From NCBI GenBank assembly GCA_963836205.1, contig CAWIIV010000024.1, positions 220,718 through 284,717 of the forward strand: a stretch of DNA of 64,000 nt, given 5' to 3'. The notes under the pieces are model-generated. The model ran no database searches and had not been told where the DNA came from. It worked only from the letters and a program-made list of their open reading frames with translations. Position 1 is the stretch's first letter. Each line of letters opens with the position of its first letter. The translations under genes and the position numbers were made by a program. The DNA is from an uncultured Acidimicrobiia bacterium. GTDB taxonomy: Bacteria; Actinomycetota; Acidimicrobiia; Acidimicrobiales; AC-14. Shown in pieces: positions 1 through 64,000 of the stretch.

Positions 1-728
1 GAGGCGACGACGACGATGATCAGCGCTGCAACGAGCGGGATCATGAGGAACACGGCGGGGATCAGTAGCAGGACCGGGAGGATCAGGGGGAGGAGCGAGC
101 GGACGCGCTCGCGTCTCGACGCCTCGACCATCGGGAATCGGGTGCTGAAGCGGTTGGCGATGGCGACCACCGCCATCCCGTGGGCGATGGCGGCCAGGCC
201 GAACGTGAGCGCCGCCAGCCATCCCGGCCCGACGATGTCGAAGTCGGGGTTGCCCGGACGCAGGGGGTCGATTCTCGTGGCCGCAACCACCAGATGCAGC
301 GCGCCGAAGGCGAGTCCACCGAGCCGGCCGCTCGGCAGCCACCGCCGGCAGGTGACATAGATGGCGCCGCTGAGCAGACCGGGGAGTACGCCACCGAAGA
401 GATACAGGCCGATCGTGCCGTCGATGCTGATCTCCCCGACGACCTCCTCCGCCTCGGTGATCGCGCCCTGGGCGCCGTCGCCCGCACTGGCGGCCAGCAG
501 CCGCATGATCAGGCGGACCGCAGGGCCGGTCACGAGGGCACCGGCCCAGAAGCCGCCGACGAGCGCGACGGCCACGCCCCGGAGGTAGCTGAGGGCGGCC
601 ACTTTGGGGGACGGGTTGGCGTCCGAGTCGGGGTCGGGCACCCAGGGCCGGTAAGGCGTCGCGCCCCAACGGAGCGTCAGCGTGATCCCGACGAGCAGGA
701 GGACGCCCAGGATCACCATCAGGATCAC
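1..728 (-). CDS. Hypothetical multi-pass membrane protein (runs off window start)
   Basis: Manually translated open frame MILMVILGVLLLVGITLTLRWG...LVGGFWAGALVTGPAVRLIMRLLA...; several hydrophobic segments; start codon uncertain. Confidence 0.6.
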   Translation of the reverse strand, partial: MILMVILGVLLLVGITLTLRWGATPYRPWVPDPDSDANPSPKVAALSYLRGVAVALVGGFWAGALVTGPAVRLIMRLLAASAGDGAQGAITEAEEVVGEISIDGTIGLYLFGGVLPGLLSGAIYVTCRRWLPSGRLGGLAFGALHLVVAATRIDPLRPGNPDFDIVGPGWLAALTFGLAAIAHGMAVVAIANRFSTRFPMVEASRRERVRSLLPLILPVLLLIPAVFLMIPLVAALIIVVVA

Positions 729-758
729 GGGGCCATCATGCACCCGCCGGGAGTTGGA

Positions 759-1643
759 TCAGTCGGGCGACGCCCCGGCCGACTTCACCGCGTGGCCGCC
801 GAAGCCGTGGCGGAGGAGGGCCAGCACCTTCATGGCGGGGGAGTCGTCCTGGCGGGACGTGAACCGGGCGAAGAGCGACGCCGACAGGACGTTCGCCGGC
901 ACGCCCAGCCGGACCGCCTCCTCGACCGTCCACCGGCCCTCGCCAGAGTCCTCCACGTAGGGCCTGATCCGCTCCAGCTTCGGGTCGTCGGTCAGGCCGA
1001 CCGCGAGCAGCTCGAGCAGCCAGCTGCGGATGACGCTGCCGAATCCCCAGGCCTGGACGACCGCCGTGGTGTTGATCCCGAGCTCGCTCGCCCCCAGCAG
1101 CTCGAACCCCTCGGCGTAGGCCTGCATCATCCCGTACTCGATCCCGTTGTGGACCATCTTGGTGAAGTGGCCGGCGCCCACCGGCCCGCAGTGCACGAAC
1201 CCCCCCTCGGGGGCGAGGGCGTCGAAGATCGGCTGCATGACGGCCACCTTCTCCGCCTCACCGCCGACCATCAGGCAGAAGCCCTCCTCGAGGCCCCAGA
1301 TGCCGCCGCTCACGCCGGCGTCGACGAAGAACAGGCCTCGGTCGGCCAGCAGCTGCCCCCGGCGCATGGAGTCGTGGTAGTTGGAGTTGCCACCGTCGAT
1401 CACCAGGTCTCCGGGCTCCAGCAGATCGGCCAGCTCGGCGATCGTCCCCTCGGTCGGGGCACCGGCCGGCACCATCACCCACACCGCCCGGGGCGCGGGC
1501 AGGGCGGCGATCAGGTCGGCGACCGAGGCCGCGTCGCGGTGCTCGGGCGAGAAGTCGAAGCCGACCACGTCGTGGCCCCGCCCTCGGAGCCGCTGTGTCA
1601 TCCCCCAGCCCATCCGCCCCAACCCGACCATGCCCAGCTTCAT
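759..1643 (-). CDS. gnd: 6-phosphogluconate dehydrogenase, decarboxylating (short form)
   Basis: GLGRMG Rossmann motif, IDGGNS, DAGVSGG, GHFTKMVHNGIEYG, DSGEGRW, FGGH. Confidence 0.95.
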   Translation of the reverse strand: MKLGMVGLGRMGWGMTQRLRGRGHDVVGFDFSPEHRDAASVADLIAALPAPRAVWVMVPAGAPTEGTIAELADLLEPGDLVIDGGNSNYHDSMRRGQLLADRGLFFVDAGVSGGIWGLEEGFCLMVGGEAEKVAVMQPIFDALAPEGGFVHCGPVGAGHFTKMVHNGIEYGMMQAYAEGFELLGASELGINTTAVVQAWGFGSVIRSWLLELLAVGLTDDPKLERIRPYVEDSGEGRWTVEEAVRLGVPANVLSASLFARFTSRQDDSPAMKVLALLRHGFGGHAVKSAGASPD

Positions 1644-1710
1644 GGGCCGCCCTCCGCGCTCGATGACTGCGACGAGGCTACGTCCGCGCTACCCGGGCTC
1701 CGGGCCCGAC

Positions 1711-2370
1711 TCAGACCTTGGCGACGAACAGCTGGCTGGCGAGGGCGGGGCCGAGGGCGATGCTGCCGCTCTCGAGGGTGAGGGTGAGGGTGCCGTCGGG
1801 GGCCTTGGACCGGACCTCGGCGCCGGTGCCGGGCACGAAGCCGTGGTCGTCGAGGTAGACGAGGGCGTCCATGTCGACCTCGACCTGCTCGGTGACCCGC
1901 TCCAGCCGGATGCGGTCGCCCGGCTCCGAGTCGGCCAGGGCCGACAGCTGCCGCAGCGGACCGCCCGCGCCCGGGATGGGATTGCCGTGGGGACACGTGG
2001 CGGGGTTGCCCAGCAACTCCACCAGGCGCTCCTCGACCTCGTCGGAGATGACGTGCTCCCACCGGCACGCCTCCTCGTGGGTCTTGTGCCAGGGGATGCC
2101 GATCACGTCGGTGAGCAGGCGCTCGGCCAGCCGGTGCTTGCGGACCACGCTCACCGCCCGGGTGCGGCCCTTGTCGGTGAGGCTGAGCGACCGCCCGTCG
2201 AGGGCCACGTAGCCGTCGGTGCGCAGCCGGCGCACCATTTCCGACACCGAAGGAGCCGAGTGGCCGAGGTGTTCGGCGAGGCGGGCCTGGATGACCTGGA
2301 CGCCTTCTTCCTCCAACTCCCAGATCGCCTCCAGGTACTCCTCGAGGGGGGGGTGGAAGCCGTCGGCCAT
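1711..2370 (-). CDS. DtxR/IdeR/MntR-family metal-dependent regulator with FeoA-like C-terminal domain
   Basis: EEYLEAI, SAPSVSEMVRRL HTH, RKHRLAERLL, HEEACRWEH, CPHGNPIPG. Confidence 0.93.
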   Translation of the reverse strand: MADGFHPPLEEYLEAIWELEEEGVQVIQARLAEHLGHSAPSVSEMVRRLRTDGYVALDGRSLSLTDKGRTRAVSVVRKHRLAERLLTDVIGIPWHKTHEEACRWEHVISDEVEERLVELLGNPATCPHGNPIPGAGGPLRQLSALADSEPGDRIRLERVTEQVEVDMDALVYLDDHGFVPGTGAEVRSKAPDGTLTLTLESGSIALGPALASQLFVAKV

Positions 2371-2418
2371 GGCCGGTCATCGTAGTCCCCGGGGCCGGCG
2401 AACGGGCCGACTCGACCG

Positions 2419-2934
2419 TCAGGTGTGTTGTTCGGCCGCGGCCCGGGCGAAGTGGAGGAAGTCGGCGACGGTCACCGATGTGAGCACGGCGGCCGTCATC
2501 CGGGTGCCCCGGGGGGCGAGGACGAGCCCGAACGTGAACGCCGTCGCCAGCCACTGGCTGATGCAGAAGGGGCAGGTCACAAGCTCGCCGATGGCCTTGC
2601 GGGCGCCCGTCCCCCGCACCTTCTCCTTGAGCTCGGCGGGGCCGGTGGTGGTGCCCTCGAACCGGGTGAACGGCGCCCGCAGGGGACTGGTGACGGGCGA
2701 CTTGGCGATGAGCCGGCTCAGGCGGTGGGTGGCCACCGACACCAGGGCCACGTCCGACCACGCCGGGCGCTCCGGCAGGCCCCGCCGGCCGACCGCCACC
2801 GCCCCCGCGGCCACGAAGGCGCCGTAGACGGCCAGCAGCCCGGCGAAGGACTCCATGGGCAGGTCGGCATCGCCCCGGTAGGCGTCCACCTCCCGGCTGA
2901 CGCGCTCCGTGGTGTGGCGGAGGGTGTCGGTCAT
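2419..2934 (-). CDS. DUF1360-family membrane protein
   Basis: HRLSRLIAK-VTSPLRAPFTRF and GELVTCPFC motifs. Confidence 0.75.
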   Translation of the reverse strand: MTDTLRHTTERVSREVDAYRGDADLPMESFAGLLAVYGAFVAAGAVAVGRRGLPERPAWSDVALVSVATHRLSRLIAKSPVTSPLRAPFTRFEGTTTGPAELKEKVRGTGARKAIGELVTCPFCISQWLATAFTFGLVLAPRGTRMTAAVLTSVTVADFLHFARAAAEQHT

Positions 2935-2974
2935 GGCTGAGGACTACCCACGCCGGCGGTCGTAGCATCCGGGG

Positions 2975-5633
2975 ATCGCCAAGATCCTCCTCCTCGACGG
3001 CAATTCCATGGCCTACCGGGCCTTCTTCGCCCTTCCCACCGACCTGGCCACCGCCTCCGGGCAGGTCACCAACGCGGTCTACGGGTTCACGTCGATGCTC
3101 ATCAACCTGTTCAAGGACCACCACCCCGACGCCATCGCGGTCTCGTTCGACCGTCCCGAGCGCACGTTCCGCCACGACCTGGTCGACGACTACAAGGCGG
3201 GACGGGCCGCCGCCCCCGACATCCTCCGCCAGCAGATGGGCCTCGTCCGCCAGGTGGTCGAGACCCTGAAGATCCCCATCGTCGACGCCGCCGGCTACGA
3301 GGCCGACGACGTGATCGCCACCCTCGCCACCCAGGCCCGCGACCGGGGCGACGACGTGATCGTGGTCACCGGCGACCGCGACGCCTACCAGCTGGTCGAG
3401 GACCCCCACGTCAAGGTCCTCTACAACCGGCGGGGCGTGAGCGACTATGTCCTCTACGACGAGGCGGGCATCCTCGAGCGCACCGGGGTGACGCCACCGA
3501 TGTACCCGCAGTACGCCGCTCTCCGGGGGGACCCGTCCGACAACCTCCCGGGCGTGCCGGGAGTGGGGGAGAAGACGGCGGCCAAGCTGCTCAACACCTA
3601 CGGCGACCTCGACGGGGTGTTCGCCAACGTCGACAAGTGCACGCCCAAGCTGCGGGAGAGCCTCATCGCCCACGAGCCGGTGGTGCGGCGCAACGCCACC
3701 GCCACGCCCCTGGTGCGCGACGTCCCCCTCGAGGCCGACGTCAGCGACCTGCGCATGGGCCCGTTCGACGCCACCGCGGTGCGCGACCTGTTCAACTTCC
3801 TCGAGTTCAACACCCTCCACCCCCGGCTGATGGAGGCCATCGGGACGGCGGAAGCGGTGACGGCGGCGGCCGCGGCCCAGGCCGAGGTCCGGCCGCTGGC
3901 GGTCGACGTGGCCCGGGCGGCGACGGTCGACGAGGCGGTGGCCGCGCTGCTGGCTCCCGGTCCGGTGAGCGTGGCCGCCTCGTGGAGCGGGATCGAGGGT
4001 CGGAGCCGGCCCGAGGGACTGGCGGTGGCTGCGGATGGGAGCGAGGCGGAGGCCGTCTGGATCCCGTACGACCTGCTGGCCTCGCCGCCGGTCGCGGCCG
4101 TCCTGGCCGACGTGCCCTTCCGGGCCCACAACGCCAAGGCCCTCCTCCGGGGCCTCGGACTCGACCTGCGCGGCCTCGACATCGACACCGCCATCGCCGC
4201 CTACCTCATCGAACCAGCCGAGTCGCAGTACCTCCTCGACGACCTGGCCGCCAGGTTCCTGGGCCTCGAGGTCCGCGCACCCGACGCCCCACCCGCGGGC
4301 CAACTCGACCTGTCCGGCACCACGCCCGACCCGGCCGAGGAGGCGGGCCGGCGGGCAGTGGCGGTGGGCCTGCTGGTGCCGGCGCTGGCCGCGTCGATGG
4401 ACGCCCGGGGCCTGCGGCGGCTGTACGACGAGGTCGAGCGGCCGCTGGTGCGGGTGCTGGCCCGGATGGAGGCGGCCGGTGTACGGGTCGACGTGGAGTT
4501 GCTGCGGTCGATCTACGACGGCCTGGTGGCCGAGGGCGCCCGCCTCGAGGAGGAGATCCAGGAGCTGGCCGGCGAGCGCTTCCTGGTCAACTCCACGTTG
4601 CAGCTGCGCCGGGTCCTGTTCGATCGGCTCGGGCTCCAGCCGCAGAAGAAGACCAAGACCGGCTTCTCCACCGACGCCGCGTCCCTGGAGAAGCTGCGGG
4701 GCCTGCACCCGATCATCGAGCCGCTGCTCCGGTACCGCGAGGTCGAGAAGCTGCGGTCGACCTACGGCGAGTCGTTGCTGGCCGAGGTCGGCCCCGACGG
4801 ACGCATCCACGCCACGTTCAACCAGACGGTGGCCCGCACCGGCCGCCTGAGCTCCGACCGGCCCAACCTCCACAACATCCCCATCCGCACCGACGAGGGC
4901 CGCCGCATCCGCCAGGCCTTCCTGCCGGCCGTAGGGGTGCCGGTTCCTCGTGGCCGACTACAACCAGATCGAGCTGCGGGTGATCGCCCACCTGGCCCAG
5001 GACCCGGGGCTGATCGAGGCCTTCGCCACCGGCCAGGACATCCACAAGGCCACCGCCGCCCGCCTGTTCTCGGTCGACCCCGACGCGGTCACGGTCGGCC
5101 AGCGGTCGAAGGCCAAGATGGTCTCCTACGGGCTGGCCTACGGGATGGAGTCCTACGGGCTGGGCCAACGGCTGGGCATCCCCACCGAGGAGGCGGCCTT
5201 GATCCTCGGCGCCTACTTCGAGGCCTTCCCGAGCGTGCGGGCCTACATGGAGCGGACGGTGGTGGAGGCGCGCGACCGGGGCTACACGGAGACGCTGTTC
5301 GGGCGGCGGCGGCAGATCCCCGAGCTGCAGTCGCAGAACTACCGCCTGCGCCAGGCGGGCGAGCGCCAGGCCATGAACGCCGGCATCCAGGGCCTGGCCG
5401 CCGACATCTTCAAGGTCGCCCTGGTCCGCCTCGACCGGGCCCTGGAAGACCTCGGCCTGGCCGCCCGGCTGGTCCTCCAGGTCCACGACGAGGTCATCCT
5501 CGAAGTCCCTCCATCCGAGGAGGACGGGGCCGCCGCCGTCACCCTCGAGGCCATGCGGGGCGCGGCCGAGCTGAGCGTCCCCCTGGAGGTCAACCTCGCC
5601 TGGGGCGACTCCTGGGCCACCGCCAAGGGCTAA
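2975..5633 (+). CDS. polA: DNA polymerase I (one frameshift near 4935, probably a sequencing error)
   Basis: KILLLDGNSMAYRAFFALP 5'-3' exonuclease start, GDPSDNLPGVPGVGEKTA, TGRLSS; ADYNQIELR and QVHDE in the second frame; removing one G from the run at 4934-4937 joins the frames. Confidence 0.95.
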
Positions 5634-5661
5634 TCTCCTTCCCTTCTCTTCCCCCTGGATG

Positions 5662-6627
5662 TTTCGTGCGCCCGTAGCGGGGTGAAACGGCCTTGTCTTG
5701 CCGGTTCCACCCCTCTACGGCCGCAGCAAACCGGGAGGGTTGGGGATGCGAAGGCTGTTCACGACCGAGGAAGCCAGAGCCGCGGGACTGACGTCGGATG
5801 CATTGCGCTGGGGCGAGGCCACCGGACGCTGGCGGCGGCTCCGTCGGGGCGTGTACGGCATGGGGCCCGACGACCCGACGGCGTTCGACCTCGAGCTGGC
5901 CGAGGTACTGGCGAGGAGAGCGGTGGCGTCGGGTGGAATCGCCGGTGTCCTCCTCGGCCTCGACAGCGTGGCCGCCGACGGGCACCCCGTCCGCCGCCGG
6001 CCGCTCTCCGCCGACGGGCTTGTGTTCATCGGTGGCATCCGCTGCACGAGCGGGTTGCAAACGCTGGTCGACCTCGCCGCCGTTGTCGATGACCTCGTCT
6101 GGGAGCAGGCGCTCGAATCGGCCCTGCGCAAGGGCCTCGTCTCGGTCGCCGACCTCGAACGTTCGCTGCCGGAACTCGGCCGGGCTCGGGTGCCGGGCGC
6201 AGCTCGCATCAGGCGGATCTTGGCGCTCCGCCCGCCGGGGGCGGCACCCACCGGAAGCCTGCTCGAGACCTTCATGGTCCAGCTGGCCAGAACCGTCCCT
6301 GGCCTGCCAGCCGCGGTTCGCCAGCTGCCGATCGGCCCGTTCCTGCTCGACTTGTCATGGCCGGAGGTCGGGGTCTTCGTCGAGCTCGACGGCCAACAGC
6401 ACCTCGGCCAGCCGGTCTACGACGCCCGGCGGGAGACGGCGATCGTCGCCGCCACGGGCTGGTTGTGCGGTCGCTTCACGTGGACCGAGGTTGTCCGGGT
6501 GCCGATCTCCACCGCCCGCCGGTTGGGTGAGATCGTCGACCAGGCTCGCCGCCGCCCGTTCCGTGCACCCGAGGCGGGGTGAACTGGGCCGCGCTCGACG
6601 GATCCACCCCGATTGGGGCGCACGAAA
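5662..6627. repeat. Imperfect inverted repeats (5662-5707 and 6581-6627) bracketing the DUF559-like gene
   Basis: TTTCGTGCGCCC..CGGGGTG..CCGGTTC upstream versus GAACTGG..CACCCCG..GGGCGCACGAAA downstream. Confidence 0.6.
5746..6582 (+). CDS. AbiEi-like N-terminus / DUF559 (Vsr-like PD-(D/E)xK) domain protein
   Basis: WRRLRRGVY N-terminal motif; C-terminal LDLSWP-VFVELDGQQH-D-RR-GW-RFTW. Confidence 0.7.
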   Translation: MRRLFTTEEARAAGLTSDALRWGEATGRWRRLRRGVYGMGPDDPTAFDLELAEVLARRAVASGGIAGVLLGLDSVAADGHPVRRRPLSADGLVFIGGIRCTSGLQTLVDLAAVVDDLVWEQALESALRKGLVSVADLERSLPELGRARVPGAARIRRILALRPPGAAPTGSLLETFMVQLARTVPGLPAAVRQLPIGPFLLDLSWPEVGVFVELDGQQHLGQPVYDARRETAIVAATGWLCGRFTWTEVVRVPISTARRLGEIVDQARRRPFRAPEAG

Positions 6628-6641
6628 ACGCTCGGACTCCC

Positions 6642-7577
6642 TCAGTCGACCGGGGGTGCGCCGCTCACCGCGGGGGCAGTCTCGCTCGACCGGATGACGA
6701 GGAACGTCCCGAGGGCGATGACGGCGGCGGCCGGCAAGGCCGCCGGTGGGGGGCTTTGGCCCAGGAACACGGCGGCCAGGACCGCCGCCCCGACGATCTC
6801 GAAGAGCAGCGCGACCGACACGATCGTGGGGCTTACCGTCCGCAAGACGAGGTTGAACACCGAGTGGCCCAGCAGTTGGGCCAGCAGGGCCAGCGCCGCC
6901 AGCCGGAGCCACGTGGTCGCGTCGTAGCCACCCAGCCGTTGTCCCGACACCACGCACACCGCCAGCAGGGCCAGGGCCGCCACCGGGTAGCAGACGGCGG
7001 TGTAGGCGGTGGTCGAAACCGTCTTGCGCACGTCCGCCCCCACCACCCGGTACGCCGCCGCCAGCGCGCCTCCCACCAGGGCCAGCCCGTCGCCGAACAA
7101 CGCCCGTCCCGACACCGTGACGTCGACCCCCGAGAGCATGAACGCGCCCGCGATCGCCAACCCGACGCCCAGCCACGCCTGGCCCGCCATGCGCTCGCCC
7201 CGCATCCGCAGGATCAACGCCGCCCACGCCGGCTGCATGGCCACCAGGGCCACGGCCGACGCCACCGTCGTCAACGTGACCGCGGGGATGAAGCAGGCGA
7301 AGTGGCCGGCCAGGAGCAGCCCGGCCAGCACCGACAACCGCCTCGAGGTCCGACCCATCCCGATCCGCAGGTCCGCCCGCCGGCCGGACCCTGCCAGCGC
7401 GAACGGCACCACCACGCCCGACGCCATCGCCATGCGCCAGAAGGCGATGGCCAGGGCGGGGGCGGCGGCCGACTTGATGAGCGGCGCCGCGGTCGACGTC
7501 CCCAAAACGCCCACGACCAGGAGCAACGCGCTCCCCGCGGGCGGGCGGCGCAGCGACGAGACGGGGGCCCGTTCCAC
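6642..7577 (-). CDS. DMT/EamA-family transporter
   Basis: About ten hydrophobic segments, IAFWRM, GDGLAL, LLGHSVFN; leaderless GTG 6 nt after TACCTT. Confidence 0.85.
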   Translation of the reverse strand: MERAPVSSLRRPPAGSALLLVVGVLGTSTAAPLIKSAAAPALAIAFWRMAMASGVVVPFALAGSGRRADLRIGMGRTSRRLSVLAGLLLAGHFACFIPAVTLTTVASAVALVAMQPAWAALILRMRGERMAGQAWLGVGLAIAGAFMLSGVDVTVSGRALFGDGLALVGGALAAAYRVVGADVRKTVSTTAYTAVCYPVAALALLAVCVVSGQRLGGYDATTWLRLAALALLAQLLGHSVFNLVLRTVSPTIVSVALLFEIVGAAVLAAVFLGQSPPPAALPAAAVIALGTFLVIRSSETAPAVSGAPPVD

Positions 7578-7704
7578 CCGACGAAGGTAGGTCGCCGAAG
7601 TCTTCCCGCCCGACGGGGGGTACCATGAATCAGCCGAGCCGTGCGCGCCCGGCGGCGCGTCCCGCGTCCTCGCCCAACTCCCCCACAAAGGCCCATCCAG
7701 ATCC

Positions 7705-9147
7705 ATGTCCGACCAGACCCCCGCCTCCGCGACCACGACAGACGCTCCCGCCGACGACGGAGGTGAATACGTCTTTCGGCAGATCGTCGGCGACGACGAC
7801 GGGATCTCCTTCGAGGATGCCATCGCCGGCACCATCGTCGAGTTCGACGACGGCGACATCGTCACCGGCACCGTCGTCAAGGTCGACAAGGACGAGGTCC
7901 TGCTCGACATCGGCTACAAGTCCGAAGGCGTCATCCCGGCCCGTGAGCTGTCCATCCGCCACGACGTCGACCCCGGCCAGATCGTCTCCCTCGGCGAGGA
8001 GATCGAGGCCCTCGTCCTCCAGAAGGAGGACAAGGAAGGCCGGCTGATCCTGTCCAAGAAGCGGGCCCAGTACGAGCGGGCCTGGGGCACGATCGAGCGC
8101 ATCAAGGAGCAGAACGGCGTCGTCACCGGCCCGGTCATCGAAGTGGTCAAGGGCGGCCTGATCCTCGACATCGGCCTGCGGGGCTTCCTCCCCGCCTCCC
8201 TGGTGGAGCTGCGGCGGGTGCGCGACCTGCTCCCGTACGTGGGCCGAACCCTCGAGGCCAAGATCATCGAGCTCGACAAGCACCGCAACAACGTGGTGCT
8301 GTCCCGGCGGGCGTGGCTGGAGGAGACGCAGAAGGAGCAGCGGGAGGAGTTCCTCGACAACCTCAAGCCGGGCGAGATCCGCAAGGGCGTGGTGTCGTCG
8401 GTCGTCAACTTCGGCGCCTTCGTCGACCTGGGCGGCATGGACGGGCTGGTCCACGTCTCCGAGCTCTCGTGGAAGCACGTCGACCACCCGGCGTCGGTCG
8501 TGGCCGTGGGCGACGAGATCGAGGTCCAGGTGCTCGAGGTCGACCTCGAGCGGGAGCGCATCAGCCTGTCGCTCAAGGCCACCCAGCAGGACCCGTGGCA
8601 GGAGTTCGCCAATAACCACCGGGTGGGCGAGCTGGTCTACGGCCGGGTCACCAAGCTGGTGCCCTTCGGCGCGTTCCTGCAGGTGGGCGAGGGTATCGAG
8701 GGCTTGGTCCACATCTCCGAGATGGCTGCCCATCACGTCGACCTGCCCGAGCAGGTGGTCACTCCCGGCGAGGAGCTCTGGGTCAAGATCATCGACCTCG
8801 ACCTCCAGCGCCGCCGCATCAGCCTGTCGATCAAGCAGGCGGCCGAGGGTGGCGTGGTCGCCGCCGAGTACCAGGAGGCGTTCGGCGAGCACGCCTACGA
8901 CGCCGAGGGCAATTACATCGGCGAGTACGCGGCCGTCGACTTCACGCCTGAGACCGAGGCCCAGGCGGCCTGGGCCGACTACGTCGTCGAGCTCGGGGCC
9001 GGTGAACCCGGGGCCGGTGAACCCGGGGCCGGTGAACCCGGGGCCGGTGAACCCGGGGCCGGTGAACCCGCCGCCGCGGACGCCGGAGCCGAAACCGCGG
9101 CCGGGCCCACCACCGCGCCGGCCGACCCCGACTCTCCCGCCTCCTAA
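7705..9147 (+). CDS. rpsA: 30S ribosomal protein S1
   Basis: Four S1 repeats (DIGYKSEG, VNFGAFVDLGG-DGLVHVSELSW, PFGAF-EGLVHISE). Confidence 0.97.
   Translation: MSDQTPASATTTDAPADDGGEYVFRQIVGDDDGISFEDAIAGTIVEFDDGDIVTGTVVKVDKDEVLLDIGYKSEGVIPARELSIRHDVDPGQIVSLGEEIEALVLQKEDKEGRLILSKKRAQYERAWGTIERIKEQNGVVTGPVIEVVKGGLILDIGLRGFLPASLVELRRVRDLLPYVGRTLEAKIIELDKHRNNVVLSRRAWLEETQKEQREEFLDNLKPGEIRKGVVSSVVNFGAFVDLGGMDGLVHVSELSWKHVDHPASVVAVGDEIEVQVLEVDLERERISLSLKATQQDPWQEFANNHRVGELVYGRVTKLVPFGAFLQVGEGIEGLVHISEMAAHHVDLPEQVVTPGEELWVKIIDLDLQRRRISLSIKQAAEGGVVAAEYQEAFGEHAYDAEGNYIGEYAAVDFTPETEAQAAWADYVVELGAGEPGAGEPGAGEPGAGEPGAGEPAAADAGAETAAGPTTAPADPDSPAS
8995..9069 (+). repeat. Perfect 15-bp tandem repeat x5 (GGGGCCGGTGAACCC) encoding (GAGEP)5 in the RpsA tail
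   Basis: Read directly from sequence. Confidence 0.95.
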
Positions 9148-9188
9148 TCGGCAACACAGGTCCCGGGGATGCCTCCGGGAGGGGGACG

Positions 9189-10628
9189 TTGAGCGAGGGC
9201 CGGGCTCCGACCGGGAGGGGCGTCAGACGCCCCCTCCCCTCGCCGCGCCTCGAGTCGTTGTTCGTGGCCACGTTCGTGCTCTTCGGGTTCCGCCTCGGCG
9301 TGCGCCCGATCGGCGACAACTCGATGCTCACCCACGTGCGCACCGGCATCGACATGGTGCGGGGGCTCGGCATCCCCCGGGTGGACCCCTACTCCTTCAC
9401 CGCCCCCGGCCACGACTGGGTGGTGCAGAGCTGGCTGCCGGAGTGGACCTACGGGTGGGCCTACCGGCTGGGCGGGTTCCGGCTGGTGGTGCTCGAACAG
9501 GCCGTGGTCATCGCCCTCCTGGCCTGGCTGGTGGTGCGCCTGGTGCGGGCGGGTTCGCCCCTGCGCACCGCCTTCGGCGCCCTGATCGTGGTCGGGATCG
9601 GCGCGCCGTTCTGGTCGCCCCGGCCCCTGCTGTTCGGCGCCGTCTGCATGGCCCTCGCCGTCACGATCGTGGAGAGCCGGCGCTCGCACTGGTGGCTGGT
9701 GCCGGTGGTGTGGCTCTGGGTCAGCAGCCACGGCTCGTTCCCGCTGGGCCTGGCCTGGCTGGCAGCCCGGGCGGTGGGGGAGGCGTTCGACTGGCGGGCG
9801 TGGCCCCGCGATGCAATCCGCTACGTGGGTGGGTTCGTCGTCGGACTGGTGGTGGCGGTGGTCAACCCGCTCGGGGCCAAGCTGCTGGCGTTCCCGTTCA
9901 CCCTGGGCGACAAGCGCCAGACGTTCGAGCGCATCGTCGAGTGGATGTCGCCCGACTTCCAGCACGCGCCAGCACGCGTCGCCCTCATCTTCCTCGTGCT
10001 GGCCCTGCTGCTGCTGGTGCGGGCCCGGCTGAGCTGGCGGGACGTCGTGCCGGTGGTCGCCTTCATGGCCGCCGGTCTCCTGGCCGTCAGGAACCTGCCC
10101 ATCGCGGCCGTGGTGCTGGCCCCGGTGCTGGGCCGGGTGCTCAAGCGCCCCGACTCGCTCCCGCCCCTGCCCCCCGTTCCCGCCAGCCGGGAGCGGCTCA
10201 ACCGGGTCTTCGCGGTGGCGCTCGTGGCCGCCTTCGTCGTCTTCGGACTCTCGATCCGGACCAACGACCCGCTGCGCCTGTCGGGCTACCCGATCGCGGC
10301 GACCGACTTCCTGGAGGAGTCGGGCCTGCTGGCGGCGCCCCACCGGCTGGCGCACCTCGACTTCGTGGGCAACTACTTCGAGCTCCGCTTCGGCCGCCGG
10401 GTCAAGGTCTTCATCGACGACCGCTACGACATGTACCCGGTGGAGGTGTCCCAGGACTACTCCAACCTGCTCCGGGGCCGTCCGCAGTGGCAGGCCATCC
10501 TCCAGGCCCGCCAGATCGACGTCGTTCTGTGGGACCGGGATCTGCCCCTGACCTCCCTCCTCAAGTCCACCGGGCAGTGGCTCGAGATCTTCGCCGACGG
10601 CGACTGGGTGGTCTTGCGGCGACTATGA
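9189..10628 (+). CDS. Polytopic membrane protein, GT-C-like (putative lipid-linked glycosyltransferase)
   Basis: First-loop D-x5-H-x3-G...IPRVDPYSFT..W...W motif, many TM segments, C-terminal soluble FIDDRYDMY domain; fold assignment is inference. Confidence 0.55.
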   Translation: MSEGRAPTGRGVRRPLPSPRLESLFVATFVLFGFRLGVRPIGDNSMLTHVRTGIDMVRGLGIPRVDPYSFTAPGHDWVVQSWLPEWTYGWAYRLGGFRLVVLEQAVVIALLAWLVVRLVRAGSPLRTAFGALIVVGIGAPFWSPRPLLFGAVCMALAVTIVESRRSHWWLVPVVWLWVSSHGSFPLGLAWLAARAVGEAFDWRAWPRDAIRYVGGFVVGLVVAVVNPLGAKLLAFPFTLGDKRQTFERIVEWMSPDFQHAPARVALIFLVLALLLLVRARLSWRDVVPVVAFMAAGLLAVRNLPIAAVVLAPVLGRVLKRPDSLPPLPPVPASRERLNRVFAVALVAAFVVFGLSIRTNDPLRLSGYPIAATDFLEESGLLAAPHRLAHLDFVGNYFELRFGRRVKVFIDDRYDMYPVEVSQDYSNLLRGRPQWQAILQARQIDVVLWDRDLPLTSLLKSTGQWLEIFADGDWVVLRRL

Positions 10629-10635
10629 GGTCGGT

Positions 10636-11811
10636 GTGAATCGCAGTGAGATCATCGGGGACCTGTTGCGGCGGGCCTCGCTCACCCCGCCCGACCTGTT
10701 GGCGGCCGACGTGGCCAACGCGCTGCACGACGCCGGCGGCAACCACCTCGTCCTCTACGTGGTGGACTACGAGCAGGAGACGCTTCAGCCGGTGGCGCTG
10801 GCCGGCGACCTGCTCTCCGAACGGCCCAAAGGCGTCCCCATCGAGGGAACCATGGCCGGGCGGGCGTTCCAGTCCCAGGAGGTCCTCTCCGCGGAAACGC
10901 CTGCCGGGTGGCGGGTGTGGGCGCCGGTGCGGGAGCGGGCCGAGCGCATCGGGGTCCTCGAGCTGGGCTTTCCCACGGTCGACGACGAGCTGCTGGCCCT
11001 GTGCGACGACCTCGGCCTGCTGGTCGGGCACCTCACCCACACCGCCGGCCGCTACACCGACCTCATCGAGCTGCGCCGCCGCCGTCGACCCATGAACCTG
11101 GCTGCCGAGATGCAGTGGGACCTGCTGCCCCCGCTGTCGTTCTCGTCGCCTGAGCTGGCCATCGCCGGCCTCCTCGAGCCGGCGTACTTCGTGGCCGGCG
11201 ACGCCTTCGACTACTCCCTCAACGGCGACATCCTCGCCTTCGCCATCATCGACGCCATGGGCCACGGGGTGCACTCCACCCTGGCCAGCACCCTCGCCCT
11301 GGGGGCCTTCCGCTACGGACGGCGGCGGGGGCTCGACCTGTCGGTGATCGCGGAGCACGTCGACGACGCGGTGGCCGAGCATTTTCACGGCGACTGCTTC
11401 GTCACCGGCCACCTGGCCCGCCTCGACGTGGCCACCGGCGACCTGCTCTGGGTCAACGCCGGCCACCCCCCGCCGCTCCTGCTCCGGGGGCCGAAGGTGG
11501 TGTCGGAGCTGGCTTGTGAGCCGTGCTTCCCGTTCGGGCTGGGGATCTCGATCACCGAGATCGGCCACTGCCGGCTGCAGCCCGGCGACCGGGTGCTGTT
11601 CTACTCCGACGGCGCCATCGAGGCCCGGCCCACCGCCGGCGAGCAGTTCGGGCTCGAGCGGCTGATCAGCGAGGTGGAGCAGTTCATCGGCGCGGGCGTC
11701 CTGGCTTCGGAGACGCTGCGCCGGCTGGCGGCACGGCTCCGCCAGCACCGGGGCGGGGAGCTGGAGGACGACGCCACCCTCGTCTTCCTGGACTGGCAGC
11801 CCGGCCGCTGA
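10636..11811 (+). CDS. PP2C/SpoIIE (RsbU-like) phosphatase
   Basis: VAGDAFD, IDAMGHG, NAGHPPP, YSDG, EDDAT. Confidence 0.92.
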   Translation: MNRSEIIGDLLRRASLTPPDLLAADVANALHDAGGNHLVLYVVDYEQETLQPVALAGDLLSERPKGVPIEGTMAGRAFQSQEVLSAETPAGWRVWAPVRERAERIGVLELGFPTVDDELLALCDDLGLLVGHLTHTAGRYTDLIELRRRRRPMNLAAEMQWDLLPPLSFSSPELAIAGLLEPAYFVAGDAFDYSLNGDILAFAIIDAMGHGVHSTLASTLALGAFRYGRRRGLDLSVIAEHVDDAVAEHFHGDCFVTGHLARLDVATGDLLWVNAGHPPPLLLRGPKVVSELACEPCFPFGLGISITEIGHCRLQPGDRVLFYSDGAIEARPTAGEQFGLERLISEVEQFIGAGVLASETLRRLAARLRQHRGGELEDDATLVFLDWQPGR

Positions 11812-11817
11812 CGGCGG

Positions 11818-12306
11818 TCAGCGGCCCTTCGGGCCGTCGGGGTCGGGCGGGCCGTCGGGGTCGGGCGGGGGGCCGAGGAAGCGGTCGAGGGGGCTGTCCC
11901 GGACGATGGCCAGCTCCTTGACCAGATGCACCACCGTCCCTTCCGCCGGGCGGGACTCGAACTTCACCCCGTCGACCAGGGCGGACAGGATGGCCAGGCC
12001 TCGCCCGTCCTCCGCCGATTCGGGGGCCATGCCCTGGGACAGCACCGACGAGTCGTCGAAGCCCCGGCCGGCGTCGACCACCGTGATCTCGCAGATCTGG
12101 TCGGTGACCACCAGGCGGACCTCGTACTCGTCGTCGACGCCCGAGTGCTGCACCACGTTGGTGCACGCCTCGGTGAGGGCCAGGGCCACGTCGTCGACGT
12201 CGGTCGGAGCGACGCCCAGCTCGTCGAGGGCGCACACGGCGATGTGGCGGATCACGGGCAGGGTCGACGAGTCCCGGGGGAGGCAGACCTCCATCTGGAT
12301 CCTCAC
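11818..12306 (-). CDS. RsbW-like anti-sigma factor / HATPase_c kinase
   Basis: LALTEACTNVVQHS, VVDAGRGF, EDGRGL; GTG start at 12306 inferred. Confidence 0.88.
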   Translation of the reverse strand: MRIQMEVCLPRDSSTLPVIRHIAVCALDELGVAPTDVDDVALALTEACTNVVQHSGVDDEYEVRLVVTDQICEITVVDAGRGFDDSSVLSQGMAPESAEDGRGLAILSALVDGVKFESRPAEGTVVHLVKELAIVRDSPLDRFLGPPPDPDGPPDPDGPKGR

Positions 12307-12464
12307 TGCGCACCACCGGGCCGCCGCGGCCGACGCCTGCGGGGAAGAGTCGGCGGGTGGGGAGCTCGCTCCATGGGTGGGTCCGGTTCTCCGGTCGGTT
12401 CGGGCTTCGTTCGCTCTCCTTACCCGTCCGCCACCCCTGGCGGAACCAACCTGACCCGGGAAAG

Positions 12465-12502
12465 GCAAGAGGAGCGGGCCCGAAGGGCTCCGCTCCTCTT
12501 GC
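12465..12502 (-). terminator. Intrinsic terminator hairpin after pilin 1
   Basis: GCAAGAGGAGCGG...CCGCTCCTCTTGC inverted repeat. Confidence 0.75.
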
Positions 12503-12537
12503 GCTGACCGGGGGGGGTCAGGTCTGTTGTGTCGGTC

Positions 12538-12747
12538 CTACTCCCCGGCGTCGGCGATGGAGCCGCCAACGGTGGAGAACTTGTCGGCGGCCTGCTCGCC
12601 GAGCTGGGTCAGGGCGATGATGCACACGACAGCGATCAGGGCCAGGAGGAGTGCGTACTCCACCAGGGCCGCACCACGCTCGCTGCGGCCGAGGACGGCG
12701 CGCAGGTAGGGGGTGCAGTTCTTCTGCCAGTAAGCGATGAGGGCCAC
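12538..12747 (-). CDS. flp: Flp family type IVb pilin (copy 1)
   Basis: SERG/AALVEYALLLALIAVVCIIALT Flp motif; GTG after a purine-rich RBS. Confidence 0.93.
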   Translation of the reverse strand: MALIAYWQKNCTPYLRAVLGRSERGAALVEYALLLALIAVVCIIALTQLGEQAADKFSTVGGSIADAGE

Positions 12748-12868
12748 GGTTCTTCCTTCTTGGGGGCTCGGGCACCACTGGGGTGCAGGAACTCGACTCG
12801 TGGTACAGGTATCGGCGCCCGTCGCCGGGACTGAATAGGTCTTTCGACCTAATTCCACAAAGTTCCGA

Positions 12869-12938
12869 CAACTCGCTTCCGTCAACTCGCTTCCGTCAAC
12901 TCGCTTCCGTCAACTCGCTTCCGACGACTCGCCTTCGA
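12869..12938. repeat. 14-bp tandem repeat CAACTCGCTTCCGT, 4 copies (last ending in A) plus one degenerate copy
   Basis: Read directly from sequence. Confidence 0.9.
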
Positions 12939-12950
12939 ACGACAAGAGGG

Positions 12951-12989
12951 CGGAAGAGGGAGCGAACCGTGGCGTCGCTCCCTCTTCCG
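12951..12989 (-). terminator. Terminator hairpin after pilin 2
   Basis: CGGAAGAGGGAGCGA...TCGCTCCCTCTTCCG. Confidence 0.75.
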
Positions 12990-13025
12990 GTTGCCGACCG
13001 GGGCTGGTCGGGAGGGCCGGTACCG

Positions 13026-13238
13026 CTAGCCGGCGTCCTCGATGGACTGGCCGACGGTGGAGAACTTGTCCGACGCCTGGTTGCCAAGGGCGGTCAGGGC
13101 GATGATGCAGACGACGGCGATGAGGGCGAGGAGCAGGGCGTACTCGACGAGTGCCGCTCCCCGCTCGCTGCGACCGAACACGGCCCGCAGGTAGGGGGCG
13201 CAGTTCTTCTGCCAGTAGCTGACGATGTTGAGGCTCAT
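13026..13238 (-). CDS. flp: Flp family type IVb pilin (copy 2)
   Basis: MSLNIVSYWQKNCAPYLRAVFGRSERGAALVEYALLLALIAVV. Confidence 0.93.
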   Translation of the reverse strand: MSLNIVSYWQKNCAPYLRAVFGRSERGAALVEYALLLALIAVVCIIALTALGNQASDKFSTVGQSIEDAG

Positions 13239-13383
13239 TGTGGTTTCTCCCGTTCTGGTTGCCCCCGTCCCGGGGCTGTCTGGGTACGAGAGATGTATCG
13301 GTGGGCGATGAGGGATGGCGTATAGGTCATTTGTCTCAATACCAGGGACAAAGCTGAGGCAAATGAACAGGGGCGGACGCGAA

Positions 13384-13411
13384 AAGGAGCGAGCCCGCAG
13401 GCTCGCTCCTT
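13384..13411 (-). terminator. Terminator hairpin after pilin 3
   Basis: AAGGAGCGAGC-N6-GCTCGCTCCTT followed by a T run on the minus strand. Confidence 0.8.
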
Positions 13412-13452
13412 CTTCGGTTGCCGACCGGGGCTGGTCGGGAGGGTTGGTACCG

Positions 13453-13665
13453 CTAGCCGGCGTCCTCGATGGACTGGCCGACGGTGGAGAACTTGTCCGA
13501 CGCCTGGTTGCCAAGGGCGGTCAGGGCGATGATGCAGACGACGGCGATGAGGGCGAGGAGCAGGGCGTACTCGACGAGTGCCGCTCCCCGCTCGCTGCGA
13601 CCGAACACGGCCCGCAGGTAGGGGGCGCAGTTCTTCTGCCAGTAGGTGACGATGTTGAGGCTCAT
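13453..13665 (-). CDS. flp: Flp family type IVb pilin (copy 3; differs from copy 2 at one residue)
   Basis: MSLNIVTYWQKNCAPYLRAVFGRSERGAALVEY. Confidence 0.93.
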   Translation of the reverse strand: MSLNIVTYWQKNCAPYLRAVFGRSERGAALVEYALLLALIAVVCIIALTALGNQASDKFSTVGQSIEDAG

Positions 13666-13804
13666 TGTGGTTTCTCCGGTTCTGGTTGGCCCCCGTCCCG
13701 GGGCTTTCTGGTTACAAGAGATGTATCGGTGCCGGTTGTCACATTCTTGATGAGTTGTTCGGCCCATCACCCATTCACGTCTTAAACGCCGAAATCCGGA
13801 CGCG

Positions 13805-13954
13805 ACAAAGGAGCGAGCGGTGAGCTCGCTCCTTCATCGTTGCCCGACCGGGGCAGGGGTGATGTTCCTCTCAGTTTCGGCCGACCGGGGGATCAGTGGC
13901 CTCAAAGGAGGTATCGGACGCACCCTCGGGATGCTGGATGAGCCTTTCGATCCA
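13805..13954 (-). other. Fourth pilin-type cassette lacking an ORF (operator, promoter, RBS, terminator)
   Basis: TCCAG-N15-TCCGATAC (13938-13911), GAGAGGA RBS, then directly the pilin-type 3' UTR GCCCCGGTCGG and terminator AAGGAGCGAGC..GCTCGCTCCTT. Confidence 0.65.
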
Positions 13955-13960
13955 ATTTCC

Positions 13961-15398
13961 GGCTCTCCTGACCACGATGTGGATCAGGACGCCTCTTTCC
14001 AGACCACCCGCTCGTGCGGCAGCTTGATGTCGATGGGCCCGGCAGCGAGCATGACGAGGGCCAGGGCCGCGTCGGCGGAATGGAACCCGTACGCCCTGCG
14101 GATGATGAGGCGGACCTTGGTGTTGAAGCCCTCCACCCGGCCGTTGGAGATCCCGTGCTCGACGGCGTTGAGGATCATCTCCCGACGCTGGCGCATGGTC
14201 TTGGCCACCTTGACGAACGGCGCCAGCCGCGATCTCTGGGCTCGGGCGCACCACCGGTCGAGAAGCTCGCCCGCCTCGTCGCGGGTGAGGTCGCCGGCCA
14301 GGATGGCCCGGAACTGCTCCTTCATCTCATAGGCCCGCCACATCCCGCCCCGGTTGCGTCGGATGCGCTTGAGCTGGGCGGCCTGGGTGGTGGTCAGGTC
14401 CTCGGGGTTCTTCAGCAGGGCCCACCGGGCTCCCTTGAAGTCCTTGGCCCAGCGGTCGTCGGGAAGCCGGCGCAGCTGGTTCCACAGGTCCCGGCGGACC
14501 TCGTCGAGAGCGTCGCCCACCAGGCACACGAGGTGGAACGGATCGGCGCACACGATGGCCTGGGGAGCGTGTCCCTCGGCCTTGACGCTCTTGAGGTAGG
14601 CCGGGCCCAGATCCATGGAAAAGGCGCTGAGCTGGGACGATCGCTCCGGCCCGAGCTCGTCGAAGAAGGCGTCGAGGGTCTTGGCGTCCTTGCCTTTGGC
14701 TCCCCAGACGACCCTGCCCCGGTCGTGGTCGACCACCAGCGTCAGGTAGCGGTGGTGCTTGCGCCAGGAGATCTCGTCGACCCCGATGCGGAACAGGCCG
14801 TCGAGGCGATGGTCGTCGAGCTCGCTCGCCACCACCCGTTCGCAGGCCCGTCCCACCGTCCGCCACGACACCCGGCACAGACGAGCGACCGCCGTGCGGT
14901 CCATCCTCGTCGCCAGCCACGCCAGCAGGTCGTCGAGGTCCCGGGTGAGGTTCGCCCCCGGCCGGGCGAAGGGGACGGCCTCCACCACCACGCCGTGGTC
15001 GGGGCAACGAAGACGGCGCAGGCTGGCCCGGACCTCCAGCCGCCAGGTGCCCAGGTCGAGGTGGCGCCACCACGACGGCGCCGGCCGGGTGTCGTAGCGG
15101 AACCGGGTCTTGAACCCGCAATGGGGGCAGACCAGCCGCCGCCGGCGCAGGGCCACGGTGACGATCACGATCGTGGTCAGGAACTCCACGGCGACGACGT
15201 TGACGTCGTCGAGCCGAAGGAGGCGCTTGAATGCGGTGGTGACGCGCACGGGTTGAGGACCTCCCGGTTCAGGGGTGTGAGAAGTCCGTGAACCTTGGCC
15301 CGGCCCGTGCCGCGTCACACGGATACCGGAAGACCTGCTCAGCCAGCCACTACACGCCTGCCGGCTCCGATCCCATCCACACTTGGGTCAGGAGAGCC
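13961..15398 (-). mobile_element. ISL3-family insertion sequence
   Basis: 24-bp imperfect TIRs GGCTCTCCTGACC..TGTGGAT at 13961-13984 and 15375-15398; 8-bp target duplication CAATTTCC at 13953-13960 and 15399-15406. Confidence 0.93.
13984..15249 (-). CDS. ISL3-family transposase
   Basis: CPHCG zinc finger, IGVDEISWRK, SMD, ADPFH, SNGRVEGFNTKVRLIIRRAYGF. Confidence 0.95.
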   Translation of the reverse strand: MRVTTAFKRLLRLDDVNVVAVEFLTTIVIVTVALRRRRLVCPHCGFKTRFRYDTRPAPSWWRHLDLGTWRLEVRASLRRLRCPDHGVVVEAVPFARPGANLTRDLDDLLAWLATRMDRTAVARLCRVSWRTVGRACERVVASELDDHRLDGLFRIGVDEISWRKHHRYLTLVVDHDRGRVVWGAKGKDAKTLDAFFDELGPERSSQLSAFSMDLGPAYLKSVKAEGHAPQAIVCADPFHLVCLVGDALDEVRRDLWNQLRRLPDDRWAKDFKGARWALLKNPEDLTTTQAAQLKRIRRNRGGMWRAYEMKEQFRAILAGDLTRDEAGELLDRWCARAQRSRLAPFVKVAKTMRQRREMILNAVEHGISNGRVEGFNTKVRLIIRRAYGFHSADAALALVMLAAGPIDIKLPHERVVWKEAS

Positions 15399-15422
15399 CA
15401 ATTTCCGCCCGCCCGGCGGGGG

Positions 15423-16094
15423 TTACGGCTCCGACGGGGACAGGCGGATGATGCCCATCCGGACCGCCCGCAGGACGGCCTGGGTGCGGTCGCGCGCGTC
15501 GAGCTTGGCGTAGATCGAGGCCAGGTGGTTCTTCACCGTTTTCACGCTGATGAAGAGCTGGGCTGCCACCTCGGGCAGGGAAAGGCCGTCGGCGAAGAGC
15601 TGGAGCACTTCCTCCTCCCGGGCGCTGATCACCGACACCGCGGCCCCGTTGTGGCCGTTGAGCTCCCGCTCCCCGTCCCCTCGTTGCATCTCCACCAGCA
15701 TCGACGACGCCAGCCCGGCGGACAGCACACCGTCGTCCTGGGCCGCCAGGCGGACGGCGGCCACCACCTCCTCGATGGCGCAGTCCTTGACCAGGTACCC
15801 CACGGCCCCGGCCTGGAGGGCGCGGGACATCACGTCGCCGTCGGCGTGCATGGTCAGCATCACCACTGCGATCGACGGCAGCGCCCCGTGGATGAGGCGG
15901 GTGGCCTCCACCCCGTCCAGTACCGGCATGGTGACGTCCATGAGCACCACGTCGGGGACCAGCTCGGAGGCCATCCGGAAGGCCTCCTGGCCATCCGAGG
16001 CCTCCCCCACCACCTCGAAGCCGTGGTCCTGGAGTGAACGGCGCAGTCCTTCGCGGAGCATGCGGTGGTCGTCGGCAAGCAGCAAACGGGTCAT
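15423..16094 (-). CDS. NarL/LuxR-family response regulator
   Basis: LLLADDH, DVVLMDVTMP, GYLVKD, REEEVL...ISVKTVKNH. Confidence 0.95.
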   Translation of the reverse strand: MTRLLLADDHRMLREGLRRSLQDHGFEVVGEASDGQEAFRMASELVPDVVLMDVTMPVLDGVEATRLIHGALPSIAVVMLTMHADGDVMSRALQAGAVGYLVKDCAIEEVVAAVRLAAQDDGVLSAGLASSMLVEMQRGDGERELNGHNGAAVSVISAREEEVLQLFADGLSLPEVAAQLFISVKTVKNHLASIYAKLDARDRTQAVLRAVRMGIIRLSPSEP

Positions 16095-17881
16095 GAGGCA
16101 GCTCTCTGAGGGTGCGCCGTGCGGGTGGGAGGGTGGGACTGGGCCGAAATGCCGGCGGGGGCGTCGACCCGGCACTCGACGAGCGTGCCGACGTAAGGCT
16201 CGGACTCGACGAGCAGGGTGGCGCCGATGGCGTTGGCCCGCTCCTGCATGCCGGTGAGGCCGAAGGAGTCGGCCCGGTGGGGGGCCTGGACGGCGAAGCC
16301 GATCCCGTCGTCGGCCACCGTGAGCTGGGCCGACTGGCCGTCGCACTTCCAGCGGACGCGCAGGTGCTTGGCCCGGGCGTGGCGCTCGGCGTTGGTGATC
16401 GCCTCCTGGGCGATCCGCCACAGCTCGCGTTCCTGGACCAGGGGCAGGCGGCCGGTGCTCTCGTGGCGGAAGTCGACGAGTAGGTCGGTGCGGGCCGCCA
16501 CCCGCTCCAGGGACGCCTCGAGGGTGTCGACCAGCCCCCGTTGGTCGGAGACCTCGGCCCGCAGGTCGGAAAGGGTGTCGCGCACCTCGCCGAGCACGGT
16601 GCGCACCTCCGAGCGGAGGCTGTCGAGGGACTCCTTGAGCGCGTCGGGCGCCTGCCCGGTGAGGCGGTCGAGCTCGAAGGCCACGTAGGCCAGGGACTGG
16701 CCGATGCGGTCGTGCATGTCGCGGGCGATGCGAGTGCGTTCCTCGTCCGCCCCCATGCCCCGCAGCCGGCCGAACCAGCGGGCGTTGTCGATGGCCAGGG
16801 CGGCGGAGTCGATGAAACCGTCGAGGAGCTGGAGCTCCCGGCGGCCGTAGCGGCCCGGCTCGTGGTGCTCGAGGGCGACCAGTCCCACCAGGTTCCCCCG
16901 GGCCCGCAGCGGGGCGTAGAGGCCCGACCGCGACACCAGCGTCGGCCCGAATCCCTCGCCCGGGGCCAGGCTGACGACCAGCGAGGCCACGCTGCTGGTG
17001 GTGGCGGCCCGCAGGGGGACGGGAAGGGTCTCGTCGACGAGGGGCCGCGACGCCACCGCGCCCTCGCTGGCGGCCACGATCCAGCGGCCGGTCACGTCGT
17101 CGCGGAGCAGGAGGGCGGTGACGTCACAGTCGATGAGGCTGCGCATGCGCTCGATGGTGGAGGTGGCCACCTGGTCGATGTTCAGCGACGCCGGGAGGCT
17201 CTGGGCCACCCGGTGCAGCGAAACCAGCAGGTCGTTGGCCTCGGCCAGCTGCGACACCCGGTCGAGGGCCTGGGAATGGCGCTGCTCGGCCTCCCCGAAG
17301 AGGCGGCGGGCATAGCCGGCGAGGATCGCCACCAACACCAGCTCGAGCGCCCACTGACCGGTGAGGCCGAGGGGCTCGATGCCGAAGTTGGAACGCTCCA
17401 GGTGGAAGGGGATGCCGACGCTCAGGATGACCACGGCCGCCACCCGCAGGCCGAGCCGGAAGCCCTGGGCGAAGCCGGCGGCCACCACCACGCTCAGCAG
17501 GCAGAAGGCCAGGGGCGAGGCCCAGTACTCGGTGCTGTCGACGGCGAGGATGGTGAGGAAGAGCTCGACCATGATCGCCAGCGGGGGGATGGCCGACGTC
17601 GGTTCGGCGCCGGCGCCGGCGCCTGTGCTCGCGGGGTCGATCACCGGGTGGCGGGCCCGCCAGGCGGCATGGGCCGCCAGCACCACGCCCCACACCACCA
17701 CGGAGGTCGTGAAGCGCCCGTTGACCGCGGCCACGAAGGCGCTGAGGGCGAGGATCCCCCAGCGGACACCGGGCACCAGCGCCGCGAACGACGGCTGGTG
17801 CCCGGTGTGCCCGATCCCCTGGGGTCCGGTTGCTGGCGGCTCCCCGGTTGCCGTCACGGGGAGAGCGGCATGAGGGAGCAT
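16091..17881 (-). CDS. Membrane GAF sensor histidine kinase (HisKA_3)
   Basis: N-terminal TMs, GAF, ERTRIARDMHD, QEAITNAERHA, DDGIGF, FGLTGMQERA. Confidence 0.92.
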   Translation of the reverse strand: MLPHAALPVTATGEPPATGPQGIGHTGHQPSFAALVPGVRWGILALSAFVAAVNGRFTTSVVVWGVVLAAHAAWRARHPVIDPASTGAGAGAEPTSAIPPLAIMVELFLTILAVDSTEYWASPLAFCLLSVVVAAGFAQGFRLGLRVAAVVILSVGIPFHLERSNFGIEPLGLTGQWALELVLVAILAGYARRLFGEAEQRHSQALDRVSQLAEANDLLVSLHRVAQSLPASLNIDQVATSTIERMRSLIDCDVTALLLRDDVTGRWIVAASEGAVASRPLVDETLPVPLRAATTSSVASLVVSLAPGEGFGPTLVSRSGLYAPLRARGNLVGLVALEHHEPGRYGRRELQLLDGFIDSAALAIDNARWFGRLRGMGADEERTRIARDMHDRIGQSLAYVAFELDRLTGQAPDALKESLDSLRSEVRTVLGEVRDTLSDLRAEVSDQRGLVDTLEASLERVAARTDLLVDFRHESTGRLPLVQERELWRIAQEAITNAERHARAKHLRVRWKCDGQSAQLTVADDGIGFAVQAPHRADSFGLTGMQERANAIGATLLVESEPYVGTLVECRVDAPAGISAQSHPPTRTAHPQRAAS

Positions 17882-17891
17882 CTTTCGCGTC

Positions 17892-18815
17892 CTACTTCAG
17901 GGCCTGCGAGATCCCCGAAGCGGCGGGACCGAGGACCACCACCATGATCGCCGGGAACACGAACAGGACCAGCGGGAACAGCATCTTGACCGGCAGCTTG
18001 GCCGCCTTCTCCCGGGCCCACTGGCGGCGCTTCATCCGCATCTCGCCGGCCTGGGTCTTGAGGACCCGGCCGATCGGGATGCCGAGGGCGTCGGCCTGGA
18101 GCAGGGCCAGGACCAGGTTGGACAGCTCCGGAACCTCGGTGCGGCGCTTGAGGTTCTGGAACGCGTCCCGGCGGGGCAGGCCCAGCTCCATCTCGTGGAG
18201 CGTGCGGGCGAACTCCTCGGCCAGGGGGGAGTTGAAGTGCTGGCACACGATGGCCAGCGCCCCCTCGAAGCCCATACCCGCCTCCACCGAGATGGCGAGC
18301 AGGTCGAGCGTGTCGGGAAGGTCCTTCAGGATCGCCCCCTGCCGCTCGCGGAGCTTGCGGGCCAGCCACGAGGCGGGCAGCAGGATCCCGATGAGCGGGG
18401 CCATGATCAGCACCAGCAGGGCGACGCGGGGCGACGGGGCGCCCAGGGTCACGTACATCACCGCGCCCAGGGTGCAGGCGGCGGTGGCGGCCAGCTGCCC
18501 GACCACGAACTCCTCGGCCCGCATGGTCCCCGTGAGGCCGGCGAGCAGGAGCTTGCGGTGGGTCTGGTCGAGGTAGTTGCGGGGCGTGAGCCGGCCCACC
18601 GAGTTGGCCAGGCCGGCACCGAAGGGGCGCACGACCCGGACGATGAACGGCTCCTGCAGCTTCCGCTCGAACTCGTCGGTGAACGTGACGTTCTCGTCGA
18701 GGTCGCGCAGGTACTGGCCGACGTTCCCCGCGGGACGGGCCCGGGTGAGCCCGACGGCCACCGCGGTGGCCCCGGCCACCGCGAGGAAGACGGGAAGGAG
18801 AAGCATGAGGTCCAT
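17892..18815 (-). CDS. tadC: Tad pilus assembly protein TadC (T2SS F family)
   Basis: LPDTLDLLAISVEAGMGF, AREKAAKLPVKMLFPL. Confidence 0.92.
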   Translation of the reverse strand: MDLMLLLPVFLAVAGATAVAVGLTRARPAGNVGQYLRDLDENVTFTDEFERKLQEPFIVRVVRPFGAGLANSVGRLTPRNYLDQTHRKLLLAGLTGTMRAEEFVVGQLAATAACTLGAVMYVTLGAPSPRVALLVLIMAPLIGILLPASWLARKLRERQGAILKDLPDTLDLLAISVEAGMGFEGALAIVCQHFNSPLAEEFARTLHEMELGLPRRDAFQNLKRRTEVPELSNLVLALLQADALGIPIGRVLKTQAGEMRMKRRQWAREKAAKLPVKMLFPLVLFVFPAIMVVVLGPAASGISQALK

Positions 18816-18817
18816 GG

Positions 18818-19777
18818 CTATACCTCGATCTTTGTCATGCGGAAGATGATGAAGGAGCCCATCGCCACCATGGCCGCGGTGCCCATGAGCACCACCAGCC
18901 CCATCCCCCGGAACATCGGCTTCATGTAGTCGGGGCTGACGAAGTTGATGGCGAAGAGCATGAAGGGAGCCAGCGCGGTGAGCACCCAGGCCGAGATCCG
19001 GCCCTCGGCGGTGAGCACCGCAACTTCCCGGCGCACTTCCTCACGGGCCCGGATGAAGTCGGCCAGCGTGTGCAGGAGGTCGGCCAGCTTGCCACCCACC
19101 TGCTGCTGGATGCGGATGGCCTGCACGACCCAGTCGAGGTCGCGGATCTGGAGGCGCTTGGCCATGCGGTCGAGCGCGTCCACCACCGGGTCGCCCAGGC
19201 GGGTCTCCGAGACGAGCCGGGAGAACTCCTCCGACAGCGGCGGCGGCGACTCCTCGCACATCATCTGGATGGCACGCAGGAACGTGTGCCCGGCCGACAG
19301 CGACGAGGCGATGAGGCCGAGGGCGTCGGGCAGGGCCGCTTCGAACGCCTTCTTGCGCCGGGCGATCCGCTGCTTGACGACCACCGAGGCGATCAGTGGT
19401 CCGATGAGGGCCCCGAAGAGGGCGAAGAACCATGTCGACGACAGGGCCAGGAGCAGTGCGGCCAGGCCCAGGCTGCCGGCGAGGGTGACCAGGACGAACT
19501 CGCCCGGCCGCAACGGGATGCGAGCCCGCTCCAGCGACAAGGCCATGGAGCCCTTGCTGTCGAACTGGGTGACCATGCGCCCGGCGGCCTGGATCGTCCC
19601 CTCGACGAGCGGGCTCAGGTTCTCGGTGACACCCTCGACCCGGACGTCGCGCTCGCCGTAGGGCAGCTCGAGGATCTCGGCCAGCTGGCGCTGCCGGTCG
19701 CGGGACCGGGACAGCATGCCGACGACCACCAGCAACAGGCCGGCACCGACGGCGAAGACGGCGATCAACGTGGTCAT
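18818..19777 (-). CDS. tadB: Tad pilus assembly protein TadB (T2SS F family)
   Basis: LPDAL-LIASSLSAGH, QQQVGGKLA, TAEGRISA. Confidence 0.92.
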   Translation of the reverse strand: MTTLIAVFAVGAGLLLVVVGMLSRSRDRQRQLAEILELPYGERDVRVEGVTENLSPLVEGTIQAAGRMVTQFDSKGSMALSLERARIPLRPGEFVLVTLAGSLGLAALLLALSSTWFFALFGALIGPLIASVVVKQRIARRKKAFEAALPDALGLIASSLSAGHTFLRAIQMMCEESPPPLSEEFSRLVSETRLGDPVVDALDRMAKRLQIRDLDWVVQAIRIQQQVGGKLADLLHTLADFIRAREEVRREVAVLTAEGRISAWVLTALAPFMLFAINFVSPDYMKPMFRGMGLVVLMGTAAMVAMGSFIIFRMTKIEV

Positions 19778-21294
19778 TGGGCACGCTCCGCCCGGGCCAG
19801 GGTGGACAGGGACGGGATGCGGGCGTTACGACCACCCCGGGCGGCAGCCGCAGGGGCCGCTCCCGGTGCCGCCGTCGGTGCCCGGAAGGCCTTGGCCGGG
19901 ACCTCGATGCCGTTCTCGCCCAGCTTGTCGAGGAACTTGGGCCGCAGGCCGGTGGCCACCAGCTCGCCGTTGATGCGGCCGTTGTCGCCCCGGGCGAACT
20001 GCCGGAACTTGAAGATCTCCTGCAGCAGGATCGTCTCGCCCTCCATGCCCTGGAGCTCGGTCACCGAGGTGACCACGCGCCGGCCGTCGGAGAGACGGTC
20101 GAGGTGCATGATGATGTTCAGGGCGGAGGCGATCTGCTCCCGGATGGCCTTGACCGGGAGGTCGTAGCCGGCCATCAGCACCATGGTCTCGATGCGGCTG
20201 AGGGCGTCGCGGGGGCTGTTGGAGTGGACCGTGGTCATCGAGCCCTCGTGGCCGGTGTTCATGGCCTGGAGCATGTCGAGGGACTCGGCGCCACGAACCT
20301 CACCGACGATGATGCGGTCGGGACGCATACGGAGGGCGTTGCGGACCAGGTCGCGGATCTTGACCTCGCCGGCACCTTCCGCGTTGGGCGGGCGGGCCTC
20401 GAGGCTCAGGATGTGGGGCTGCTGGAGCTGGAGCTCGGCCGCGTCCTCGATGGTGACGATGCGCTCGCCCTCGGGGATGAACGACGAGAGCACGTTGAGG
20501 TTGGTGGTCTTACCGGTGCCGGTACCACCGCTGACCAGGATGTTCAGCTTGCCCCGGACACAGGCCTCCATCACGACCGAGAGGTCGAGGGTGAAGGTGC
20601 CGAAGTTGATGAGGTCCTTGACCGTGTAGGGGTCGGCGGCGAACTTCCGGATCGTCATGATCGGGCCGTGGATGGCCAGCGGCGGGAGGATGGCGTTGAC
20701 ACGGGAGCCGTCGGGAAGGCGGGCGTCGACCATGGGCGACGACTCGTCGATGCGACGACCCACGGCGGACACGATCTTCTCGATCACGTGCCGGTACTGC
20801 TGGTCGTCACCGAAGGCGGCGCCGGTGTGGTGGAGCTTGCCGTCGCGCTCGATCCAGATGTCGTCGTAGTTGTTGCACATGATTTCTGTGATCGACGGGT
20901 CCTGGAGCAGCGGGTCGAGCGGCCCGTAGCCGAGGGTGTCCTGGATCATCTCCTGGAGGAAGGTGCGCCGCTCCCGGGGGGAGATCTTGACGTCCTCCCG
21001 CGAGATGATGCGGTCGAGGGCGGACTTGACCTCGTTGGTGAGGCCCTCGGGGGTGAGCCCGTGGACCTTGGGCGCGACCTCGGCCAGGACGAGCTCCCGG
21101 ACCTTCTTCTTGGACGCGTGCCACGAGGCGGCGGACGTCGCCCCCGCCCGCCGGGCGGTTGCGGCTTGACCGGTTTCGGTCGGTCGGGCTGCCACCCGCC
21201 TCCGGGCCGTTTCGCCGGACGACAGTGCCGACCGGGATGAGGTTGCCGCTCGTTCCTGGTCCTCCAGGGCTGCGAGCTTGTCTGAGAGTTTCAC
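19774..21294 (-). CDS. cpaF: Tad pilus assembly ATPase CpaF/TadA
   Basis: GGTGTGKTT, TIEDAAEL, LRMRPDRIIVGEVRG, AMNTGHEG. Confidence 0.96.
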   Translation of the reverse strand: MKLSDKLAALEDQERAATSSRSALSSGETARRRVAARPTETGQAATARRAGATSAASWHASKKKVRELVLAEVAPKVHGLTPEGLTNEVKSALDRIISREDVKISPRERRTFLQEMIQDTLGYGPLDPLLQDPSITEIMCNNYDDIWIERDGKLHHTGAAFGDDQQYRHVIEKIVSAVGRRIDESSPMVDARLPDGSRVNAILPPLAIHGPIMTIRKFAADPYTVKDLINFGTFTLDLSVVMEACVRGKLNILVSGGTGTGKTTNLNVLSSFIPEGERIVTIEDAAELQLQQPHILSLEARPPNAEGAGEVKIRDLVRNALRMRPDRIIVGEVRGAESLDMLQAMNTGHEGSMTTVHSNSPRDALSRIETMVLMAGYDLPVKAIREQIASALNIIMHLDRLSDGRRVVTSVTELQGMEGETILLQEIFKFRQFARGDNGRINGELVATGLRPKFLDKLGENGIEVPAKAFRAPTAAPGAAPAAAARGGRNARIPSLSTLARAERAQ

Positions 21295-21303
21295 GGTCCT
21301 CCC

Positions 21304-22566
21304 TTAAGAGCCGGTCGATTGAGGAGTCAGGTGGAAGATGCGGCTGAACAGGCCGGCTTTCCTTGCGCCAGGCTCGGCGAAGGCGGGCACCTTGGACTGC
21401 ATGCCCTCGGGCAGCAGGGGCGCCATGCCAGCGGCCATGCGCTTGCTGACTTCGGAGTTGGGGTTGAAGGCCAGGATGGGCGTACCGACGTTGACCGACT
21501 TGCTGACCTCCCGGGCGTACGGAAGTACCGAGGCGAAGCCCTGGGAGAACAGCTTGGTGATCTGGTCGATGTCGATGCCGACGTCGCGCTCGGCCTTGTT
21601 GAGGATGAGCTTGACGTTGTCGGACGGGATCTTCAGCTTGTCGAGGGTGTTGAGGAACACGCCCATGTTGCGGACGCTGGGCAGGTCCATGGTGGCCATG
21701 ATGTAGAGCTGGTCGGACAGGTCGAAGGCGGCCAGGACGATCTCGGTGAGCGCCGCCGGCGTGTCGACCACGACGTAGTCGAACTTGGCCCGCGCCGCCT
21801 CGATCACCCGGGCCACGTCGGCCGGGTGGATCCGGTCGGCGTCGGACGGGTCCTTGGGGGCGGCGAGCACCTGCACGCCACTGTCGTGGGCCACCACGTA
21901 CTCCTGGATGTGGGCCTCGAGGTCTCCCTCGTCCTGTTCCTCACGGGCCAGCAGGTCGGAGATGGTGAACCGGGGCCGCAAGCGGAGGGCGGTGGAGACC
22001 TCGCCGAACTGCAGGTCGAGGTCGATGATGCAGGTGCGCTTGCCGGTGTGCTGGTGGAGGAAGTAGGCGAGGTTGGTCGAGTAGAAGGTCTTGCCGCAGC
22101 CGCCGGTGGCAGAGGCGACGGTGAAGACCGCACCCTGCTTGCCATGGCCGGCGACGACCGTGGTGGCCGGAGCGCTGCTTATCCGGGGCCGGCTGACCCC
22201 CACGGCGCGCTCGATGGCGTCGTGGAGCATCCGGTCCGACACCGGGAGCTGGAGCAGGTCCAGCGCCCCGGTGCGGACGATGTCACGGAGGGCGGCGTCA
22301 GGCCGCTTGTCGAAGGCAAGGAGGAGGCTCATGGCCGGCGACTCGTCATGCAGGGCCTGCATGCGGGCCAGGCTGGCCTTGGTCCCCAGGCTGGGCCCGG
22401 CGATCATCACGTCGAACGGACCGCTGCTGGCGATCACCTCGTTCACGATGGCCAGCCGATCGCACGGCACCACCTCGGGGCGGGGCCGGAGGTCTCCGGC
22501 CACCCCCCGGACCTGGTCAGCCAGGTCCGGTTCCTTTTCGACTACGAGGATCTTCGGGTTTCGCAC
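21304..22566 (-). CDS. cpaE: CpaE/TadZ (receiver-like + MinD-like ATPase)
   Basis: GGCGKT, IDLDLQFG, VVVDTP; position in the tad operon. Confidence 0.88.
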   Translation of the reverse strand: MRNPKILVVEKEPDLADQVRGVAGDLRPRPEVVPCDRLAIVNEVIASSGPFDVMIAGPSLGTKASLARMQALHDESPAMSLLLAFDKRPDAALRDIVRTGALDLLQLPVSDRMLHDAIERAVGVSRPRISSAPATTVVAGHGKQGAVFTVASATGGCGKTFYSTNLAYFLHQHTGKRTCIIDLDLQFGEVSTALRLRPRFTISDLLAREEQDEGDLEAHIQEYVVAHDSGVQVLAAPKDPSDADRIHPADVARVIEAARAKFDYVVVDTPAALTEIVLAAFDLSDQLYIMATMDLPSVRNMGVFLNTLDKLKIPSDNVKLILNKAERDVGIDIDQITKLFSQGFASVLPYAREVSKSVNVGTPILAFNPNSEVSKRMAAGMAPLLPEGMQSKVPAFAEPGARKAGLFSRIFHLTPQSTGS

Positions 22567-22575
22567 AGGGGGCCC

Positions 22576-23304
22576 CTACAGAACCTGAAGGGCAGACTCG
22601 ACACCGGCACCGGGCGTCTCGCCGACGGCGGGGGCGTCCTTGGCCACGAGGGAGAAGTACAGCGACTCGAAGCTCGTCAGGTAGACGAGGCGCTCGGCCT
22701 CGACGGGGCTGACGGAGAGCAGGAACACCAGGCCGGGAGCGGAAGGCTGTCCGGGGGTGGCGATCAGGTTCGTGCCGTTGACGTTCAGGACCTCGGTGTT
22801 CTGCATGATCAGCTTGACCGCGCCGCCGGGGGTGCCTGCGCCCGGCTTCTGGACGGCGTAGATGTTGATGCGGTCACCGGCGCCGGCGAACCCGGCAACA
22901 CCCGGCACGTTGGCCAGCTCGAGGGCGAGAGCGGTCTTGCCCTCGGGGATCTTGAGGGTGCCGATGCGGGTCTGGGTCGCCTGGAACTGGGAGTCCGTGA
23001 TGATCTGGCCCTCGGGCACGCCCAGGATGGCGGAGCGGCCGGCGAGCTGGGTCGGGTCGGTGAGGGCGTTGGCGGGCTTGACCGAGTCGGCCACCACCTT
23101 GCTCTTCACAAAGCCGTTGTTGGCCGCGTCGGCACCGTTGGTGCCTGCGGGGATGGGCTTGGCGGCCACGAGCACGGCGACCTTGCCGGATCCGACGGCG
23201 GGGGAGTTGTCCCCGTTGTCGCGCAGGATCAGGAAGGTGGCCATCGCGCCGACGATGAAGACGGCGAGGCCGAGGGTAACAATCACGTTTGAGCGCTTAG
23301 CCAT
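22576..23304 (-). CDS. cpaB: Flp pilus assembly protein CpaB/RcpC (SAF domain)
   Basis: N-terminal TM, VLVAAKPIPAG, GVAGF-GDRINI. Confidence 0.85.
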   Translation of the reverse strand: MAKRSNVIVTLGLAVFIVGAMATFLILRDNGDNSPAVGSGKVAVLVAAKPIPAGTNGADAANNGFVKSKVVADSVKPANALTDPTQLAGRSAILGVPEGQIITDSQFQATQTRIGTLKIPEGKTALALELANVPGVAGFAGAGDRINIYAVQKPGAGTPGGAVKLIMQNTEVLNVNGTNLIATPGQPSAPGLVFLLSVSPVEAERLVYLTSFESLYFSLVAKDAPAVGETPGAGVESALQVL

Positions 23305-23365
23305 TGGGTTGTCGGCTCCTGGTCGGGGTTAGTCGTAGGGGCAGTGATTCGAATTGCCCACTGAG

Positions 23366-23443
23366 TTGTCGGCTGGCTCCCTGCCGACCTGTAGCCGGTT
23401 TTTCGTAACGCACCCTCAAGCTGGGGCGGTTTCCATCCGATAC
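23366..23443. promoter_or_regulatory. Divergent sigma-28-like promoters for the cpaB operon and tadE-tadG
   Basis: Minus: TACAG-N15-GCCGACAA (23393-23366); plus: TCAAG-N15-TCCGATAC (23416-23443). Confidence 0.65.
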
Positions 23444-23495
23444 CTCACCCGAACGACCGAGAAGGGGCCTACAAGTGGGGATCGAGGAGCCGACC

Positions 23496-23957
23496 GTGAG
23501 TAACAGCCGTCTTTCCGCGCCGGGCGCGGGCACCCGTCGGCGGTGCCGCCGCGGGGATGAGTCCGGAGCCGCCCTGGTGGAGTTCGCCCTGGTGGTGGGA
23601 CTGTTCGTGTTCATCCTGTACGGGCTGATCTGGTTCGGCATGATGCTCGCCCTCAAGCAGGGCGTCACCAACGCCGCCGCAGAGGGGGCCCGGTCCGCCG
23701 TCGGCCTCACCGGTGCCGCCGCCCAGACCAAGGCCAAGGCCACCGTCGCCGACCGCCTGGGGTGGCTGGGCAGCAACTACGACCCGAACAACGTCACCGT
23801 CGACCTCCCCGCGCCCTGCGTCGGCGGCGCCGGCACGTGCATCACGGTGAAGATCGAGTACCCGTGGGAGGACCGTCCCCTGGTCCCCGCGGCTCCCGGC
23901 CTGAACTTCGTGGCGGTCGACAAGATCGCCTCCGAGGCGACCGTCCAGATCTCATGA
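23496..23957 (+). CDS. tadE: TadE-like pseudopilin
   Basis: ESGAALVEFALV, NAAAEGAR. Confidence 0.9.
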   Translation: MSNSRLSAPGAGTRRRCRRGDESGAALVEFALVVGLFVFILYGLIWFGMMLALKQGVTNAAAEGARSAVGLTGAAAQTKAKATVADRLGWLGSNYDPNNVTVDLPAPCVGGAGTCITVKIEYPWEDRPLVPAAPGLNFVAVDKIASEATVQIS

Positions 23958-25591
23958 GCGCCGGTCGACTTCAGAACGTGTTCTTCCGGCGCACCCCGGA
24001 CGAGCGGGGCGCCATCCTGGTGCTCTCGACGGTCGGCATCGTGCTGGCCATGATCTTCTCGGCCATGGCCGTCGACCTCGGCTTCACCGCCCAGGAGGCC
24101 CGCCGCAACCAGAAGGTGGCCGACCTGGCCGCCCTCGACGCGGTGCGCGACCTGGCCAACCACCAGGCGATCGCCAGCCAGAGCGCCAACGTCCGCAACA
24201 AGTTCCCCACCGGGGCGGGCAACACCGTCGTCTCCCAACGGGGCACCTGGAACGGCACGACCTTCGTGCCCAATGGCGCCGGCGAGGATGTCGAGGTCAC
24301 CGTGACCTCGCCCCACACCGACCTCTTCCCGTTCGTCGCCGGCGCCGACAGCGTCACCCGGCGGGCGGTGGCCAACCTCCAGGAGCGGGCGTCGTTCGAC
24401 CTCGGCTCCAAGCTGGCCTCGCTGAACCCCGGCGACAACACGCTGCTGAACCAGGTGTTCTCGGCGATCCTGGGCACCAGCCCGGCGATCAACATGAACC
24501 TCGTCAGCTACCAGGGCCTCACCAGCGGCACCGTCTCCCTGACGGAGATCGCGGCCGCCGACCTCGGCCTGGGCACCGCTCAGCAGCTGGCCACCAGCAA
24601 CATCGAGCTGAAGCGGCTGGCCACGGCCACCCTCAAGGCCCTCCAGACCAAGGCCGCCGGCGGCGACCTGGCGGCCCTCGCGGCCGCCACCGCCCTGGGG
24701 ACGTTCGCCACCAACATCCCGTCCGACCTGCACGTGAACATGGGGCAGATCCTCGGCGTCAACGCACCCGACGACCCGTCGGCCCTGAGCGCCCAGCTCG
24801 GCGTGTTCAACCTGATCAGCACCGGTGGCCAGGCGGCGCAGATCGCCAACGGCCACAACTTCCTCAACATCCCGAACCTCACCCTCGGGATCCCGAACCT
24901 GGCGACGTCCCATCTCCAGCTGCACCTGATCGAGACGCCTCGGATCGCTCTGCCGGGCCCGGCCCGTCAGGTGCCGATGGACGCGTTGCTCTTCCCGACG
25001 GGCTGGCAGACGTGGGCCAAGACGGCGCAGATCGGCATCACCCTGACCACCAAGATCTCCATCGGTTGCGGGTTCCTCGCCTTGACCTGCGTGGAGGTCG
25101 ACCTGCCCATCGTGATCGACGGGGCCAAGGCGTTCGGCTCGCTCACCGACGTGCGGTGCGCGGCGCCCAACAAGTACGACGACATCCTGGTCTCGACCCT
25201 GGCCACGCAGGCCCAGGCTGCGATCACCGCCAAGGTGAAGCTGCTGGGCATCACCCTGCCGCTCCCGTCGATCGCCAACGCCTCCGTGCCCCTCGGCGGT
25301 GGGTCGGCGACGCTGACGTTCCAGAACAAGGCACCCGTGCCCGGGCCCGAGTACCCGACCGACGTCCAGTCCACCGCTGCCACCGGCCTCGGACTGGCCA
25401 CCCTGCTCACCAGCCAGCTCAACCTGCTCGGAATCCCCCTCGGGAACCTCCTGTCGCTGCTGCAGCCGGTGACCGACGCCATCGACAACCAGATCCTCAA
25501 GCCGGTGTTCGAGTCCCTCGGCCTCACCGTCGGCGGCGCCGACGTGCGGACCCTGAGCGTCGACTGCGGTACGCCGACTCTGATCCACTGA
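23954..25591 (+). CDS. tadG: TadG-like pilus tip/adhesin protein
   Basis: DERGAI...AVDLG...Q-VADLAALDA N-terminus; ATGA overlap with tadE. Confidence 0.8.
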   Translation: MSAGRLQNVFFRRTPDERGAILVLSTVGIVLAMIFSAMAVDLGFTAQEARRNQKVADLAALDAVRDLANHQAIASQSANVRNKFPTGAGNTVVSQRGTWNGTTFVPNGAGEDVEVTVTSPHTDLFPFVAGADSVTRRAVANLQERASFDLGSKLASLNPGDNTLLNQVFSAILGTSPAINMNLVSYQGLTSGTVSLTEIAAADLGLGTAQQLATSNIELKRLATATLKALQTKAAGGDLAALAAATALGTFATNIPSDLHVNMGQILGVNAPDDPSALSAQLGVFNLISTGGQAAQIANGHNFLNIPNLTLGIPNLATSHLQLHLIETPRIALPGPARQVPMDALLFPTGWQTWAKTAQIGITLTTKISIGCGFLALTCVEVDLPIVIDGAKAFGSLTDVRCAAPNKYDDILVSTLATQAQAAITAKVKLLGITLPLPSIANASVPLGGGSATLTFQNKAPVPGPEYPTDVQSTAATGLGLATLLTSQLNLLGIPLGNLLSLLQPVTDAIDNQILKPVFESLGLTVGGADVRTLSVDCGTPTLIH

Positions 25592-25648
25592 TCCCCCCAC
25601 CTCGTCACGCTTGACGGAGCACCCGGGTCGGCTCGATAGCCTGCCCGG

Positions 25649-25971
25649 GTGCTTCGTCATGTGGCGGTCTTCAGGTGGGTGGAGGGCACGCCGGCCGCCT
25701 CGGTGGAGGCCTTCGCGATCGGGGCTGGCCGGGCTACCGGCGGTGATCCCGGAGATCCGGTCGTACCGGTTCGGGCCCGGACGCGGGGCTGGGGATGTCG
25801 GCCAACGCCGACTACGCGGTGGTGGCCGACTTCGACGACGCCGACGGGTACGCGGCCTACGCCGGACACCCGGCCCATCAGGACGTGATCGTGCGGCTCC
25901 TGCGCCCGATCGTGGCCGAGCGGCTCTCGGTGCAGTTCACGCTTCCTCGTCCGGGATCGGCGGAGGGATAG
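25649..25971 (+). CDS. Dabb / stress-responsive A/B barrel protein (frameshifted, likely sequencing errors)
   Basis: MLRHVAVFRW, LPAVIPEIRSYRFG, DYAVVADF-YAGHPAHQ spread over different frames. Confidence 0.7.
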
Positions 25972-26632
25972 GCGCCGACCGCAGGTACCCGGTGATGTCG
26001 TCGGCCCGGTAGAGGTTGTGCGTGGCCGGGTGCTGGGGTGACTTGCCGACCACGGTTCCGTCCCGCCGCACGCCCCAGAAGCCCTCGTAGGCCTGCTTGG
26101 GCCGGTGGGGGTCGGTGATGTAGTGGGGCACCTGCTCCACCAGGTCGAAGCCGGGCCGGGACGCGGCCCACGACGGCTCGTCGAGGAAGAGCACGATCCG
26201 GGGGTCGAAGGCGTCGATGGCGTGCGCCACCCGCTCGGGCTGCCCGGCGGCGGGCAGGAGGGTGGTGAGGGAGAGCGCCTCGGTGGCTCCCCAACGGGGC
26301 TGGCGGAGGCGGAAGAGGGTCACCGACCACCGGCGGACCTCGGCCCAGAAACCCATGGGGTCGGGGTAGTAGAAGCCCTGGTGGGGCGTGCCGAGGGTGA
26401 GGGGCAGCTCCTGCCACGGGATGAGGGGATCGCGCCACACCGGCTCCTTGGTGGTGACCAGGAGGAGCCAGGGGTTCAGGCTGCCGGGGGCGTTGGGGGG
26501 CCAGTCGCCCAGGCGGTCGGCCAGGCCCTTGGTGGCCCGCCGGTTCTGGGTGCGCGCCGAGTCCAGGCGGTCCTCGGGATTGATCGAGAACAGCTTGGTG
26601 TCACCCCGATGGCGGCGGGCTTCGGTGCGTAT
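25937..26632 (-). CDS. Hypothetical protein (frame open from an ATA at 26632; first standard start is GTG at 26440)
   Basis: Frame RTEARRHRGDTKLFSINPEDRL...NPWLLLVTTKEPVWRDP is continuous with the listed 167-aa ORF; TATCAT -10 lies 7 nt before the ATA. Confidence 0.55.
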   Translation of the reverse strand: MRTEARRHRGDTKLFSINPEDRLDSARTQNRRATKGLADRLGDWPPNAPGSLNPWLLLVTTKEPVWRDPLIPWQELPLTLGTPHQGFYYPDPMGFWAEVRRWSVTLFRLRQPRWGATEALSLTTLLPAAGQPERVAHAIDAFDPRIVLFLDEPSWAASRPGFDLVEQVPHYITDPHRPKQAYEGFWGVRRDGTVVGKSPQHPATHNLYRADDITGYLRSAPIPPPIPDEEA

Positions 26633-26658
26633 AGGGCCGATGATACGGTCGACCTGGG

Positions 26659-27246
26659 ATGCTCGTGGTCGGGTTGACGGGTGGCATCGGGTCGGGGAAG
26701 TCGACGGTGTCGTCGTTGCTGGCCGACCGGGGGGCCCTGGTGGTCGACACCGACGCCGTCGCCCGCCAGGTGGTGGCTCCCGGGGGTGCCGCCCACGAAG
26801 CCCTGGTCCGCCGGTTCGGTCCGTCGTTGGCCGCCGACCGCCGGGCGCTGGCAGGGGTGGTGTTCGCCGATCGGTCGGCCCTGGCCGACCTCAACGCCAT
26901 CGTCCACCCTGCGGTCCGGGAGGAGGTGGCCCGGCGGATGGCGGAGCTCCGGGAGCGGGGCGCCGAAGTGGTCGTGCTGGCGGTTCCCCTCCTGGTGGAG
27001 ACCGGCGGCGCCTACGACGTGGACGCGGTGGTCGTCGTCGACTGCCCGGAGGAGATCGCCGTTCGCCGCCTGGTCGAGCGCCGGGGCATGGACGAGGCCG
27101 ACGTCCGTCGCCGGATGGCCGCCCAGGCGTCCCGCGAGCAACGCCTGGCCGTCGCCGACGTCGTCATCCACAACGACGGCCCCATGGACGACCTCGAGGC
27201 CCAGGCCGACGAGACCTGGGAGTGGATCCAGGAGCTGTTGGGGTAG
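26659..27246 (+). CDS. coaE: Dephospho-CoA kinase
   Basis: VGLTGGIGSGKST, LNAIVHP, VPLLVE. Confidence 0.95.
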   Translation: MLVVGLTGGIGSGKSTVSSLLADRGALVVDTDAVARQVVAPGGAAHEALVRRFGPSLAADRRALAGVVFADRSALADLNAIVHPAVREEVARRMAELRERGAEVVVLAVPLLVETGGAYDVDAVVVVDCPEEIAVRRLVERRGMDEADVRRRMAAQASREQRLAVADVVIHNDGPMDDLEAQADETWEWIQELLG

Positions 27247-27257
27247 CCCGAGTGACG

Positions 27258-27305
27258 AACTGGTGACAGATCCGGGGGTCAGGGCCACCGAAAATGTCAC
27301 CGGTT
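27258..27305 (+). repeat. 48-bp REP-like palindrome, copy A
   Basis: AACTGGTGAC-N28-GTCACCGGTT. Confidence 0.8.
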
Positions 27306-27307
27306 GC

Positions 27308-28228
27308 TCAGGCGGCGACCGCCGTGCCGAGGAGGCGCAGGAGCTCGGAGACGACCCATGCCGGCCGTTCGACGAGGTCGCCCCACGTGAAGCGCACGAC
27401 CCGCCAGCCGGCCCGGTGGAGCCGCCGGTCACGGGCTTCGTCAGCCTCCTGGTCGAGCTTGGCGGAGTGGTGGCGGTGACTGTCGAGCTCGATCAGCAGG
27501 CGGGCGGGCGGGTAGGCGACGTCGACCCGCCCGATCCATTCGGCGTCGTCGCCCACGTCCAACTGGCGGACGGGTTCGGCGAGGCCGGCGTCTCGGACGA
27601 GATCGCGGAAGCGGGCTTCCAACTCGCTCGCGGGCGGGATGTAGCCCTCGGCACGGGCGGCCAACAGACGCCGCATCACGGCCGTGCCCTTGCGACCTCG
27701 GCTGGCGAGGTCGAAGAAGGCAGCCTGGAGGGTCCCGGGAGTGGCGACGCCCATCGCCAGGCAGTTGTCGATCGCCCGCTCCGTCTTCCCCGGGTGGAGC
27801 ACGCCGGCGAGGTCGCAGAGCGTGCGGGCCACCCTCGTGGTGACGATGCCCTCGACGACCGTCAGGTGATGTTCCGGGAATGGCCGCCACCGGTGGACGA
27901 GCTCGCTGTCGGTCCGGTGCCGCCGGGGCCGGGGCGTGGTCACTTCGACGAGCCCGCGGCGCTCGAAGCCGGGGATGCCGAGGAGCGCGGCCGCCGACCG
28001 GTGCGAGGCGGCCGCCGCCGGACCGGCCGCCAGGACAAGCCCGTGAAGCCGTTGCTCCCAGGTCCGTGGGGATCCCAGGATCCGGTACACATTGACCGCC
28101 ACCTGCTCCCAATGGCCCGATCGGAGCCGGTGTCTTGTCGCCTCCCGGGTGAAGCCGAGACCCGCAATTTGCGCGCCGCTCACGAGGCCGTGCTGCCTTT
28201 CAGCAAGTTCCATGAGTTCTCGATCCAT
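27308..28228 (-). CDS. AbiEi-like antitoxin N-terminus + DUF559 endonuclease domain protein
   Basis: LAERQHGLVS, ASHRSAAALLG, RTLCDLA, RVDVAYP-LLIELDS-HH, RDRRL-GWRVVRFTW. Confidence 0.8.
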   Translation of the reverse strand: MDRELMELAERQHGLVSGAQIAGLGFTREATRHRLRSGHWEQVAVNVYRILGSPRTWEQRLHGLVLAAGPAAAASHRSAAALLGIPGFERRGLVEVTTPRPRRHRTDSELVHRWRPFPEHHLTVVEGIVTTRVARTLCDLAGVLHPGKTERAIDNCLAMGVATPGTLQAAFFDLASRGRKGTAVMRRLLAARAEGYIPPASELEARFRDLVRDAGLAEPVRQLDVGDDAEWIGRVDVAYPPARLLIELDSHRHHSAKLDQEADEARDRRLHRAGWRVVRFTWGDLVERPAWVVSELLRLLGTAVAA

Positions 28229-28262
28229 TTCGCGACGATGCCACACGTCGCGCACGATCGGC

Positions 28263-28372
28263 AACCGGTGACGTTTTCGGGGGTCCCCGCCCCCAGATCC
28301 CTCACCAGTTCGGTGACGGTCGGCAACCGGTGACGTTTTCGGGGGTCCCCGCCCCCAGATCCGTCACCAGTT
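28263..28372 (-). repeat. REP-like palindrome copies B (28263-28310) and C (28325-28372), near-identical tandem pair
   Basis: AACCGGTGAC-N28-(G/C)TCACCAGTT, inverted relative to copy A. Confidence 0.85.
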
Positions 28373-28411
28373 CGGGGTCTCGTTGTCGCAGGGTCGTCGT
28401 ACGCTGAGGGC

Positions 28412-30458
28412 ATGCCTCCGTTCCGGGTTGTGAGCGACTTCGAGCCGGGGGGCGACCAGCCCAAGGCCATCGAGGGGCTCACGCGCGGGGTCCAGCGGGG
28501 CGACCGGTTCCAGACGCTCCTGGGCATCACGGGCAGCGGCAAGTCGGCCACCATCGCCTGGACCATCGAGGCGGTACAGAAGCCCACGCTCGTCATCGCG
28601 CCCAACAAGTCGCTCGCGGCCCAGCTGGCCAACGAGTTCAAGGAGTTCTTCCCCGACAACCGGGTCGAGTACTTCGTCTCCTACTACGACTACTACCAGC
28701 CCGAGGCCTACATCCCCTCGAGCGACACGTACATCGAGAAGGACTCGTCGATCAACGACGAGATCGACCGCCTCCGCCACTCGCGCCACGTCCGGCCTCC
28801 TCGCCCGGCGGGACGTCATCGTCGTGGCCAGCGTGTCGTGCATCTACGGCCTGGGCTCGCCCGAGGAGTACGCCACCCAGGTCCTCCGCCTTCAACCCGG
28901 CGAGGAGCATCCCCAGCGGGCCATCCTCAGCCGGCTGGTCGACATGCAGTACGAGCGCAACGACGTGAACTTCGTCCGGGGCAAGTTCCGGGTGCGGGGC
29001 GACACCATCGAGGTCTTCCCCGCCTACGACGAGATGGGCGTGCGCATCGAGCTGTTCGGCGACGAGGTCGAGCGCATCAGCCGGGTCGACCCCCTCACCG
29101 GCGAGCTCATCGCCGACATCAAGGAGCTCGAGATCTTCCCCGCCACCCATTACGTGGCCGGCGAGATGCGCATGAAACGGGCCATCGTCCAGATCGAGGA
29201 GGAGCTTCAGCACCGGCTCAAGTGGTTCGAGAACGAGGGCAAGCTGCTCGAGGCCCAGCGGCTGCGGATGCGCACCCAGTACGACCTGGAGATGATGCAG
29301 GAGGTCGGCTTCTGCAACGGCATCGAGAACTACTCCCGCCACATCGACGGCCGCCGGCCGGGCGAGGCCCCCAACACCCTCCTCGACTTCTTCCCCGACG
29401 ACTTCCTCCTGGTCATCGACGAGTCGCACGTCACCGTCCCCCAGCTCCACGGCCAGTACGAGGGCGACCGGTCCCGGAAGGAGACCCTCGTCGACCACGG
29501 GTTCCGTCTCCCGTCGGCGGCCGACAACCGGCCCCTGCGCTTCGACGAGTGGTACGAGAAGGTCAATCAGTGCATCTTCTTGTCCGCCACCCCTTCGCCG
29601 TACGAGATCTCCCAGTCCAGCCAGGTGGTGGAGCAGGTGGTGCGGCCCACCGGCCTCACCGATCCCGAGGTGGTGGTCAAGCCCACCAAGGGCCAGATCG
29701 ACGACCTCATGGAGCAGATCAAGGTCACCGTCGAGCGGGGCGACCGGGTGCTCGTCACCACTCTCACCAAGAAGATGGCCGAAGACCTCACCGACTACCT
29801 GCTCGAGCTGGGCGTGCGGGTGCGCTACCTGCACAGCAACGTCGACACCGTCCAGCGCATCGAGATCCTCCGCGACCTGCGGCTGGGGGAGTTCGACGTC
29901 CTCGTCGGCATCAACCTCCTCCGGGAGGGGCTCGACCTGCCCGAGGTCAGCCTGGTGTGCATCCTCGACGCCGACAAGGAGGGCTTCCTCCGCAGCGAGA
30001 CGTCGCTCATCCAGACCATGGGCCGGGCCGCCCGCAACGTCGACGGCCAGGTGATCATGTACGCCGACAAGGTCACCGACTCCATGCAGCGGGCCATCTC
30101 CGAGACCAACCGCCGCCGGGGGGTGCAGGAGGCCTACAACCTCGAGCACGGCATCGACCCCCAGACCATCCGCAAGGCGGTCACCGACATCCTCGCCACC
30201 CTGCGGCCGGAAGGCGACGGCAAGTCGCCGATGCCCGGCAAGGACAAGCGGTCCCGGCGGCGTGACCGCTCCCGGTCCGACTTCTCCGAGCTGCCCCGCG
30301 AGGAGCTGGCCCGGCTCATCCAGACCCTCGAGGAGGAGATGAAGTCGGCCGCCGCCGATCTCCGCTTCGAGTACGCGGCCCGCCTGCGGGATGAGGTCCA
30401 CGACCTGAAGCGGGAGCTGAAGGAGATGGAGGAAGGGCTCAGGCCGGCATCGGCCTAG
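28412..30458 (+). CDS. uvrB: Excinuclease ABC subunit B (frameshift near 28783, likely sequencing error)
   Basis: [40 protein letters not shown]-terminal UVR motif. Confidence 0.96.
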
Positions 30459-30466
30459 GCCGATAC
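30439..30466 (+). promoter_or_regulatory. Sigma-28-like promoter
   Basis: TCAGG-N15-GCCGATAC. Confidence 0.55.
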
Positions 30467-30484
30467 CTACAGGGTGACCTCGGG

Positions 30485-32260
30485 ATGGCTTCGGCGCGCA
30501 CGGGTACGTCCGTGACGCTCGTGACCGATCCCCCCGCCCCGACCGGGTCGGTGGCCGGATGGCACCTCCGGGCGTGGCGGGCTCCGGTGCGGGTCCACCT
30601 GGCCGTCCTCGGGCTCGTCCTCGTGGGCCTCATGGCGGTCGTGGGCACGAGCGCCTCGTTCTCGGCCGACGAAGGAGCCGTCATCCTCCAGGCCCGGTCG
30701 CTGGCCCGGGGGGACGGGTGGATCGTGCCCCACCCGGTGCCCGAGGCCGACCCCGACGGCGTCGCCTACCCGCTCGAGCTGTCGGCCGGGGGTTCACGGG
30801 GGATGGCCCCCTTCGCCAAGCACCCGCTCTACGCGATCGTCCTGGCCGGAGCGGCACGGGTGGGCGGGATCAACGCCATGGTCGCCCTCTCCCTCCTGGG
30901 GACGGTGGCGGCCGCGGCGGTGGCGGCCGCCCTCGCCTCCCGCATGGGCGGCCCCGGCCTGGCCCGTCCCGCCCTGTGGGGCGTGGGGCTGGGCACGCCC
31001 CTCCTCCTCGACGGCTACCTGGTGATCGCCCACACGCTCGGCGCGGCGCTGGCCGGCGCCACCGTGCTGGTGGCGGCGCGGGCCGTCGAACGCCGGAAGC
31101 CTGTCCTCGCGTTCGCGGTCGGCATCCTGGCCGCGGTGACGGTCCTGTTCCGCACCGAGGCGCTCCTGCTGGCGGCCGCTCTCGCCCTCGTGGTGGGCCT
31201 GCTGGCGTTGCGGCGCCGAGGATCCGAGCGGGGGACGGCGGCCCTGGTGGGCGGGGCTGCGGTTGCCGGCGCCGGCCTGGCCCTGGTGGCCGAGAGGCTG
31301 TGGTCGACCGCGATCGTGGGCGCGGCCACGCTCCACGTCGGGAGCAGCCCGTCCAGCGCCGGCGACGCCGGCTACCTGGCGGGACGGGTCCGCTCCTTCG
31401 CCCTCACCTGGCTGCGTCCGTCGTACGACGGGGGGACGGGGGACCTGATCCTCGTGGTCATGGCGGCGGCCGTCGCCCTGGCCGTGCTCGCCGCCCGCCG
31501 CCACCCGGGTGAAAACGGCCCGATCACGGTCCTCGCCGTGGTCGCCGCCGCCGCCTCGGTGCTCGCCGTGGTGATCGTCCCGGCCACTGTCGTGCCCGGC
31601 CTCCTGATCGCCAGCCCGCTCGTCCTCGCCGGCCTGGTCGCCGTCCGCCGGTCACACTTCGTCTCCTCGGGGACCACCGCCACTCTCGCCGCCGGGACCT
31701 TCGCCGGCTTCGCCCTGGCCGTGCTCGCCACCCAATACTCGACCGGTGGGTCGTTCGAGTGGGGAGGCCGGTACTTCGCCATCGGCCTGCCCCTCGTGGT
31801 ACCCGTCGGCCTGCTCGCCCTCCGGCAGGTGGGTGAGAGCCTGGCCCCCACCACCCGCCGGCTGGCGGCCGCCGGACTCGTGGTGTGCACCCTCAGCATG
31901 GCCGTCATGTCCGTCGGCGCCATCCGGGAGACCCGCCGCCTCACCGGCGAGATGATGGTGGCCATCGACCGCGCCGCCCGGACGATCGACGCCCGGCCCG
32001 TCATCCTCACCACCGAGCGGGCCGTTCCCCGCACCGCGTGGGCCACCTTCGACCGCCAGCGGTGGCTGCTCGACCTCTCCGACGACCTCTCGCCCGTGGT
32101 CGGCCGGCTGCGGGGCGCGGGCATCGACCGCATCGCCCTGGTGTCCAGCCGGCGCACCGAGACTCTCCTCCGCCAGCTCGGCCCGGGCGTCACCGTGGTC
32201 TCCGCCGACGCCTGGGCCCAGAGCGTCGGATGGCGGGTTCTCGTCCTCGAACTGGCGTAG
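30485..32260 (+). CDS. Polytopic membrane protein, ArnT/PMT (GT-C)-like
   Basis: SADEG acidic motif after the first TM, FRTE, WGGRYF, many TMs; fold is inference. Confidence 0.55.
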
Positions 32261-32295
32261 CCAGGTTGGATTTGGCCCAGGGGTACCCTCGGAGG

Positions 32296-35172
<2,877 letters not shown>

Positions 35173-35210
35173 GCGGCCTCCGCCCCCCACGAGGGCGCGC
35201 AGACGGCGGC

Positions 35211-35238
35211 TCAAGCGGGCCGCGCCGATGGTCGATAG
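35211..35238 (+). promoter_or_regulatory. Sigma-28-like promoter
   Basis: TCAAG-N15-GTCGATAG, ending 7 nt before GTG 35246. Confidence 0.55.
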
Positions 35239-35245
35239 GTACAAG

Positions 35246-36562
35246 GTGCGCCGCCTGGCCCGTCCGCTGATGACCGTGGGGACGGTTCTCGTCGTCCTCG
35301 GCCTGAGCAAGGCCCACGCGGTGGCCAACGCCTACGACTACACCGAGTCCTTCCGCTTCGCCTGGTCGCTGGCCTACATCGGCCTGCTGCTCCTGGCCTC
35401 CTACGGCGCCGGCCTCCCCGACCTGCCCCGCACCGTCCGGTCGGCCCTGGTCACCAGCATCGCCTCCACGACGGTGGCGGCCCTGGGCATCTCGGTCTTC
35501 CAGCTGGTCCTGGGTGCCCCCCTGCTGCCCCGTTTCGTGGTCCTGGGCGCCAGCGGCCTCCTGGTGCCCTACCTGGTCCTGCTCTCCGCTCTGTCCCGGG
35601 ACGGGACCTCTCGTGACGGGCAGCGCGACCGGGTGGTGGCGGTGGCGGGCCTCGACGAGGGGATCCACCTGGGCGACGAGCTCGACGCCCACCCCGAGCG
35701 GCCGGCGGTGCTGGCCTGCGTCCTCTCCCCCGAGGACGCGACGGGACAGTCGGGCCGGTCGCCGCTCGTCGAGGCGGCACGGACCGCCAGGGCCACCGCC
35801 ATCGTGCTCGACCGGGCCGCCCAGAACGACGACTCGATCGTGGCCCAGGCGGCCGAGCTCCACGAGGCCGGCATCCGCATCCGCACCCTCTCCCTCTTCT
35901 ACGACCAGTGGCTGGGCAAGCTCCCCCTGTCGGAGCTGGAGCGGGTCTCCCTCCTCTTCGACATCGGCGAGCTCCACCGGGCCCGGTACGGGCGCATCCG
36001 CCGGGTCGTCGACGGCGCCGCCGCCCTGGCCGGGCTGGTCGCCCTGGTCGGCGTGCTCCCCGTGGTGTGGGTCGGCAACCGCTTCGCCAACCGGGGTCCG
36101 CTCTTCTACCGGCAGCCCCGGGTGGGCAAGGGGGGCAAGGAGTTCCAGATCCTGAAGCTGCGGACCATGCGGGACGACGCCGAGAGCATCTCCGCCTGGA
36201 CCTCCGACGACGACCCCCGGATCACCCCCTTCGGCGCCTGGCTGCGGCGCACCCACCTGGACGAGCTGCCTCAGGTCCTCAACATCATCCGGGGCGACCT
36301 GTCGGTGGTCGGGCCGCGGCCCGAGCAGCCCCGCTACGTCGAGGAGCTCACCGGCAAGATCCCCTTCTACCGCCTCCGCCACCTGGTGCGGCCGGGCCTC
36401 ACCGGCTGGGCCCAGGTGAAATACCCCTACGGCGCCAGCGAGATCGACGCCCTCGAGAAGCTCCAGTACGAGTTCTTCTACCTGCGCCACCAGAGCCTGG
36501 GCCTCGACCTCCGCATCATCGGACGCACGGTGCGCAGCGTGATCGGACGGGGCGGCACGTGA
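35246..36562 (+). CDS. Priming sugar-1-phosphate transferase (WcaJ/WbaP-like)
   Basis: KLRTM, DPRITPFG-WLRRTHLDELPQ, GDLSVVGPRPE, RPGLTGWAQV. Confidence 0.92.
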   Translation: MRRLARPLMTVGTVLVVLGLSKAHAVANAYDYTESFRFAWSLAYIGLLLLASYGAGLPDLPRTVRSALVTSIASTTVAALGISVFQLVLGAPLLPRFVVLGASGLLVPYLVLLSALSRDGTSRDGQRDRVVAVAGLDEGIHLGDELDAHPERPAVLACVLSPEDATGQSGRSPLVEAARTARATAIVLDRAAQNDDSIVAQAAELHEAGIRIRTLSLFYDQWLGKLPLSELERVSLLFDIGELHRARYGRIRRVVDGAAALAGLVALVGVLPVVWVGNRFANRGPLFYRQPRVGKGGKEFQILKLRTMRDDAESISAWTSDDDPRITPFGAWLRRTHLDELPQVLNIIRGDLSVVGPRPEQPRYVEELTGKIPFYRLRHLVRPGLTGWAQVKYPYGASEIDALEKLQYEFFYLRHQSLGLDLRIIGRTVRSVIGRGGT

Positions 36563-37305
36563 CCCGGCCCGAGGTCGACGTGGTCATCCTCACGTGGAAC
36601 GACGGTGACCTGCTGGGAAGGGCCGTCTCGTCGGCGCTGGCGTCGGAGGGGGTGGACGTCAACGTCCTCGTCGTCGACAACGGCTCCGATCCGCCGGCCA
36701 CGGTCGCTGCGGACCCTCGCGTCACCCTGGTGCGCAACGCTCGGAACCGGGGGGTGGCGCCGGCCCGCAACCAGGGCGCCTCCCTCGGCTCGGCGCCCGT
36801 GATCTGCTTTCTCGACAGCGACGCCCGCCTCCTCCCGACCACCCTGCTCGCCCTCGCCGAAGCCCTCGACCAGCCCGGCGTGGCCCTGACCGCGCCCGTC
36901 TTCTCCGGGCAACGGCCGGAGGAGAGCGCGGGCCGGGCACCGTCGCTGGTCGTCAAGGTGATGCGCGTGCTCGACCTCCGCAGCACGTACGAGTTGGACG
37001 GGACGGGCGGGCCGTCGTGGGACGTCGACTTCGCCATCGGGGCCTGCCAACTCGTGCGCCGGGACGCGTTCGAGCGGGCCGGCGGCTTCGACGAGTCCTA
37101 CTTCTACGGTCCGGAGGACGTCGACCTCTGCCTCCGCCTGCGGGAAGGCGGGGCCCGGGTGGTGCAGGTGGGGGCGGCGAGGTGCGAACACCCGCCCCGG
37201 CGACGGAACCGTGGACTACTCACCAAGCGGGGGATCCAGCACGGCCGGGCCGTCGTCCGTCACCTGTGGCGGCACCGGCACTTCGGCCGGCGCGTCCCCG
37301 CATGA
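36559..37305 (+). CDS. Glycosyltransferase family 2
   Basis: VVILTWN, VVDNGS, FLDSDA, GGFDE-EDVDLC. Confidence 0.9.
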   Translation: MTRPEVDVVILTWNDGDLLGRAVSSALASEGVDVNVLVVDNGSDPPATVAADPRVTLVRNARNRGVAPARNQGASLGSAPVICFLDSDARLLPTTLLALAEALDQPGVALTAPVFSGQRPEESAGRAPSLVVKVMRVLDLRSTYELDGTGGPSWDVDFAIGACQLVRRDAFERAGGFDESYFYGPEDVDLCLRLREGGARVVQVGAARCEHPPRRRNRGLLTKRGIQHGRAVVRHLWRHRHFGRRVPA

Positions 37306-38426
37306 CGGCCGCGCCGGTCGACACGGTCATCGTCGCCTACCGCAGCGAGGACGTGATCCGGCGGGCGGTCACCCAAGCCCTCGTCCTCGGCGGGCGGGTC
37401 GTCGTGGTCGACCACGGGGACGGGGCCTCGGCCGCGATCGCCTCCGAGGTGGGCGCGGTCGCCGTCAACGATCCCCGAAATCCCGGATTCGGCGCCGGTC
37501 AGAACCGGGGTGTGGCCATGACCGATTCGCCGTACGTGCTCCTCTGCAACCCCGACGCCGACATCGCCACGGACGCGGTCAGGGCGGGCGTGACCGTGCT
37601 CGACCGACGCCCGGACGTGGCCGCGGTGCAGGGCGTGGTGGTTAACCGCACCACGGGCCGGGCCGAGCGCAGCGCCGGCGTCGAACTGGGCCCGGTGCAC
37701 CTGCTGGGCCGGGCCGTGGGCGCTCGCGCCCTGCTGGGCCACCGGTGGGCCCGGGCCCTGGCCGTCCGCTCCCGCCTGCTGCGCGACCATGCCGACCGGG
37801 TGCCGACCGGTCCCACCGACGTGGAGAGCCTGGCCGCCACCGCCGTCCTCGTCCGCCGGGCGGCCTTCGACGCCGTCGGCGGCTTCGACCAGTCCTATTT
37901 CCTCTACGGCGAGGACCTCGACCTCTGCCGCCGGCTGCGGGACGCCGGGTGGGCCCTGGTCACCCTCCCCGGCGTCTGGGCCACCCACGTGAGCGGAGGT
38001 TCGGCAGAGTCGGGCTGGAACCGCGAAGCCAACTGGTGGCGGGGCACAATGCAGTTCGCCGCCGGCCGATGGGGGCCTTGGGCCTGGACCGTCGCCCTGG
38101 TCGCAGCGATCACCCGCTGGGCCCGGCTGGCGGCCCGACACCCCCGCCACGCCCGAGCCGCGTTCGACGCGATGGTGGCCGACCCGCGCCGCCGACGGGC
38201 GGTCGCGAAACGGTCCGCGCCGCCGCCTGACCGGCTGGCCCCGGTCACATCCGACGGGTCCGCTTCAGGCGGGCGGCCTGGCGGGCGACCCGCGGCGTCA
38301 ACCGGGTCAACCAGAGGAACAGCCGGGGCCGCCCGAACACCGGGTGGAGGTGCGCGCCCACGTCGCGGGCGATCGTGCGCGCCTCCCCGTAGCGACCGCC
38401 GCCGAGCAGCTCGACGACGTTCGTAA
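37302..38426 (+). CDS. Glycosyltransferase family 2 (true end possibly near 38230)
   Basis: NPGFGAGQNRG, LCNPDA, GGFDQSYFLYGEDLDLC; tail overlaps the convergent gene. Confidence 0.85.
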   Translation: MTAAPVDTVIVAYRSEDVIRRAVTQALVLGGRVVVVDHGDGASAAIASEVGAVAVNDPRNPGFGAGQNRGVAMTDSPYVLLCNPDADIATDAVRAGVTVLDRRPDVAAVQGVVVNRTTGRAERSAGVELGPVHLLGRAVGARALLGHRWARALAVRSRLLRDHADRVPTGPTDVESLAATAVLVRRAAFDAVGGFDQSYFLYGEDLDLCRRLRDAGWALVTLPGVWATHVSGGSAESGWNREANWWRGTMQFAAGRWGPWAWTVALVAAITRWARLAARHPRHARAAFDAMVADPRRRRAVAKRSAPPPDRLAPVTSDGSASGGRPGGRPAASTGSTRGTAGAARTPGGGARPRRGRSCAPPRSDRRRAARRRS

Positions 38427-39159
38427 GGTTCTCGTCCCAGTACCAGCGGTCGACGGCCATCGCCGCGGCATGGGGCTGGCCGTGCTTCAGCAGGGCCCGT
38501 GACTCCTCCAGGGCGAAGGCGAGCCCGCCCGCGCTCCCCGTCTTCGAGCCCTCGTGGACCTCGAACGCGGCCAACGGCACGGGCACGTAGACCGCCCGCA
38601 CCCCCGCGGCCATGAACCGGAGCCACAACTCGAAGTCCATGGTGAGGTGGAAGTCCTCGTCGATGCCGCCGACCTGTTCGAGCGCGGCCGCCAGGAAGAA
38701 GGTTCCCGGTTGCGAGATGACGTTCCCCCGACGGAACGACGCGTCCGTCAGGCGGGGGGGAGGCTTCGTCACCCACCGTTCCTCACCCCGGCGGACTTCG
38801 AGGTCGCCGTAGACCCAGCCCGCGCCGGGCGCGGCGCGCAGCGCGCCGACGGCGGCCTCGACCGCACCCGGGAACAGGACGTCGTCCGCGTTCAACCAGG
38901 TCACGACCTCGCCGGTGGCCATGCCGAAGCCCTTGTTGAGGGCGTCGCTCTGGCCGCGGTCCGGCTCGGAGATCCACCGGATGTGCCCCTGGGAGGCGAG
39001 AAACTCGGTGGTGCCGTCCTGCGAACCTCCGTCGACGACCACGTGCTCGACGTTGGGGTAGGTCTGGTTCCTCACGCTCTCGACGCAACGGGGCAGGCGG
39101 TCGGCCATGTTGAACGTCGGGGTCACGACCGAGACCAGGGGGGATTCGGCCGGTGTCAT
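38245..39159 (-). CDS. Glycosyltransferase family 2 (WcaE-like)
   Basis: VSVVTPTFN, VDGGSQDGT, EPDRGQSDALNKG, WLNADD. Confidence 0.92.
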   Translation of the reverse strand: MTPAESPLVSVVTPTFNMADRLPRCVESVRNQTYPNVEHVVVDGGSQDGTTEFLASQGHIRWISEPDRGQSDALNKGFGMATGEVVTWLNADDVLFPGAVEAAVGALRAAPGAGWVYGDLEVRRGEERWVTKPPPRLTDASFRRGNVISQPGTFFLAAALEQVGGIDEDFHLTMDFELWLRFMAAGVRAVYVPVPLAAFEVHEGSKTGSAGGLAFALEESRALLKHGQPHAAAMAVDRWYWDENLTNVVELLGGGRYGEARTIARDVGAHLHPVFGRPRLFLWLTRLTPRVARQAARLKRTRRM

Positions 39160-39205
39160 CGGGTGCCGGCGTCGGCGCGCTGGCGGGGCGCGGGCGACCC
39201 CAGCC

Positions 39206-39233
39206 TAAACCCCGGTGTCCGAACTGCCGATGT
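39206..39233 (+). promoter_or_regulatory. Sigma-28-like promoter
   Basis: TAAAC-N15-GCCGATGT. Confidence 0.5.
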
Positions 39234-39341
39234 AGACAGTGGAGACGTTCCCCTCCATCCGACCCGTATGGGCGAACCACTATGGGAGCAGCCCGGTCGG
39301 AGAGTCAACCGCCGGGAAGGAACCGAAGAGAGGGTTGGCAC

Positions 39342-40316
39342 ATGCGTCGAGCGCTGGTCTGCGGAGCGGGTGGCTTCATCGGCACCCATCTGGTGACTCG
39401 GCTCCGGGCCGACGGCTACTGGGTCCGGGGAGTCGACAGCAAGCGCCCCGAATTCGGCCCCACGACAGCGCACGAGTTCGCGGTGCTCGACCTTCGGGAG
39501 CGTGACGCCTGCGGGACTGCCCTCGCGGTCGACGGTGGGTTCGACGAGGTCTACCAACTGGCCGCCGACATGGGTGGCATGGGCTTCATCCACTCCGCGG
39601 AGTGCGAGATCATGCGCAACAACGCCCTCATCAACCTCAACATGGTCGACGCCGCCGCCGCCGCCCAGGCGCCCCGGTACTTCTACTCGTCGTCGGTCTG
39701 CATCTACCGCGACATGGAGCCCGGCGAGCCGGAGATGACCGAGGCCGGCGCCTACCCGGCCCTGCCCGACAACGAGTACGGGTGGGAGAAGCTGTATGCC
39801 GAGCGGGTGGCCCAGGCCTACGGACGCCGGTTCGGGATGGCCGTCCGGATCGCCCGCTTCCAGAACTGCTACGGGCCCGAGGGCACCTGGCGGGGCGGCC
39901 GCGAGAAGGCCCCGGCGGCGATGTGCCGGAAGGTGGCGGAGGCCGCCGACGGCGGGACGATCGAGGTGTGGGGGGACGGGTCGGCGATCCGCTCCTACAC
40001 CTACGTCGACGACATGGTCGACGGCATCGTGCGCCTCACCCGCTCCGACCTCGAGGGCGCGGTCAACATCGGCAGCCCCGAGTACGTCAGCGTGGAGCAA
40101 CTGGTCGGGGTGGTCGAGGAGGTCGCCGGGAAGCGGGTCGACATCCGCTACGTCGACGGGCCCGTCGGCGTGCAGTCCCGCAACTTCTCCAATGCCCGCA
40201 TCGAGTCGCTGGGCTGGCGCTCGCAGTTCTCGCTCCGGGACGGGATCGCCCGCACCTACCCGTGGATCGAGCGGCAGGTCGCCGCCGCCGCTGCCACCAC
40301 CGCCACCGCCCGGTAA
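39342..40316 (+). CDS. NAD-dependent epimerase, GDP-mannose 3,5-epimerase-like
   Basis: GAGGFIG, QLAADMGGMGFI, YGWEK, GGREKAPAAMCRK. Confidence 0.88.
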   Translation: MRRALVCGAGGFIGTHLVTRLRADGYWVRGVDSKRPEFGPTTAHEFAVLDLRERDACGTALAVDGGFDEVYQLAADMGGMGFIHSAECEIMRNNALINLNMVDAAAAAQAPRYFYSSSVCIYRDMEPGEPEMTEAGAYPALPDNEYGWEKLYAERVAQAYGRRFGMAVRIARFQNCYGPEGTWRGGREKAPAAMCRKVAEAADGGTIEVWGDGSAIRSYTYVDDMVDGIVRLTRSDLEGAVNIGSPEYVSVEQLVGVVEEVAGKRVDIRYVDGPVGVQSRNFSNARIESLGWRSQFSLRDGIARTYPWIERQVAAAAATTATAR

Positions 40317-40364
40317 GGCAGTCCGGCCCCGCAGCCGAGGGGTCGATTTCGGAGGAAGCAGCCG

Positions 40365-41255
40365 ATGAAACCGCAGCCCGAGGCCGGGACGGGAGGGCCC
40401 ACGATGGGAAACGTCCGCCGCTGGGCCAAGGCCCTTCTCCCGCCGGTCGTGGCGACGGGACTGCGGCGGCTCCGCGACGGCCGTTCGCCGCAGGAATGGA
40501 GCTACCGACCGTCGTGGCCCGTCGCCGGCGACCCGGGATGGGCGGAGCCGGCGATCGCCGAGACCCAGGCCAAGCGCCTCCGGGGCTTCGCCGAGGCGAT
40601 CGCGGCGCCGCGGCCGCTGGGCGTCTCGGCCGAGGCGGGGGTCCAGGTATCGGGTGACCCGGACTACGCGGCCCACAACACCTACCTCGCCTTCGCCTAC
40701 GCCTTCGCCCGGGCCGCGCTCGACGGCCCGCCCGTCTCCGTTCTCGACTGGGGAGGGGGCCTCGGTCAGTACCGGCTGCTGCTCGGCTCGCTGTTCCCGG
40801 ACGTTGCCGTCTCCTACACGTGCCACGACCTCCAGCCCCTCGTCGAGGCCGGAGCCTCCCTGGTCGACGACGTCGCCTTCGACGCCGACCCCGACCGGGT
40901 GCTGGCCGGGCGCTACTCGCTGGTCGTGGCCAGCGGCTCGTTGCACTACACCGAGGCGTGGCCCGACCTGCTGCGGTCGTTGAGCAGGGCCGCCACCCGG
41001 TGGCTCTACGTGACCCGCCTGCCCGTGGTCATCGCCGCCGACGACTACGTCCTCGTCCAGCACGCCCACCGTCACGGGTACCCGGCGTCGTACCCGGGGT
41101 GGGTCCTCAACCGGGCCCGGTTCGTGGGCGCGGTCGAGGCCGACGGCTTCGAGCTGGTCCGTGAGCTCCTCATCGACGAACGCCCGCCGGCCCCGGGAGC
41201 GCCGGAGCAACCCGAGTACCGTGGATTCCTCTTCAGGAGGACAGAAGATGGTTGA
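40365..41255 (+). CDS. Putative SAM-dependent methyltransferase (LIC12133/TIGR04325-like)
   Basis: VLDWGGGLG, ASGSLHY, SYPGWVLN. Confidence 0.7.
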   Translation: MKPQPEAGTGGPTMGNVRRWAKALLPPVVATGLRRLRDGRSPQEWSYRPSWPVAGDPGWAEPAIAETQAKRLRGFAEAIAAPRPLGVSAEAGVQVSGDPDYAAHNTYLAFAYAFARAALDGPPVSVLDWGGGLGQYRLLLGSLFPDVAVSYTCHDLQPLVEAGASLVDDVAFDADPDRVLAGRYSLVVASGSLHYTEAWPDLLRSLSRAATRWLYVTRLPVVIAADDYVLVQHAHRHGYPASYPGWVLNRARFVGAVEADGFELVRELLIDERPPAPGAPEQPEYRGFLFRRTEDG

Positions 41256-42255
41256 GGTCGCGGCCGCCGACATCGGTACGGCCTTCACGGGCCAGAAGGT
41301 CCTCGTCACCGGCGGCGTCGGCTTCATCGGCTCGAACCTGGCCCGGCGCCTGCTCGATCTCGGGGCCAAGGTGACCCTCGTCGACAGCCTGGTGCCCGAA
41401 TACGGCGGCAACCTGGCCAACCTGCAGGGCATCGAGGACCGGCTCCAGGTGAACATCTCCGACGTACGCGACGAGTACAGCATGGCCTACCTGGTGCAGG
41501 GCAAGGACTTCCTGTTCAACCTGGCCGGCCAGACCAGCCACCTCGACTCGATGCACGACCCGTTCACCGACCTCGAGATCAACTGCGCCTCCCAGCTGCA
41601 CATTCTCGAAGCCTGCCGCCGCCACAACCCGGACATGCCGGTCGTGTTCGCCAGCACCCGCCAGTTCTACGGACGCCCGGAATACCTCCCGGTCGACGAG
41701 CGCCACCCCCTCCACCCCGTCGACGTCAACGGGGTCAACAAGATGGCGGGCGAGTGGTACCACACGCTCTACCACGAGGCCTACGGCCTGCCGACCTGCT
41801 CCCTGCGCTTCACCAACACCTACGGACCCCGCATGAGGGTCAAGGACGCCCGCCAGACCTTCCTCGGCATCTGGCTCCGGCTGGCGATGCAGGGCGAGGC
41901 GTTCGAGGTCTGGGAGGGCGGCCAGCTGCGCGACTTCACCTACGTCGACGACGCGGTGGAGGCGCTGCTCCTCGCCGCGGTCAACCCCCAGGCCTACGGT
42001 CGGGCCTTCAACCTGGGGGGCAACGAGGCGCTCACCCTCACCGAGGTGGCCGACCGGCTGATCAAGGTGAGCGGTTCCGGGTCGTACACGGTGAAGCCCT
42101 ACCCCGAGGAACGCAAGCGCATCGACATCGGGCACTACTACGCCGACTTCTCCGCCATCAGCGAGACCCTGGGCTGGAAGCCGACGATCGACCTCGACGA
42201 AGGCCTGGCCCGCACCATCGCCTACCTGCGCGAGCACCTCCACGAGTACGTGTGA
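41248..42255 (+). CDS. NAD-dependent epimerase/dehydratase
   Basis: TGGVGFIGSNL, FNLAGQTSH, NTYGPR, RDFTYVDD. Confidence 0.9.
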   Translation: MVEVAAADIGTAFTGQKVLVTGGVGFIGSNLARRLLDLGAKVTLVDSLVPEYGGNLANLQGIEDRLQVNISDVRDEYSMAYLVQGKDFLFNLAGQTSHLDSMHDPFTDLEINCASQLHILEACRRHNPDMPVVFASTRQFYGRPEYLPVDERHPLHPVDVNGVNKMAGEWYHTLYHEAYGLPTCSLRFTNTYGPRMRVKDARQTFLGIWLRLAMQGEAFEVWEGGQLRDFTYVDDAVEALLLAAVNPQAYGRAFNLGGNEALTLTEVADRLIKVSGSGSYTVKPYPEERKRIDIGHYYADFSAISETLGWKPTIDLDEGLARTIAYLREHLHEYV

Positions 42256-43398
42256 CGGCCATCCGGCTGCCCGTCGTCGACCCGGCCGCCGCCCTCGCTC
42301 CCCATCTCGACGACGTCCGGGCCGCGGTGGAGCGGGTCATCGCCTCGGGCTGGTTCATCCTCGGCGAGGAGGTCGCCCGCTTCGAGGAGGAGTTCGCGGC
42401 GGTGTGCGGGGCCGCCTTCGGCATCGGGGTGGCCTCGGGGACCGACGCCGTCGCCCTCGCCCTCGAAGGGTGCGGGGTCGGAGCGGGAGACGGGGTGCTC
42501 ACCGTGTCCCACACCGCGGTGGCCACCGTCGCCGCCATCGAGTCCACCGGCGCCACGCCGATCCTCGTCGACATCGACGGCGGTTCCTTCACCATGTCGG
42601 CGGCAGCCCTGGAGACCAGGCTCGACGAGCTGGCGAAGCAGGGGAGCGGGGTGCGGCCCCGGGCGATCGTCGCCGTCCACCTCTACGGGAACCCGGCGCC
42701 GATGGGCGACATCGCGAGGATCGCTCACGTCCACGGGCTCGACGTCGTGGAGGACGTCGCCCAGGCCCACGGGGCCTCGCTCGACGGGCAGGCCGCCGGC
42801 TCGCTCGGCCGGGCCGCCGCCTTCAGCTTCTACCCGACCAAGAACCTCGGCGCGATCGGCGACGCCGGGATCGTGGTCACCTCGGACGAGGACGTCCGCG
42901 ACCGCGTCCGCCGGCTGCGCCAGTACGGCTGGGAGGAGCGGTACGTGAGCGCGGTCCCGGGCCGCAACAGCCGGCTCGACGAGGTGCAGGCGGCCGTGCT
43001 CCGAGTCCTCCTCCCTCACCTCGAGGGCGCCAACGCCCACCGGCGGGCGGTAGCAAACCGGTACGACCAGGGCCTGGCGGGCGGGGCCGGTGGCGACCCC
43101 CGCACCCGCCGCGCCGGGAGCGGCGCACGTGTACCACCAGTACGTCGTCCGGACACCCGAGCGCGACCGGCTGCGCGCGCGCCTGGCCGAGCGTGGAATC
43201 GGGACGGCGGTGCTCTACCCGGTGCCCGTCCACCGCCAGCCTGCGTACCGGCACCTCGACGTCGGCGACGGCCTCCCGGTGACCGACCGGGTGTGTGGGG
43301 AGATCCTCAGCCTGCCCATGGGTGCGCACGTGAGCATGGAGGCGGCCGACACCGTCGTGGAGGCGGTGCTCGCCTTCGACCCCTCGGTGGCGCCGTGA
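42252..43398 (+). CDS. DegT/DnrJ/EryC1/StrS aminotransferase (frameshift near 43080)
   Basis: SGTDA, VHLYG, EDVAQAHG, SFYPTKNLGAIGDAG, NSRLDEVQAA; HVYHQY...LSLPM in the next frame. Confidence 0.9.
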
Positions 43399-44375
43399 CC
43401 CGCGCCTTCTGCACCTACTTCGACGTGAACTACCTGTCGCGGGGCCTGGCCCTGTACGAGTCGTTGTGCGCCACCACCGCGGGGGACTTCACCCTCGACG
43501 TCCTCTGCCTCGACGACGAGGCCGAGCGCCGGCTGCGGAATCGGGCGCTCTCGGGAGTCCGGCTCACCCGCCTGGCCGACCTCGAAGGCGCCGATCCCGA
43601 GCTGCTCGCCACCAAGGGCACCCGGTCCAGGATCGAGTACATCTTCACCGCCGGGCCGGCCTTCATGCGCCATCTCTTCGACCGGGACCCCGCGCTCGAC
43701 CTGCTCACCTACCTGGACAGCGACCTCTACTTCTTCTCCAGCCCGGAGCCGCTGTTCGAGGAGGCGGACGACGCCGGCGCGGCGACGGTGATCGTCGGCC
43801 ACCGGTTCCCGGACCGGCTGCGACACCTGGAGGAGACCGGCCGCTACAACGTGGCCTGGGTCTCGTTCCGCCGTGACCCCGACGGGCTGGCCTGTCTCGA
43901 CTACTGGCGGTCGGCCTGCATCGACTGGTGCCACGACCGCGTCGAGGGCGATCGCTACGCCGACCAGAAGTACCTCGACCAGTTTCCCCGCCGGTTCGCC
44001 CGGGTCCACGAGCTCCAGCACCCGGGCGCCGACGTCGCCCCCTGGAACATCGACGACCCCCCCTTGCGGTGGGCGGACGGCTCCTTCCTGGTGAACGATC
44101 GGCCGCTCGTCTTCTTCCACTTCCAAGGGTTCAAGTTCCAACGCTTCAGGGCGATCGGCCCGTCGATGGTCGACCCGAACCTGGCCGCCTACGGCGCCCG
44201 GGCCGACAAGGCCGCCCGCCGCCTCTACCGCACCTACCTCGCCGCCCTCCGGCGGACCGCGGCGGGCGTCGCCGCCGCCAGCCCCCGACGGGCCGACGAC
44301 ATCCCCTGGTACCGGCGGTGCCTGCGCCAGGCCCGAGCGGTCGTCCGAGGTGACATCTTCCTGGCCCGGACCTAG
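43395..44375 (+). CDS. Putative glycosyltransferase (GT-A, DxD)
   Basis: FCTYFDVNYL-RGLALY, YLDSDLYFF, DQKYLD, APWN, FFHF. Confidence 0.7.
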   Translation: MTRAFCTYFDVNYLSRGLALYESLCATTAGDFTLDVLCLDDEAERRLRNRALSGVRLTRLADLEGADPELLATKGTRSRIEYIFTAGPAFMRHLFDRDPALDLLTYLDSDLYFFSSPEPLFEEADDAGAATVIVGHRFPDRLRHLEETGRYNVAWVSFRRDPDGLACLDYWRSACIDWCHDRVEGDRYADQKYLDQFPRRFARVHELQHPGADVAPWNIDDPPLRWADGSFLVNDRPLVFFHFQGFKFQRFRAIGPSMVDPNLAAYGARADKAARRLYRTYLAALRRTAAGVAAASPRRADDIPWYRRCLRQARAVVRGDIFLART

Positions 44376-44491
44376 TGCTGCGTCAGGCAAACGCCCCCGA
44401 TCGGCACATTGAGGGCAGGCGGGTGCCGCGGGAGGCCAGTCTTCAAGCGGCCGTCGACCGGTGCAACGGCGATGTCGGATCAGGGCGACGG

Positions 44492-45082
44492 TTACGTCGT
44501 CTTCGTCGGCGGTCGGCCACCGCCCTCGCGGTGGACGTGGGCGCGCTCGCCATCGCGGTCGAAGATCATGATGAGCTCGGCTGCGCCGTCGATGGCTGTG
44601 ATGGCGTGCGGCGTCATCGTCGCGAACTCGGCAGCCTCGCCGGTCTCGATGGTGATTTCGCGCTCGCCGAGCGACAAGCGTACCCGCCCCTCGATGACAA
44701 AGAACCAGTCGTGACCGGGATGGACGCGCTGCTCTGCGGCGCGACGGGTCGGTTCGAGTCGCATCTTGACGGCGATCGTGCTGCCCGTTGGTCGGCTCAG
44801 CATCCAGGTCGTGCGCTTCCCGGAGCTGTTCGGCACCGGCCGGATCACCACGTCGTCGTCACTGCGCACGTCTAGAAGGGCATCGAGGTCGACCTGGAGG
44901 GCTGCTGCGAGTGGCAGCAGTACGTCGAGGCTGATCGTCCGCTTGCCGGTCTCGACCCGGCTGATCGTGGACGGACTGAGGTTGGTACGGGCGGCGAGTT
45001 CGTCGAGCGACAGGCCCAGGGTGTTCCGGAGGCTCCGGAGCCGCGTGCGCACCACCCGCTCGATCTCGTTCAGTTCGGCCAT
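44492..45082 (-). CDS. XRE-family HTH + cupin regulator
   Basis: RLRSLR..LSLDELA..SPSTISRVETG; HPGHDW cupin motif. Confidence 0.9.
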   Translation of the reverse strand: MAELNEIERVVRTRLRSLRNTLGLSLDELAARTNLSPSTISRVETGKRTISLDVLLPLAAALQVDLDALLDVRSDDDVVIRPVPNSSGKRTTWMLSRPTGSTIAVKMRLEPTRRAAEQRVHPGHDWFFVIEGRVRLSLGEREITIETGEAAEFATMTPHAITAIDGAAELIMIFDRDGERAHVHREGGGRPPTKTT

Positions 45083-45157
45083 CACTTCGTCATCCGTTCC
45101 CTTGCGGATATCGCAAACTGTCTTGCATTTCTTCGCCCGGACCGTATCGTCAAATCC

Positions 45158-46747
45158 ATGAGCGAACACGCACCTCGCGTCGTCGAACGCCACTGCGACG
45201 TCGCCGTCATCGGCGGTTCAGCCGCCGGCCTCGCCGCCGCACTCCAACTCGCGCGCCAGCGTCGGTCGGTGATCGTCGTCGACTCCGGCGAGCCCCGCAA
45301 CGCACCCGCCGCCCACATGCACAGCTACCTCGGTCACGAGGGACTTCCGCCGTCGGAGTTCGCCGCGATCGGTCGCGACGAGGTCCGCAGCTACGGGGGT
45401 GAGGTCATCGCCGGTCGCGCCGTCGACGTGACCCGCACCGACGACGACCGCTTCCGTGTCGGGCTCACCGGTGGCCATTCGCTCGTGGCCCGACGAGTGC
45501 TTGCCGCCACCGGTCTCGTCGACGAGCTCCCCGACATCGACGGTGTTGCCGAGCACTGGGGCCGCGACGTCATCCACTGCCCGTTCTGTCACGGTTTCGA
45601 GGTCCGCGACCGGCGCATCGTCCAGATCGTCACCCACCCAATGGGGCTTCATCCCGCCGGGTTGTTCCGCCAACTGAGTAGCCGGTTTACGCTGGTTCTG
45701 CATGACGGCGTCGACGCCGACAGCGCCGAGGTCGAGGCCCTACGCGTCGCCGGGGTGAACGTCGTCGACGGGACCGTCCAGCGCGTCGTCACGGGTGACG
45801 ACGGCCGCGTTGCGGCCATCTCGTTGGCCGATGGCAACCGCATCGACGCCGACGCAGTCGTGATCGGCCCTCGGTTCAGGGTGCGCACCCAACCGTTCGC
45901 CTCACTCGGCCTGAAGCCGGCGGAGCACCCGAACGGGCTCGGGGACTACGTCGAGACGGACGCGACCGGTGAAACCGCCATACCGGGCCTGTACGCCGCC
46001 GGCAACGTGACCGATCCGACCCAACAGGTGTTGCAGGCCGCAGCCGCCGGTAGCCGGATTGGCGGGATGATCAGCTTCAGCCTCGCCCACGACGACATCG
46101 CAGCCGCAGCGCGACCGTCCGCCAACGAGATCGACTGGGACCACCGCTACCGCGGCGACCAGATGTGGAGCGGGAACCCGAACGGCAGCCTCGTCGCCGA
46201 GATCAGCGGCCTAGCCCCTGGTCGCGCCCTGGACGTGGGGGCGGGCGAGGGCGGCGACGTCATCTGGCTCGCCGATCAGGGCTGGCAGGTGACGGCGAGC
46301 GACATCTCAGAGCGAGCGCTGGACCGGGTCCACGCCGCGGCCGAGCGCCGCGGTCTGCGCGTCGAGAGCCATCACGCGGACGCCAATGCGCTCGATGCCT
46401 TCGAGTCTGGAGCTTTCGACCTCGTGTCGGCGCACTACGCGTCGATCCCGCGCACCCCGGACGGCCGCGGTGTCCGCAACCTGATGGACGCGGTCGCTAG
46501 CGGTGGCACGCTGCTCGTGGTCAGCCACGACCTTGAGCCGATGCGCGCGCCGATCGACACGCTGGCCCACAGCCGACCATTCGACCCGGACGCGTACGTG
46601 GGGGTCGACGAGATCGCGGCTGCGCTCGCGCAGTCATCGGACTGGACTATCGACATTCACCAGAAACGGCCCCGTCCCGCTGGCGCCGCCACCGCTGCGA
46701 TCCACGTCGATGACATCGTGCTGCGTGCCCGCCATCGCGCCAGCTGA
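45158..46747 (+). CDS. Bifunctional thioredoxin-reductase-like oxidoreductase / class I SAM methyltransferase
   Basis: IGGSAAGL, HCPFCHG, GLYAAGN; WSGNPN, ALDVGAGEGGD. Confidence 0.88.
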   Translation: MSEHAPRVVERHCDVAVIGGSAAGLAAALQLARQRRSVIVVDSGEPRNAPAAHMHSYLGHEGLPPSEFAAIGRDEVRSYGGEVIAGRAVDVTRTDDDRFRVGLTGGHSLVARRVLAATGLVDELPDIDGVAEHWGRDVIHCPFCHGFEVRDRRIVQIVTHPMGLHPAGLFRQLSSRFTLVLHDGVDADSAEVEALRVAGVNVVDGTVQRVVTGDDGRVAAISLADGNRIDADAVVIGPRFRVRTQPFASLGLKPAEHPNGLGDYVETDATGETAIPGLYAAGNVTDPTQQVLQAAAAGSRIGGMISFSLAHDDIAAAARPSANEIDWDHRYRGDQMWSGNPNGSLVAEISGLAPGRALDVGAGEGGDVIWLADQGWQVTASDISERALDRVHAAAERRGLRVESHHADANALDAFESGAFDLVSAHYASIPRTPDGRGVRNLMDAVASGGTLLVVSHDLEPMRAPIDTLAHSRPFDPDAYVGVDEIAAALAQSSDWTIDIHQKRPRPAGAATAAIHVDDIVLRARHRAS

Positions 46748-46848
46748 CGAGATACGCCGCACTGTCTCATAACGCCGGCCGGTGGACACCCGGCTGACTC
46801 GCCTGAAGGGCTCGCCAAACACTACTACGGCAGTAGTAGAGTATGAGC

Positions 46849-47118
46849 ATGCCACGTGGGAGACCCTCGCCGAAGCTGGCGATCACCGTTGACGCCGGTG
46901 TGCACGAGCGGGTCCTCGCCGCCGCCACCGAGGAGGGGGTCAGCGTCTCGGCCTGGATGACCGAGGCGGCCCGCCGAGCGCTGCTCCTCCGCGACGGCCT
47001 ACGGGCAGTCTCGGAGTGGGAGCAGGAACATGGCCCCCTCACCGCAGATGAGCTGGATGCTGCTCGCCGTCGTGTCGCGAGTGGTGTCGCCGCCGCTTCC
47101 CAGGCGCGACCGGCGTGA
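46849..47118 (+). CDS. Putative RHH-type antitoxin
   Basis: KLAITVD..SVSAW..WEQEHGPLT; GTGA overlap with the PIN gene. Confidence 0.7.
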   Translation: MPRGRPSPKLAITVDAGVHERVLAAATEEGVSVSAWMTEAARRALLLRDGLRAVSEWEQEHGPLTADELDAARRRVASGVAAASQARPA

Positions 47119-47492
47119 GCTTCGTCTACGACGCCGGCGTGTTCGTGGCCGCCGAGCGTAACGACCGCGAAGTCTGGGCCGATCATCGGGCTCGTTTGGA
47201 GCTTGGGCTCATCCCGCGGACGACCGCACCTGTCGTCGCCCAGGTCAGCCGCTCTCCGCGACAGGTGCAGCTACGGCGCATGCTGCGGGGCTGCGACATC
47301 GTCGGTTTCGCCCCGGATGACTCCCATGACGTCGGCGCTCTCGTGGGCAAGGCCTCGACTTCCGATGTCGTCGACGCCCACCTCGCCATCGTCGCCTCCA
47401 GGCGTCAGGCCACGGTCCTCACTTCCGACGTCGAGGACCTGCGCCATCTTGCCGACCAGTTGCCGACTCCCGTCCGGATTCAACGGGTCTGA
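47115..47492 (+). CDS. PIN-domain (VapC-like) toxin
   Basis: VYDAGVF, DVVDA, VLTSD. Confidence 0.75.
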   Translation: MSFVYDAGVFVAAERNDREVWADHRARLELGLIPRTTAPVVAQVSRSPRQVQLRRMLRGCDIVGFAPDDSHDVGALVGKASTSDVVDAHLAIVASRRQATVLTSDVEDLRHLADQLPTPVRIQRV

Positions 47493-47626
47493 TCTCGGAT
47501 CAGAGCCGACGGCACCTCCAAGGCGGTGTCCCATATGGACAGCGATCGACAGTGATGCCCGGTCGCCCTGATCGCCGGCTGGGCAGCGGGCTGAACAGAG
47601 CCTCCCATGAAACAGGAGGACCAGCC

Positions 47627-48516
47627 ATGACGACCATCCAGTACCGCGAGCCCGACCACCCGATTGACGATGCCGAGTTGGCTGCCGCGGCGTTCCTGGC
47701 TCGGTACAGCGGACGCACGCTCGAGGCGTACCGCCATGACCTGCGCGGCTTCTTCCAGTGGGCGTCCAACAACGGCGTGGTCGTGCTCGGGGCCACTCGC
47801 CCGCATATCGAGCTGTTCCGTGCCCCGATGGAAGATCGCGGTCTGGCCGCCTCGACGGTCGACCGGCGGCTCTCGACGGTGTGCGGATTCTACCGGTTCG
47901 CTCATATCGACGGCCGGATCGGATCGAACCCTGCCCAGTACGTCCGCCGGCCGCAGTCCACCCCTCGGACGCTCGCGGTTTGGATCGCTCCGAGTTCGGC
48001 GTGTTCCTCTTCACCGCCGAGCAGTACGACCGCGAGCACGCCGCGCTCGCGGTGCTGCTCGGACTCAACGGATTGCGAGTCAGCGAGGCGTGTGCCACCA
48101 ACATCGAAGACCTCGGGATCGAACGAGGTCACCGGACGCTGCGCATCCTTGGCAAGGGGAACAAGCCCGCGACAATCCCGCTGGTTCCCCGCACCGCCCG
48201 CACGATCGATCTCGCTGTCGGGGAACGCCACGAGGGTCCGATCCTGCGCCGACGCGACGGACAGCGGCTCGACCGGCGCACGGCGCACCGGTGGGTGCGC
48301 TCGATCGGCAAGCGCGCCGGGCTCGGGCACGTCCACCCGCACATGCTGCGCGCCGCGTTCATCATGGCCGCCCTCGACGCCGGCGTACCCCTGCGGGACC
48401 TGCAGACCGCCGCCCGGCACTCCGACCCGACAACGACGACGATCTACGACCGGCGTCGCCAGAACTTCGACCCCCACGCCGCCTACGTCGTCGTCGCCTT
48501 CGTCGCGGGAGGCTGA
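47627..48516 (+). CDS. Tyrosine recombinase/integrase (frameshift near 47956)
   Basis: N-terminal RTLEAY..STVDRRLS..GFY; catalytic GLRVSE, GKGNK, HPHMLR, ARHSD, TIYD. Confidence 0.9.
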
Positions 48517-48545
48517 CGACGCCTGGGGGCGTACGCTTGTGGCCG

Positions 48546-48721
48546 TGAGTGACGCCGTTCGACCCTCGGGCGAGGCCCCGCACGGGACATCGTTGCTGCC
48601 AGCCGATCTGACCGACGATCAGCTCGACGCGGCCCAGGTGCTCGACTCGATCGACTCCCTGCTGATCGAGGACCTCTCCGAGGCCGAAGACGACGCGTTC
48701 GCCGCAGCGCTCGAGTCTTGA
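48546..48721 (+). CDS. Small acidic putative antitoxin
   Basis: LLIEDLSEAEDDAFAAALES; TTGA overlap with the PIN gene. Confidence 0.5.
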
Positions 48722-49120
48722 GGATCCTCGTCGACACCGGCGTCTTCAGCGCGTCCATCAGCCGACGCCGCCGCGCCCGCTTCGAGACCCAGGTCGGTCT
48801 CATGGCCGGCCACCAGACCTTCCTCGCCGCCGGCACCGTTGCCGAGGTCCGCTATGGCGCGCTCGTCGCCGGTTGGGGAGATCAACGCCGCCAGCGGTTG
48901 GAGCAGTCGATCGCCGCGACCACGGTCGTGCCCGTCAGTGACGCCCTGCTGACGGCCGTCGCCGAGCTTCGCCACGCCTGCCGACAGGCCGGACATGCGC
49001 TGCATGAACCGCTCCATGCCAACGACCTGGATCGCGGCGTCTGCGATCCATGTTGGCGCTCCGCTCCTCACCGCCGACGCCGTCTTCAAGGACGCACCGG
49101 GGCTCAACCTCCACCGATAG
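48718..49120 (+). CDS. PIN-domain toxin (frameshift near 49027)
   Basis: ILVDTGVFS, TVAE, HANDL then WIAASA..LLTAD in the shifted frame. Confidence 0.75.
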
Positions 49121-49705
49121 AGATCGCCGGGCAGAAGGTCTGGGGCGACATTCGGGGGCGCGCCACCAGCCCGCGACGAATCGGCACTTCGAGGGCGTGT
49201 CCGCACAGGCAAGGCGGGGAACGAAAGACCGAGCGGTATGGGACACACTGCGGTGATATCAGTCACCCTCGCCCATGACGCCGACGTCGAGATCCGGCAG
49301 CACCAAAGCTCCCCAGGCCAGCAACCCACGCTTGAGACATAGGCCGCAAGGGTCCAGCACCCGCGGGCGCGCAACGTCCACCCGGGGTGGATACGCCTGA
49401 TGCGTCCCGGCGAAAGCGGACCCGCCAGGTCGTCAGAGAACCGTCGAGCCAGCGGCGGCTCGTGACTCCCGCCAGCTCTGCACAACTCGACAACCGTCGC
49501 GCGACTCGCCATCCCGGCCGATTGAACCCAGCATGCCACCGGGCGACTATCCCGCTGGCGTCGCCACCACGCTCGCAGCCCGGCCGCCGATCACCGCCAG
49601 CCAACGACCGCCGCCGCCCCACCCTCCTAGACTCGGCAACATCTCGCCGGATGGGTCGGGGACACAAAGAACCGTACCCGACGACTGCAGCAACAGGAGC
49701 GAACC

Positions 49706-50287
49706 GTGAGTCCACTGATCCTCTTTGCGATTGGAGTCGGAACAACACTACTCGTGAGCGGGCCTGGTATCGAGTTGTTGCAATCGTATCGTCAGAGGCT
49801 TACCTGGCGATCCTTCGTACGCGCATTGCAGTCCCCAGAGCTGCTACACCAGCTGACTGGGAACCGCCCAGACGTCCTCATCGGTCTAAATGGCGGGATA
49901 GTGGCCGCTGGCATTCTTGCACTGAACTACGGGTTCTCAGAAGTTCACTTCCTTAACCTGTTGCCCTATGTGGGTCCACCCGCCCTCCGACCATCGTCGC
50001 CGCCCGCCCTCGACCTTCCACACTCAATCAAAGCGAGGTCTGTCCTAATAATCGATGACCAGTACATTTCTGGCCGCTCGATGCAAATGGCGGTCGAGGC
50101 CCTGACAGCCTACGGAGTTCCGAGAGATTCGATCAGATGCCTATCGGTTCTCAAGTACAAGCTTCCGGCAAGCTCCCCAGCCATTGAGGTTCCTTCAGCA
50201 GCCCGCGTAAGTGGGCGTCTGAAATGGGCCCCATGGGTTATTTCTGAACAGCTCACGAGCTTCTATAAGTGGCGCGCGTCGAATTAG
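49706..50287 (+). CDS. Type I phosphoribosyltransferase-domain protein with N-terminal hydrophobic segment
   Basis: PDVLIGLNGG; VLIIDDQYISGRSM PRPP-loop-like motif. Confidence 0.7.
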   Translation: MSPLILFAIGVGTTLLVSGPGIELLQSYRQRLTWRSFVRALQSPELLHQLTGNRPDVLIGLNGGIVAAGILALNYGFSEVHFLNLLPYVGPPALRPSSPPALDLPHSIKARSVLIIDDQYISGRSMQMAVEALTAYGVPRDSIRCLSVLKYKLPASSPAIEVPSAARVSGRLKWAPWVISEQLTSFYKWRASN

Positions 50288-51441
50288 CACATTCGCGGAT
50301 CTTGCAGCGAACAGCGATGACGAGCTTTACGCTCACCGCCAGCCAAACGAGGGCAACAGAGTGTCTCTATTCGCGTGGCTGTGCTCACCATCTTCAAGAC
50401 TTCGTTGCGCTCGTTAGTCCGTCGTACTCGAGATTTCACGTAGTCATCGACAGCCAAGTTGGGGTCAGCCAGAATCGAGTGGTAGCGATCCTCCGCTCGC
50501 TGTCGGAGTCTGGTTTGTGTACACTCAAATTCATCCGGGGTGGCGAAGCTGCCAAGTCGACCAGACAACTCTGGAATCTCGTCGATACCTTCGACGCCAA
50601 GAGAGTGGCACGCAGGAGTGAGCCGATAGTGGCGTTGGGAGGCGGATCCGTCCTAGACGTGGTTAGTCTCGCGGCAAGCATCTATCGCCGGGGCGTGCCG
50701 CACATTCGAGTACCGACGACCTTGCTTGCGATGGTCGATGCTGGATTGGCCGCCAAGACAGCAATCAACTTTCACGGTCGCAAGAACCTAATTGGCACCT
50801 TTTCGCCGCCTGAGGGGATCATGCTTGACCCTGCGCTACTCGGGTCACTACCGAGACACGAACTGGGACATGGGCTTGCTGAAATTCTAAAGCTAGGCAT
50901 CGCAGCCGACCGGCACCTATTCGAGGCAATTGAACATGGCACTCGCGGTATTCTCGCCGGCGGTTTCTCGTCGTCGGAGCACGACGACGTACTCCTAAGG
51001 GCTGTCGAATCAATGACAGCAGCAATCTGGCCGGACCTTTGGGAAGACGATCTCAATCGTGCAACGGACTTTGGGCACTCGATAAGCAAAGAACTTGAGG
51101 CGCGTCTAGATCCGCGGCCCTCACACGGGGACGCTGTGGCGTTGGACATGGCGATTTGCATTGCGACCTCGCGGGCGCTTGGTTTGCTCGACGGGGACTC
51201 ATGCCAACGTATGCTGCGAGCTATTGCTTCGGCCGGACTTCCAATCTATAGAGCGATTGATGACAACATCATTGCTGCTGGAATAGCAGATACGCGGGTC
51301 CACCGGGACGGGGGTAAAACCGTTCCGTTACCTGATGCAATTGGGCATGTAGTGCACGTCGACGTTACAGCTGCCGATTTGTGCGGTAACCAGCAGTATC
51401 TTCGGACAGTGGCGCGGGCCGCAGACGCAGATCGATTGTGA
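50269..51441 (+). CDS. Sugar-phosphate cyclase, sedoheptulose-7-phosphate cyclase (EEVS/DDGS)-like, DHQ synthase superfamily
   Basis: RRSEPIVALGGG, YRRGVP, PTTL, KTAINF-KNLIG, AEILK, PDLWE, DFGHS, HGDAVALDM; start may be ATG 50317. Confidence 0.8.
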   Translation: MARVELAHSRILQRTAMTSFTLTASQTRATECLYSRGCAHHLQDFVALVSPSYSRFHVVIDSQVGVSQNRVVAILRSLSESGLCTLKFIRGGEAAKSTRQLWNLVDTFDAKRVARRSEPIVALGGGSVLDVVSLAASIYRRGVPHIRVPTTLLAMVDAGLAAKTAINFHGRKNLIGTFSPPEGIMLDPALLGSLPRHELGHGLAEILKLGIAADRHLFEAIEHGTRGILAGGFSSSEHDDVLLRAVESMTAAIWPDLWEDDLNRATDFGHSISKELEARLDPRPSHGDAVALDMAICIATSRALGLLDGDSCQRMLRAIASAGLPIYRAIDDNIIAAGIADTRVHRDGGKTVPLPDAIGHVVHVDVTAADLCGNQQYLRTVARAADADRL

Positions 51442-52403
51442 TCTCGATCATCCAGCTCGGTCATTGGTGCGTGGACCTGCGACTCCGAATACCCGATCGT
51501 GTTGTCGAGGACGCTATCATGGTTCCTTCACATCACTCGTTCCAGCTGGGTGGAGCGGCGGGCTTTGCTGTGGCCGCACATGCTTTAGGGTGCGACGTGG
51601 TAGCCTCTCTCTTAATTAGCACCGACCGACTCGCCGACCTTGCTCGGCAGCTTATAGGGGAGGCTGGCATCGAGCTAATCGAGGGCAGCCCGCAGCCCGA
51701 CGTGGAGACACCTATTAGCATCGTCATCGAGTCCGGCAAGGGGTGGCGAACCGCTCTCGTCATAGCCGGAAGCAACGAGAACGTGTCGTTTGATAGCCTA
51801 AATGCCGCAACGTCGGGACGCGCTGGCCTCGCAGATATCGTTCATCACGGCTACCCATGCTTGACTCCCCGCCTGAGCTGGATCGATGTCGATAGGGTCG
51901 CAAGTATTGCTCCTAGGGCGCTCCACTTAATGGATCTAAATGGAGCTGAGGAGTATCGTCCCACTCTATCCGAGATGAATCTTTTCGGGGCTGAGACGGT
52001 GATCAAAGGCAACGCAAGTGAATGGCGCGCTTGTTCAAGAGTTGGCACTGTTCAGACCGGGTGCGTAGCCGCTCTACGAGCTGGTGCGCGCTGTGCTGTG
52101 GTGACAGAGGGGAGGCTTGGCGCTTCGGCTGTGCTGAGAACTGCCAATGAATTGTCCCGGGCCCGTGGAGCGGACAGAGACATCGAGGCCGATGCGACTC
52201 ACGAATACTTCAAGTCAGAAACGGCCAACATCGAAGGCGACGCCACCGGGGCGGGCGATGCCTTTTTCGCAGCCTTTGCTGTTCGCCTTGTGGCCTCCAA
52301 CAGTCTCAGCGGATCGTCGGTACAGCGAGCGCTCGATGAAGGAAACGCCTTCGCTGGCAGCTGGATAGCTCGCGGTGAAGCTCAGCCGAGTGCGGGAGCG
52401 TGA
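51438..52403 (+). CDS. PfkB/ribokinase-family kinase
   Basis: LGGAAG-AVA, NASE, VVTEG-G, DATGAGDAF. Confidence 0.82.
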   Translation: MISIIQLGHWCVDLRLRIPDRVVEDAIMVPSHHSFQLGGAAGFAVAAHALGCDVVASLLISTDRLADLARQLIGEAGIELIEGSPQPDVETPISIVIESGKGWRTALVIAGSNENVSFDSLNAATSGRAGLADIVHHGYPCLTPRLSWIDVDRVASIAPRALHLMDLNGAEEYRPTLSEMNLFGAETVIKGNASEWRACSRVGTVQTGCVAALRAGARCAVVTEGRLGASAVLRTANELSRARGADRDIEADATHEYFKSETANIEGDATGAGDAFFAAFAVRLVASNSLSGSSVQRALDEGNAFAGSWIARGEAQPSAGA

Positions 52404-52706
52404 GCCTGCTTCTCGCACCGGAACGGAACCGGATGGTTGCCTTGGCGGAGCCACGCGACAAGACGGCGAACGCGTAACTCTGTGATCCCGGGCTGACACG
52501 CCAGACACGCTGGGTGACGGCAACGTGCCGATCCTTCCCGTGCGCCGCGCCAGCAGGAGACGACTGGCAGCCGATCGGTATTCGCGTAGCGGCCCGGAGC
52601 GTCCGAGGTGCCACATAATCCCGAGCCAGGCGGGTCCGACAGGGTCGCCCTGATCGCCGGCTCGGAAGTCACGCCACCAACGAGGCATACGTTGCCTGCC
52701 ACGGCA

Positions 52707-54221
52707 TTAGTTCGCCGACTCCTCCCGCCGCTCGAAGAGGAAGAGCTTCCGGGGCTCGGGAAACGAGGCGAACTGGTCCCGGAGGACGAAGGAACGGCCG
52801 AAGGCGGCCAGGTAGCCCTCCTCCGTGTACCAGTCGTGCTGGGGGCCGAGGAGGTCGGCCACGTACTGGTCGTCGCGGGGCATGAACTCGACCAGCAGCC
52901 AGCGCTGGCTGAGGGCGGCGAAGCTCTGCGCGATCTGGTCGAAGGTCATCACCTGGGAGAAGACCAGGTGGTGGGTGACGGCCAGGGCGAGGACGAGATC
53001 GGCCCGGAGACGCTCGAGGCCGGGGATGAGCCACCGGTTGCACGGGCCGGCGCCGGGCGTCGGGCTCCGCACGTCGAAGACCAGGGGCAGGAGCCGAAGC
53101 GACTCCTGCTTGGCCATGCCGTGCAGGTTGTTGATGGTGGCGTTGTCGATGTCGGCCGCGATCACGTAGGCGCCGTGGCGCTCGGCGAGCCGGGAGAACC
53201 ATCCCTCGTTGCTCCCGATGTCGAGGCAGATGCGGGGCGAGACCTTGGCCAGGACGTCGTTGACGGCGTGGTTCTTCGCCGTCCAGCCGGGCCCCGGTTC
53301 GAGGTCGGGGACCTCCCCCGCGTGGAACGCGGTGTAGTAGTTGGCCCAGAAGCTCCTCGACGTCACCTCCACCCGGTCGACATCGGCCCGGCCCTTCGCC
53401 ACCGCCGCCCTCCGCTCCGCCGGCCTGGGCAGGCTCGCGGGCACCCCATAGGTCGGGCGGACCTCGACCTCCACGTTCGGGACCCGGCTCCGCAGGCGGT
53501 CGCGCGCCCGCTCAGGAAGCCACCGGCGGGCGAGGGTGGTGGCCGCCGGGAGGACGGACGCCCGCGCCTGCTTGGCGACCCGCTTGGAGACGAAGGTGAG
53601 GGAGCCGGTCAGCGCCTCCCGCTCCGCGCGGCTGACCCCCCAGTAGTCGGACAAGAGGGCCCGGACGAGGCGGTCGTGGCCCTCGGCCATGACCCGGAGG
53701 GGCTCGAGGAAGAACCGCTCGAACTGCTGCCGGGCCGGAAACAGCGGGTCGGCGCCCGAGATCATCCACAGCCGGGGCTCGTCGATCCGGACGATGGCTC
53801 CGATGTCGACGAAGACGGGCCGGGGACCGATGAAGAGCACGTTCCACGGGTTGGCGTCGGCGATCGTCAGGGAGTCGCCCGCCAGCTCATCCTCCAGGTC
53901 GAGGATGAGGTGGGCGGCATCCTTCAGCATGGAGCTGCTCCACTCCGACGGGTAGCTCACCACCGACACCCGCTCGTGCCTGAGCACCAGGTCACCCTCG
54001 GTGAGGCTCAGGGCCACGACCTCGGTGGGGATGAGCAGGCCCTTCGTGAGCGCACGGCCGACTGACGGCGAGGACAGGACCGCCCGTCGTCCCTCGCTCA
54101 CCTGGGGCCGGATGTGCCGGTAGAGGTCGCCACGCCACTCGAAGAGCCGTCCGAAGTCGTCGGCGCCCGAGGACGACAGCCACACCACCTCGTCGATCGG
54201 GATCCCCGTCGGGTCCGTCAC
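52707..54221 (-). CDS. NoeA-like class I SAM methyltransferase
   Basis: SYPSEWS-MLKDAA, DANPWNV, FVDIG, LDIGSNEG, ALAVTHHL. Confidence 0.72.
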   Translation of the reverse strand: MTDPTGIPIDEVVWLSSSGADDFGRLFEWRGDLYRHIRPQVSEGRRAVLSSPSVGRALTKGLLIPTEVVALSLTEGDLVLRHERVSVVSYPSEWSSSMLKDAAHLILDLEDELAGDSLTIADANPWNVLFIGPRPVFVDIGAIVRIDEPRLWMISGADPLFPARQQFERFFLEPLRVMAEGHDRLVRALLSDYWGVSRAEREALTGSLTFVSKRVAKQARASVLPAATTLARRWLPERARDRLRSRVPNVEVEVRPTYGVPASLPRPAERRAAVAKGRADVDRVEVTSRSFWANYYTAFHAGEVPDLEPGPGWTAKNHAVNDVLAKVSPRICLDIGSNEGWFSRLAERHGAYVIAADIDNATINNLHGMAKQESLRLLPLVFDVRSPTPGAGPCNRWLIPGLERLRADLVLALAVTHHLVFSQVMTFDQIAQSFAALSQRWLLVEFMPRDDQYVADLLGPQHDWYTEEGYLAAFGRSFVLRDQFASFPEPRKLFLFERREESAN

Positions 54222-55463
54222 CTAGTCGACCGCCCAGCGCTGCTCGACCAAGGCCAAGGCCCAGTCCCGCGTGTGCATGCGGCCCGTCCCGTAGAAATCG
54301 CTGGCCTCCACGTCGAACACGGCGGCCCGCTCGACGTGATCGATGATCTCGCCCCCCTGCACGAGCCCACCCTGCACCATGGCCACGTTGACGTAGCACC
54401 GGCCGGGCGTGAGGTTGATCGGGCCGGTCGACACCACGACCGTCCCGCCCGGCTTCACCTCCCCGTCGATCCCACCGCTGGTCTCGCTGTCGAGCAGGTA
54501 GATCTCGGCCCCGTTCTGGTCGAAGATCCCGATGGCGAAGACGAGGGTGTCGGGGTTCGCGTCGGCCTCATATTGGAGACGGCATTCGAGGCGGCTGGTG
54601 GAGTGCATGACCGTACCGGCGGGCAGCGGGGTGATCCTCAGATCGGTGATCCTTCCCGCGCCGCTGCCCTTGCGGTCGGGACGATCGGCCAGGGAGACGT
54701 CGGTGGCCTCGTCGGTGGTCTCGAGATACCGCGCCACGCACTCCCGGGCGGTGCCGTCGTGCACCACTGCGCCCGCATCCAGCAGGATGCCGCGGGTGCA
54801 GAGGGCCTCGACGGCGGCCATGTTGTGGCTGACGAAGAGCACGGTGCGACCGCTGCGGGCCACGTCCCCCATCTTGCCCAGGCATTTGCGCTGGAAGGCG
54901 GCGTCGCCGACGGCCAACACCTCGTCGACGACCAGGACTTCGGGCTCGAGATGGGCCGCCACCGCGAACGCGAGGCGAACGTACATCCCGCTCGAATACC
55001 GCTTGACGGGCGTGTCGAGGAACCGCTCGACATCGGCGAACTCCACGATCTCGTCGAACCGTCGTTGGATCTCGGCTTTGCGCATGCCGAGGATGGCGCC
55101 ATTGAGGAAGATGTTCTCCCGCCCGGACAGCTCGGGGTGAAACCCGGTGCCGACTTCGAGCAGCGCGCCGACCCTTCCGTGGAGGACAGCCCGCCCGCTC
55201 GTCGGCTCGGTGATCCTCGACAACACCTTCAACAGCGTGCTCTTCCCGGCGCCGTTCCGACCGACGATGCCGACGACGTCACCCTCCGCCACCTCGAACG
55301 ACACGTCCTTGAGGGCCCAGAGGTGGCGGTCCTCGTGATCCGGCGACGGCTTCGGACGGCGCTTGAGGCGGTCGGTGATGACCTCGCTCAGACGGCGGTA
55401 GCCACCACCCGCGCCGAGCGTGTAGCGCTTGGAGAGCCCCTGCACCGAGATGGCCGAGGTCAC
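54222..55463 (-). CDS. wzt: Polysaccharide ABC transporter ATP-binding protein with Wzt_C domain
   Basis: GRNGAGKST, GFHPELSGREN, YSSGM, DEVLAVGD. Confidence 0.93.
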   Translation of the reverse strand: MTSAISVQGLSKRYTLGAGGGYRRLSEVITDRLKRRPKPSPDHEDRHLWALKDVSFEVAEGDVVGIVGRNGAGKSTLLKVLSRITEPTSGRAVLHGRVGALLEVGTGFHPELSGRENIFLNGAILGMRKAEIQRRFDEIVEFADVERFLDTPVKRYSSGMYVRLAFAVAAHLEPEVLVVDEVLAVGDAAFQRKCLGKMGDVARSGRTVLFVSHNMAAVEALCTRGILLDAGAVVHDGTARECVARYLETTDEATDVSLADRPDRKGSGAGRITDLRITPLPAGTVMHSTSRLECRLQYEADANPDTLVFAIGIFDQNGAEIYLLDSETSGGIDGEVKPGGTVVVSTGPINLTPGRCYVNVAMVQGGLVQGGEIIDHVERAAVFDVEASDFYGTGRMHTRDWALALVEQRWAVD

Positions 55464-55473
55464 GGAGTACCCA

Positions 55474-56298
55474 CTAGATCACGTCAGCGAAGCTGCGCTC
55501 GACGCGCTGGAAGTACACGACGCTCAGGCAGAGGAGGGTGATCGCGGACGCGACGGAGGCCGACAATGCGGTAAACGGCAGGTGTGGTGTACCGAGGATG
55601 GCCCACCGGTAGAGGTCGATGATCCCGGCCACCGGATTCAGGCAATAGACGAACTGCCACGGACGCGGGACGAGCGAGGCCGGGTACACCACGGGGGTGA
55701 CAAAGAGGAGCACCTGGATGCCGAATGGGATGGCATAGCGCACGTCGCGGTACCTCACGTTGAGCGCGGCCAGACCGATGCCGAACCCGAGCACCACCAG
55801 CACGAGCGCGAGGGCGAGGAGCGGGAGCAGGACCATGGTGGCCCGGGCCGGGAAGCCGAAGGAGAGCATCAGGCCGACCATGAGAACGTGGCCGATGGCG
55901 AAGTCGAGGCCGTAGGAGGTCGAGGACGCGGCCGGCATGAGCAGGCGGGGGAAGTAGATCTTGGTGACGAGGCGCTCGTTCTCGACGAGGGTGTTGGTGG
56001 CGCCGGCGACGCCCTGGGCGAAGAACGTCCACGGAACGAGGCCCACGTAGGCGAACAGCGCGTAGGGGACACCGTTGGAGGGAACGTCGGCCAGGCGGCC
56101 CAGGAAGACGGCGAACACGGCCATCAGGAGCAGCGGCTGGAGCACCGCCCAGGCCGCCCCGAACACCGTCTGCTGGTAGCGGACGCGGATGTCGCGTTGC
56201 ACCAGGACGGCGAAGAGGTCGCGATACTCCCAGAGCTCGTCCAGGCCCAGCCGGCCGAGCCCGCGACGTCGCTCGACGACCACGGTCCGGCTGCTCAT
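55474..56298 (-). CDS. wzm: Polysaccharide ABC transporter permease
   Basis: RDIRVRYQQT-G-AWAVLQP, KIYFPR, TPVVYP, LNP. Confidence 0.92.
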   Translation of the reverse strand: MSSRTVVVERRRGLGRLGLDELWEYRDLFAVLVQRDIRVRYQQTVFGAAWAVLQPLLLMAVFAVFLGRLADVPSNGVPYALFAYVGLVPWTFFAQGVAGATNTLVENERLVTKIYFPRLLMPAASSTSYGLDFAIGHVLMVGLMLSFGFPARATMVLLPLLALALVLVVLGFGIGLAALNVRYRDVRYAIPFGIQVLLFVTPVVYPASLVPRPWQFVYCLNPVAGIIDLYRWAILGTPHLPFTALSASVASAITLLCLSVVYFQRVERSFADVI

Positions 56299-56410
56299 GG
56301 GTCCAGCCTGGCAGGGTTCCGAGCGTCGGCGGTGTTCCTCGGCTCCCGAGTGGCGGCCGTCGGCTCCGCCCGGCCGACGGTCACCGCCGGGCCGGCATCA
56401 GGACGGTCCC

Positions 56411-57214
56411 TCACCGCGGGTGCAGGTGCTTGCGCAGGTTCCGGCCGACGCTGCGGGCGGCCCAACGGAGCAGGTGGCGCCGGGAGACGGTGCCCGGATG
56501 CAGGCGGTGCACGCGCAGGTGGGCCCGGAGCACGGTGGCCCGCGGCATCGAGTTGCGCGACCCTTCCGGGTGGCGGCGGTACCGGAGCCAACAGCCGTCG
56601 ACGGCCCGGCCCCGGGCGCCCTGTTCCACCGCGTGGAGCCAGAACTCCCAGTCCTCCAGTCCGAGGCCGTCGAAGTCGGGACGGAAGCCACCGGTGGCGT
56701 CGAAGATCTCCCGCCGGAACATGGTCGAGACGTGGAGGAAGCTCTCCACGCCCAACTCGTCGGCGTCGAAGGGACGAGGTCCGTCGTGCGACGTCAACGA
56801 GCCGAAGTGCTCGACCCCGCCGTAGGCCAGGTCGGCGCCGGCGAGGATCGCCTGCTCGGTGAGCTCCACGTACCGCGGGGAGAGGGCATCGTCGGCGTCG
56901 AGGGCCAGGATCAGGTCGCCTGAGGAGGCCGCCACCCCGGCGTTGAAGCTGACCGCCGGCCCCCGCCGGACGGCATGGTGGACGACGACCAGCGGGCCAT
57001 CGCCGAGGAGGCTGGCGATGACGGCGGCCGTCGTGTCGGAGCTCCCGTCGTCGACGACGACGATCTCGTCGGGCGTCCGGCTCTGAGCTCGGGCGCTGGC
57101 GATGGCCTCGCCCAGGAAGCGGCCGTGCTGGTGGCACCGCACGACGATGCTCACCCGGGGGGTGGCGGGGCCGGGCCGGCGGTCGTCAAGCGTGGCGTCG
57201 GGTCGCACGCTCAT
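56411..57214 (-). CDS. Glycosyltransferase family 2
   Basis: VVDDGSSD, LDADD, EDWEFW. Confidence 0.9.
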   Translation of the reverse strand: MSVRPDATLDDRRPGPATPRVSIVVRCHQHGRFLGEAIASARAQSRTPDEIVVVDDGSSDTTAAVIASLLGDGPLVVVHHAVRRGPAVSFNAGVAASSGDLILALDADDALSPRYVELTEQAILAGADLAYGGVEHFGSLTSHDGPRPFDADELGVESFLHVSTMFRREIFDATGGFRPDFDGLGLEDWEFWLHAVEQGARGRAVDGCWLRYRRHPEGSRNSMPRATVLRAHLRVHRLHPGTVSRRHLLRWAARSVGRNLRKHLHPR

Positions 57215-57221
57215 GGCTCAG

Positions 57222-57249
57222 TTGTCGGAACCCCACGGCCTGCCCTTGA
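57222..57249 (-). promoter_or_regulatory. Sigma-28-like promoter for GT2-wzm-wzt operon
   Basis: TCAAG-N15-TCCGACAA, ending 7 nt before ATG 57214. Confidence 0.6.
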
Positions 57250-57288
57250 GCGGTGCTCTGCGATCAACCGTCCGTCGGTCCCATGCCC

Positions 57289-57336
57289 AACTGGTGACAG
57301 TTTTGGGCGCCATGACGCCCGAAAGTGTCACCGGTT
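57289..57336 (+). repeat. REP-like palindrome copy D
   Basis: AACTGGTGAC-N28-GTCACCGGTT. Confidence 0.8.
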
Positions 57337-57350
57337 CGAGGGTGGGGATG

Positions 57351-58442
57351 TCACGTGATGTCCAGCATCCGCTGGAGCGCCACCCGGGCCCACTCCGACG
57401 TCTCCGGGTCGACGCTGATCTGGTTCACGACCTGGCCCTCGACCAGGTTCTCCAGGACCCACGCCAGGTGGGCGGCGTCGATGCGGAACATGGTCGAGCA
57501 GGGGCAGATGAGCGGGTCGAGCGAGACGACGGTGAGGTCGGGATGCTCGGCCGCCAGCCGCTGCACCAGGTGGATCTCGGTGCCCACCGCGATGGTCGAG
57601 CCCGCGGGGGCGGCGTCGACCGCCCGGATGATGGAGTCGGTCGACCCCACCTGGTCGGCCACCTCCACCACCTCGTGGGCGCACTCGGGGTGGACGATCA
57701 CGATCCCGTCCGGGTGCTGGGCCCGGAAGTCGGCCACGTGGGCGACGGTGAAGCGCTGGTGGACCGAGCAGTGGCCCTTCCACAGCAGGAACGTGGCCTC
57801 TTTGACGTCGACCTCCTGCAGCCCGCCCAGGTCGCGCCGGGGGTTCCACACCCGCATGTCGTCGGCCCCGAAGCCGAGTTGGTAGGCGGTGTTGCGCCCG
57901 AGGTGCTGGTCGGGGAAGAAGAGAAGCCTGTCGGCCCGCTCCAGGGCCCAGGAGACGACGGCCTTGGCGTTGGACGACGTGCACACGGCCCCGCCCTTGC
58001 GTCCCACGAACGCCTTCAGGGCGGCCGACGAGTTCATGTACGTGATCGGCAGGACGCGCTCGATGTCGGTGACCGCGGCCAACTCGTCCCAGGCCACCTC
58101 CACCGAGTCGATGTCGGCCATGTCGGCCATGGAGCAGCCGGCGTTGAGGTCGGGAAGGACGACCACCTGGCGGTCGGTGGTGAGGATGTCGGCCGACTCG
58201 GCCATGAAGTGGACGCCGCAGAACACGATGAAGTCGGCCGGGGAGTCGGCTGCCAGCCGGGACAGGCCGTAGGAGTCGCCGCGGGCGTCGGCCCACTGCA
58301 TGACTTCGTCCCGCTGGTAGTGGTGTCCGAGGATGAGGAGCCGATCGCCAAGCGTGGCCTTGGCCTCGCCGATCCACCCCGCGAGCTGTTCCTGGCTGGC
58401 CGCCGCGTAGCGGTCGGGCAGCGCTCCCTGTATGCGGAGCAT
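57351..58442 (-). CDS. nadA: Quinolinate synthase
   Basis: ILGHHYQ, FCGVHFMAE, AGCSMA, YMNSSA, CTSSNA, VHPEC, GTE, CPCSTM. Confidence 0.96.
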   Translation of the reverse strand: MLRIQGALPDRYAAASQEQLAGWIGEAKATLGDRLLILGHHYQRDEVMQWADARGDSYGLSRLAADSPADFIVFCGVHFMAESADILTTDRQVVVLPDLNAGCSMADMADIDSVEVAWDELAAVTDIERVLPITYMNSSAALKAFVGRKGGAVCTSSNAKAVVSWALERADRLLFFPDQHLGRNTAYQLGFGADDMRVWNPRRDLGGLQEVDVKEATFLLWKGHCSVHQRFTVAHVADFRAQHPDGIVIVHPECAHEVVEVADQVGSTDSIIRAVDAAPAGSTIAVGTEIHLVQRLAAEHPDLTVVSLDPLICPCSTMFRIDAAHLAWVLENLVEGQVVNQISVDPETSEWARVALQRMLDIT

Positions 58443-58463
58443 TATGGGTGACCTCCGATGGAG

Positions 58464-58527
58464 GGCTCCGATAGTGACCGGTGGAGACAGCCTGGTCGCC
58501 TCACACGGGGTTGTCGGCCTCGGAGCC
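58464..58527 (-). ncRNA. Putative NAD-I (nadA motif)-like riboswitch aptamer
   Basis: GGCCG-ACAACCCC-GUG...CAC-CGGUC bulged stem within GGCUCCGA/UCGGAGCC, in the nadA 5' UTR next to an anti-SD. Confidence 0.6.
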
Positions 58528-58581
58528 GGATATGTTGCCGGATACCAGGCCGGCACTGCCTTCAACCTTACGTCGGCCCAG

Positions 58582-59106
58582 TCATTCCCGCGAAGTCTGT
58601 TCCAGCGAAGCCTGTTCCGTCTCCTCGATCGTTCGCTTCAGAACAGTGAGGACATGCAGGTGACTCTCGTCCTTCGGTCGGTGTGCCGCTTCCTTCATTC
58701 GGATGAGGTCGTCGAGGCTCACCACCCGAGCGAGAAGACCTTCGCCCAGGTCGTACGTCGTGGCTTTGGCGTCGAGGTCGCGAAAGCCGCCGGTTCCGGA
58801 CGGCGTCCCCAGCACGTCGACGTCTCCGGCGTCGGTTCGGAACGCGAACGAGTCGCCGGCGCCGAGGGTGAGGCCGTCAAGGATGAACGGCAGGTCTTCG
58901 TCGACGTGTGCGACCCGCAACCTGGCGCCCAACTCCCTGAGGGCCGACGCCAGGCGATCCATGTTCTGCTTCGAGCGCTCGTAGCAGATGTCGAGGTCGT
59001 TGGTCATGATCGGTGCGCCGAGGATGCCGGCTGCGTAGCCACCGATCACCACGTACCGGACGTCGTGGCGCTGGAACGTTCTCAGCGCTCGGAGGGGGTC
59101 GTACAT
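58582..59106 (-). CDS. Nucleotidyltransferase-fold protein (putative toxin)
   Basis: YVVIGGYA, TNDLDI, LDDLIRMK-RPKD. Confidence 0.75.
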   Translation of the reverse strand: MYDPLRALRTFQRHDVRYVVIGGYAAGILGAPIMTNDLDICYERSKQNMDRLASALRELGARLRVAHVDEDLPFILDGLTLGAGDSFAFRTDAGDVDVLGTPSGTGGFRDLDAKATTYDLGEGLLARVVSLDDLIRMKEAAHRPKDESHLHVLTVLKRTIEETEQASLEQTSRE

Positions 59107-59429
59107 CAGGTCGCGGGCGCCGGTCGCGCGTCGCGGAGGCGGTCGAGGGCTCTGCCGTAGTCAGACGTCCCTTCGGCTCGCTCGGCAGGGCTGAGCTCGA
59201 GCCAGTGGTCGATGAGGCTCCTGTCAACGCCGCCACCCCTGCTCGGTCCCAGCCGGAGCTCGAACCCGCACGCGTCGAGAAGACGGTCGAGCGTGTCGGC
59301 CCTCGGGATCTGCTGGCCCCGCTCGATGCGAGCAATGGCCGATTGGGGCACCCCAGTCCGGCGAGAGAGCTCGCGCTGCGAGATGCCCGCCGCCCGCCTG
59401 GCCTGGTTCACCCGTGATGCTGCCGTCAT
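59106..59429 (-). CDS. XRE HTH regulator (putative antitoxin)
   Basis: ARRAAGISQRELS..QSAIARIERG..P; LSPAER; leaderless ATG after TATCTT. Confidence 0.82.
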   Translation of the reverse strand: MTAASRVNQARRAAGISQRELSRRTGVPQSAIARIERGQQIPRADTLDRLLDACGFELRLGPSRGGGVDRSLIDHWLELSPAERAEGTSDYGRALDRLRDARPAPAT

Positions 59430-59472
59430 GGCGCCAAGATACCTCTTTCGGTATCGGTACCATTGACGGAGC

Positions 59473-61401
59473 ATGTTCCAGCGTCCGCCGGCCGGCACCA
59501 TTCCCGATGCGCCCGGGTCCTACCAGTTCAAGGACAAGGACGGGCGGGTCATCTACGTGGGCAAGGCCCACAGCCTGCGGTCGCGCCTGTCGAACTACTT
59601 CGTGACCACGTCGTCGCTGCCCGCCCGCACCGCCCAGATGGTGGCCGCGGCCGAGTCGGTGGAGTGGATCCAGGTCCGCAACGACGTCGAGGCCCTCATG
59701 CTCGAGTACAACCTCATAAAGCGGCACCGGCCCCGGTTCAACATCCGCCTCCGCGACGACAAGAGCTACCCGTTCCTGGCCATCACCGAGGGCGACCAGT
59801 GGCCCCGGGCCATGGTCATGCGGGGCAAGAAGCGCAAGGACACCCGGTACTTCGGCCCCTTCGGCCACGCCTACGCCATCCGGGAGACGCTCGACCTCCT
59901 CCTGCGCACGTTCCCGATCCGGACGTGCAGCGACAACAAGTTCGCCCACCATGAGCGCCTCGGCCGCCCGTGCCTGCTCTTCCACATCGAGAAGTGCAAG
60001 GGACCGTGCGTGGGCGAGATCGACGAGGTCGAGTACGACCGGCTGGTGGCGCAGCTGGTGCAGTTCCTCGACGGCGACACCCAGCCCATCGTCCACCACC
60101 TCGAACAGCAGATGCGGGAGGCGGCCGACTCCCAGGAGTACGAGCGGGCGGCCCGGCTCCGCGACCGGCTGGCCAGCGTCCGCAAGGCCATCGAGAAGCA
60201 GACGATCGTCACCGAGCGCCCGGAGGACCTCGACGTCATCGGGATGGCGGGCGACGAGCTCGAAGCGGCCGTCCAGGTCTTCTTCGTGCGCCGGGGCCGG
60301 GTGGTGGGCCGCAAGGGCTTCGTCCTCGACCTGGTGGAGGACGTGTCGCCCGGTGAGCTGGTGGGGCGGGTCCTCGAAGGGCTCTACGCCGAGGCCGACG
60401 CGGCCGACATCCCCCACCAGGTCCTCGTCCCCGACGAGCCGGCCGACGCCGACGTCTACCGGGAGTTCCTGTGCGAGCTGCGGGGCTCGAAGGTGTCGAT
60501 CCGGGTGCCCCAGCGGGGCGACAAGAGGGAGCTGCAGGCGACGGTCACCCAGAACGCCAGGGAGGAGTTCGTGCGCCACCGGCTGCGGCGGGCGTCCGAC
60601 CACAACGCCCGGGCCCGGGCCCTCACCGCCCTCCAGGACGCCCTCGGCCTCCCCGACGCCCCCCTGCGCATCGAGTGCTTCGACATGAGCCACATCCAGG
60701 GGTCCGACTACGTGGGTTCGATGGTGGTCATGGAGGACGGGCTGCCCAAGAAGAGCGACTACCGCCGGTTCCGGATCAAGGAGGTCCCCGGCAACGACGA
60801 CTTCGCGGCCATGGAGGAGGTGCTCACCCGCCGCCTCACCGCCCTGGTCGCCGAGCGCGACCGGTCCCTCGGCGATCCGGGCCGCTCGCGGAAGTTCGCC
60901 TACCCTCCCAACCTGCTGGTGGTCGACGGCGGTCGGGGCCAGCTCAACGTGGCCCAGCGGGTGGTCGAGTCGCTCGGCCTGGAGGAGGAGATCTCGGTGG
61001 CGGGCCTGGCCAAGCGCTTCGAGGAGATCTTCGTGCCCGGCCAGGCCGATCCCATCCGCATCCCGAGGCAGTCAGAGGCGCTCTACATGCTGCAACGGCT
61101 GCGGGACGAAGCCCACCGCTTCGCCATCACCTACCACCGCGAGCTGCGGGGCAAGCGCATGACCACCAGCGTCCTCGACGGGGTCAAGGGCCTGGGGGAG
61201 ACCCGCAAGAAGCGCCTGGTCAAGGAGCTGGGAGGGATCAAGGCGGTGAAGGAGGCGTCGCTGGAGGACCTGCTCTCCCTGAAGTGGCTCCCGGACGCGG
61301 TCGGCGTGGCCGTCTACCAGCGAGTCCATGGCCAACTGGTGACGAATTCGGGCGCAGGGCGACCGAAAGTGTCACCGGTTCGGGACGCCGAGGACCAGTG
61401 A
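59473..61401 (+). CDS. uvrC: Excinuclease ABC subunit C
   Basis: GIY-YIG (IYVGKA-LRSR), RIECFDMSH, VDGGRGQL, RDEAHRFAI. Confidence 0.97.
   Translation: MFQRPPAGTIPDAPGSYQFKDKDGRVIYVGKAHSLRSRLSNYFVTTSSLPARTAQMVAAAESVEWIQVRNDVEALMLEYNLIKRHRPRFNIRLRDDKSYPFLAITEGDQWPRAMVMRGKKRKDTRYFGPFGHAYAIRETLDLLLRTFPIRTCSDNKFAHHERLGRPCLLFHIEKCKGPCVGEIDEVEYDRLVAQLVQFLDGDTQPIVHHLEQQMREAADSQEYERAARLRDRLASVRKAIEKQTIVTERPEDLDVIGMAGDELEAAVQVFFVRRGRVVGRKGFVLDLVEDVSPGELVGRVLEGLYAEADAADIPHQVLVPDEPADADVYREFLCELRGSKVSIRVPQRGDKRELQATVTQNAREEFVRHRLRRASDHNARARALTALQDALGLPDAPLRIECFDMSHIQGSDYVGSMVVMEDGLPKKSDYRRFRIKEVPGNDDFAAMEEVLTRRLTALVAERDRSLGDPGRSRKFAYPPNLLVVDGGRGQLNVAQRVVESLGLEEEISVAGLAKRFEEIFVPGQADPIRIPRQSEALYMLQRLRDEAHRFAITYHRELRGKRMTTSVLDGVKGLGETRKKRLVKELGGIKAVKEASLEDLLSLKWLPDAVGVAVYQRVHGQLVTNSGAGRPKVSPVRDAEDQ
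61334..61380 (+). repeat. REP-like palindrome copy E, inside the uvrC 3' end
   Basis: AACTGGTGAC-N27-GTCACCGGTT. Confidence 0.78.
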
Positions 61402-62129
61402 CCGACGCCAACCTGTGGGAGGAGCACGCCCGGTGGTGGCAGGACGCCTTCACCGACGGCGCCGACGCCGAGTACACCGAGCAGATCCTCCCGTTGGCCG
61501 CGACCCACCTGGAGGGCGCGGTCGACGTGCTCGACGTGGGGACGGGTGAGGGCCAGGTGGCCCGGCTGGCGGCCACGATCGACGGGGTGGCCCGCGTGGT
61601 CGGCGTCGACTTCGCCCGGGCCCAGCTGGCCGTGGCCGTGCGGCGGGCGGGCGGGCCCGCGTTCGCCCGGGCCGCGGCGGGCGCCCTCCCGTTCCCGGCG
61701 GCGTCCTTCGACGCGGTCGTCGCCTGCCTCGTCTTCGAGCACATCGACGACGCCGCCGGCGCCATCGCCGAGGTGGGCCGGGTCCTGCGCCGAGGCGGCC
61801 GGTTCCTCTTCTTCCTCAACCACCCGCTGCTCCAGGCGCCGGGTTCGGGATGGATCGACGACCACATCCTGGAGGAGCAGTACTGGCGCATCGGCCCCTA
61901 CCTCACCGAGGACACGTCGCTGGAGGAGGTGGAGAAGGACGTCTTCCTGCCCTTCGTCCACCGGCCGCTCTCCCGGTACGTCAACGCCCTCGCCGACGCG
62001 GGGATGGTGATCCGCCGGATGGAGGAGCCGCCGCCGCCCCCCGGCTTCCTCGAACGGGCCCAGGAGTACCGCGACGCGGCCACCATCCCCCGCCTCCTCT
62101 TCCTGCGGGTCGAGAAGCTCCTGTCGTAG
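61398..62129 (+). CDS. Class I SAM-dependent methyltransferase
   Basis: VLDVGTGEG, LPF-SFDAV, RVLRRGG. Confidence 0.88.
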   Translation: MTDANLWEEHARWWQDAFTDGADAEYTEQILPLAATHLEGAVDVLDVGTGEGQVARLAATIDGVARVVGVDFARAQLAVAVRRAGGPAFARAAAGALPFPAASFDAVVACLVFEHIDDAAGAIAEVGRVLRRGGRFLFFLNHPLLQAPGSGWIDDHILEEQYWRIGPYLTEDTSLEEVEKDVFLPFVHRPLSRYVNALADAGMVIRRMEEPPPPPGFLERAQEYRDAATIPRLLFLRVEKLLS

Positions 62130-62194
62130 GCGGTCGGTATCCTGGACGACGTGCGCTTCCCCCGCCCACGTCCGCGGAACCCCGGGGAATTCGA

Positions 62195-62597
62195 ATGCTG
62201 TCCGACCACGACCGCCGTGAACTGTTCGTCGCTCTGGAGGAGGCCTTGGCCAAGGACCTGCAGGCTCGCTGATGGATGCTCCTGCGGCGCCCGGCTGGAC
62301 CGATGTCGCCCGCGAGTCCAAAGTCGTCGCCATTCGGGGGATGAATGCACCAGCCTGGCGATTTCAGAGGGGGCGATGGCGGAGCTTCGGGGGAGGTGGG
62401 GGAGCGCGGGGGTGATTTTGGAAACGTCAGGCGCTGACGTCGGGGAGCGGGGAGGCGAGCTGAAGGCCCAGATCGCCAGGCTCCGAGGCGAGGTTCTGGG
62501 CTCGGGTCCCGAGGCTGATCTGCGGCCAACATCGGGTCGATGATGGGTATCGCCGGGCTCGTCTTCGGCATCGCAGCTCGGCTGCGGACTGGCATGA
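62195..62597 (+). CDS. Hypothetical coiled-coil/C-terminal TM protein, frame broken
   Basis: MLSDHDRRELFVALEE start, ELKAQIA-LRGE, MMGIAGLVFGIA end in different frames. Confidence 0.35.
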
Positions 62598-63437
62598 GCG
62601 AGTTCATGATCGTCACCGGGGTGTCGGGGGCGGGGCGGTCGGAGGCGGCGACACGTTCGAGGATCTCGGCTGGTTCGTGATCGACAACGTGCCGCTGAGC
62701 TCATCGGCAAGGTGGGCGGGCTGCGCCAGGCGCCGGGGGCGGCCACCGAGCGCGTCGCGCTCGTGGTGGGCAGCGGCGACTACCCGGCGAGGTCCGCCCG
62801 CCCTCGAGCAGCTGCGGGCGTCGGCCGGCCCGGGTGCGGATCCTGTTCCTCGAGGCCAGCGACGAGGCGCTCGTCCGCCGCTACGAGAAGACCCGGCGGC
62901 GCCACCCGATGGACGAGTGCGAGAGGGTCGCCGAGGGCATCGCGAAGGAACGCTCGCGCCTCGAAGCGGTGAAGTCCGAGGCCGACGTGGTCGTCGACAC
63001 CAGCGACCTCAACGTGCACCAGCTCCGCGACCACCTCGTCGAGCTCTCGGCAAGGAGCCCGAGGGCGGGATGCAGACCAGCGTCGTCTCGTTCGGGTACA
63101 AGCCGGGCTGCCGCTCGACGTCGACTCGTCTTCGACTGCCGCTTCCCTCCCAACCCGCACTGGGTCAAGGCCCTCCGGCCCCTCACCGGCCTCGACGCGC
63201 CCGTCGGCGCCTTACGTGGCAGCCAGCCCGAGACGGCGGAGTTCCTCGCCCGGCTCGACGACCTGCTCGGCCTGCTGCTGCCCGCGTACGTCACCGAGGG
63301 CAAGAGGTACCTCTGGATCGGGGTCGGGTGCACCGGCGGCAGGCACCGCTCGGTCGACATCGCCGAGGCGATCGGCGAGCTGTTGCGCGAACCAGGGCTT
63401 CCAACCGAGGGTCACCCACCGCGACCTTGGGAAGTAG
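62594..63437 (+). CDS. rapZ: RNase adapter RapZ/YvcJ (multiple frameshifts)
   Basis: IVTGVSGAGRS, IDN, LVRRY-TRRRHP, SFGYK, DCRF-PNPHW, GCTGGRHRSV. Confidence 0.88.
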
Positions 63438-63461
63438 AGCGGGTCGACGGCGCATGCAGCC

Positions 63462-64000
63462 ATGAAAGGTCGTCGCCCTCGGGGGCGGACACGGTTTGTC
63501 GGTGAGCCTTGCCGGCCATGCCGCGCTAGCCTCCAACGTCACCGCGATGGTGTCGGTCGCCGACGACGGTGGCTCGAGCGGCCGCCTGCGGCTGACGTTC
63601 GGGATCCCTGCCCCGGGGGACATCCGCCGCTGCCTCGCGGCCCTCGCCGCCCCGGGTCGGTGTCGGTCGACGCCTTCGAGTACCGGCTCAATGCCGGTGA
63701 GCTCGAGGGCCACGCGGTGGGCAACCTTCTGATCGCGGGGCTGGCGGCAGGTCGGGCGATTTCGTGTTCGCCCTCGGCGAGGCCGGGCGGCTGCTGGGCG
63801 CCGTCGGACGGGTCTTCCCGGCCACCCGGGAGCCGGTCGTGCTCAAGGCGGTCGTGCGGGCAGCCGACGGCGACGGGGCGAGCGACGTCGAGGGCCAGGT
63901 GGCGGTGGGGAACAGTGGCCGCATCGCCGGGGTGTGGCTGGTGCCGGCCGATCCCCGGCCCACCCAGGCCGCCTCGACGCCTTGGCGGCGGCCGACCAGG
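63462..64000 (+). CDS. yvcK: YvcK-family protein (partial, multiple frameshifts)
   Basis: VVALGGGHGL, VADDGGSSGRLR, PGDIRRCL, GHAVGNL, VEGQ. Confidence 0.85.
   Translation, partial: MKGRRPRGRTRFVGEPCRPCRASLQRHRDGVGRRRRWLERPPAADVRDPCPGGHPPLPRGPRRPGSVSVDAFEYRLNAGELEGHAVGNLLIAGLAAGRAISCSPSARPGGCWAPSDGSSRPPGSRSCSRRSCGQPTATGRATSRARWRWGTVAASPGCGWCRPIPGPPRPPRRLGGGRP

Follow-up and report, generated by a model that had tools for sequence, protein, structure and literature searches.

Introduction

The biosynthesis of acarbose and that of validamycin both open with a cyclase step (AcbC or ValA) followed by a kinase step (AcbM or ValC), and both kinases presumably belong to the ROK/glucokinase family. 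Sedoheptulose 7-phosphate cyclases are described as starting the acarbose, validamycin, gadusol and related cyclitol pathways, and reviewers draw attention to a large number of cryptic clusters (PMC12904256). Two positions, given without naming the residues, are stated to separate EEVS from DDGS (PMC4426668). Precedents also exist for unusual transfers of sugar phosphates: PRPP-dependent O-ribosylation of glycans and aminocyclitols is presented as established in protein families other than the one considered below (PMC11127046, PMC11294581; for BtrL, PMC13707489), and in angustmycin synthesis an APRT-like enzyme, AgmE, is described as using a non-ribose sugar diphosphate that is supplied by the pyrophosphokinase AgmC (PMC12648386).

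Among the cyclase loci that we compared, the three genes discussed here are the smallest and oddest version. In them, a cyclase that has diverged very far and has one residue of its active site changed is combined with a kinase of the PfkB family, in place of the differently folded kinases of other loci, and with a membrane-anchored phosphoribosyltransferase (PRT)-like protein of an almost unsampled family. A phosphorylated C7 ring compound that mimics a sugar is the probable product of the trio, the PRT-like protein assisting in its formation. The fuller reading, evenly balanced in our judgement between being right and being wrong, is that it forms a single operon gained by horizontal transfer, which a small tyrosine-recombinase element brought as its cargo into a cell-surface glycan locus, and that its products act in sequence, from the cyclase to the kinase to the PRT-like protein.

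A low-GC gene trio within a recombinase element

By the window we mean the whole stretch of 64,000 nucleotides that was analysed. The trio consists of three co-oriented open reading frames on its forward strand, at 49706-50287, 50269/50317-51441 and 51438-52403, in an operon of only 2.7 kb. Gene 1 (49706..50287) begins with a GTG that is preceded, 8 bases upstream, by an AGGAG. Its reading frame, which stops at 50287, overlaps that of the cyclase gene if the latter begins at a possible GTG start at 50269. Read from this codon, gene 2 (50269..51441) encodes 390 residues; in the database, the window's own protein (P0002) is recorded as starting at the ATG at 50317, with 374 residues, which would leave a 29-base gap after gene 1. 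The stop of the cyclase gene and the start of the kinase gene (gene 3, 51438..52403, 321 residues) overlap by 4 bases (GTGA). The GC content of the three genes is 0.56-0.59, as against about 0.70 in the host; in 200-base windows it is 0.53-0.61 over 49700-52400, whereas the sequence directly on either side has 0.67-0.70 and the whole window about 0.70, and the low-GC block has sharp edges. GC3 lies between 0.58 and 0.60 in the trio genes, against 0.84-0.95 in three host genes, and it is because of this uniformity that a single foreign source for the trio is suggested.

The trio is enclosed by two direct repeats, both imperfect, which belong to a small tyrosine-recombinase element; this element splits a Wzm/Wzt glycan locus made of a priming sugar transferase, GT2 enzymes, epimerases/dehydratases, a DegT aminotransferase, a Wzt with its C-terminal domain, and Wzm. 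The left att-like repeat is found at 47519..47590 and the right one at 52597..52706, both on the forward strand, the latter adjoining the stop codon of a host gene (52707-54221) for which a search of 12 relatives gave no counterpart. Their 26-base cores, at 47561-47586 and 52643-52668, are 92% identical, and the core CGCCGGCT[G/C]GG is also present at both ends of integrase-plus-cargo units in two relatives, G001 and G007. The right repeat matches at 78% in G001 and at 89% in G007, in both cases 0.85-2.5 kb past the recombinase unit, with different cargo in between. The unit itself (47541-49197) is 95-97% identical in G001, G006, G007 and G016. With its tyrosine recombinase, its flanking direct repeats and a unit that occurs in other genomes, this is a site-specific integrative element; the relatives searched yielded no empty insertion site.

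The recombinase gene (47627..48516, forward strand) is a frameshifted copy, its SAM-like N domain being read in one frame and its catalytic domain in another. A single G is missing after 47955, a base that is present in the copies of four relatives and in contigs of three soil runs, and in G016 the recombinase is one open reading frame of about 300 residues with all the motifs that were checked. The PIN-domain reading frame of the same unit (48718..49278, forward strand; PIN E 1.2e-4, 23.1 bits for a cut-off of 23.6) lacks two bases (CT after 49026) that other copies have. As both genes carry indels, the element may be degenerating. From the recombinase unit to the trio leader runs a short shared segment (49194..49299), with a 95% match to G016:C1:70502-70605; contigs of the three runs diverge at 49187-49194 and at 49299, and then continue as unrelated sequence. 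Directly to the left of the element, a toxin-antitoxin pair (46843..47492, forward strand) forms a separate module, composed of an antitoxin-like reading frame of 91 residues (46843-47118) and a PIN-like one (47115-47492) with a weak, below-cut-off PIN match (E 0.0098). The stretch 46770-47561 is found again in other surroundings, at 92% in G019 and 87% in G008, and both matches end at 47561-47578.

The first-pass annotation had described three tightly coupled, co-oriented, low-GC reading frames of foreign composition in an integrase and toxin-antitoxin setting. Coordinates, overlaps, GC and GC3 all agree with this description; so do the recombinase, the repeats and the toxin-antitoxin modules, with the qualification that the recombinase copy is frameshifted.

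The three proteins

Judged from its sequence, gene 2 is an EEVS-like cyclase of the sugar phosphate cyclase superfamily (DHQS fold), and not AroB. Both Pfam domains score above their curated cut-offs (DHQ_synthase 115.1 bits for 24.2, DHQS_C 63.9 bits for 27.6), and against PDB sequences the cyclase scores 204.6 bits with ValA (4p53), 126.6 with DDGS (5tpr), at most 116.4 with DHQS and 78.7 with DOIS. Counting residues from the GTG at 50269, we find the motifs RRSEP (115-119), YRRG (139-142), PDLWED (255-260) and DFGHS (267-271), while the nucleotide-binding motifs GGGSVLD (124-130) and PTTLLAMVDAG (149-159) are kept; E205, H270 and H286 align with the positions of ValA and AroB that we take to be the metal ligands. 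Asp267 aligns with the D of DFGHS, and His345 with the H of KHRDG, in ValA 4p53; at these sites DDGS 5tpr has A-Y-G-H and T-R-D-G in the same PDB alignment output. On the numbering that we assume for the discriminator (Asp 281 and His 360 of ValA, Ala and Thr in DDGS), the alignment to 4p53 gives the cyclase the EEVS-type Asp and His.

Three results speak against the cyclase being a housekeeping AroB. Its NCBIfam aroB equivalog score, 191.8 bits, is under the cut-off of 305; the AroB-type N-x-G-H-x-x-x-H and DKK motifs are absent, the protein having D-F-G-H-S-I-S-K and V-H-R-D-G; and in a 30-sequence tree it falls within the non-AroB clade, outside AroB, with a support of 100/100. Three proteins annotated as sedoheptulose 7-phosphate cyclases are its sister group in that tree (94/92), and the same genome has, in another place, an AroB-like gene of its own (G000:C14). 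The initial reading of this protein, with motifs of the EEVS/DDGS type rather than those of AroB and an intact E/H/H triad, is therefore sustained by the PDB scores, the alignment and the tree alike. The cyclase nevertheless shows peculiar features: a Lys stands four residues past the metal His (GHSISK), where all ten of the other non-AroB-type sequences aligned have Pro; two more conserved sites deviate, with H201 and I272; its branch in the tree is very long (1.55 for a median of 0.58), and its identity to the nearest sequences is 33-40%. In view of the long branch, of the Lys for Pro and of the His and Ile at two conserved sites, the enzyme could take another substrate, form another product, or be decaying.

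By its full-length family match, gene 3 encodes a PfkB kinase that has diverged strongly. Pfam PfkB scores 62.4 bits over residues 6-317 (cut-off 25.8), and GG (38-39), NASE (192-195, for NxxE) and GAGD (272-275), which we take to be the catalytic motifs of the family, are intact. NCBIfam matches are partial and far below threshold (ribokinase 33.3 for 299.65, ribose-1-phosphate kinase 29.5 for 330, IolC 27.1 for 300). PDB sequences give no match at E <= 0.01, 400 further genomes from the same phylum give none at E <= 1e-8, and a single-sequence AF2 model has a pLDDT of 32.7, too low for use. Rather than on the cyclitol, this kinase could work upstream, in a ribokinase-like supply step, or on nucleosides.

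We are confident, from the predicted structure, that gene 1 has a type I PRT fold resembling that of 6-oxopurine PRTs, and we see it as a putative PRPP binder anchored in the membrane. Its AF2 model (pLDDT 88.2) has 1vdm, Sulfolobus HGXPRT and PyrR as best Foldseek matches; VIA-align returns 4z1o (Z 16.0), 1vdm (Z 15.3) and 7kl6 (Z 14.3), with rmsd 2.3-3.1 over 137-142 residues, and rows 1-41 of its output are all PRT-fold proteins. The sequence itself matches 1vdm (E 1.9e-5), and Pfam scores are just below cut-off (UPRTase 26.7 for 27, Pribosyltran 22.0 for 26.3), which bears on formal family membership and not on the fold. The hydrophobic N-terminal segment already pointed out in the first-pass annotation is a helix (residues 4-17; 17-residue Kyte-Doolittle mean 2.16) that stays hydrophobic across the family alignment. 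In the PRT-like domain that follows (residues ~27-185), VLIIDDQYISGRSM at 113-126 comprises a hydrophobic run, two acidic residues and an SG loop, in keeping with what we assume to be the PRPP motif (hydrophobic run, acidic pair, T/S-G-x-T/S loop). The acidic pair and the SG loop are conserved in the family, D117 and G123 being invariant in all 17 members aligned. At another loop, L-N-G-G aligns with A-R-G-G of 1vdm, so that Asn replaces the RGG-loop Arg, presumably a pyrophosphate binder; none of the 17 has this Arg, Asn, Ser or Gly being found instead. A K-x-x-P-W near the C terminus is specific to the family, which is very rare (43 matches among 1.84 billion representatives). In the one closer relative with readable surroundings, L003 (metagenomic, 38% identity), the gene is coupled with that of a radical SAM enzyme that binds B12, and not with a cyclase gene.

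A proposed pathway and its alternatives

If the three proteins act in sequence, the first step, which homology supports, would use sedoheptulose 7-phosphate supplied by the pentose phosphate pathway: aided by NAD+ and a divalent metal, the cyclase would close it to 2-epi-5-epi-valiolone or one of its stereoisomers, a C7 keto-cyclitol, and the phosphate would be lost on the way. The PfkB kinase, replacing the ROK-type kinases, would put a phosphate back on the cyclitol, a step that we infer because gene order in other cyclase loci puts kinases beside the cyclase. A ROK-family gene directly adjoins the cyclase in three out of four annotated plasmid loci, and in three of the four phage loci scanned a gene of 324-344 codons, with no Pfam match in its product, directly precedes it; from its consensus the phage protein is read as kinase-like, the motif being presumably of the protein-kinase/APH type and not PfkB. 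In the last and weakest step, the product of gene 1, at the inner membrane face, would bind PRPP or a nucleoside 5'-phosphate and transfer its phosphoribosyl group, possible acceptors being the cyclitol itself or, as for the relatives closest in structure, a purine base. The formation of a cyclitol phosphate by cyclase and kinase is the best-supported part, since other cyclase loci pair a cyclase with a kinase of another fold. We may go further, on decidedly speculative ground, and imagine that the gene 1 family represents new PRPP-dependent transferases for small-molecule acceptors made by the product of the adjacent gene: here, ribose 5-phosphate would be placed on the C7-cyclitol or its phosphate at the inner membrane face, to form a phosphoribosyl-carbasugar, and in L003 a nucleotide-like substrate would be handed to the B12-dependent radical SAM enzyme. 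This conjecture is very likely to be wrong; if it were true, phosphoribosyl-carbasugars would be an undescribed class of metabolites, acting as signal, inhibitor or glycan building block.

Neither the trio nor any pair of its genes was found elsewhere, as far as genome and database searches reached, so that the idea that the trio would be conserved in other genomes is not upheld and its co-function rests on adjacency in one genome. It is therefore conceivable, if rather improbable, that the genes do not make up one pathway or are no longer functional, being hitch-hikers left over from a foreign cluster that was larger, or a salvage pair of PRT and PfkB kinase beside an unrelated cyclase. PRTs and PfkB kinases are indeed ordinary salvage enzymes, all three proteins are unusually divergent, and the indels in the recombinase and PIN genes go in the same direction; against this, the three reading frames are full length with intact catalytic motifs, they lie close together, with an overlap of 4 bases, and have their composition in common, and a good ribosome-binding site precedes gene 1. 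A role in anti-phage or chemical defence, which the first-pass annotation had favoured, would have the operon make a glycosidase-inhibiting cyclitol or a nucleotide-like compound protecting the element or its host. Such a role would suit a compact foreign cargo whose mobile carrier has two toxin-antitoxin modules at its flanks, and bioactive inhibitors are mentioned among the products of related cyclases (PMC12904256). We nonetheless hold it to be unlikely, as none of the three proteins matches a family of PADLOC-DB 2.0 at E <= 0.01, the 14 neighbouring reading frames scanned for defence models gave generic HTH and methyltransferase matches only, the trio was not seen to recur, and no relatives of gene 1 or of the kinase turned up in the phage records or viral contigs searched.

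The surroundings of the element invite another thought, namely that the trio yields a carbasugar phosphate or a phosphoribosyl group for surface-glycan decoration, with host enzymes of the Wzm/Wzt locus attaching it to the polymer of the cell surface and gene 1 acting at the membrane. Phage-locus relatives of the cyclase accompany a nucleotidyltransferase, an SDR and glycosyltransferases, and PRPP-dependent O-ribosylation has its precedents, described for other families (PMC11127046, PMC11294581, PMC13707489). The trio, however, lacks a nucleotidyltransferase, a reductase and a glycosyltransferase, its position is set by the insertion site of an element whose recombinase unit has other surroundings in relatives, the glycan ribofuranosyltransferase 7shg is a distant structural match to the gene 1 model (VIA-align Z 6.0, rank 45), and the host gene at 52707-54221, unmatched in relatives, indicates that the locus is variable anyway; on balance we give this explanation a minor share of likelihood, about that of the three genes not forming one pathway. 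The least probable, to our mind very much so, is a carbocyclic nucleotide analogue, in which the phosphorylated cyclitol would mimic PRPP and gene 1 would couple it to a nucleobase, a product close to the cyclitol-nucleobase proposed earlier. Purine PRTs are the nearest folds to gene 1 and the AgmE/AgmC couple of angustmycin synthesis offers a parallel, but PRT-type coupling is disfavoured because it needs a diphosphate leaving group, and the trio has no pyrophosphokinase such as that described for AgmC (PMC12648386). The trio also lacks enzymes for tailoring the keto-cyclitol, be it a reductase or an aminotransferase, the phosphate of a six-membered C7 ring would be a poor mimic of ribose 5-phosphate, and the gene 1 family is without the Arg of the 1vdm RGG loop.

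The sequential cyclase, kinase and PRT-like pathway, if the three genes do act together, would bring a new cyclitol derivative and a function for the PRT-like family. If they do not, the locus still shows small recombinase elements shuttling biosynthetic fragments into the surface-glycan loci of soil actinobacteria. An operon of this small size makes an expression test cheap.

Comparison with known systems

Synthases of 2-epi-5-epi-valiolone of the ValA/AcbC type share the DHQS fold with the trio cyclase, ValA being its best solved match, together with the EEVS Asp and His and the RRSEP, YRRG and PxLWE motifs, and in the trio, as in three of the four annotated plasmid loci, a kinase gene lies directly beside the cyclase gene. 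They differ from it by its low identity to the nearest sequences, its long branch and its Lys in place of a conserved Pro, and the trio kinase is PfkB rather than ROK. The trio is also, unlike the ValA/AcbC pathways, devoid of epimerase, dehydrogenase, aminotransferase, nucleotidyltransferase and glycosyltransferase; the absence of the usual cyclitol-pathway partners, remarked upon at the outset, holds against the annotated plasmid and phage cyclase loci. Also comparable are the EEVS cassettes of phages and plankton, which are compact, mobile and tightly packed as the trio is, with an EEVS-like cyclase 34-37% identical to that of the trio and a kinase-like neighbour. Their kinase-like protein has no Pfam match, in contrast with the PfkB of the trio; they have an SDR, and in L073 a nucleotidyltransferase, both lacking in the trio, while tblastn revealed no PRT in them.

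As for gene 1, Sulfolobus HGXPRT (4z1o), the Pyrococcus enzyme 1vdm and H. pylori XGHPRT (7kl6) have in common with it the type I PRT fold, the acidic pair and the SG loop, and with respect to such archaeal-type 6-oxopurine PRTs it adds the N-terminal hydrophobic helix, the Asn for the RGG Arg and K-x-x-P-W. BtrL in butirosin synthesis, the gPRT-PRP ribofuranosyltransferases and the UbiA-type PRTases (Rv3806c) are described as using PRPP to modify hydroxyl or phosphate groups of aminocyclitols, glycans or lipids with ribose 5-phosphate, which is the chemistry that the speculative reading of the gene 1 family calls for. They belong to protein families other than that of gene 1; the UbiA-type polyprenyl-phosphate PRTases are, in these accounts, polytopic membrane proteins, which gene 1 is not, and the trio, compared with these O-ribosylation systems, encodes no phosphatase partner.

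Organization and origin of the cassette

The window is the end of a 284.7-kb contig, from a genome of 4.05 Mb and 70% GC assembled in 25 contigs, and it carries a real, foreign and compact operon of three genes, all on the + strand. Gene 1 (49706–50287, 193 aa), whose GTG start has AGGAG 8 bases upstream, codes for a phosphoribosyltransferase (PRT)-like protein; gene 2 (50269–51441, 390 aa, or 374 aa from the ATG at 50317 according to P0002, the database record of this protein) codes for a cyclase; gene 3 (51438–52403, 321 aa), which overlaps gene 2 by 4 bases at the stop and start codons, codes for a PfkB kinase. GC content is 0.53–0.61 exactly across 49700–52400, as against 0.67–0.70 in the flanks (400 bases on the left, 200 on the right), which are like the rest of the window, and GC3 is 0.58–0.60 in the three genes as against 0.84–0.95 in three host genes. 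Since this composition is common to all three and is not that of the host, it argues for their joint arrival, and the three co-oriented, low-GC ORFs described in the first-pass annotation are confirmed by the coordinates as well as by the sharp drop in GC and the contrast in GC3. Two sequencing runs of one study (X1 and X2) contain short contigs, at a depth of 2–5, whose sequence is identical to portions of the cassette; they do not count as independent support, because both may be the source sample.

No Rfam match was obtained within 46500–53000 at E ≤ 1, and promoter-like or terminator-like sites around the cassette did not exceed shuffle expectation. Minus-strand ORFs flanking the cassette (49263–49748, 48619–49539, 52306–52614 and 52382–52702) have no Pfam match, and a proposal that they are HTH or transposase remnants is unsupported.

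The mobile element and its setting

The cassette is bracketed by direct repeats, with 26-base cores at 47561–47586 and 52643–52668 that are 92% identical and are embedded in longer imperfect repeats (about 47519–47590 and 52597–52706). On the left side comes a recombinase unit (47541–49197), made of a tyrosine recombinase, a small ORF and a PIN-domain ORF, and it is followed by a shared segment of 105 bases (49194–49299), by a 400-base leader and then by the cassette. This 1.65-kb unit recurs at 95–97% identity in three genomes of the same genus (G001, G006, G007) and in one of another genus (G016), each time in different surroundings (loci L005–L008 and L012–L015), and soil runs hold many copies of it, on contigs that diverge at 49187–49194 and at 49299. 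In G001 and G007 the right-end sequence is met again after the recombinase unit, with other cargo of 2.5 kb and 0.85 kb, respectively, lying in between; in G001 this cargo encodes a protein with FG-GAP repeats and has a 416-aa ORF of unknown nature. Taken with its common ends and variable cargo, the unit looks like one of a family of integrative elements that are small and modular.

The window's own copy is without a G after 47955, in the recombinase, and without a CT after 49026, in the PIN gene, both present in the four other copies and in contigs of three runs, while the other copies each have scattered single-base indels of their own, the recombinase ORF of G016 being intact at about 300 aa. 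Either the two genes are frameshifted in the window or the assembly is wrong there; decay or long-read assembly error could be the cause. To the left, a toxin–antitoxin module (46770–47561) stands alone in G019 (92% identity) and in the unpublished genome G008 (87%), and the two matches stop at one and the same att-like sequence, which would fit a module that is a movable unit itself or the usual target of insertion. The claim of a mobile cassette within an integrase and toxin–antitoxin island therefore finds support in the recombinase unit, the repeats, the copies elsewhere and this module.

Inserted in a Wzm/Wzt-type glycan locus that is located between uvrA/uvrB and nadA/uvrC, the element cuts this locus in two. 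The extent of the element is read from the repeats themselves, because an empty-site search in 12 relatives gave no DNA counterpart of the host gene that abuts the right repeat (52707–54221, 504 aa, weakly matching methyltransferases); the neighbouring Wzt gene does have one, and the glycan locus is variable within the genus.

Two further features of the left flank may be recorded. Between the toxin–antitoxin module and the glycan genes, an XRE-HTH/cupin regulator is paired, in divergent orientation, with a 529-aa protein in which a pyridine-nucleotide-disulphide oxidoreductase and a SAM methyltransferase are fused; the pair (44492–46747) may belong to the same insertion-prone stretch. An 873-aa ORF (41754–44375) has a DegT-type aminotransferase domain at residues 189–445 only, and its long N- and C-terminal parts are probably other genes or frames of high-GC DNA.

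A divergent EEVS-like cyclase

The product of gene 2 belongs to the dehydroquinate synthase (DHQS) fold (Pfam, 115.1 and 63.9 bits) and fails the NCBIfam cut-off for the housekeeping enzyme AroB (191.8 as against 305), a separate AroB-like gene (32% identity) being present on contig 14 of the same genome. Its best match of solved structure is ValA, the EEVS (synthase of 2-epi-5-epi-valiolone) of validamycin synthesis (4p53, 204.6 bits), ahead of DDGS (5tpr, 126.6 bits), DHQS (at most 116.4 bits) and DOIS (78.7 bits). In an alignment of 21 sequences, gene 2 shows RRSEP, YRRG and PDLWED, and it has the NAD motifs as well as Glu/His/His at the metal positions. When aligned to 4p53 and 5tpr, the protein agrees with ValA in having Asp (in DFGHS) and His (in HRDG), where DDGS has Ala and Thr, at positions that we take to be the two discriminating sites, ValA 281 and 360. 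Two such sites tell EEVS and DDGS apart, according to a part of PMC4426668.

A tree of the cyclase against AroB, which the first-pass annotation had called for, places gene 2 within the non-AroB clade (100/100; maximum likelihood, 30 rows), where its sister group (94/92) includes the proteins annotated as sedoheptulose 7-phosphate cyclases on plasmids of Streptomyces clavuligerus, Rhizobium rhizogenes and Agrobacterium vitis; as the tree's rows include no labelled DDGS or EVS sequence, this tree does not separate EEVS from EVS. The view that this is an EEVS-like enzyme rather than AroB is thus upheld. The protein is nevertheless very divergent: its terminal branch measures 1.55 as against a median of 0.58, and its top identity to any sequence is 36–40%. 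Lys274 (51088–51090) stands where Pro is present in 10 of 10 other aligned sequences of non-AroB type, and His in AroB; His201 (50869–50871) replaces what is mostly Asn, and Ile272 (51082–51084) a Phe or Trp, in the other non-AroB-type cyclases aligned.

The kinase and the PRT-like protein

Gene 3 matches PfkB over its full length (Pfam, 62.4 bits), with intact GG, NxxE and GAGD, which we take to be the catalytic motifs of the family. The NCBIfam matches, all below threshold (ribokinase, ribose-1-phosphate kinase, IolC, RfaE domain I), do not fix its substrate, no PDB sequence matches it at E ≤ 0.01, and an AF2 model made from the single sequence reached a pLDDT of 32.7.

Gene 1 scores just below both Pfam PRT cut-offs, yet the PRT fold is clear in the model predicted from the 17-sequence alignment of its family (pLDDT 88.2), residues 27–185 or so superposing on the Sulfolobus HGXPRT (Z 16.0, rmsd 2.3, 137 residues) and the model also on Pyrococcus 1vdm (Z 15.3) and on the XGHPRT of H. 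pylori (Z 14.3), with Foldseek in agreement. The PRPP-type motif is VLIIDDQYISGRSM, the first Asp and the Gly of which are invariant in the family. The modelled fold points to purine bases as the acceptor. Room is left for another one by three features: Asn takes the place that Arg has in the RGG loop of 1vdm, with Arg at that place in none of the 17 aligned members; a hydrophobic helix at residues 4–17 (Kyte–Doolittle 2.16), which the family keeps and after which basic residues come, fits a predicted membrane anchor with a cytoplasmic domain; and the gene comes first in small operons with differing enzymes. PRPP-dependent O-ribosylation of aminocyclitols or glycans is established for BtrL, gPRT-PRP enzymes and UbiA-type PRTases, as described in passages of PMC13707489, PMC11127046 and PMC11294581, families that are unrelated to gene 1.

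Distribution of the trio and of its parts

No second instance of the trio was found in any genome, metagenome, plasmid, phage or viral set searched, and the cassette is a singleton among them. Its DNA has no match in 40 relatives, the one exception being a 70%-identical stretch of 130 bases, within the conserved core of the cyclase, in the unpublished genome G009. That comparison, the scan of the phylum for EEVS-like genes and the host-gene search in 12 relatives all take in unpublished genomes (G008, G009, G015, G017, G023, G127, G187, G213 and G382).

The family of gene 1 is very rare: of 1,835,955,588 representatives, 43 proteins match at E ≤ 1e-3, and this number drops to 11 when E ≤ 1e-10 is asked for and to 2 at E ≤ 1e-30, all 10 members checked being singleton clusters. 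The closest relative, P0001 (58% identity, the one relative among 333 candidates of a word-indexed search), lies on a 2319-base contig, and none of the 78 matches of a search for cyclase fragments fell on a contig of that size. A profile run on 401 genomes of the phylum gave 213.5 bits for the gene itself and 43.5 for the next best, so that the family was not found in the 400 others sampled; the lower matches listed look like ordinary PRTs, nearly all beginning at profile position 19 or later. Pattern scans, with a 7-row alignment where the 17-row one was too diverse, gave no member in genome contigs (two scans), and none was found in plasmids, phages or viral contigs; in metagenome contigs a first scan gave nothing and a second a single distant locus, L003. 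There, at 9911–12472 of a contig of 16.7 kb, a 38%-identical relative is coupled in translation, by adjacent stop and start codons, to a 652-aa B12-binding radical SAM enzyme, a second type of small operon for the family, in which the partner is not a cyclase.

When 400 other genomes of the phylum were searched at E ≤ 1e-8, gene 3 had no match, though PfkB genes are common there; it also had no match among 72,556 plasmids, among 50,697 phage records or among the viral contigs. Four EEVS-like genes are present in the phylum sample (206, 189, 169 and 154 bits), with no PfkB or PRT gene within about 10 kb (tblastn), the nearest Pfam PfkB being 12 kb (below cut-off) and 86 kb away. The first-pass annotation had itself made recurrence of the trio a criterion, and the idea of a conserved system is weakened because none was found; sampling is so sparse, however, that absence elsewhere cannot prove the genes to be unrelated.

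Proposed function and comparison with other cyclase loci

Related cyclases usually adjoin a kinase, of differing fold. A ROK-family gene abuts the cyclase in three of four annotated plasmid loci (S. clavuligerus, R. rhizogenes and A. vitis, the fourth being Streptomyces sp. NBC_00467). In three of four phage loci scanned with Pfam (L073, L075 and L077, not L076), where EEVS-like cyclases with 34–37% identity to gene 2 stand in tight cassettes, a Pfam-less gene of 324–344 aa directly precedes the cyclase and an SDR gene follows it; the consensus of this upstream protein carries what we take to be a protein-kinase/APH-type motif. L073 also has a nucleotidyltransferase gene, with UDP-galactopyranose mutase and aldehyde dehydrogenase genes downstream, and L075 and L077 have glycosyltransferase genes. 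Gene 3 can be read as a cyclitol kinase mainly because it holds the same position as these kinases, with overlapping stop and start codons, and from this conserved gene order we infer that PfkB may be a non-homologous replacement of the ROK-type kinases, which would re-phosphorylate the cyclitol. The likeliest mechanism, one that we would believe about as readily as doubt when its steps are taken jointly, is that the cyclase makes its product, that the PfkB kinase would phosphorylate this cyclitol, and that the membrane-anchored PRT-like protein, to judge from its fold and motif, may then carry out a step dependent on PRPP or on a nucleotide.

Other accounts of the cassette have to be set against this sequence of steps. 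Its product could decorate a glycan, an unlikely role in our estimation: the element does sit within a glycan locus, and the cassette has no glycosyltransferase gene. We consider it equally improbable that the three genes are an unrelated or decaying set, as the want of any second instance might suggest; their composition is shared, and motifs are kept in each. Less probable again is a role in defence. The setting beside a toxin–antitoxin module had suggested a defence island, and this is not supported: none of the three proteins has a match in PADLOC, and the matches of 14 neighbouring ORFs there are all generic ones, to HTH and methyltransferase models. The proposal least to be retained, to which we give very little credence, is that of a carbocyclic nucleotide, in which the PRT would couple the cyclitol to a nucleobase. 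Angustmycin provides a partial precedent, with an APRT-like enzyme whose substrate, a sugar diphosphate, comes from a pyrophosphokinase (according to a part of PMC12648386), but the cassette has neither the pyrophosphokinase nor the tailoring enzymes needed, and it is for this reason that we rate the proposal so low. Both the defence and the carbocyclic nucleotide readings are unsupported, with nothing behind them beyond the setting.

The locus is cheap to test, and both a new metabolite and the role of a new PRT-like family could come from it. Full-text literature searches did not return the combination of PfkB with 2-epi-5-epi-valiolone, nor that of sedoheptulose 7-phosphate cyclase with phosphoribosyltransferase, nor that of aristeromycin, cyclitol and phosphoribosyltransferase, and a PfkB fold beside such a cyclase has no earlier pairing in anything searched. 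Compared with the plasmid and phage loci, the cassette is without the other usual partners, namely a reductase, an epimerase, an aminotransferase, a nucleotidyltransferase or a glycosyltransferase, and its PfkB gene occupies the same place beside the cyclase as the ROK-type and kinase-like neighbours but has another fold. The operon is best described as a variant of the known start of C7-cyclitol pathways, in which a very divergent cyclase is accompanied by a PfkB-fold kinase and by a member of an almost unsampled family of membrane-anchored PRT-like proteins.
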